A stretch of DNA of 37,021 nt from Folioceros fuciformis (lineage: Eukaryota). Below, one piece after another: positions 1 through 37,021 of the stretch (its first letter is position 1; each line of letters begins with the position of its first letter). A model generated the notes under the pieces. That model worked only from the letters and a program-made list of their open reading frames with translations. It was not told where the DNA came from and ran no database searches. The DNA lies in NCBI GenBank assembly GCA_049999805.1, contig JBNGIO010004566.1, positions 1 to 37,021 of the forward strand, read 5' to 3'. Both the position numbers and the translations under genes were made by a program.

Positions 1-278
1 TGCTGATGCGGTCGGAGTTGCTGGAGCCGCTGCAGGCTTTGCGGCGCAGTGTGGAGATATTGAACGCCTATTCGTGCGCTATCCTACAGGCGGAGGCGGA
101 GCTCCCGGCCGCATGGGATTCCCCAGCTGTCGACTCCGCGGTCCGCCGCCATGTGCTGGCTCTCAAGGAGATGGTCTGCGGGCATTTCTACCTGTGCAAT
201 GGGTCCTTGCCGAACCGCTACCGCTGGCCAGATTTCTCGACTTCCAACAGTCTTGCCAACAACATAGCTGCGGGCTAG
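1..278 (+). CDS. 5'-partial ORF, probable C-terminus of a microbial-type class I terpene synthase-like protein (MTPSL)
   Basis: GC-rich frame open from the window edge: LMRSELLEPLQALRRSVEILN...EAELP...VRRHVLALKEMVCGHFYLCNGSLPNRY. This resembles the last helices of microbial terpene cyclases (LM...xLQxA...; VxxYVxxLxxWxxG..W.....RY). The metal-binding DDxxD/NSE motifs would lie outside the window, so the call is by eye only. Confidence 0.5.
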   Translation, partial: LMRSELLEPLQALRRSVEILNAYSCAILQAEAELPAAWDSPAVDSAVRRHVLALKEMVCGHFYLCNGSLPNRYRWPDFSTSNSLANNIAAG

Positions 279-583
279 CCACGCTGGTCTGCGATGGATC
301 TAGCTTCTGGCTTTAGCTGAATGTAAGCGAAATGGAGAACGGAGAAGCTAGGAGCGTGAGCGCAGAAGAACAATTTGAACAGAATGAATGGTTCGGGTCT
401 GTCTGGTTTGCGTTCGGAAGCGTTTGAACAAGCACAAGCGTATGCGCAGTCTTCGTGCGACAAGGCGAGGGAGCCGCACAAACTGAAAGCCGATTGAAAA
501 CATATATGGTTGGCATAGTTTGTTCCATACATATGAGAAACAAGTGGCCATTGGTCCAGGACCTGCATCCGCCACAAGTCCAT

Positions 584-773
584 GTACATGTTTCTTCTTT
601 GAATTGAGTAAATGTAATGACGTATATGTTTCTTGCTTGAATTGAGTAAATGTATTGATGTATATGTTTCTTGCTTGAATTGAGTAAATGTATTGATGTA
701 TATGTTTCTTCCTTGAATTGAGTAAATGTATTGACGTATATGTTTCTTTTTCTTCCGTGAATGGAGTAAATGA
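584..773. repeat. 38-bp AT-rich minisatellite, about 5 copies
   Basis: Unit gaattgagtaaatgtattgatgtatatgtttcttgctt starts at 601, 639, 677 and 715, with partial copies on both sides. Confidence 0.92.
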
Positions 774-1209
774 TGTTTGCAAAGAGGATTCACTTTGGAG
801 AGCCAAAAGTGTTTGAGTACTTACAGTTAGTACTTTAAAAGTACTTATAATTTGTACTTTATAAGTATAAATTGATAACATAGATTAATCCAAAAAAATC
901 AAGAGACTGTACAAGACACCCTCTAAGTTGGAGAGACACCTCTTCAAACAAGCTACATTAGTTTGAAGACAAACTCTACATTGAGGCTTGTTTGCTTTGA
1001 AGCCTTGTGGGCATCCAGCTACAAAATGTGGAATTATTGATGACAGCTTATATTCAGTTGGTGACCTCAATTGGAGACATAATATCCTCTGGTTGGGAAT
1101 ACAAGCAAGAACTACTTACATGAACCCCTTGAGTCCCCAACAAAATATGGAGGTGCAATTGGTGGCATTACGTTGGAGGAGTCATAGTTAGCATTGGTTC
1201 CATGAAGTA

Positions 1210-1430
1210 CTAGCACTCAGTACTTTTCCCTCGTCCTAGTACTTTTCCCTTGTCACTTCTAAGAATGGAATATCTAGTACTATATCTAGTACTTTTTCCT
1301 TGTCACTTCTAAGAATGGGATATCTAGTACTTTTCCCTTGTCACNNNNNNNNNNCCTTGTCACTTCTAAGAATGGGATATCTAGTACTTTTCCCTTGTCA
1401 CTTCTAAGAATGGGATATCTAGTACTTGTA
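1210..1430. repeat. Second, unrelated 38-bp minisatellite containing a 10-N gap (1345-1354)
   Basis: Unit ctagtacttttcccttgtcacttctaagaatgggatat recurs near 1237, 1287, 1325, 1381 and 1419. Derived tcacttctaacaacaaacct copies follow at about 1447 and 1493. Confidence 0.9.
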
Positions 1431-1707
1431 GCTTGTTTGAAGGGTTCACTTCTAACAACAAACCTATGGTACATGATGTACTTTTCCATTGTCACTTCTA
1501 ACAACAAACCTTTGATGTTGTGTAAATCATCTTTGAGTCGGAAAGCCTCGAGATATCTTATGTCGAGAGAGAGCTTTTTATTTCTCTTTCAATGTGCTTT
1601 AGGTGTCCTAAGGCTACCTCACTACAACCTACTTCCCCAAGCAACTATCGTGGTGGTAGAACAATTTTTCGCCCTTTCTTACAAATTTGCTGTGTTGGGG
1701 TACAACT

Positions 1708-2657
1708 TTAGTTGCTGCTTTGGACAATCGTAAACCTTTCGTCACCAAAGACTAATGTATACTCATGTGCTCCCTTCAGTGTTTCCTTCCGGACCTCATA
1801 GAGAGCAGCCAACAAGTCGCAGACCCAGCCAGCGATAGCTCCTATAATAAGGTCAATAGTATAGTGGCCTCTACTTCCAAGCATGCGTATGCATTGCAAG
1901 AAATTAAGGGCGTCGACGATGGTTGCTATACGCCGCCGTCTCATCCTCTTCAGATCCAGTGACGCGATTACGGCTCCAGCAACGTGACCTGAGAAGAAGA
2001 AAAAGAAGGAAACACATCCTACTGGGAAGTCCACTGTCGATGCGATGAACTCCTGCCGGACAGACAACTCGCCTTTACAAAACAAACTCGTTTCGAATAA
2101 GTGAACATTAACCAACCAGCATGGGGCGCGGGGGCGCTTACTTTAGGAATCGGCAACCGCGTAGTGGACCCCAGGACGCCTCGACTGGTGTACAGCAAGA
2201 GACAGGCTGTGCATGCTCGCCGTCTTCCCTCCAAGAAGAATGTAGACGCGATGTAGCCGATTTGGAAAAGAACGAACATCTACAACCACATACTAGCCTG
2301 TTAGCATCCTGCATACTCGACTCCGCTTCTGGCAAACGTTGCAACGGATGAAAGGAAGCTCAGAGAAGAGAATTCAAACTGCCAGACCGTGTTGAGAGCA
2401 GCGAGGAAATGGTGGAAAGCGAGGTGGTCGTTCAGGAATTGATATACAGGCGTCGTGAACAGAAATCCAAGGTCAAGAGGCTCATGACCAGTCTTCACCA
2501 TGCGCAAGCCGTACTCCACTTTCATGAACAAGACGAAATTCAAGCTGAGCAGAACCAGGAGCGGATGATCCCGCAGTGCCTGCACCAAGCTCTGCACTGT
2601 CCAGTGCCTGCAAGACCATCCGAGGGAGGTAACTTGCAATTTGGTATTCGGGTCCAT
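1708..2657 (-). CDS. ROD1: Phosphatidylcholine:diacylglycerol cholinephosphotransferase (PDCT/ROD1); exons 2657-2388, 2279-2142, 2052-1708
   Basis: Motifs VEYGLRM...EPLDLGF...LAALNT, EGRRRA...RGVLGSTTRLPIP, VDFPVG.VSFFFFFSGHVAG...SLD and RMLGSRGHYTIDL match plant PDCT. Two phase-0 GT-AG introns join the exons in frame. The start could be a slightly upstream in-frame ATG. Confidence 0.93.
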
Positions 2658-3481
2658 GTTCTTCCCCTGTCGATCTAGGTCTCTGTGCATTGAGGGTGAC
2701 AAAGAAGCCGTCATGCTGCTCCCAAAAGCGCACTCTGTTTCAACCAGATGAAACATGCACCTCACAGCGCTCACAGCTTGCAAGCACCGCGCTCCGAAAG
2801 TACTCAGCCGACGGGCAGTTCTAGCCATCTCCGGGATCCTTCGAATCGTACAGCTTACATGCTTTTAATGACCTGGTCTGTGACGTGTGCGGCTGTCCAG
2901 AACCTACTTTAGAGCCATCGACCCGACACTCAGGATCTGCAAAAATTAGTGGCCAGGAGGAACCCGGGATGCGCGGGCACAAACCCAAGACTAACTGCTG
3001 TATGGACCGCGAGAAGCGACGGGAGGCGTCGGTCCATGCGCAAAACCAGTGAGCGAGTGGTCAAGACATCACAAGCACGCCTTCCTAAAACTCAAACCGA
3101 GGTACGGCCCGGCCTGCCCGGCGCTTATGCCATGCAGCTTGAAGAACAATTCTCAATGAACGAGCTAGAGTCCGGACCCTCCAATCAAGCTGACTCGGAT
3201 CCACTTCATCATTCTCCATCGGTCAGGACGCAAACCTTTCCACACATGTACGCAACTTGATGGCAGCTTTCACAAGGATGCTGAGGCGGCTGGGCAGTCT
3301 CCAATTCATTGATGTGCTGATTGGAGGGTCCGTAGAACAAGGAACAGTTATTCCTCCCCCAAGGACAGTTTATCATGGTAAGAGCTTTCTCATGTTGGTT
3401 GGAAGAGGAGAGGTTACGCATATGGCGTGCAAGGTGATGGTTCATGAGATATACTCAGATATGACAAGTCAGAAGATGATG

Positions 3482-5691
3482 CTACACTTGTCTGTACCCG
3501 TGCTTTTCAAGGAGTAGGCCCACTTTGTCCAGCAGGGCATAGAGCTCTTCGCTGTCTGCGTGCTGGTAGTCACCAACCAAAAAGCTATGCACTTTCTGAT
3601 CATGCTCGATCCAGCTCCGGCCAGGTTTCTTCCAAGCAAAATCCTTTTGTCTCAAAGCATGTACCTCGAGGGCACTGTCCAGAAGTCCAGCATCTGCATA
3701 TATGTGCGACATCACGACATATGGGGCAGCATTAGTAGGCTCTAAATGCACGGCACTTTCGAACGCCATCTCTCCTACCACAACGTTGCCGTGCTTCCGA
3801 CAGGCACCCAGCAAACACAGCCACAGGGCCAGGTCAGGCTCTACTGGCATTCCTGACAACAAATCTTCTATCTTTGTGAAGCATCCTGCACGCCCTAACA
3901 GGTCCACCATGCTCACATAATGCTCCAGAGCTGGGGTCAACCCATAATCTCTGCTCATAGAATTGAAATACTCAATACCTTTGTCGATCAGGCCGGCATG
4001 ACTGCATGCTGATAGAAGTGACAAGAACGTCACATCATCCGGCTGGATCCCGGTTTGCTGCATTCTCTCATAGCATTGCAAAGCTTCTTGACCAAGCCCG
4101 TGGTGAGCATATCCGGCAATCATAGTGGTCCAAGTTACCGTATCTTTAGAAGGCAGTCTGTCAAATACTCTGTTGGCCTCTTCTAAGCTCCCACATTTGG
4201 AATACATGTCCACCAAGCTGCTTCCGACAACCGTAAGGGCTTCCAAACCTTCATCCTGAATTTTGGAATGCACAAGCTTCCCTTGATATAGAGCTCCACT
4301 GCAGGAACATGCGTTCAGAAGGCAAACAAATGTGACATGATCCGCCGCGGACATCCCTTCTCGTTGCATTTGTTCATACAGAGACAGCGATTCTTGAGGC
4401 AGCCCATTCTGAGCATATGCTGAAAGCATCGCATTCCATGTCACCAAATCTTTTGAAGGCAAACAGTCAAACACTTTGCGAGCGTCCTCAAGGTTGCCAC
4501 ATTTTGCATACATGTCGACCAGGCTGCTGCCTACCACCAGACTATGTTCAAATTCTCGTTCCCGTCTGTGGGAGTGGAGCTCCTTGCCCTCATCTAAAGC
4601 TCCAACACTTGCGCATGCTTTCAACAGGCAAGCAAACATGACATCATCAGCCAAACTGACGCTTTCCTGCCGCATTCTTGCATAAAGAGCAAGGGATTCC
4701 TGTCCAAGCCCACGCTGGGCATAGCTCGAAATCATTGCAGTCCATGTCATACTATCCTTCGCAGCTAGACCATCAAACACGGTTCGAGCATCCTCCAGTC
4801 TCCCACATTTGGCGTACATGTTGACCAGGCAGTTCCCCACAAATTTATTAGGCTCAACTCCACTTTGCAAAAGGTCAGCATGAACCTGCCTGCCTGCTGC
4901 CAAATCTGCGGCACTTGTACACGCTTTCAGCACTGCCACGGCCATATAGCTGTCCAGATTGACATTCGACTCTCTCATTTGCTTATATAGCATTATGGCC
5001 TGCAAAGGCTGGCCATGTTCGGTGTGAGCCAATATGATAGACACCCACATGTAACCACTAGGTGCAGTCATCTGCATAAACACCTGCATTGCTTCCTGCA
5101 ACCTCCCATGAGAAGCATACATGCGGATGATATGGTTGGCCAAGAATGTGTTTGCATCAAACCCACTTTTTGCAAGCAGAGAATGAACACGTGTCCCAAG
5201 AACCAAATTCTCCTGTGCGATGCAGCCCTTAAGCACGTGAAAGATGAGGGGTGCGGAAATTGCACACCGTCGCTCAACAAGGCAGTGCAATGCTTCGACA
5301 GCCTCATTGAGCTGTCCTTGGCATAATCTCCTCCACGCTTCAGCTTCAGGTTCTGCGTCACGTCCAGCTCCAGTTTCGATTGAAGCCTGGTGAGATGCTT
5401 TCGTACCCCTGGCAGACCGCAGTGTTCCATGTTGGGACAGACGCCCCAAAGGGTTCCCCGCTACACGTTGCTTGTCTTCCGGATTACCCTGCCACGTTGA
5501 AGAGATTGATGCTCAGATCTGCAGCAGTGACATATGAAACAGATCGCAGGGCATGAAATCACCTCATTCAGCCTGCTGTCCCAACGGGTGCTTGTGGGCT
5601 TGATTACCTGCTGAGCTGCGCCCCGCAGTGACGACAGGCGCCTGCACCCAGTCAAGAACGACAATAGCCGATGCGTGCCACGTTTACTCAT
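3482..5691 (-). CDS. PLS-class PPR protein, E+ type (PPR-A); model 5691-5608 + 5488-3482
   Basis: About 4 P-L-S triplets, then P2-L2-S2, E1/E2 and AWKKPGRSWIE...HSFLVGD, stopping at ...KHGYRQV. An upstream exon MSKRGTHRLLSFLTGCRRLSSLRGAAQQ joins in frame through a 119-nt phase-0 GT-AG intron. Confidence 0.92.
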
Positions 5692-5970
5692 TGGCTTTGC
5701 AGGTCTGCCATCGCCTCCTGATCACGCTCAACCGCAGCACAAGTCTTGCCACAACGAATACAAGTAAAATTACTGAATTTCGACATGAAAGGACGACTCC
5801 ATGAATCTCAGTTGCAGCTCATGCATCTATCCTGCTTTCTGCCTTCACTTGCACAGAAGTTTTGACTGTTCGAATGGCTGAGGTCCAATTTCTTACGGGT
5901 GAGGAATCGGAGAGTGCGGGTGAGCAATCTAAGATTGCAATCACATGGAGCTGGCGCGACTGCTATACAC

Positions 5971-8900
5971 ATGAGGAAAGGTTGTCGGAGGGAGTTTGTG
6001 GTTTTGCGTGGGAGCGTCTGCCGCAGGTTGTCATCGTTGCAGCTCGCAGTGGAGCATCACATACCTTCAACGAGCACGGTGGAGCCCAATGGAGGGCAGG
6101 CTCGGTGGGAGCAGGTTCTGGCAGATCGTTCGCACGGCTGGGAGAACAAGGTAATTCACGTCAGTAAACACAATTGCTTCTCCCAATGGTTCTCTTGTCA
6201 TGGGCAATGTGCTTATGACTTCGTTGCAGACAACTCAAACCTACTGTTGTTTGAGGAACGACGAGAATGTGTGTGAAGGTAGACCTGACAGCTGCTGTAG
6301 GCCTAAAGATGACGACGTTGGGCGGTGCAGGCCACAGCCAGTCAGGTGAGCTGGCTTCTCCTGTTTGCTTGTCCTTCGGCTTTGATGAGACTGGGTAGCA
6401 TTGGGTGTTCAAACTCGTAATGCTGCACCCGCATGCATGGCACACCCAAGCAGTTGCTGTTTTGACAGTCCTCTCAACCTTGAAGGGTGTCAGACTATTC
6501 GTTCAATTTCGAAATTGGAACTTGGGGTGAAGGCATCCAAGAGGGTCAGCTCGTCAAGGCTGTTGCGGCATTGGACTTCCTGGTTCAGCGAGGTTCTTAC
6601 GTGTCAGCATCGTTGTTCCACCAACTACTCAGACGATGCACTGAATGCAAGGATCTGGTTCTTGGCAGAGGTGTTCATGATCTTGCTTTTAAGAGTGGGT
6701 ATGTGTCTTCTGCATTTATGGCCAATCACATCATCCGCATGTATGCGTCCCATGGAAAGCTGCTGGAGGCGACACAGGCATTTTCAGAAGTAGCTGTACC
6801 GGACACGTTCATGTGGGTCTCCCTTATTTCAGCACACAGTAAACGCGGTCGCTTCAGGCAGGCTCTAGATCTGTACAGACAGATGAGAGAAGCGAGCGTT
6901 AATGCAGACAACCACGTATTTATGGCTGTCCTCATTGCATGCGCTGGTGCTGCGGATTTGGCATTGGGGAAGCAGGTCCACGCAGATATTCTGCGGTCTG
7001 CAATTGAACCCGATTTATCTGTTGGCAACTGCTTGGTGGACATGTATGCAAAGTGTGGCAGCCTGGAGGATGCTCACAGGGTCTTTGACAGTTTGTCCTC
7101 AAAAGATGTGGTGACATGGACTACTATGATCTCCGCATTTACTCAGCATGGGCTTGCACAAGAATCCCTCAATCTTTACGCAACTATGCAACAGGGCATT
7201 ATTCCAGCTAATCGTGTTACATTTGTGTGCCTACTAAAAGCATGTGCCGGAATAAGAGCCTTACATGAGGGCAGACGGCTTCATTTCGACATAAAAGAGA
7301 GCGGTCTAGAAGTTGATCCACTCGTGGGCAGCACCCTGGTTGATATGTATGCAAAATGTGGCAGCCTGGATTGTGCTCGTACAGTTTTTGACAGGTTGTC
7401 GACGAGAGATGTTGTCACATGGACCACTATGATTGTCGGATATGCGGAGCATGGCTTTGGTCGAGAGTCGCTCACCCTTTATGCTGTTATGCAGCAAGAG
7501 GGCATCATCACAGCGGACTCTGTTATGTATTGCTGCCTTTTGAAAGCATGTGGTAGCATTGCAGCCCTACAGGAGGGTAAGAAGATTCATGCCCAAATGC
7601 ATGAAAGTGATATCGACATTGACGTGGTTATGGGAAATTGCCTGGTTGACATGTATGCAAAATGTGGCAGCTTGGAGGATGCTCGCATGGTGTTTGACAG
7701 TTTGACCACAAAAGATGTAAGTTTATGGACTACTATGATTTCAACTTACTGTCAGCATGGACTTGGTGTAGAATCTCTCCATCTGTATAGAAGAATGCAG
7801 CAGGAAGGTATCTGCCTTTCAGATAACGTCGCGTGTGCCTGCCTTTTAAAAGTGTGTGCTAGCATTGGAGCTTTACATGAGGGGATGGAGCTTCATTCCC
7901 AGATAGAGAAACGAGGTCTGGAAGCTGACATTGTCATTAGCAATGCTCTTGTCGATATGTATGGAAAATGTGGGAGCATTGGCAAGGCTCGCCGAGTATT
8001 TGATAATCTACCTTCGAAAGATGTTGTGACATGGAATTCAATGCTTGTGGGATACGCGGAACACGGGTTTGCCCGAGAATCCCTTGCTCTCCATGCAAGT
8101 ATGCAGGAAGAGGGCATCACTTGTGCTGACACTGTTACTTTTGTGTCTCTCCTGAAAGCATGTGGCAGCATTGGAGCTCTACATCAAGGGAAGAATATTC
8201 ATTCTCAGATCCAGGTTCTAGGGCTGGAAAGAGAGCCGGCTGTTGGCAGCAGCTTGGTGGACATGTATGCAAGCTGTGGGAGCTTAGAGGATGCTCGCAC
8301 AGTATTTGATCAATTGCCTCAGAAGGATGTGGTGACCTGGACTGCCATGATTGCTGGGTACGCTCAGCAAGGTCTTGGTCATGAGTCACTTCATCTGTAT
8401 GCAGAAATGCAGAGGGAGGGTATAACTGTAGCTGATCACGTGACATTTGCCGCCCTTTTGAAGGCTTGTGCGAGTGTTTCAGCTCTTGACAAAGGAAAGC
8501 AGCTTCATTCCCACATCCTGGACCTAGGATTACAGTCTAATCTGGTTATAGGCAACTGCCTGGTGGACATGTATGTGAAATGTGGGAGCGTGGGGGAAGC
8601 TCGTAAAGCATTTGACAGATTGCACACAAGAGATGTGGTGACATGGACTTCGCTAATATCTGGGTATGCTCAGTTTGGTTTTGGTGAAGAAGCGCTTACT
8701 CTATATGCAAAGATGCAAGAGGAGGGTCTAATTCCAGCAGACCACGTTACATTTGGCTGCCTTTTGAAAGCATGTGCTAACAGTGGGGCATTGCACCAGG
8801 GAAAGCAGCTTCATTCTCAAATTCGGGACCTAGGATGGCAAGCTGACCTTTTCCTCAGCAATGGCCTGGTAGACATGTATGCCAAATTTGGCAGCATCGT

Positions 8901-9879
8901 AGAGGCTCGAAAAGTGTTTGACAGTATGCCCAAAAGAGATGTGGTGACATGGACTTCCATGATTGCTTGCTATGCTGAGCAAGGTTTTGCTCAGGATGCC
9001 CTCATGCTATATTCAGGAATGGAACAGGAGAGTGTTTCTCCCGACCATATGACGTTTTCCTGCCTTTTAAAAGCCTGTGCCAGTCTTGGAGAGTTGAGTG
9101 AGGGTAAGAAGCTTCATACTCAGATAAGGAAGCAAGGACTAGAAGGTGATGTGCTTGTTGGCTTGGTGGACATGTACGCAAAATGTGGGAGTTTAGAGGA
9201 CTCTTGCGACGTGTTCAGCAGATTGCCAACAAGGGATGTGCTGTCTTGGAATGCAATGATTGCTGCCTACGCGCAGCATGGGTCTGGTCGGGATGCTGTA
9301 CAATGTTACGGGAAGATGCAGCTGGCGGGTGTCAAGCCTGATAAAGTCACGTTTCTTTCTCTTCTCTGTGCATGCAGCCATGCTGGACTAGTGGATGAAG
9401 GCATTGGTTTCTTCCACTCCATGTGTCGCGAGTACCACATAGCTCCAGAGATGGAGCATTATGTCAGTGTAGTAGACCTTTATGGTCGTGCAGGATGCTT
9501 TGCAAGGGTGGAACATTTAATTTCAACAATGCCAAGTCAGCCAGACCTTGCAATCTGGTTGTGTTTGTTGGGGTCCTGCCGGAAGTATGGAAATGTAGCG
9601 CTGGGAGAGCAGGCGTTTCAATGCGCAGTGTATCTAGAGCCCAAGCACGCTGCAGCTTACGTATTGATGTCACAAATTTATGCTGAGGCAGGGTTTACAG
9701 ACCTTGCCCTAGAAGTGCACGTATTACGACAGAAGGAAGGTGCGTGGAAGATTCCTGGGGAAACCTGGATCAAGCATGGGCAGGAAGTGCACAGATTCGT
9801 AGTAGGAGACAACCTGCACCCAGATTATAAGCAAGTCTATGATCTGTTGGAGGAGTTGAACTTGAGATTGAAGGGTTGA
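5971..9879 (+). CDS. PLS-class PPR protein, E+ type (PPR-B); tentative model 5971-6150, 6230-6345, 6486-9879
   Basis: 1130-aa open frame with about 9 S motifs (DMYAKCGSLEDA...) in P-L-S order, ending AWKIPGETWIK...HRFVVGD. The main exon has no ATG before the conserved region. The upstream exons (MRKGCRR...RRLSSL) are inferred from GT/AG sites and phase. Confidence 0.92.
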
Positions 9880-10230
9880 GGGCGTTCCGTACGAAAACAG
9901 CGCATGGAGTTCGTGTGCACAAGGTGGCTTTACATCTGTGGCAAAGTTTCAAATGCCATCGAGCATTTGGGAGGGACTGCTCAGAAGATCATATTGTCAT
10001 CTGGATCAAATATTGCAGCTGAACTGATAAGGTCCATGCAGTGGAACCACGACCAGTAACAGGATTGATGATAGTAGAGCAGGTAAATGTATTCTGCAGG
10101 TAGATTGCTTGTAGCCCCATGGGCAGCCCCGCACATTTGTCACGCATCATGAAGAAAGTGAGTAGTAATATGGGTGGCCTTCTAGATGACCATAGCCTGG
10201 TTGGTGGCAAACAACTTGACGTGGGTATTT

Positions 10231-13200
10231 TCAAAACTTGCAGGGATTCCCTGTGAGCGTCCTGACCGAGGGGACAAGTGGTACGTGCAATCTGGCCTCA
10301 AGCACATCAGGGTGGAGTAAAAAGAGACCTCCAGACCAACGAGCAATGTTGTGGGGCGTTGGAGGCAGCCTGAATTGTGCTACACGTTCACCTTGTATGA
10401 TCCCAGCGTAGGTGAGAAATATTGCCTGTAGAGCCTTCGCACCTGTGAGTTCACTGTACCAAGATGCTATTTTAGGATATAGTGCTTGGACCAATATGTC
10501 TCCGCCAGCTTCCCATATTTTTTTGTGCACAGCAACCGTAGGCCACTCGAAAACTCCATCTGAGAGTTGGACAACTCCCACACATTCACTAGGCTTCCCC
10601 TTGCAGTAATGAAGAAAGACTTTCACCTCCACATCCCCTGAAATGGGCTGCGCTTTCATCCGACATCCTGGCTTCTTTCGGCAAGTATAATCATATGGCC
10701 TTGTAGCAGGAGCTGTTGCAGGTCTGCCTGAACCATATATAGGTGGAGGTAAGCCATCCAACGTGCTATGCAGGTAACCAGGAGGCGATGGAGGTCTGGA
10801 ACTTGGTGGGGATGGTGATTGGCCTCGGGAGCATGGCGGGGATGGCGACTGGCTTCTGGAATATGGCGGGGATGGTGATTGGTCCCTGGAACATGGCGGG
10901 GACGGTGATTGGTCTCTGGAACTTGGCGGTGATGGTGATTGGTCTCGGGAATATGGTGGTAACGATGATTTGTCTCTGGAATGCGGTGGAGATGGTGATT
11001 TGTCGTTGGAACACGGCGGTGATGATGATTTGTCTTTCCTCGTGTGCAGATCCTGTGGTGGCGGTTGTGATGCGCCTTTGCCACCAAGAGGACAAGACGT
11101 GGGTTTGGATGCACTAGGAGGGGGAGCAGGAGAAGGATGAGAGGATTTTGCAGCAGACGGGCAAGGAGTGGGTTTGCCACCCTGCGTGCTATGCAGGTGA
11201 CAGGGAGGCGATGGTTGTCTGGAATACGACGGGGATGGTGATTTGTCTTCCTTGTTGTGCAGCTCGCAAGGGGCCGATGGTGATTTACTTTTGGCAGCAG
11301 CTGGCCCAGGTGTAGGTTTGCCTGCCGTATGAGGGTCAGCAGAAGAAGGACAAGCAGATTTGGCAGCAGAAGGGCAAGGAGAGGTTTTGGCTGTATGAGA
11401 AGGGGAGGAAGGTTTGGTAGCAGGAACAGCTTTAGGTTTCTCAGACGGGGTCACTGCAGCTGCTGCTGTTGCAGGTCGAGTCTGTTGATTGCTGGGTGGA
11501 GTGTTACAGAAATCTGGCTGTCCTGTAGATGTCACACAACGGTGCCACATATTGCTGTTTGGATCTACGAAGCGGGAATGCTTGATAACAACTGGAATTG
11601 GCAGGAGGCAGTAGTGAGTATTGACAAGACCCACAGTCACGTTGGAGTACCCGGCAAATGCAGCATGAACCTGCAGAACACCCATGCAAACACGATGTCT
11701 GTCGAACCTCTCATGAAGAACAGGGTAGACTGAACTCGTATTTGACGCTGTGATGTGAAGCAATATTTGGCTTACTGCATTCTGCCCCAACACACTGCAA
11801 AAAATGTGGTCCGCCGAGTTACACGGCCTGGCTCGAATCATGTACGTGGGATCTATGTACTTCACGTCTGCTGACATTTTGATCTTGCTGAAATAGGCTT
11901 TCACCTATAAGTATGGTGTCAAGGCAGTGACGAGTTTGCGAAGCAAATTTTCAGTTGCAACCTGGTTCACAGGCAAGAATCTGGTCTGTTGGGCGTAACT
12001 TCTTGCTTCTCAACTGATACATCACTAACCTGGCTGTAGAACCATTTGCCAACATCTGCTAACACAGTGTTTCCTGAGGCATCGACAGCCCCCGTCTTCT
12101 CAAGAAGATCCTGCAGTGTTAAAAGCTAGCGTGACGATTGGCTGCACATCGACTGACTCAACTTGTACTGTTCGGTGTGACAGATGAACATCAACCACTC
12201 AAACCCGCAAGAGCACCTGTCCGGCACCTTCTGCAACCACAACGACACAAATGCCATTCCTTTCCAGTCTTTTTTTCATGAAAGCTAGCACGCCATTGTT
12301 TCCGTCCATCATAAATGGTACCTGCAGGTTTACGAGAGCGAAAATGGTAGGAACCCATAACATTTGCAACAAGGGGCACGAATGTTATAAAGATGTTACC
12401 TCAGGAATGAGAACCACATCTACTTGGCCACTTGCCAATGTAGCATGCATGGCTATGAAACCACTGTGCCTTCCCATGAGTTTCACAATACCAACACCGT
12501 TGAAAGCGCTAGAGGCCTACCAAAACACAGCTGAGCATAGATCAACACCGGAAAGGATACAGTGCTGCTCAGAATTAACAAAACAGCAAGCTGCATTCCT
12601 GCGCTCCACTGATGAAGGCAATAGGCAACAGCACCTCCACATAAGCAGCGTTTATGGCACGTTGAGCCTCCTCAACAGCTGTGTCGAAACCAAAGCTTTT
12701 ATCAACTAGAAGAAAATCATTATCAATTGTCTTGGGCACTCCTACAACGGCTAGCTTCAACTTGCGTGCCCAAACCTAGCACATTAACAGTTGGTATTAA
12801 AGATTTAACATGGGCCATGAACCTGACCCTTCTGCTCTTGAAGAGCGGCGACTGACGTTTATGGGACTTACTTCCTTGAAGATTGCATTTGCCCCGGCAT
12901 GTGAACCATTACCACCGATGACGAACAGCATGTTAACCTTCCATGCCTGCAGTAAAACGAAAGATTGAAATTTTCCAGGAGGGAATGCTAGGTAACTCCA
13001 CCAGAACCAATGCTCTCGCACACCTCTAATTTATCGACTATCTCGGAAATTTTTGGGCCACCACGAGTTACACCCAAAAAGCTGCCCCCTTGCATGTTGA
13101 TCCGTTGCACTACCTTTCTGTTCAGCTGCATATGTCACAGCTTAAAACTTGTTCAATGCCTTGGGAAAGTGATCAGAATCAGAACTTCCCCAAAAGGAAT

Positions 13201-14244
13201 AACTTCCCCAAGAATGCAAGCAAGGATGAGCTTACGGCAATGGGCGGTAGCTTCGGGTCGGAGAATCCACGGAACCCATACTGAATACCCAGGATTTGAC
13301 TCACACCATAGATCTCCAACGTGGATACAATCTGCATCACAGACATCTGAAGCATCACATCACATTTCTTCAGCAGCTTCAGACTAGCTAGGGAATAAGC
13401 GTGGTAAATACATGACCCCTACCTGACGAATGACATCATTAAGACCGGGACACAGCCCACCAGAGGTAAGGATGGCAGCCTTCACCTGGCAAAGACCAGT
13501 GTTAGACTTGAAATGAGACTCGAAAGGGATGAGACAATGTGAGGGAAGGACCAAACCATAGACAACAGAATACAGTATGTGCATACGCACTTCTTCTGGG
13601 CGAAAGTATATCCATGCCCTTGGGCCTGCACGTCGAGCCCTGGAGCAAGATGAGGCAGGAATTACGAACGGAAAGCAACCAGAGATTGAATAGTCCAAAT
13701 GTGAGCACGTGGAACGCAACACACGCACCACATGGGCCTAAATTGCCACTCCCCATTCTCATCAGTCTCAATGCCAGCAGAAGTTGGGTGGCCATAGTGC
13801 ACAACCTAGAAGACAGGTTGATTCGGTTGTCAGAACATTCGTGCAAGAACCGCACCTGCTTGCACCATTTTTGCATTTCTGCGAAACGGGCCCTCAGCTA
13901 CACAGCCGTCACCTTGACTGTACCTTCACAAGAACACGATCCTCATCATGCACAAACAGTCTCCCCATGTCATGCCTATCTGGTCTTGGTGGGCTGGACA
14001 CCCCATCTGGCAAAGGTGCTCTGGTACATAATGCAAGAGATGTGAGAAACAGGAGCGTGCCGGAATCTGTGCTTCATGCAAATGAGTGAAGCAAACTGGA
14101 TGTGGATGTGTACCCGCTTTTAGTCCTGTACGTTGATTCAAGCCGTCCCAGGCCAAGATAGTCCCCTAAGTGAGGCAACTCGAACGCGTCATCGGACTTT
14201 TTAGGCAACGACAGCTCTTCCTCCAGCGCACTCTTTCTCCCCAT
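10231..14244 (-). CDS. PFK5: ATP-dependent 6-phosphofructokinase, PFK5-like, multi-exon, with a 425-aa C-terminal extension; start codon uncertain (14244, or an upstream exon from about 14418)
   Basis: Spliced motifs [128 protein letters not shown] and [23 protein letters not shown] and WHRC point to the PFK5 type. Confidence 0.93.
10790..11040 (-). repeat. Coding 33-bp tandem repeat, about 7 copies of 11-aa [15 protein letters not shown] units
   Basis: Plus-strand unit approximately atggcggggatggtgattggtccctggaac with a 33-nt period; the reading frame is preserved throughout. Confidence 0.9.
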
Positions 14245-14952
14245 CTCCAGTGCCTGACAAGCAAGCTACACAACCACGCAGCGCAAACAGGAAATCCTGT
14301 CTTGCGCATGCTCATGTCTGCCCAACGCAAGAGGGATCCAGTCCGGCTGCCGCTGCTGCCCTGTGGACGCAATCTGAGATTCGCTGCTCTCCCACAGTCT
14401 GCTGTTGTTCGTCACCATTTTACGACAAATTCTCTATCCAGATTTCGCAGGGTCCGACCATTCCCGTGGTGGCCGAACCGCAAAAATTGCATCCTGCACA
14501 CAACTCCTTGGTCTCGTCAAACCCACCAGGGATTGCCTCGGGTTCGATACACACAACAAACATCTCACTGAGCAACCACACGGCACCGGCGAGACGCGCG
14601 CATTGCAGCAGCCGGCATGGGTTCAGCTGACTGCGGGCTCAATTTTCTCTAACTACCAAGCCGCCTGAAAAATCTCGGTCGTCTCCCACCTGCCTTGCAG
14701 AAATGGTGGTACTTGGCACGGTGACGGAAAGGCCGTGGTGCTTCTGAAGATAATGACAGGTGGCAGTTTGGGTGGACATTTGGCTGTGTTGGTCTAGGTG
14801 GCCTTTAAATTCGGTACGGAGGAATGCTGCAGGCATGCATCAGGGTGGCAATGTTCAGCAGCTCCTCCGTTGAAGTATCTAATCCACGTTCTTGCTGTGG
14901 GTCCATGAACGAGACGCGGTTGACGTTGGTTGGGCTTTGATTTCTTGTTCAA

Positions 14953-17768
14953 GTGCAGGGCAAGCACCGCGGCCAGGAAGGACGGGGTCTGGGAATTGAA
15001 TTTCAACAGGGGCAGAGATTGGAAGCTGCTGGGGGGAAGACGTGGGAGGAGGAACTACTTGGTGAGGATGTTGAAGCGTTGGGCCTTGTGGTGGACCGAC
15101 GACCTCCAGTCCCTGTATCTCTTATCCATCGCTTTCTCAGGAGGTGCATGGCAGAGGGGAGTTTGGTTCTCGGGAGGCGAGGTCATGCTCTGGCTCTTCG
15201 ATGTGGGCTAGAGTGCGACATGTTCTTGGCCAGCCACTTCATCCGCATGTATGCTTCCCATGGGAAGCTGGAGGAAGCCACACATGCGTTCTCCAAACTG
15301 GCGGTCCCAAGCACGTATCTGTCGTCCTGCATCATGTCGGCACTTGCTGATCATGGGGACGTTGCACATGCCCCGGGGCTGTCTCAACGGATGACTGCAG
15401 GGCCAGATGATCGCACCTTTGTGGCGATACTCAAGGCATGTACCAGGGTAGGAGATCTGGCATCGGGCAGGAAGGTCCATGCAGATATTTTGGGGGCTGC
15501 AGTTGAGCCAAATGTCTTTGTCAGCAACTGCCTGGTGCATATATATGTTAAGTGTGGCAGGCTGGAGGATGCTCGCAAGGTTTCTGACAGTCTGAGAACA
15601 AAAGACGTGGTAACTTGGACCACTATGGTTGGCGGGTATGCTCACCATGGCCTTGGTCAGGAACCTCTTTCCCTTTATTCAGATATGTGCAACGAGAGGG
15701 CGTCTGTGCAGCCAATCATGTTACGTTTGCTTTGCCTTTTGAAGGCCTGTACCAGGATCTTGGATCTACCTGAGGCTAACCGGCTTCATTCCGAGTTGCA
15801 GGAAAGGGGTTTGGGGACTAATCTTCTTCTTGGCAACTGCCTGGTGGACATGTCTGCAAAATGTGGCAGCCTTGAGGATGCTTGCAAGGTCTTTGACTAT
15901 CTACCCGTGCGGGATGTGGTGACATGGAATGCCCTCGTAACCGGGTATGTGCAGCATGGCCGTGGTCAAGAGAGTCTCGCTTTGTTTGCAAGAATGCAAC
16001 AGGCAGGTATTCATGCCTATCAGGTGACATTTGCCTCCCTTCTAAAGGCATGCGCCAGTATTCGAGCTTTACGTGAGGGGAAGATTCTGCATCGCTGGAT
16101 CAAGCAGAAAGGACACGAGGATGATGAGGTTATTGTCAACTGTCTGGTGGACATGTATGCAAGATGCGGAAGCTTAGAGGATGCTCGCAGAGTATTTGAC
16201 AGATTCCGGTCACGAAATGTGATAACATGGACAGTCATGATAGCAGCATATGCTGACCAGGGTTTTGGTGAGGAATGTCTCTGTCTTTATGCAAGGATGC
16301 AGCAGGAAGGCATCACTCGGGGTGACCCCGTTACATTTTCATGTCTTCTGAAAGCCTGTGGCTGTATAGCGGATTTGCATCGAGGAAGACAAGTTCATGC
16401 CGAAATCGAGAGCCATGGCCTGGACTCCGATGTGATCGTAGGCAACTGCCTGGTAGAAATGTATGCAAAATGTGGCAGCTTATTCGAAGGGCGTGAGGTG
16501 TTTGATAGAATGCCCGAAAGAGGTGTGACATGGACTGTGATGATATCCAGGTATGCTGAGCATGGGCTTGGTCAGGAATCTCTTGCACTCTATGCAAGTA
16601 TGCGGCAGGAAGGCATTACTTCAGTAGACAGAATTGTATTGGCCTGCCTTTTGACTGCGTTTGCTGGTTCAAGTGATTAGGAGCAAGGGAAGCAGCTTCA
16701 TTCCCAGATTCAGGAGCAAGGCTTTTAATCTGATACGCATGTTGGCAACCGCCTGGTGGACATGTACGCAAACTGTGGAAGCGTAGAGGATGCCCATCGA
16801 GTCTTCAACAGTATGCCCATCAGAGATGTTGTCACATGGACTGCCCTAATTGCCGCATACTCTTAGCAGAGGCTCCTCAAGGAAGTCCTCATTCTTTACG
16901 CAAGGATGCAACAAGAGGGCATGACTTCACCTGATAGCGTCACATTTGCATGCCTTCTCAAAGCTTGTGCAAGCCTGGGACTTCTACATCATGGAGAGGA
17001 GCTCCACGCCCAGATTCAGAGCAGGCAGGGACTGGAAGAACGCGAACTTATTGGCCACTGCCTTGTTGCCATGTATGCGAAATGCGGCAGTTTGGAGGAA
17101 TCTTGTAAAATATTCAACAGACTACGAGCAAGGAATGTGGTGGCATGGAATGCCATGATCGGTGGCTATGCTCAGCACGGACGCGGCCAAGAGACAATGA
17201 GATGCTATGAAAGAGGTGTTTTGTGGGTATCAAGCCAGATGCAGTCACCTTTCTTTCGCTCCTCACAGCTTGCAGTCGTGCTGGCCTAGTTGACAAAGGT
17301 GATGAGTACTTCCAGTCCATGAGCATGGCCCATGGCCTGACCCCACCGATAGAGCACTACGTCTGCATGGTCGACCTGTTCGGGCGTGCAGGAATGTTCG
17401 CAAAAGTAGAAAAGCTGCTTATAGCAACGCCCATGGAGCCGGATCTGGCTCTGTGGCTGTGTTTGCTGGCTGCATGCCGGCGACACACAAATGTTGTGCT
17501 GGGAGAATGTGCATTCCGCTGTGCTGTGCACGAACATCCTAAACATTCTGCCGCGTATGTGATGATGTCTCACATTTATGCCGACGCCAGTCTGCTGCAC
17601 CGCGCCGCTGTAGTGCAGTCCTTGAGAAAAAAGGCAGGCGCGTGGAAAGAGCCTGGCCACAGCCGGATTGAGCTCGAGAAGGAAGTCCACTGGGTCTTTA
17701 AGGGAGATCTTTCTTCAACCTCGAGAATAGCTTGCCTGTCCACACCCTTCGCTGTGACTCGATGGTGA
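14953..17768 (+). pseudogene. PLS-E+ PPR pseudogene (PPR-C)
   Basis: PPR homology continues across in-frame stops TAG 16678-16680, TAA 16726-16728 and TAG 16864-16866, and across a frameshift near 17210-17225 (CYE.../GIKPD in different frames). Conserved residues are eroded (DMSAKC, VSDSL, PGHSRIE). The 5' end is unresolved. Confidence 0.88.
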
Positions 17769-18188
17769 ACCTGTCTGCATTAAATCTCGAAAGCATACCC
17801 ACCCGTTTTCTGAAATTTCTTCTCGGCCCGCCTTGGAGCCTGTCTCGCATCTCTGTTACTTACACGCTTGTGGCACTGCTCGACACGTCTGCTGTTAAAG
17901 AGCTCTGAACGATGGCGTCCATCAAAGCTGTAATAATGTTTGTGCCTTTCTCGGCATCTCGGAGAGACTACGGGTTGTCTCTGACTGGTCGAGAAAAGAG
18001 ATAGCCGCTCTCGTAATGCAGGGGTCGAACTTGGCTCTTCTCAACTTCTGAATCCCTCGGCTTGCTTGCTTGCTTGTGGTAAGGCTGCCAGTGCAGCGGT
18101 CAGGCTCGCTGCTACATGGAGAAGGTTCTATTTCCTTCACCTGTGCCGCCCATGAAGTCCACCTCGGCCGCAGGAACCGGGATCGCAA

Positions 18189-21100
18189 ATGAGGAAAGGT
18201 GGGCGTTTGTTCATGCGGAGCCGGGGCAGGCATCTGTCGTCGTTGGAAGTCCTGGGCCTGGAGAGGGCAATAGCCGAAGGGTCCCATTGCAGAGTGGTGA
18301 AGGATGATGGGTACCTGGGTGACGCAGTCGAAGCATTGGGCTTCCTGGTGGAGCAAAGGCTGTACGTTTCCGTTTCTCTCTTGTGCAACGTGCTCAAAAG
18401 GTGCATCCAGCAGAGGGATTTGGATCTTGGTAGGCGTGTGCATGCTCTCACTGGGAACAGTGGATATGAATCCAACACACTCTTGGCCAATCACATCGTT
18501 CGCATGTACACTTCCCGTGGGAGGGTGCAGGAAGCATCACTGGTTTTCAGCAAGTTGGTTTCTCCAGATGCTTTCGTCTGGCTGTCCATAATCCTGGCAC
18601 ATGTTGAACATAAGCGACCTGCACAGGCTGTAGAACTTTATTGGCAGATGAGAAAGTCGGGTGCTGATGCCGATAGTCATGTTCATGGGGCAGTCCTTAA
18701 AGCTTGTGCAAGTACAGCAGATCTTGGTTCAGGCAAACAGGTACATGCTGATCTTTTGCAGAGAGCGCTTCAGCCCAATGTGTATGTTGCGAACTGCTTG
18801 GTGGACATGTATGCGAAATGTGGCAGCTTAGAGGATGCCCGCACAGTTTTTGATAGCTTGCCCACGAAAGATGTGGTGTCCTGGACTGCCATGATTGCTG
18901 CATACGCTGAGCACGGGCTCGGTCAAGAAGCTCTTGCTCTGTACGCGTTAATGCAGCAGGAGGGCATCACTGCTGATCGCATCACATTCTCCTGCCTTTT
19001 GAAAGCATGTGCAGGCGTTGGTGCCTTGAGTGAGGGCAGGGAACTCCACTATCAGATACAGGGTCAAGGGTTGGAAGCTGATTCATTCATTGGAAGCTCT
19101 CTGGTCCACATGTACGCAAAATGTGGTAGCTTGGAGTGTGCTCGTGAAGTGTTTGACAGATTGGTAACAAGAGATGTGGTCACATGGACTGCCATGATAG
19201 CCGGGTATGCCCAACATGGGCGTTTTGAAGAATCTTTGGGTATATATGCTAGTATGCAAGAGGAAGGCAAAACTGAAGCCAATCATGTAACGCTTGTGTG
19301 GCTTCTGAAAGCGTGTGCGGAACTCAGAGCTCTGCAGCAAGGCAAGGAGCTGCATGCGCATGTTCAGGAAAGAGATTTGGAAGCTGATGTTGTTATTGGT
19401 AACTGCCTCGTAGACATGTATGCAAAATGTGGGAGCTTCGACGATGCTCGTCAACTGTTTGATAGACTGCCCACAAGAGATGTGGTGACTTGGACTGCAA
19501 TGATAGCAGGATATGCTCAGCACGGATTTGGTGATAAGTCTCTATCCCTTTATGCAAGCATGCGGCATGAGGGCATCACGCCAGCTGATTCTGTTACTTA
19601 CGCCTGTCTTCTCGGAGCATGTTGCAGCACTGGAGCACTGCGTCAGGGTAAGGAGCTCCATGCCCAGATTCAGGAGAGAGGACTTGAAGCTAGCATACTT
19701 GTTTGCAACTCGCTGGTGGATATGTATGCGAAATGTGGAAGCTTAGAAGATGCTCGAATAGTATTTGACAAGTTGCCCCAAAGAGATGTAGTGACATGGA
19801 ATACTATGTTTGCTGCATATGCTCACGTTGGTCTTGGGGAAGAGGCTCTGGCTCTTCGTGAGAGCATGGAAGAGGATTGCATTACTGAAGCTGATCATGT
19901 TACGTTTGCCTGCCTATTGAAGGCATGTGCAAGTGTTACAGCTTTGCCTTCAGGGAAGGAGCTTCATCGCCAGATTCGACGCAGAGGATTGCAAGATAAT
20001 TTGGTTATCAGCAACTGCCTCATAGACATGTATGCTAAATGTAGGTCCCTAGAGGATGCTCGTGACGTGTTCGAAAAGTTGCCCCGAAAGGATCTGGTAA
20101 CATGGACTGCCATGATTGGTGGATATGCCGAGCAGGGCCTTGGTGAAGAGGCCATAAGTTTATATACAAGGATGCAGCATGAGGGAATGACTTCAGTCGA
20201 TTGTGTTATGCTTGCCTGCGTCTTGCGAGCATGTGCCAGCATTGGAGCTTTACACAAGGGGAAGCAGCTTCATTCCGAAATTGAGGTCAAGGGATTGAAA
20301 GCAGATATAATTGTTTGCAATGCCCTTATTGACATGTACGCCAAATGTGGAAGCTTAGAGGAGGCTCGGAAGCTGTTTGATGAGATGTCCACCAAAGATG
20401 TGGTTTCATGGAATACCATGATTGCCGGATATAGTCAGCATGGATTTGGTCAGAAATCCCTTACATTGTATGCAAGAATGCTTCACGATGGCAACGTCTC
20501 ACCTAATCAAGTCACTTACATATGCCTTTTGAAAGCCTGTACAAACATCGAAGCCTTGCATCTGGGAAAGGAAATTCTCTGTCACATTCGGAAAAGGAAG
20601 CTGGATGAGGATGTAGTTATCGGCAACTGCTTAGTGGATATGTTTGCGAAGTGTGGCAGTGTCGAGGATGCCCGAATGGTGTTTGACAAGCTGCCTGTGA
20701 AGGATGTGAGAACGTGGAATGCATTGCTTGCAGGATACAATCAGAGTGGCTTCGGTGAAGGATCCCTGGCTCTCTATGCACGTATGCAGGAAGATTCCAT
20801 TGTAGCAGATCAAATCACGTACGTGTGCGTCTTGAAAGCGTGTGGAAGCATTCGAGCTTTGTGGCAGGGAAAGAAGGTGCATAGCAAGATAAAAGAAATA
20901 AACATGGAGACTGATATTGTTATTGGCAACTGCCTGGTGGACATGTATGCAAGATGCGGAAGTTTAGAGGATGCTCGTAGAGTGTTTGACAGACTGCCCT
21001 CAAGAGACACAGTGTCATGGACTACAATGATTACCGGGTATGTCGAGCACGGATCCAGTCAAGAAGCCCTTTCTCTGTATGGAAGAATGCAACAGGAGAT

Positions 21101-22066
21101 CCTTACTCCACCTGATCAGGCCACATACGCATCACTTCTGAAAGCGTGTGCAAGTACCGGAGCTCTTGATCAAGGGAAACAGCTTCATGCCGAGATACAG
21201 GAGAGGACATTAGAAGTTTCTGGGGTCATAGGCAACTGTTTGGTGGATATGTATGCGAAATGTGGGAGTCTGTTAGATGCGTGCAGTATGTTCAGTAGGT
21301 TGACCACAAAAGATGTGGTGACTTGGACTGCCATGATCTCGGGATATGCTCAGCACGGGTACAGTCAAGAAGCGGTGGACTGCTACGAGAAAATGAAAGT
21401 GGCAGGTACGAAGCCAGATGGGGTCACATTCCTCTCCCTTCTCTCCGCTTGTACTCATGCTGGCCTGGTCATGAAAGGTGTGGAGTACTTCGAATCCATG
21501 GCCGGAGATTACGGCATCTGTCCCCAGGCTGAGCACTACGTCTGTATGATGGATCTGTTTGGCCGTGCCGGATGCTTCAAAATGGCAGAAGAATTGTTGT
21601 TCCGCATGCCAATGCAACCTAATCTTGCAACTTGGTTATGTTTGTTGGGCGCCTGTCGGAAGCATGGCAATGTTGTATTGGGAGAACGGGCATTCGACGG
21701 CGCAGTTCGTCTAGAGCCACAGCATCCTGCTGCATATGTGTTAATGTCCCAAATTTATGCTGACGCTGGCCTTCAGGACCGAGCACTGGAGGTACATGCA
21801 GTGCGACAAGAGCGGGGTGCGTGGAAGGAGCCTGGCCAGAGCNNNNNNNNNNNNNNNNNNNNNNNNNNNNNNNNNNNNNNNNNNNNNNNNNNNNNNNNNN
21901 NNNNNNNNNNNNNNNNNNNNNNNNNNNNNNNNNNNNNNNNNNTGGCCAGAGCTGGATTGAGTGCAACCAAGAAGTTTACACGTTTGCAGTAGGAGATAGC
22001 CAGCAGCCGGAATATAGAGAATTGTATACTCTACTGGCAAAAGTGAGCAAACACCTGGAATTGTAA
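18189..22066 (+). CDS. Long intronless PLS-class PPR protein, E+ type (PPR-D), interrupted by a 100-N assembly gap
   Basis: ATG at 18189 (MRKGGRLFMRSRGRHLSSL) followed by about 10 P-L-S triplets. Closing the gap at the duplicated tggccagagc gives AWKEPGQSWIECNQEVYTFAVGDSQQPEYRELYTLLAKVSKHLEL*. Confidence 0.92.
21843..21942. other. 100-N scaffold gap with overlapping flanks
   Basis: tggccagagc occurs immediately before (21833-21842) and immediately after (21943-21952) the Ns. Confidence 0.9.
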
Positions 22067-22453
22067 ATACTAATCCTTTGCGCAGGCTTCCAATTCCTTG
22101 AAGGCCAAGCACACATAATTATGAAAGAATTCGTACTCCAATGCTCAACTGACACGTCCGAGCTGTGACTTCCATCCTTCTATGGACAAATCTACTCGAG
22201 AAGTTTTTTCCTCCACCAGAGTTTTCCATGTGCTTGGATACTGGATTCCCAAGATGTCACATGTAATTCTTGAGGCCAACTCGCAGACATAGAACTGGTC
22301 AATTCGCAGGACATTGGGCAAGCATGAATCAGAGGACAGATACACTGTTGAACCATACAGATCTTGAAATCATCAACACGACCTAAATAACTTGGCCTTC
22401 TCTGATGTGGGGTTTCCACTTTCAAAGGGATGTCTGCAATGGAAGTCTCGACA

Positions 22454-25400
22454 CTATCCCCCTGCCTGTTTTACCTTCCATTCCACCGTTTCTAAAACAT
22501 CATTCAGTTCCATATGATAAGCATGCTCGCTTCCAACCACAAACCTGTGAATTTCCTGCCCATGCTCAATCCAGGTCTGCCCGGGTGCCTTCGATGCACC
22601 TTTATTTTGCCTTAATGCCTGCAACTCCACTGCTCGGTTCACAAATCCAGCATCAGCATAAATCTGGGACATGAGCACATACGCTGCAGGGTGTTTCGGA
22701 TCTAGTTGCAGCGCATTGTCGAAAGCCCTTTCTCCCAATGGCACGTTGCCATACTTGCGACAGGCACCCAGCAATGACAGCCACATGGCTAAAACAGGCT
22801 GCATGGGCATTGTTGACAAAAAACTTTCAACCATAGCGAAGTGCCCAGCACGTCCAAATAGGTCTATCACAGTGACGTAATGCTCAATGGTTGGCGCTAT
22901 GTCATGATCTCTGCCCATTGATTCAAAGAACTCTACAGCCTTGTCCAAAAACCCAGCGTGACTGCATGCACAGAGAAGTGACAGAAATGTGACTTCGTTT
23001 GGCTTCACACCAACCAGCCTCATTTTATCATAATAGTGGAGGGCTTCTTTACCGCAACCATGCTGTGCAGAACCTGCAATTATGGCATTCCATGATACCA
23101 CATCTCTGGCGGACAATCTTTCAAAGACGCTACAAGCATCCTCAAGACTCCCACATTTGGCATACATGTCCACCAGGCAGTTGCCGACAAACAAGTCAAC
23201 GTCCATTCCCCTGCCCTGAATCTGTCGATGGATCTCCTTCCCCTGCACTAACGCTCCGATGCTTGCACATGCTTTCAGAACACAGGTGTAAGTAATGGGA
23301 TCAGGGGGAGCGTTGTTCTCGTGCTCCATAATGGCATAGAGCGCAAGACATTCTTCGCCCAGCCCATGCTGTGAATATCCTGCCAACATTACATTCCATG
23401 TCACTATATCTTTCCTGGAAAGCTTGTCAAATACGGTCCGAGCATCCTCCAGGCTGCCACATTTTGCGTACATGTCAACCAGTGAGTTGCTTATAACGAC
23501 GTCAGCGTCTAGTCCTTTTTCCTGAATCTGAGAGTGGACCTCCTTCCCCTCATGCAAAGCTCCAATGCTGGCGCATGCCTTCAAGACGTTCACAAATGTG
23601 ACCTGATCGGCAGGGGTCATGACCTCTAGTTGCATATTTTTGTATAAGGCAAGACATTCTTGACCAAGACCTTGCCGGGCATATCCTGAGAGCATCAGAT
23701 TCCATGATCTCACGTGTCTGTTTGGCAACGCATCGAACACTCTTCGAGCATCCTCCATACTGCCACACTTCGCATACATGTCCACCAGGCCATCACCAAT
23801 GAGTGTATCAGCTCCTAACCCTAGCCCCTGAATGTGCAAGTGCAGTTCCTTGCCCGGAAGCAAAGCCCCAACATCAGCACATGCTTTCAGCAGACTGGCA
23901 AATGTAACAGGGTCAGCAGAAGTAATTCCCTCCTTTCGCATCTGCGCGTAGAGGGAGAGGGCTTCCGGACCAAGCTCATGCTGAGCATACCCTGTGAGCA
24001 TAGCATTCCAAGTCACCACATCCTTCATGGGTACATTATCAAACACTCTGCGAGCATCCTCTAAGCTCGCGCACTTTGAATACATGTCGATGAGAGAATT
24101 GGCCAGTATAACATCATTAGAGAGTCCCTCTTCCTGGATTTGCAAGTGCAGTTCCTTACCCTCGTGTAAGGCTCCAATGGAGCCACATGCTTTCAGAAGG
24201 CACACAAATGTTACTACATTCCCTGAAACCAAGCCTTCCTCTTGCATGACCGCATAAAGACTTAGACACTCTCGACCAAGTCCATGCTGCACATATCCTG
24301 AAAGCATTGCATTCCATGAAACTACATCTCTTGTTGGAATTCTATCGAAAACACTGCGGGCATCCACTAAACTCCCACATTTCGAATACATATCCACCAG
24401 ACAGTTGCAAATAGCCAGATCATGAACTAAACCTTTGCTCTGAATCTGAGTATGAAGCTCCTTACCCACATTCAATGATTCAATGCTGGCGCAAGCTTTC
24501 AACAGGCAGGCAAAGGTCACAACATCGGCGGGCATGATGCCCTCGTCTTGCATCTCAGTATACAGTGCAAGGGCTTCTTGACCGAGCCCATGCTGGGAAT
24601 ACCCAGTAATCATGGCATTCCACGTCACAACATCCTTAGTGCACAAAGCATCAAACACTCTGCGGGCATCCTCCAAACTGCCGCATTTTGCATACATGTC
24701 AATCAGACAGTTGCCTACAGCCACATCTGCCTCAAGACCGCTTTCCTGAAGTTGATGGTGAAGCTGCCTGCCATGATGTAAAGCTTCCATGCTAGCACAC
24801 GCCTTGAGGAGACACAAGAATGTCACCTGATTGGCTGATGTGATACCCTCCTCTTGCATGCGTTCGTACAAAATAATAGACTCTCGACCAAGCCCATGCT
24901 GAGCATAACCGTCAATCATGGCAGTCCATGTTACCACATCCTTCTTAGCCATTGCGTCAAAGACTTTACGAGCATCCCCTACGCTTCCACACTTCGCATA
25001 CATGTCGACCAGGGAATTGCCAACTAGAACATTGATTGCCAGCCCCCTTCCCTGCATCTGTGAATGAAGCTCCTTGCCTTCATGTAGAGCCCCGGCGCTT
25101 GCACAGGCTTTTAACAAGCAGGCATAGGTCACATGGTCAACTGGAGTGTTGCTCTCAAGTTGCATTCTTTCATACAACGAAAGCGCCTCTTTACTGAGCC
25201 CATGCTCTGCATACCCAGCTATCATAACAGTCCACGTCACCTTGTCTCTTGTTGGTAACCCGTCAAACAATCTACGAGCATCCTCCAAGCTTCCACACTT
25301 GGCATACATGTCCACCAGGCAGTTGCCAATTACCATCTCAGTTTCCAATCCGCGAAGCTGAATCTGGTCGTGCAGCTGCTTTCCCCGATCTAACGCTCCA

Positions 25401-26404
25401 ATGGTGGTGCAAGCTTTCAGCAGGCAGGCAAATGTGAAATGATCAGCTAGAGTGATTCCCTCTGATTGCATGGTAGCATAGAGATCCAGCGCTTCTTGAC
25501 CAAGACCATGTCGCGCATATCCTGTGATCATGGCATTCCATGTCACAACATTTTTTGTAGGCATACGGTCAAACAAGTCTCGGGCATGGTCTAATTCCCC
25601 AAATTTCGCATATCCTGCAACCAGTGCAGTCCAGGTAACTATGTCTCTTTTGGCCAATGCATCAAATACAGTGCTAGCATCCTCCAAACTGCCGCATTTC
25701 ACATACATATCAACTAGACAGTTTCCGAGCACAACACTGGGTTCCACCCCAGTCCACAGAATATCAGCATGGACTTGCTTGCCTGACGCCAAGTCTCCTG
25801 TCCTGGAACATGCTTTAAGTACGGACAGGAATGTGGACATGCGGGGCCTGACATTCGACTCCACCATCCGCAGGTACAATGCAATAGCACGCTTAGGCTG
25901 TCCACCCTCAGCATGTGCCACAATCATGGCGCACCACACTGAGGCACTTGGAACCGCGAATTTAGTGAACACCTGCTCAGCTTCTTGCATTCTCCCCAAA
26001 CAGCCGTACATGCGAATGCAATTGCTGGCCAAATCTGTATCAGATTCATATCCAATCGCAAGCGTCTGGACATGAACACGCCTGCCAAGCACCAAATTCT
26101 TCGCTGCAATGCACCCCTTGAGCACGGCACATAAGAGGGATGCAGAGACATAATATCCTCCCTCCAGCAGCAGATCCAAGGCGTCGACATACAAACTGAC
26201 CTGTCCATGTGAGCCCCTATTTCCATCCGCCCCTGCCACAGCTTCAAGTTGTACCAACCTGCAAGGCTGAGTAGAAACTGGGTCCAGGGGCCTGCTTCCG
26301 GGCCTGCATCGTGCAGGTGCGTGTCTCAACGACGACACACGTCTCGACCACTGCTCTAAGGCTTTGCGGAATTTGGGCTGGCTCCCGTTGCCGCCCCAGC
26401 TCAT
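22454..26404 (-). CDS. Long intronless PLS-class PPR protein, E+ type (PPR-E)
   Basis: First in-frame ATG at 26404 (MSWGG...SRRVSSL). About 10 triplets plus one SS-type motif (IVTWTALVAGYAKFGELDHARDLFDRMPTKN); ends SKAPGQTWIE...HRFVVG. Confidence 0.94.
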   Translation of the reverse strand: MSWGGNGSQPKFRKALEQWSRRVSSLRHAPARCRPGSRPLDPVSTQPCRLVQLEAVAGADGNRGSHGQVSLYVDALDLLLEGGYYVSASLLCAVLKGCIAAKNLVLGRRVHVQTLAIGYESDTDLASNCIRMYGCLGRMQEAEQVFTKFAVPSASVWCAMIVAHAEGGQPKRAIALYLRMVESNVRPRMSTFLSVLKACSRTGDLASGKQVHADILWTGVEPSVVLGNCLVDMYVKCGSLEDASTVFDALAKRDIVTWTALVAGYAKFGELDHARDLFDRMPTKNVVTWNAMITGYARHGLGQEALDLYATMQSEGITLADHFTFACLLKACTTIGALDRGKQLHDQIQLRGLETEMVIGNCLVDMYAKCGSLEDARRLFDGLPTRDKVTWTVMIAGYAEHGLSKEALSLYERMQLESNTPVDHVTYACLLKACASAGALHEGKELHSQMQGRGLAINVLVGNSLVDMYAKCGSVGDARKVFDAMAKKDVVTWTAMIDGYAQHGLGRESIILYERMQEEGITSANQVTFLCLLKACASMEALHHGRQLHHQLQESGLEADVAVGNCLIDMYAKCGSLEDARRVFDALCTKDVVTWNAMITGYSQHGLGQEALALYTEMQDEGIMPADVVTFACLLKACASIESLNVGKELHTQIQSKGLVHDLAICNCLVDMYSKCGSLVDARSVFDRIPTRDVVSWNAMLSGYVQHGLGRECLSLYAVMQEEGLVSGNVVTFVCLLKACGSIGALHEGKELHLQIQEEGLSNDVILANSLIDMYSKCASLEDARRVFDNVPMKDVVTWNAMLTGYAQHELGPEALSLYAQMRKEGITSADPVTFASLLKACADVGALLPGKELHLHIQGLGLGADTLIGDGLVDMYAKCGSMEDARRVFDALPNRHVRSWNLMLSGYARQGLGQECLALYKNMQLEVMTPADQVTFVNVLKACASIGALHEGKEVHSQIQEKGLDADVVISNSLVDMYAKCGSLEDARTVFDKLSRKDIVTWNVMLAGYSQHGLGEECLALYAIMEHENNAPPDPITYTCVLKACASIGALVQGKEIHRQIQGRGMDVDLFVGNCLVDMYAKCGSLEDACSVFERLSARDVVSWNAIIAGSAQHGCGKEALHYYDKMRLVGVKPNEVTFLSLLCACSHAGFLDKAVEFFESMGRDHDIAPTIEHYVTVIDLFGRAGHFAMVESFLSTMPMQPVLAMWLSLLGACRKYGNVPLGERAFDNALQLDPKHPAAYVLMSQIYADAGFVNRAVELQALRQNKGASKAPGQTWIEHGQEIHRFVVGSEHAYHMELNDVLETVEWKVKQAGG

Positions 26405-26519
26405 TTGGAGCACAGTTTATGTCGCTGAACCTCACATGGATATGTAATTAGGTCGACATAGTCTGATTGTCTCCACATCCAGTTCTCTGGATTTTGTGTC
26501 GAGGCTGTAGGACAGCACA

Positions 26520-29500
26520 ATGCCGACAGTCAGCGTCGGACGAGATCGGCTGTTTGCCGCTGTCGGGAAGCATTACAGTGAGGACAGGACTTGCAGCAGA
26601 TTAATTTGCTCGACTTCGTTTTGGTGCCGCGGAGTTGCTTTCTAGCTCCGCACTGCCGGCGACTTATTCTCTTTGGAACGGTTTGTTGCTGTGTAGCGGA
26701 GAAGGAGTTTGATGAGCTATGTTTCGAGTACGGAATTGAGCTCGACGAAGTGGTAGGGGCTTAGACACGCATGGCAGAGATGGTGGTCAAGTTAGACAAG
26801 TCCACTTCCTTGATTCCAAGCTTCTGTTGTGCAGACAACTGAGGAGGCTATAGTTCGGAAAGAAAAACATTTGGGTACGACAGCTGCTGAGGGAGAGGAG
26901 GTCATCTACAAGATTGACGTGCCGGCTAATCGGTACGTTTGACTTGAGGCAATTCGTCTAGCTGGTTCAGAAGGTACGACCCTGCTCTTTGATGCTATGC
27001 ATGATTATTTAGGTACGATCTTTTGTGCCTGGAAGGCATTGCCCGAGCTCTGCGGATCTTCACTGGGAAAGAAGGTGTTCCCAAATTCCGAGTCGCCAGC
27101 GGCACCAACAATGCCATCCACAAAATGGTTGTCAAACCTGAGGTATTCAGCGCTTCGTGCTCTCCCGCTTGAGCTCATGCTTTTCCAACTATTTGTGGAT
27201 CTATGTTGGGATCTGACCATGAAACAGAGTGAGATCGCAACAGGGTATCTTCACAACAACATGAGGTCAACTGATGATCTGTAACGTACTGTGTACAGAC
27301 TGCTTCCATCAGACCGTTCGTGGTCTGTGCTGTATTGAGGGGAATAACATTCGACCAAGCACGGTACAACAGTTTTATTGACCTTCAGGACAAGCTACAT
27401 CAAAATCTGTGCAGGTTTGTGGGGGATATTGTACTTCACAATTGGTTCTCAAGTTCTAGTTTAACCGGCAGTCTGAGCGGTTGGTTTTTTCAGGCGGAGA
27501 ACACTAGTGGCTATAGGTACTCATGATCTCGACACTATACAAGGCCCTTTCACTTATGAGGTTGGGATCAAACGATTGAAAACTAGCTCCACTGCTTGTG
27601 CCTCGTCTTTATTTTGTAAGTAATTGCAGGAAAATCGTCTTTCCTCATTTTGATGTGCAGGCTTTGGTTCCCCAAGAAATCAAATTTGTTCCTCTGAAGC
27701 AGGTCAGCAGCGTGTCGCAAAATGTGCTGCTCAAATGCTTCCTGAAATCGTTTCCAGAACTGAAGCACCCCTGTGGTGGCTGCAGAAGAAGGAGTTCCGT
27801 GCTGATGACCTATTGAAGTTCTATCAGGTGTGGCTGCTGGTTCATGGAGGTACCCCACCAGGGGCATAACACAGCCTATGCAAGCTACGAGGAAATGTTG
27901 TTGCATTGCCTAACAACAGTGTATTGATTATCAAGTCTCTTTGCTTTCACAGTCTGACTTGAAGTTGAAAAAATTCCTTCATATCATTGAGAATTCTCCA
28001 GTGTACCCTGTTATTTACGACAGCCAAAGGTGATGGCCTTACAGCATGTAATGTAGCAGACATAACTGGTTTGCCTGACAAAGTATTTATGCCTTCCATG
28101 TGGATTGTAGGACTGTGCTTTCATTGCCTCCAATTATCAATGGTTCACAGTCTGCCATCAAATTGGCCACGAAGAATGTCTTCATTGAGTGCACTGCAAC
28201 AGATTTGACAAAGGCGAAAATTGTGCTTAACACAGTTGTACGTCTTAACCCACTGTGCAAAATGCAGGAGTCCCAGTTGTTGGAAAAGTAAGTTTTCTGG
28301 TGCCTAACTCCTGCTATTGTTTGTGAAGGTTACTATGTTCTCCCAATATTGCACGAACCAATTTGAAGTTGAGCCAGTGGAAGTAGTCTCGCCAAACGGG
28401 GAATCGTCCGTGTATCCATGTTTGGATGTCCGCTCCATGGAAGTTGATCTGCACTATATTAAACAACGGATAGGGATTTCTCTTGAAGCTGAACAGGTTA
28501 AAATTGTCTGTCCTCTTAATTAGCCAAGAGAGTCTGTGTATCCTTAGAGTATGTGATTGGTTAAGCTGAATGCCGGTCGGCAGGTGGTTGATCTGCTCAA
28601 TAGAATGCAACTTCCATCTAGTATTGAGGAGAGCAAAGGGCAGGACAGGATAAAAGTGTCAGTTCCACCAACGAGAAGTGATGTTTTACATCCTTGTGAT
28701 GTTGCGGAGGTACGCCTTTTCTAACAGCATCTTTGAGTAACTCGACATTAAGGTAAGGAATCAAAGTGTTCAACATGTTACTCAAATTTGACAGGATGTG
28801 GCGATTGCATATGGGTACAACAATCTGGTCAAAACAGTGCCAAAATCTCACACGCAGGGCAAGCAGCAGCCTTTGAACCAGTTTTGTGACCTACTCAGGG
28901 CGGAGGTAAACCTTCGATATCACTGCAAAGATGTGTACACTTTCAAGTTTGGATTTTCACGTGAGATGCACATGCATTACATCCACTCGTTATGCTGTCC
29001 AGGTTGCCAATGCTGGGTTTACTGAAATACTGACTTTCATCTTGGGGTCATATGAAGAGAACTTCACCTTCGTAAACAAGCAAGATGACCACCACACTGC
29101 AGTAATTGTGGGAAACCCACGCACATCTGAATTTGAGGTAACTCTTGGATGTTGTGCTATTTGTGTCTTTATGAAGATTACAACTACCTAGCATGTTCGA
29201 AGGTATGTCGGACTGCCACGCTCTAAGACGTGATCAGCATGTTTAAGGGTGTCTTTTGTCTTTCTGTAGGTTGTACGCCCTAATCTTCTTGCTGGAATGT
29301 TAAAGACTCTAGGTCATAATAAAGATGTACCTCGTCCGGTGAAGGTATGACCCACTCGGCCTTTGCTACCTTATGTGATGCTCTGACTGAAGAAGATCGT
29401 GCTTCTCCTCTCTATGGATGAGCTGATCTGACCGTCCAAAACTGTTGACGCAGATTTTCGAGATATCTGATGTGGTTACACTGGATACTGAGAATGAGGT

Positions 29501-30167
29501 CGGCGCAGCCAATCATCGGCATCTGGCTGCACTGAATTGCAACATTACTTCTGGATTTGAGGTATTTGGCCATCCTGCCTTTTCCACAGTGGTATCCTGG
29601 GCAATCCCGCTCAATCAATTCCTTTCTTGGACAAATTGAAGCTGAGATGGATGCCAACGTTGTGCAGGTCATTCACGGTTTGCTGGATCGCGTGATGGAA
29701 GTCGTGCCAGTGAAACGTGTTGATGTGAACGAGAAATCTGGATACTACTTATCTCCCTCTCATGTAAGATGCGATAACCTTTGTTTCATAGTCACTCCGT
29801 AAGTTTGCTTACGCCAATGATTTATGTGCATCTCTGATTGGCAGGAGCCAGAATACTTCGAAGGCCGCCAAGCTGATATAATTTGCCACGGAGTTAGAAT
29901 TGGATCGTTTGGAATCATACACCCGCAGGTACAAGTGGTTAGGCTAAGTGGTACACGCCACATGCGCATTTGGGATTGCTGAGACCTGGGAAAGCATTTC
30001 TGAATGGCTATAAGTTGCTTCGTAGGCTAGCCCCTTTTGCCGCCACGTTCGGCTAAGTTGGAATTCACTTGCATTGATCTTTGCAGGTGTTGCAAAACTT
30101 CAGCATTCCTGATCCCTGCACGGCTTTGGAGCTGGACGTTGAGCAGTTATTGCGGTTGAGTGCATGA
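26520..30167 (+). CDS. FARSB: Phenylalanyl-tRNA synthetase beta subunit, cytosolic type, many short exons
   Basis: Spliced motifs [56 protein letters not shown]...[93 protein letters not shown] and FGIIHPQ. The last exon is 30087-30167. Confidence 0.96.
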
Positions 30168-30639
30168 TTGCGCAGGAAAAGTGTTGGACATTTGAGAGAC
30201 AGCTCTTCGTGTATGGTATGGGACAGAGGGAAGTGATTTGTGCCATTCATTGGCCAGGGGAGTGATTTGTGCCAAGATCAGGCAAAAAGTTTTGTAAACG
30301 TTGCTAGTGCCTACCAGTGGAAGTATACTGGTTGTTAAGGTTGATGGCGTTGACCGCCATTGTCAGAGGTACCAAAGGACCTGGCGACACCGGGAACGGA
30401 GCCGCTCCTTTGCTGTGTCCTCCGTCCACCGGTCCGTTTGAAGCCCCCATAGCACGGGTTACCGCTGCGCTTCCCTCCATCTCCTTCCGTGACATGAAAA
30501 CCAGGTGAAGCACTTAGGTCTTTTAGGATGTACTACGGAAGTGCTCTGTAGTAGGGATCCTTTTCTCTGTGAAATCTCTCTTTGAGCTTCCTGCAGGATG
30601 CTTGACCTTCACGTCTGGTCGTCAGCTCCGAAGCCAGGT

Positions 30640-31125
30640 TCTGCAGATGGAACTATGGTTGTGTTTGCTTGTCCTCGTACAAGCCTCCCCTGCCACCGCA
30701 CTGTATGTTTCTACGTGAAGAATGCTTGATGCCCTCTTGTTGGATTGGAATGAACCAGCCCCAGATATTCTGGACCAAGCCCATGCTCACCATGTCCAGG
30801 GAGTGATGGCAGTCCATTTCACCACATCTCATCTGGCAGTCGGTCAAAACTCTGCGAGCATCACGAGGCTACCGCATTTCGGTGCAGGAGGCCGAACAAA
30901 CAGCTCCGTGCATTGGATACTGATAAACTTCCCAGGAATAGCCTGGTGGACATCCACGCACGAGGAGAACAGTCCACCATTCTACCGTTCGAGATTGTTT
31001 CTGGTCGGGAGAAGGGGAAAGGACTGTGCCCCCACATTGCAGGGCTGATGGCGAGCCTTCCATCCTTGTGGGTCATGCCTCAAAGCCGTCCACACTGGAC
31101 GAGGGTTCCAAGACCAGGCTTGCTG
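30640..31125 (-). pseudogene. Heavily decayed PPR gene fragment
   Basis: The minus strand retains AKCGSL..ARRV.DRLP..DVV.WTA....GHGEHGLG......QQEGI with several indels, and LVLGT near 31105-31120. Confidence 0.7.
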
Positions 31126-31249
31126 TTGGGAGGTCCTAGCCGAATTCAGCACGGATGAATGGTAGGCTGCGTGGCCTTTCGCTTGTCTTGAGATTGAATA
31201 GGTGTAGGCAAGTCCGCTGCAGCACTTCTAAGCTCCGGAGACATCTTCT

Positions 31250-34200
31250 ATGGTTGCGGGAGCCTTGTGCATCTGCAGCTGGTTCCGTAGAACCAGGTAC
31301 ACGGGATTTTGGCAATGGTCCAGCAACAACTACTTGAAGGTGACATCTGTGCTCCATGGTTCCCCGTCTGTCTTTCTATCCTGTGGTGGGAAGGTGCGTA
31401 GGCCAGTCTATTCATTCGCTCTACCGTTGCAGGGAGACCATATGTACAACAGAACGCTTGATACCTCAGGTCACTCTCACGGTAGAACAGGGGAGGTTCT
31501 AAATCCAGTTGGAGCAGGAAGCGAGAATCCTGTCAGGTTAGAATTCTTCCCGAGCTTGTTGACGTTACATTCTGGCTCACTGCTGGATGCTGACGCATTT
31601 GGTAGCCAAATTCAGTCCTGAAATTCGTACAGGACTCGCGGGTTCGCACCACATGTTGTTTCCTTGATGATAGCATCAACATTGCAGAAAGGCAGTATAT
31701 GAAGACGCTAAAACTGCCAGCAGCCTTGGACACGTCTTTGAGGTCCTGGAAGAGTTGAATATCCTCGTGGAGCGAGGATTCTATGTTTCGACGATCCTGT
31801 TTTATCGTTTCCTCAAAAACTGGATTGCTCTCCAGGATCTGGCAGTCGGAAGACGCATTCTCTCTCTTATAATTCGGACTGGCTATGGATCCAATGTCTT
31901 TTTGTCGAACGACGTCATCCGGATCTATTCTTCTTATGGACTGTTGCAAGAGGCAATGGAGGTGTTTCTCCATGTACCGGCACCAGACACGTTTCTCTGG
32001 GCTTCCATCATCTTGGCACACGCTGAACATGGAGCGCCTGTCCTTGCGGTACAACTCTACAGACAGATGCGGCAGTCTCGTCTGCAACCGAACAGCCATG
32101 TTTTTGTGGCAGTTCTTAAAGCCTGTGCTACTGCAAGGGACCTGGAATCTGGCAAGCAAGTCCATGCTGATATTTTGGGGAGTGGAGAGGAGCCCAATAA
32201 ATTTGTTGGCAGCAGCCTGGTGGACATGTATGCAAAATGTGGGAGCCTAGAGCATGCCCGTAGTGTGTTCGAAACGTTGACGACTAAAGATGTGGTGTCA
32301 TGGAATGCCATGCTCGCAGGTTACGCTCTGCAGGGGCTTGGTGAAGAGTCTCTCGCTCTTTACGGCAGTATGCAACAAGTGGCTATGGAGCAAGGCACTC
32401 ATGGAACCTTTGTTGCCGTTTTGAAAGCATGCAGCAGCATTGGAGCTTTGCATCAAGGCAAGCAGCTTCATTCCGAGATACGTCAACGAGGGATGGAGTC
32501 CGATATTGTGATAGGCAGCTGCCTTGTTGACATGTATGTAGCGTGCGGCAGCCTGGAGGATGCTTGCCGAGTGTTTGACAAATTGCCTGCGAAAGATGTG
32601 GTGGCTTGGACAGCATTGATGGCAGGATATGCTCAGAATAGGCGTGATCCAGAAGCACTCTCTATCTATGCTCGTATGCAGCAAGAGGGTGTCAAACCTG
32701 TTGATCCAATTACATTTACATCTCTTCTAAAAGCATGTGCCAGGATTGGAGCCCTACGCGAAGGAAAGCAGCTCCATTCGCAAATTCAGTGCCAAGGGTT
32801 GGGACTTGACACGGTTGTTGGAAGCGCCCTTGTGGACATGTATGCCAAGTGTGGCAGCCTAAACGATGCTGAGAGAGTATTTGAAGGTTTGCTCACGAAA
32901 GATGTGGTGTCCTGGAATGCCATGATTGCCGCCTATGCTCAGCATGGCATGGGTCGTGAATCTCTGGATTTGTATGCAAGCATGCAGAAACACAGCACCA
33001 TTCGAGAAAATCATGTGACTTATACATGCCTTCTGAAAGCATGTGGCAGCACTGGCGCTTTGGATCAGGGAAAGGAGATTCATGCTCAGATCAGGAAGTG
33101 TGGATTAGAATTGGATGGGGTGGTTGGCAACGCACTAGTGGATATGTATTGCAAATGTGGGAGCTTGGAGGAAGCCAGACAAGTTTTTGACAGTCTGCCC
33201 GCAAGAGACGTGGTGACATGGACGTGCCTAATTTCAGGATACACTGAGCATGGGCAAGGTAAAGAAGGTGTTGCCCTGTATGCCAAGATGCAAGAGGCTG
33301 GCATCCCTCCAGATCCTACCACATATGCCTGTCTGCTGAAAGCATGTGGCAGTGTACGAGATGTTCGTCATGGGATGCAGCTGCACTCAGAGGTCCAGGC
33401 CCAGGGCTTTGAAGCTGATCAAGTAGTTGGGAACTGCCTGGTGGACATGTACACCAGTTGCGGTTGCTTAGAAGATGCCCGAGCTGTGTTTGACAGCCTA
33501 TCCAGACGGGATGTGGTGACATGGACTGCCATGATCGCCGGATATGCTGAGCTGGGGCACGCTCAAGAAGCCCTTACTCTGTATGCACGTATGCAAGAGG
33601 AGGGAATCACTCCAGCGGAGCCAACTGCATATTCCTTGCTCCTAAATGCCTGCTCTCACATGGGAGCTCTACAGCAGGGAAAGCAGCTCCATCTTGACAT
33701 TCAGCGCCGGGGATGGGGAGTTGATGGAATGATGGGCAACTGCTTGGTAGACATGTATGCCAAGTGTGGAAGTCTGGAAGACTCCTGCCAAGTATTCGAC
33801 ACACTCCTTTGCAAAGATGTGCTGACATGGACTGCCATGATCGCTGCGTATGCCCAGCATGGGCGTGGGCTGGAAGCGTTGCAGTGCTTTGAGTCAATGC
33901 TGCTGGCGGGCATCAAGCCTGATAAGGTGACATTTACCGCAGTCCTCTCCGCTTGCAGGCATGCTGGTCTGGTTGACGAAGGCATCGAGTACTTCACGTC
34001 CATGAGCCGGGACTACAACCTAACTCCAGAGCTGGAGCACTACGCTGGTTTGCTGGACCTGTTCGGGCGTGCAGGGAGATTCCAGAGGGCACAGGAGCTG
34101 TTGTCGACCATACCCATGCAGCCTGATCTAGCCATGCTGCTGTGCCTGTTGGGTGCCTGTCGCAAGCATGGCAACCTCGCTATGGCAGAAGATGTATTCC

Positions 34201-34475
34201 AGGCTGCAGTGCGTCTGGAGCCAAATCATGCTGCTGGATACTTGTTGATGTCGCACATCTATGCCGATGCTGGCCTGCTGGACCATGCCACGGAGGTGCG
34301 TGCCAGAAGGCACGTAGAGTGCGCATGGAAGGAGCCCGGCCAGAGCTGGCTCGTGATTGGGGAAAGTGTACACAGGTTTGTCGTGGGAGACTGCCATCAT
34401 CCAGAGCATCCACATGTGTGTGAGGTACTGGAAATCTTGTCACGCTCATCGTCCCGCAATGTACCAGCCATATAA
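31250..34475 (+). CDS. PLS-class PPR protein, E+ type (PPR-F); tentative model 31250-31339, 31433-31536, 31688-34475
   Basis: Open frame of more than 900 aa with about 7 triplets, ending AWKEPGQSWLV...HRFVVGD. The main exon follows a ttgcag acceptor at 31687. Upstream exons are inferred from phase-compatible GT-AG sites. Confidence 0.92.
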
Positions 34476-35482
34476 TTGCTACAGGATCCTTCCTTCATCC
34501 AGCAAGTCCGGATCGGGTGATACAAATTTTGTCTTCTTTCACGTTGTCAGTTTCACGACTTGCGCTGCGCACCCTGGCAAAGCTGAAACTTGAAGTCGTT
34601 CCTTACTCCACGCAAGAAGCGAGCCCAGACCCACAGGGTTTAGGGGCCCCACAGTTTCTCTCTACGACAGGTTTCTTACTCCACGTGACGATGCCAGCCC
34701 AATTGGGTCCACACAGTTTCTTCCTTACTAAAAGTGAAAATACTTGCAGGAACAGGCAACCCAGACGACCCGTCCTCCGTCAACCGCCCAGCCAGCGGCG
34801 GCAGGCTGGTTAAAAACTTTCCTACGCATCCAAAATTTTTGACAGGTGTGCCAATCACTTATTTTTTATCCTCCCAATCTTTGTTCATAGCCATTTTAGG
34901 AAGAGCACTTTAAGTAAGAAAGCCTGTAAGTTGATACACATAATGGATGTTAGAGTGCAAATTCCATTCCATTCCATTATACTACTAAGCAGGTTTTAGG
35001 AGATATAACATGTTCTAGATTTGTTTATAATTGTTTTCCTCTATTGCTATTGATAGGAAGTTAACAGGGTATCTTTGTAAGTATACCAAGGTAATAAGGC
35101 AAAACGTTGTATGTACTATCAAAGCAATGTAGGTACTTTCCTCACATCCCTAAGTAGATGTTGTGAATATAAATAAATTATAAATCATAATAATAATAAT
35201 AAAGAACTTATTTATAAACATTGATTTGCAGATACTAAAAGAAGTAGACTATCCTTACCCTGGCCAGTCTACCCTGGCCAGTCTACTAATCAACACACAG
35301 GACGTACTTGCACGTCACGTGAGGTGGCAAACGTTAGACCCACCTTACAAACATCTGAAAAGGATAGAATCGTTCCACCGGAGGCAGGCTACTAACTATG
35401 GTTACTATATCTGAGACGTGTGTACCTGCCTTCACACTCCTTAGCCGTCGCCCTCGTCACAAAACTGAAATTTTATCATTTC

Positions 35483-35548
35483 AAGGCACAAGGGATTCGA
35501 ACCCAAATCCTCTCACAACACGAGGGGCTGCCCATCTAGCAGTGCCTC
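35483..35548 (-). other. tRNA-like element (SINE head or tRNA pseudogene)
   Basis: The minus strand has a canonical T-loop/B box GGG-TTCGAAT-CCC, pairing ends AGGCAC/GTGCCT and a CTGC-TAGATGG-GCAG hairpin. The anticodon arm is non-canonical. Confidence 0.4.
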
Positions 35549-36259
35549 TTTCACCACCAATGATTCCACCACCTCCTGCATCCAGTTTCCGATCCTGCTG
35601 ACAGCAGGCAGTTTGCAGTATCAACCTCCCTCTAATACTTATCCTGCAGCGACTTTCATTTTCAATTGCGAGACACCAAGCCACCTAGGAGCGAGTTGCT
35701 TCTTACCAAAAAGGAAGGCGGGCGGGCGCGCGGGGCGAGACGAGCTTCCTATACACATATATCCAGAAAGCTCTCACCTTCCATTAAATGATGAGGGAGT
35801 AGACTCCTAAGACTCTATAGACTGCGGACCCAGTTGGGAAACTCCATTACCACTGCCCTCTATGATGCTTGCTTTTTCTGAACAAAAGTGCATACTCTCA
35901 TGGATGGGGCGAATACACCCTGACATGCACTGAATCAACCTTTCATACCACAGGATGCCCTTTGTCCGTGCACCATGCATCATGTTAATATTAACCCGAA
36001 CAGTGGCACACACGAGTGAAACGAGCGACGTTCGATCGTGAGCAATATAACGTAACAATCCAATCATGGCCGTCTGCTCTTGGGGCATAGAACGTTGATC
36101 TAAGCCATAAACCCACACCTTCTCACGCATCGTCCACCTCCATTCAACATAGCAACCCTATAACATCAGAAAAAGGGGGGGATTAGACTGTTCAACTTGT
36201 GAACAGGGTCAGCTCATACACTACTAACTAGTACTCAACAGACTTGGCAACAAAAATGC

Positions 36260-37021
36260 AGGGCTACAGTGACGGTGACAAAACGAATTCGTTACCAAAA
36301 CTTAACAGCACCCTGTGTCTCCGCACATTCAAAGAATTAGGCACCACAAACGTCCCTCTTGCAAAAACGTAGACCAAAACAAGATACGTTGCTGCTAGCT
36401 GCATTTGGATACTGAGACACCGCCGATTTATCAGCTTCCAAGGGGCAACTGACAACCTATGTACAGCCTGCGATTCAACTTCAAGGAGATTTGAAGCAAG
36501 CAGGTGGGAGATAGAGATGAAGTGGATGCCATCCATAAATTGTACCAAGCATCTATTCAGAGAGAGGAGACATGTAGCTCAGTTCTTGCAGCTCGACATA
36601 CACTCACATGGAGTTCGACAGATTTTGGACGGGACAAGAACCTGATTGGTGACACCATGACATGGATGAAGGTCTTGTGAACATTAAACCCATTGGTGAA
36701 GGAAAACCAGAACCAATGTCCAACGAGTTTTGGCAATTTCCAGGAAACACAACAGAGCCAGTTTAAGGGAACTGCTTCCCCAAGACCTAAAAGATCCTCT
36801 GTTACCTCCAACCGACTTGAAAATTGATATTCGATATCCCCATGCAAAGTGACTGGACTGCTGTGCTTCTGGGCTCCACACGAGGTATCCTGTTCGCAGC
36901 TACAAACATTGAAGAGACAAGCTCTTGGGTCTCAAATAGCCTTAGCAACTATAAGGCTGGCCTTGCTAACAAGTAGGGCACAAGTCATAGCGAAGTTAAG
37001 TGCAGCTCACAGACCTGACAG
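36260..37021 (-). mobile_element. Possible degenerate non-LTR retrotransposon 3' remnant
   Basis: Broken minus-strand frames show W...WKLPKL...WFW and (C)SVCRAARTELHV....W, reminiscent of the zinc-binding region after LINE reverse transcriptase. No RT core motif is seen. Confidence 0.25.

Follow-up and report, generated by a model that had tools for sequence, protein, structure and literature searches.

A probable lineage-restricted C-terminal module on a long Pro/Ser-rich linker of a plant-type phosphofructokinase in Folioceros fuciformis

Phosphofructokinase (PFK) sets the pace of glycolysis, and PFKs of the plant ATP-dependent type assemble into oligomers. Excerpts of a 2025 review of PFK diversity state that no plant PFK structure exists and that little is understood of how plant PFKs are regulated; a plant extension comparable to the one described below is not mentioned in these excerpts (PMC12203962). 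For other lineages, the same excerpts report additions to the enzyme, i.e., an N-terminal glyoxalase-I-like domain in yeast PFK, a C-terminal 'reaching arm' in T. brucei PFK that covers the effector site, and a C-terminal extension in the Borrelia PPi-PFK that disrupts the effector site (PMC12203962). Like the region studied here, these decorations are lineage-specific additions to a PFK core and, going by the excerpts, can be regulatory. However, the yeast domain is N-terminal, the arms of T. brucei and Borrelia are described there as short, helical and packed on the core, and none of the three sits on a presumably disordered tether of ~285 residues. Furthermore, none of them resembles our C-terminal block in sequence. 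In the article passages covered by a full-text literature search, we found no plant PFK described as carrying a C-terminal module of this kind.

A similar architecture is known from another enzyme class. Many glycoside hydrolases consist of a catalytic domain, a Pro/Ser/Thr linker and a small aromatic-rich carbohydrate-binding module (CBM). The protein encoded at our locus shares this three-part layout, including a variable low-complexity linker and a small terminal module with conserved Trp residues. On the other hand, glycoside hydrolases with CBMs are secreted enzymes whose modules can be assigned to known CBM families, whereas the protein studied here appears to be made without signal or transit peptide and its module matches no family. 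No CBM family of Pfam matches the block, and its four invariant Trp residues are compatible with a CBM but are no proof of one.

The window, i.e., the whole stretch of DNA that was analysed, is the 37,021-nt contig JBNGIO010004566.1 of Folioceros fuciformis (assembly GCA_049999805.1), given in forward strand orientation. Its minus strand holds an open reading frame (ORF) of 557 codons (10231..11904), which our gene model identifies as the final exon of a 14-exon plant-type ATP-phosphofructokinase gene. The model is based on splice joints in transcript-like contigs as well as on reading frames, and comprises 13 GT-AG introns and 14 exons, which together encode 900 aa with 0 internal stops. Direct support as contig joints is available for 9/13 introns, while 3 are placed by frame and GT-AG ends alone; for the intron at 12776-12871, the joint is only roughly located, in one relative. 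According to this model, the first 475 of the 900 aa are PFK, the following 285 aa form a Pro/Ser linker, and the last 140 aa are the C-terminal block. The first 475 aa correspond to an ordinary plant-type ATP-PFK (PF00365) with intact exon structure and short N-terminus, from which the protein differs by its 425 extra C-terminal residues (linker and module).

The other 13 PFK exons (11776..14244, minus strand) begin with the start codon at 14244-14242 and show no N-terminal extension. PF00365 is matched by 4/6 exon translations (E 3.7e-11 to 5.3e-3), and two exon translations singly exceed the 30.9-bit cut-off of the family (43.3 and 33.7 bits). Since the start codon is near the PFK core and an in-frame stop is found 8 codons upstream of the ATG at 14244, the protein lacks a transit peptide. 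The short N-terminus thus argues for a cytosolic enzyme.

The final PFK-coding stretch of the last exon (11509..11670, minus strand) ends in the motif GQPDF and is in frame with the linker. Directly upstream, we find a 105-nt GT-AG intron (GTAAGC...TGCAG; 11671..11775, minus strand), which is in frame and stop-free in the window and lies hidden within the long ORF. It splits a helix motif that is conserved in PFKs.

For the range 9500-15000, we compared the window with contigs from four sequencing runs, whose type was guessed as RNA: an older run labelled with the same organism (X3) and three relatives (X6, X17, X19). Contigs of X3 and of the three relatives cover the block, and PFK introns are cleanly skipped in them at GT-AG ends. 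Over 10244-10958 and 11049-11972, the X3 contigs match the window with 0 differences and 0 gaps. The long ORF is therefore no assembly error. In total, the comparison counted 498 differences; the 40 that were listed lie outside the block.

The linker (10654..11508, minus strand) spans 285 aa of low complexity with 24% P and 20% S. It includes a tandem repeat (10795..11035, minus strand), for which Tandem Repeats Finder reports 8.0 copies with 79% matches; that is, a 30-nt unit encoding a 10-residue Ser/Pro-rich unit occurs 8 times. In the relatives, the linker changes its length by insertions and a skip of 9, 9, 9 and 90 nt, which are all multiples of 3 among the 12 of 40 indels that were listed. 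The 90-nt skip is found in the X17 contig and corresponds to 3 repeat units.

The linker is followed by the conserved C-terminal block of 140 codons (10234..10653, minus strand), which we consider the core of an orphan domain, and by the stop codon TGA (10231..10233). The block makes up residues 418-557 of the ORF translation (P0002) and 761-900 of the 900-aa model. The original prediction had pointed out a globular-looking domain of ~150 aa at the end of the PFK ORF. The peptide given for it corresponds exactly to 10234-10690 as translated from the minus strand, i.e., to the last 153 codons. While the block itself was thus correctly located, its core turned out to be slightly shorter: it begins at ~10653-10662 with the residues AQP and extends to the last codon. 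The last ~20 residues of the linker (10654-10713) form a poorly conserved junction within the span that had been proposed for the domain. The four Trp residues that had been highlighted are present (W57, W67, W85 and W126 of the block sequence P0001), and the sole orthologue, P0003, has Trp at each of these positions. Likewise, the block is indeed unlike the linker. At a sharp border, the composition changes from P and S to one of globular type, with V, L, A and G as the leading residues, and 99/140 residues of the block are kept in P0003 while the flanking linker has diverged.

Codon statistics point in the same direction. Over the block, the frame of the ORF scores best of all six by codon usage, using a crude score trained on the neighbouring PPR (pentatricopeptide) genes, and the GC content by codon position (0.61/0.43/0.46, i.e., GC1>GC3>GC2) resembles that of neighbouring coding sequence. 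Both are weak but consistent signs that the block is coding.

The orthologue P0003, a protein of 435 aa, is the single true relative among 1,835,955,588 representative proteins, where HMMER reports three matches at E <=0.001. Its layout is the same as in the window. The PFK tail at its N-terminus is identical to the last 44 residues of our final PFK-coding stretch in 39/44 positions; it is followed by an S/P/T-rich linker of 251 aa, for which neither length nor sequence is conserved, and by the end block with all four Trp residues. Both proteins end at an identical aligned position. P0003 begins inside the last PFK exon, just downstream of the position of the 105-nt intron, which suggests that this intron is not open in the respective organism. 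A further match, P0005 (E 1.6e-8), was rejected as repeat-inflated, since this 794-aa string of short repeats matches residues 43-85 eight times.

That no family could be assigned to the block, as had been reported from inspection of the letters, agrees with the database searches. Pfam provides 0 families at E up to 10 for both the block and the 557-aa ORF, and no family at E up to 0.01 for P0003. Searching PDB sequences with the single block sequence results in 0 matches; the 4 matches obtained with a profile of both sequences are all to N-alpha-acetyltransferase 60 and were discarded as noise (E 1.1-1.3, 12.3-12.6 bits). Within the ESM Atlas, the best score of 0.89 is below the 0.9 line and refers to unnamed bacterial clusters, while the block of P0003 is without usable match.

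Searches of a collection of 5.8 billion clusters confirmed P0003 only (1/269 candidates with 306-975 aa). Using profile A2, none of 470 candidates among proteins of 78-280 aa was confirmed as a relative of the block, and only one of 7217 among proteins of 281-2000 aa, which is again P0003. Pattern matches in metagenome contigs (0/242 confirmed) and in contigs of prokaryote genomes (0/74 confirmed) provided no relative. Within the window, tblastn identifies no second copy of the block (best other match E 0.26).

These results bear on the origin of the block, which had been suggested to be either new or captured from another gene. As neither a stand-alone form nor a fusion to another enzyme was found in the protein and contig searches and the window holds no second copy, nothing suggests a capture. 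A transposon protein, which had been named as a finding that would speak against the domain, is not indicated either, given the lack of Pfam matches and of repeat copies in the window. The sequence comparisons support the first option, i.e., a new, lineage-restricted orphan C-terminal module whose known relatives are confined to P0003.

Next to the family question, the original prediction had proposed that the region folds. When the block is modelled alone, AlphaFold2 provides a pLDDT of 32.9 and a pTM of 0.25. Using the two-sequence alignment, the values increase to 42.0 and 0.42, respectively, where 47/160 residues are within 50-70, 113/160 are below 50 and none reaches 70. Such a poor model is expected given that the alignment holds only two sequences. 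At this low confidence, the two-sequence model suggests strands at 28-34, 47-56 and 100-116 as well as a helix at 64-90. Foldseek finds 0 matches to the PDB at E <=0.001 for this model (best E 0.085, TM <=0.33). In VIA-align wide, the best Z is 5.2; only 2/48,161 chains reach Z >=5 and no chain reaches Z >=8, which is below the background stated for the tool; the underlying model is too poor for either search result to count. Low-confidence models and background matches thus neither show nor refute a fold.

We consider it likely that the block is a real coding module kept by selection. First, it retains 71% identity and its end, while the linker of the same ORF lost its similarity. Second, even much closer relatives no longer share alignable intergenic DNA: between 9928-9981 and 10077, their contigs cannot be aligned to the window at 80%, while over 10078-10916 they differ by ~8-10.5% in nucleotides, which is much like the coding end of the PPR gene.

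The open frame by itself is weak evidence, since it survives often enough by chance. When we simulated neutral point substitutions until 71% identity was reached (~85.5% nucleotide identity), 9.9% of 2000 runs remained free of stops. The block could be a tail that arose by read-through and has no own fold, i.e., an ancestral stop behind the PFK core was lost and the former 3' UTR became translated, with the conservation stemming from the closeness of the lineages or from another constraint on the DNA, e.g., the 3' end of an antisense PPR transcript. Such a transcript exists. An X3 contig (record 12), which spans from the PPR gene (9500) to 10958, joins 10157 to 10244 and thereby skips an 86-nt intron (10158..10243, plus strand) with canonical ends (GTGAGT...TGCAG) on the plus strand only, so that a spliced antisense transcript overlaps both the stop codon and the block. 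A read-through tail would also fit the very low confidence of the structure models, the lack of homologues other than P0003 in the protein searches, and the Atlas recognition value of the block, which is 2260 while 91 in 100 known families reach 2300. It is, however, hard to reconcile with the linker having diverged in the very pair of organisms in which the block retains 99/140 residues, its four Trp and its end, with the loss of alignable intergenic DNA in much closer relatives, and with a globular-type composition unlike that of the linker. Overall, we regard a read-through tail as unlikely.

On balance, we favour the view that the region is translated and truly forms the C-terminus of a cytosolic PFK of plant type with a lineage-restricted tether and Trp module, whose role is most likely that of a tethered binding or regulatory module. 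One uninterrupted frame connects the PFK core with the module, a second and clearly diverged organism has the three-part layout too, the module is much more conserved than the tether, and spliced transcript-like contigs contain the module.

Based on this, we propose that the PFK gained a disordered Pro/Ser tether of ~285 aa, which ends in a Trp-containing module of ~140 aa. Since plant-type PFKs oligomerise, each holoenzyme would carry several modules on long flexible arms. Given the layout of enzyme, linker and binding module, binding of a partner or a cellular structure is the most likely role of the module, which would thereby set where, or with what, PFK works. Several modules per particle could provide multivalent attachment, and the many Ser-Pro sites of the tether may turn it into a leash controlled by phosphorylation. 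As a mechanism, such a binding or localisation function is tentative and draws on the analogy to other enzymes with tethered modules.

The module may also regulate PFK by docking onto the catalytic core, which we rank second after binding or localisation. In more general terms, the module might be a self-association or auto-regulatory domain that alters the oligomer state of PFK or covers an effector or active site. Known PFK decorations act this way according to the review excerpts, namely the T. brucei arm and the Borrelia extension (PMC12203962). But in both cases a short extension continues directly from the core, while 285 low-complexity and presumably disordered residues separate core and module here, such that the block is no arm of the T. 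brucei type. By this comparison, we deem an auto-regulatory domain improbable.

With regard to the favoured tethered module, a more far-reaching version would be that a domain family that arose within one land-plant lineage was recruited to PFK and, in several copies per oligomer, forms a multivalent anchor on long phosphorylatable Pro/Ser arms, which gathers PFK at a cytosolic site or assembly (organelle surface, glycolytic metabolon or condensate). This is speculative and, in our view, rather doubtful; if true, it would represent a plant-specific spatial organisation of glycolysis. More generally, a conserved module on a long tether is a possible handle on where PFK works and how it is controlled, and would clearly exemplify how an old enzyme can acquire a young or orphan domain for good. 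A tail that proved unfolded and dispensable would be a lineage-specific addition without much consequence.

The transcript-like contigs also raise the question of whether, in vivo, the block belongs to the PFK polypeptide. A separate, shorter transcript with its start within the PFK gene could encode the block instead, or PFK mRNAs could mostly end upstream of it, and the 900-aa fusion would then be largely hypothetical. In all contigs listed for the last exon, the 105-nt intron at 11671-11775 is kept, and some keep further introns; thus, they need not be mature PFK mRNA. In X19, the joint of the intron 11905-12029 is found in a contig of 773 nt with its end at 11226, while the block is on a separate contig (10078-10945). 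In contrast, a 2988-nt contig of X17 ties the spliced PFK junction to linker and block: it joins 12028 to 11902 (intron 11905-12029 removed), continues through the last exon, linker and block, and extends into the convergent PPR gene at its 3' end, where it has to be considered that the contigs are strandless and may merge PFK mRNA with the convergent PPR transcript. Moreover, no stop separates PFK core and block in two diverged organisms, the listed length changes of 9 nt and 90 nt would keep the linker in frame, and the gene caller behind P0003 also reported one ORF from PFK tail to block. We therefore hold it quite improbable that the block is absent from the PFK polypeptide.

Finally, the block could be a very divergent concanavalin-A-like or Laminin_G_3 jelly-roll domain of lectin type, which was acquired from elsewhere and joined to PFK for carbohydrate binding. 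The lead stems from P0004, a bacterial protein with 5 Laminin_G_3 repeats (PF13385), which HMMER matches to the block at E 5.6e-17 (78.5 bits) among the representative proteins. In BLASTP, residues 66-149 (84 residues) align to each of the repeats with 23-27% identity and share a W-x-x-GG-x-x-LV and an RW-x-GG stretch with them; the size of ~140-150 aa fits as well. When only one repeat of P0004 is compared with the window's block, the score is 19.4 bits, where the best of 200 shuffles reaches 6.8. This is far below what a library of 1.8 billion proteins demands, i.e., the high total is one modest match counted over five near-identical repeats. For the block of P0003, the resemblance fades to 8.4 bits against one repeat and 23.4 bits against the whole of P0004. 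Given that, in addition, the Pfam model of Laminin_G_3 matches neither P0001 nor P0003 and that the low-confidence model suggests a helix at 64-90 where such domains have strands, we consider this relationship highly unlikely.

Besides the PFK gene, the window carries several long PLS-class pentatricopeptide (PPR) genes with E and E+ motifs.

The contigs, i.e., transcript-like assemblies aligned to positions 9500-15000 of the window, derive from a run labelled as the same organism (X3) and from runs of three relatives (X6, X17 and X19). With regard to the phosphofructokinase (PFK) gene, the 105-nt intron at 11671-11775 (minus strand) is kept unspliced in every contig listed across it. In contigs of X17 and X19, the next intron (11905-12029) is removed while 11671-11775 is still retained. 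Since the latter is in frame and stop-free, it is concealed within the long ORF. The Pro/Ser-rich linker varies in length among the relatives. The copy number of its 30-nt tandem repeat (10795-11035) differs, with a 90-nt skip in X17, and three distinct 9-nt insertions are found near 11433-11441 in X6, X17 and X19.

Some X3 and X6 contigs match the window solely in a 34-nt stretch of a PFK exon (11831-11864), with both flanks unlike the window. These contigs probably mark a paralogous PFK transcript in both organisms.

We also observed a spliced plus-strand transcript in X3 (contig span 9500-10958) that overlaps, in antisense, both the stop codon of the PFK gene and the orphan C-terminal module. 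Its 86-nt intron (10158-10243, plus strand, ends GTGAGT...TGCAG) appears as a skip in the X3 contig, and the X6, X17 and X19 contigs lack this skip. The transcript probably represents the 3' end of the pentatricopeptide repeat (PPR) gene at 6487-9879, which is convergent with the PFK gene.

This PPR gene is one of six clustered reading frames of the PLS class, all long and without introns, located at 3482-5512 (minus), 6487-9879 (plus; Pfam E and E+ motifs), 14941-17768 (plus), 18156-21992 (plus; containing an assembly gap, the N run 21843-21942), 22454-26416 (minus; Pfam E motif) and 31674-34475 (plus). The one at 14941-17768, a possible pseudogene, is split across three different frames. Another N run (assembly gap) is located at 1345-1354, and low-complexity repeated sequence (275-884, minus strand) at the window's left end. 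Finally, the minus-strand ORF 1711-2142 matches AtPDCT1/2 (Pfam PF24788, E 3.9e-41), corresponding to a phosphatidylcholine:diacylglycerol cholinephosphotransferase-like exon.
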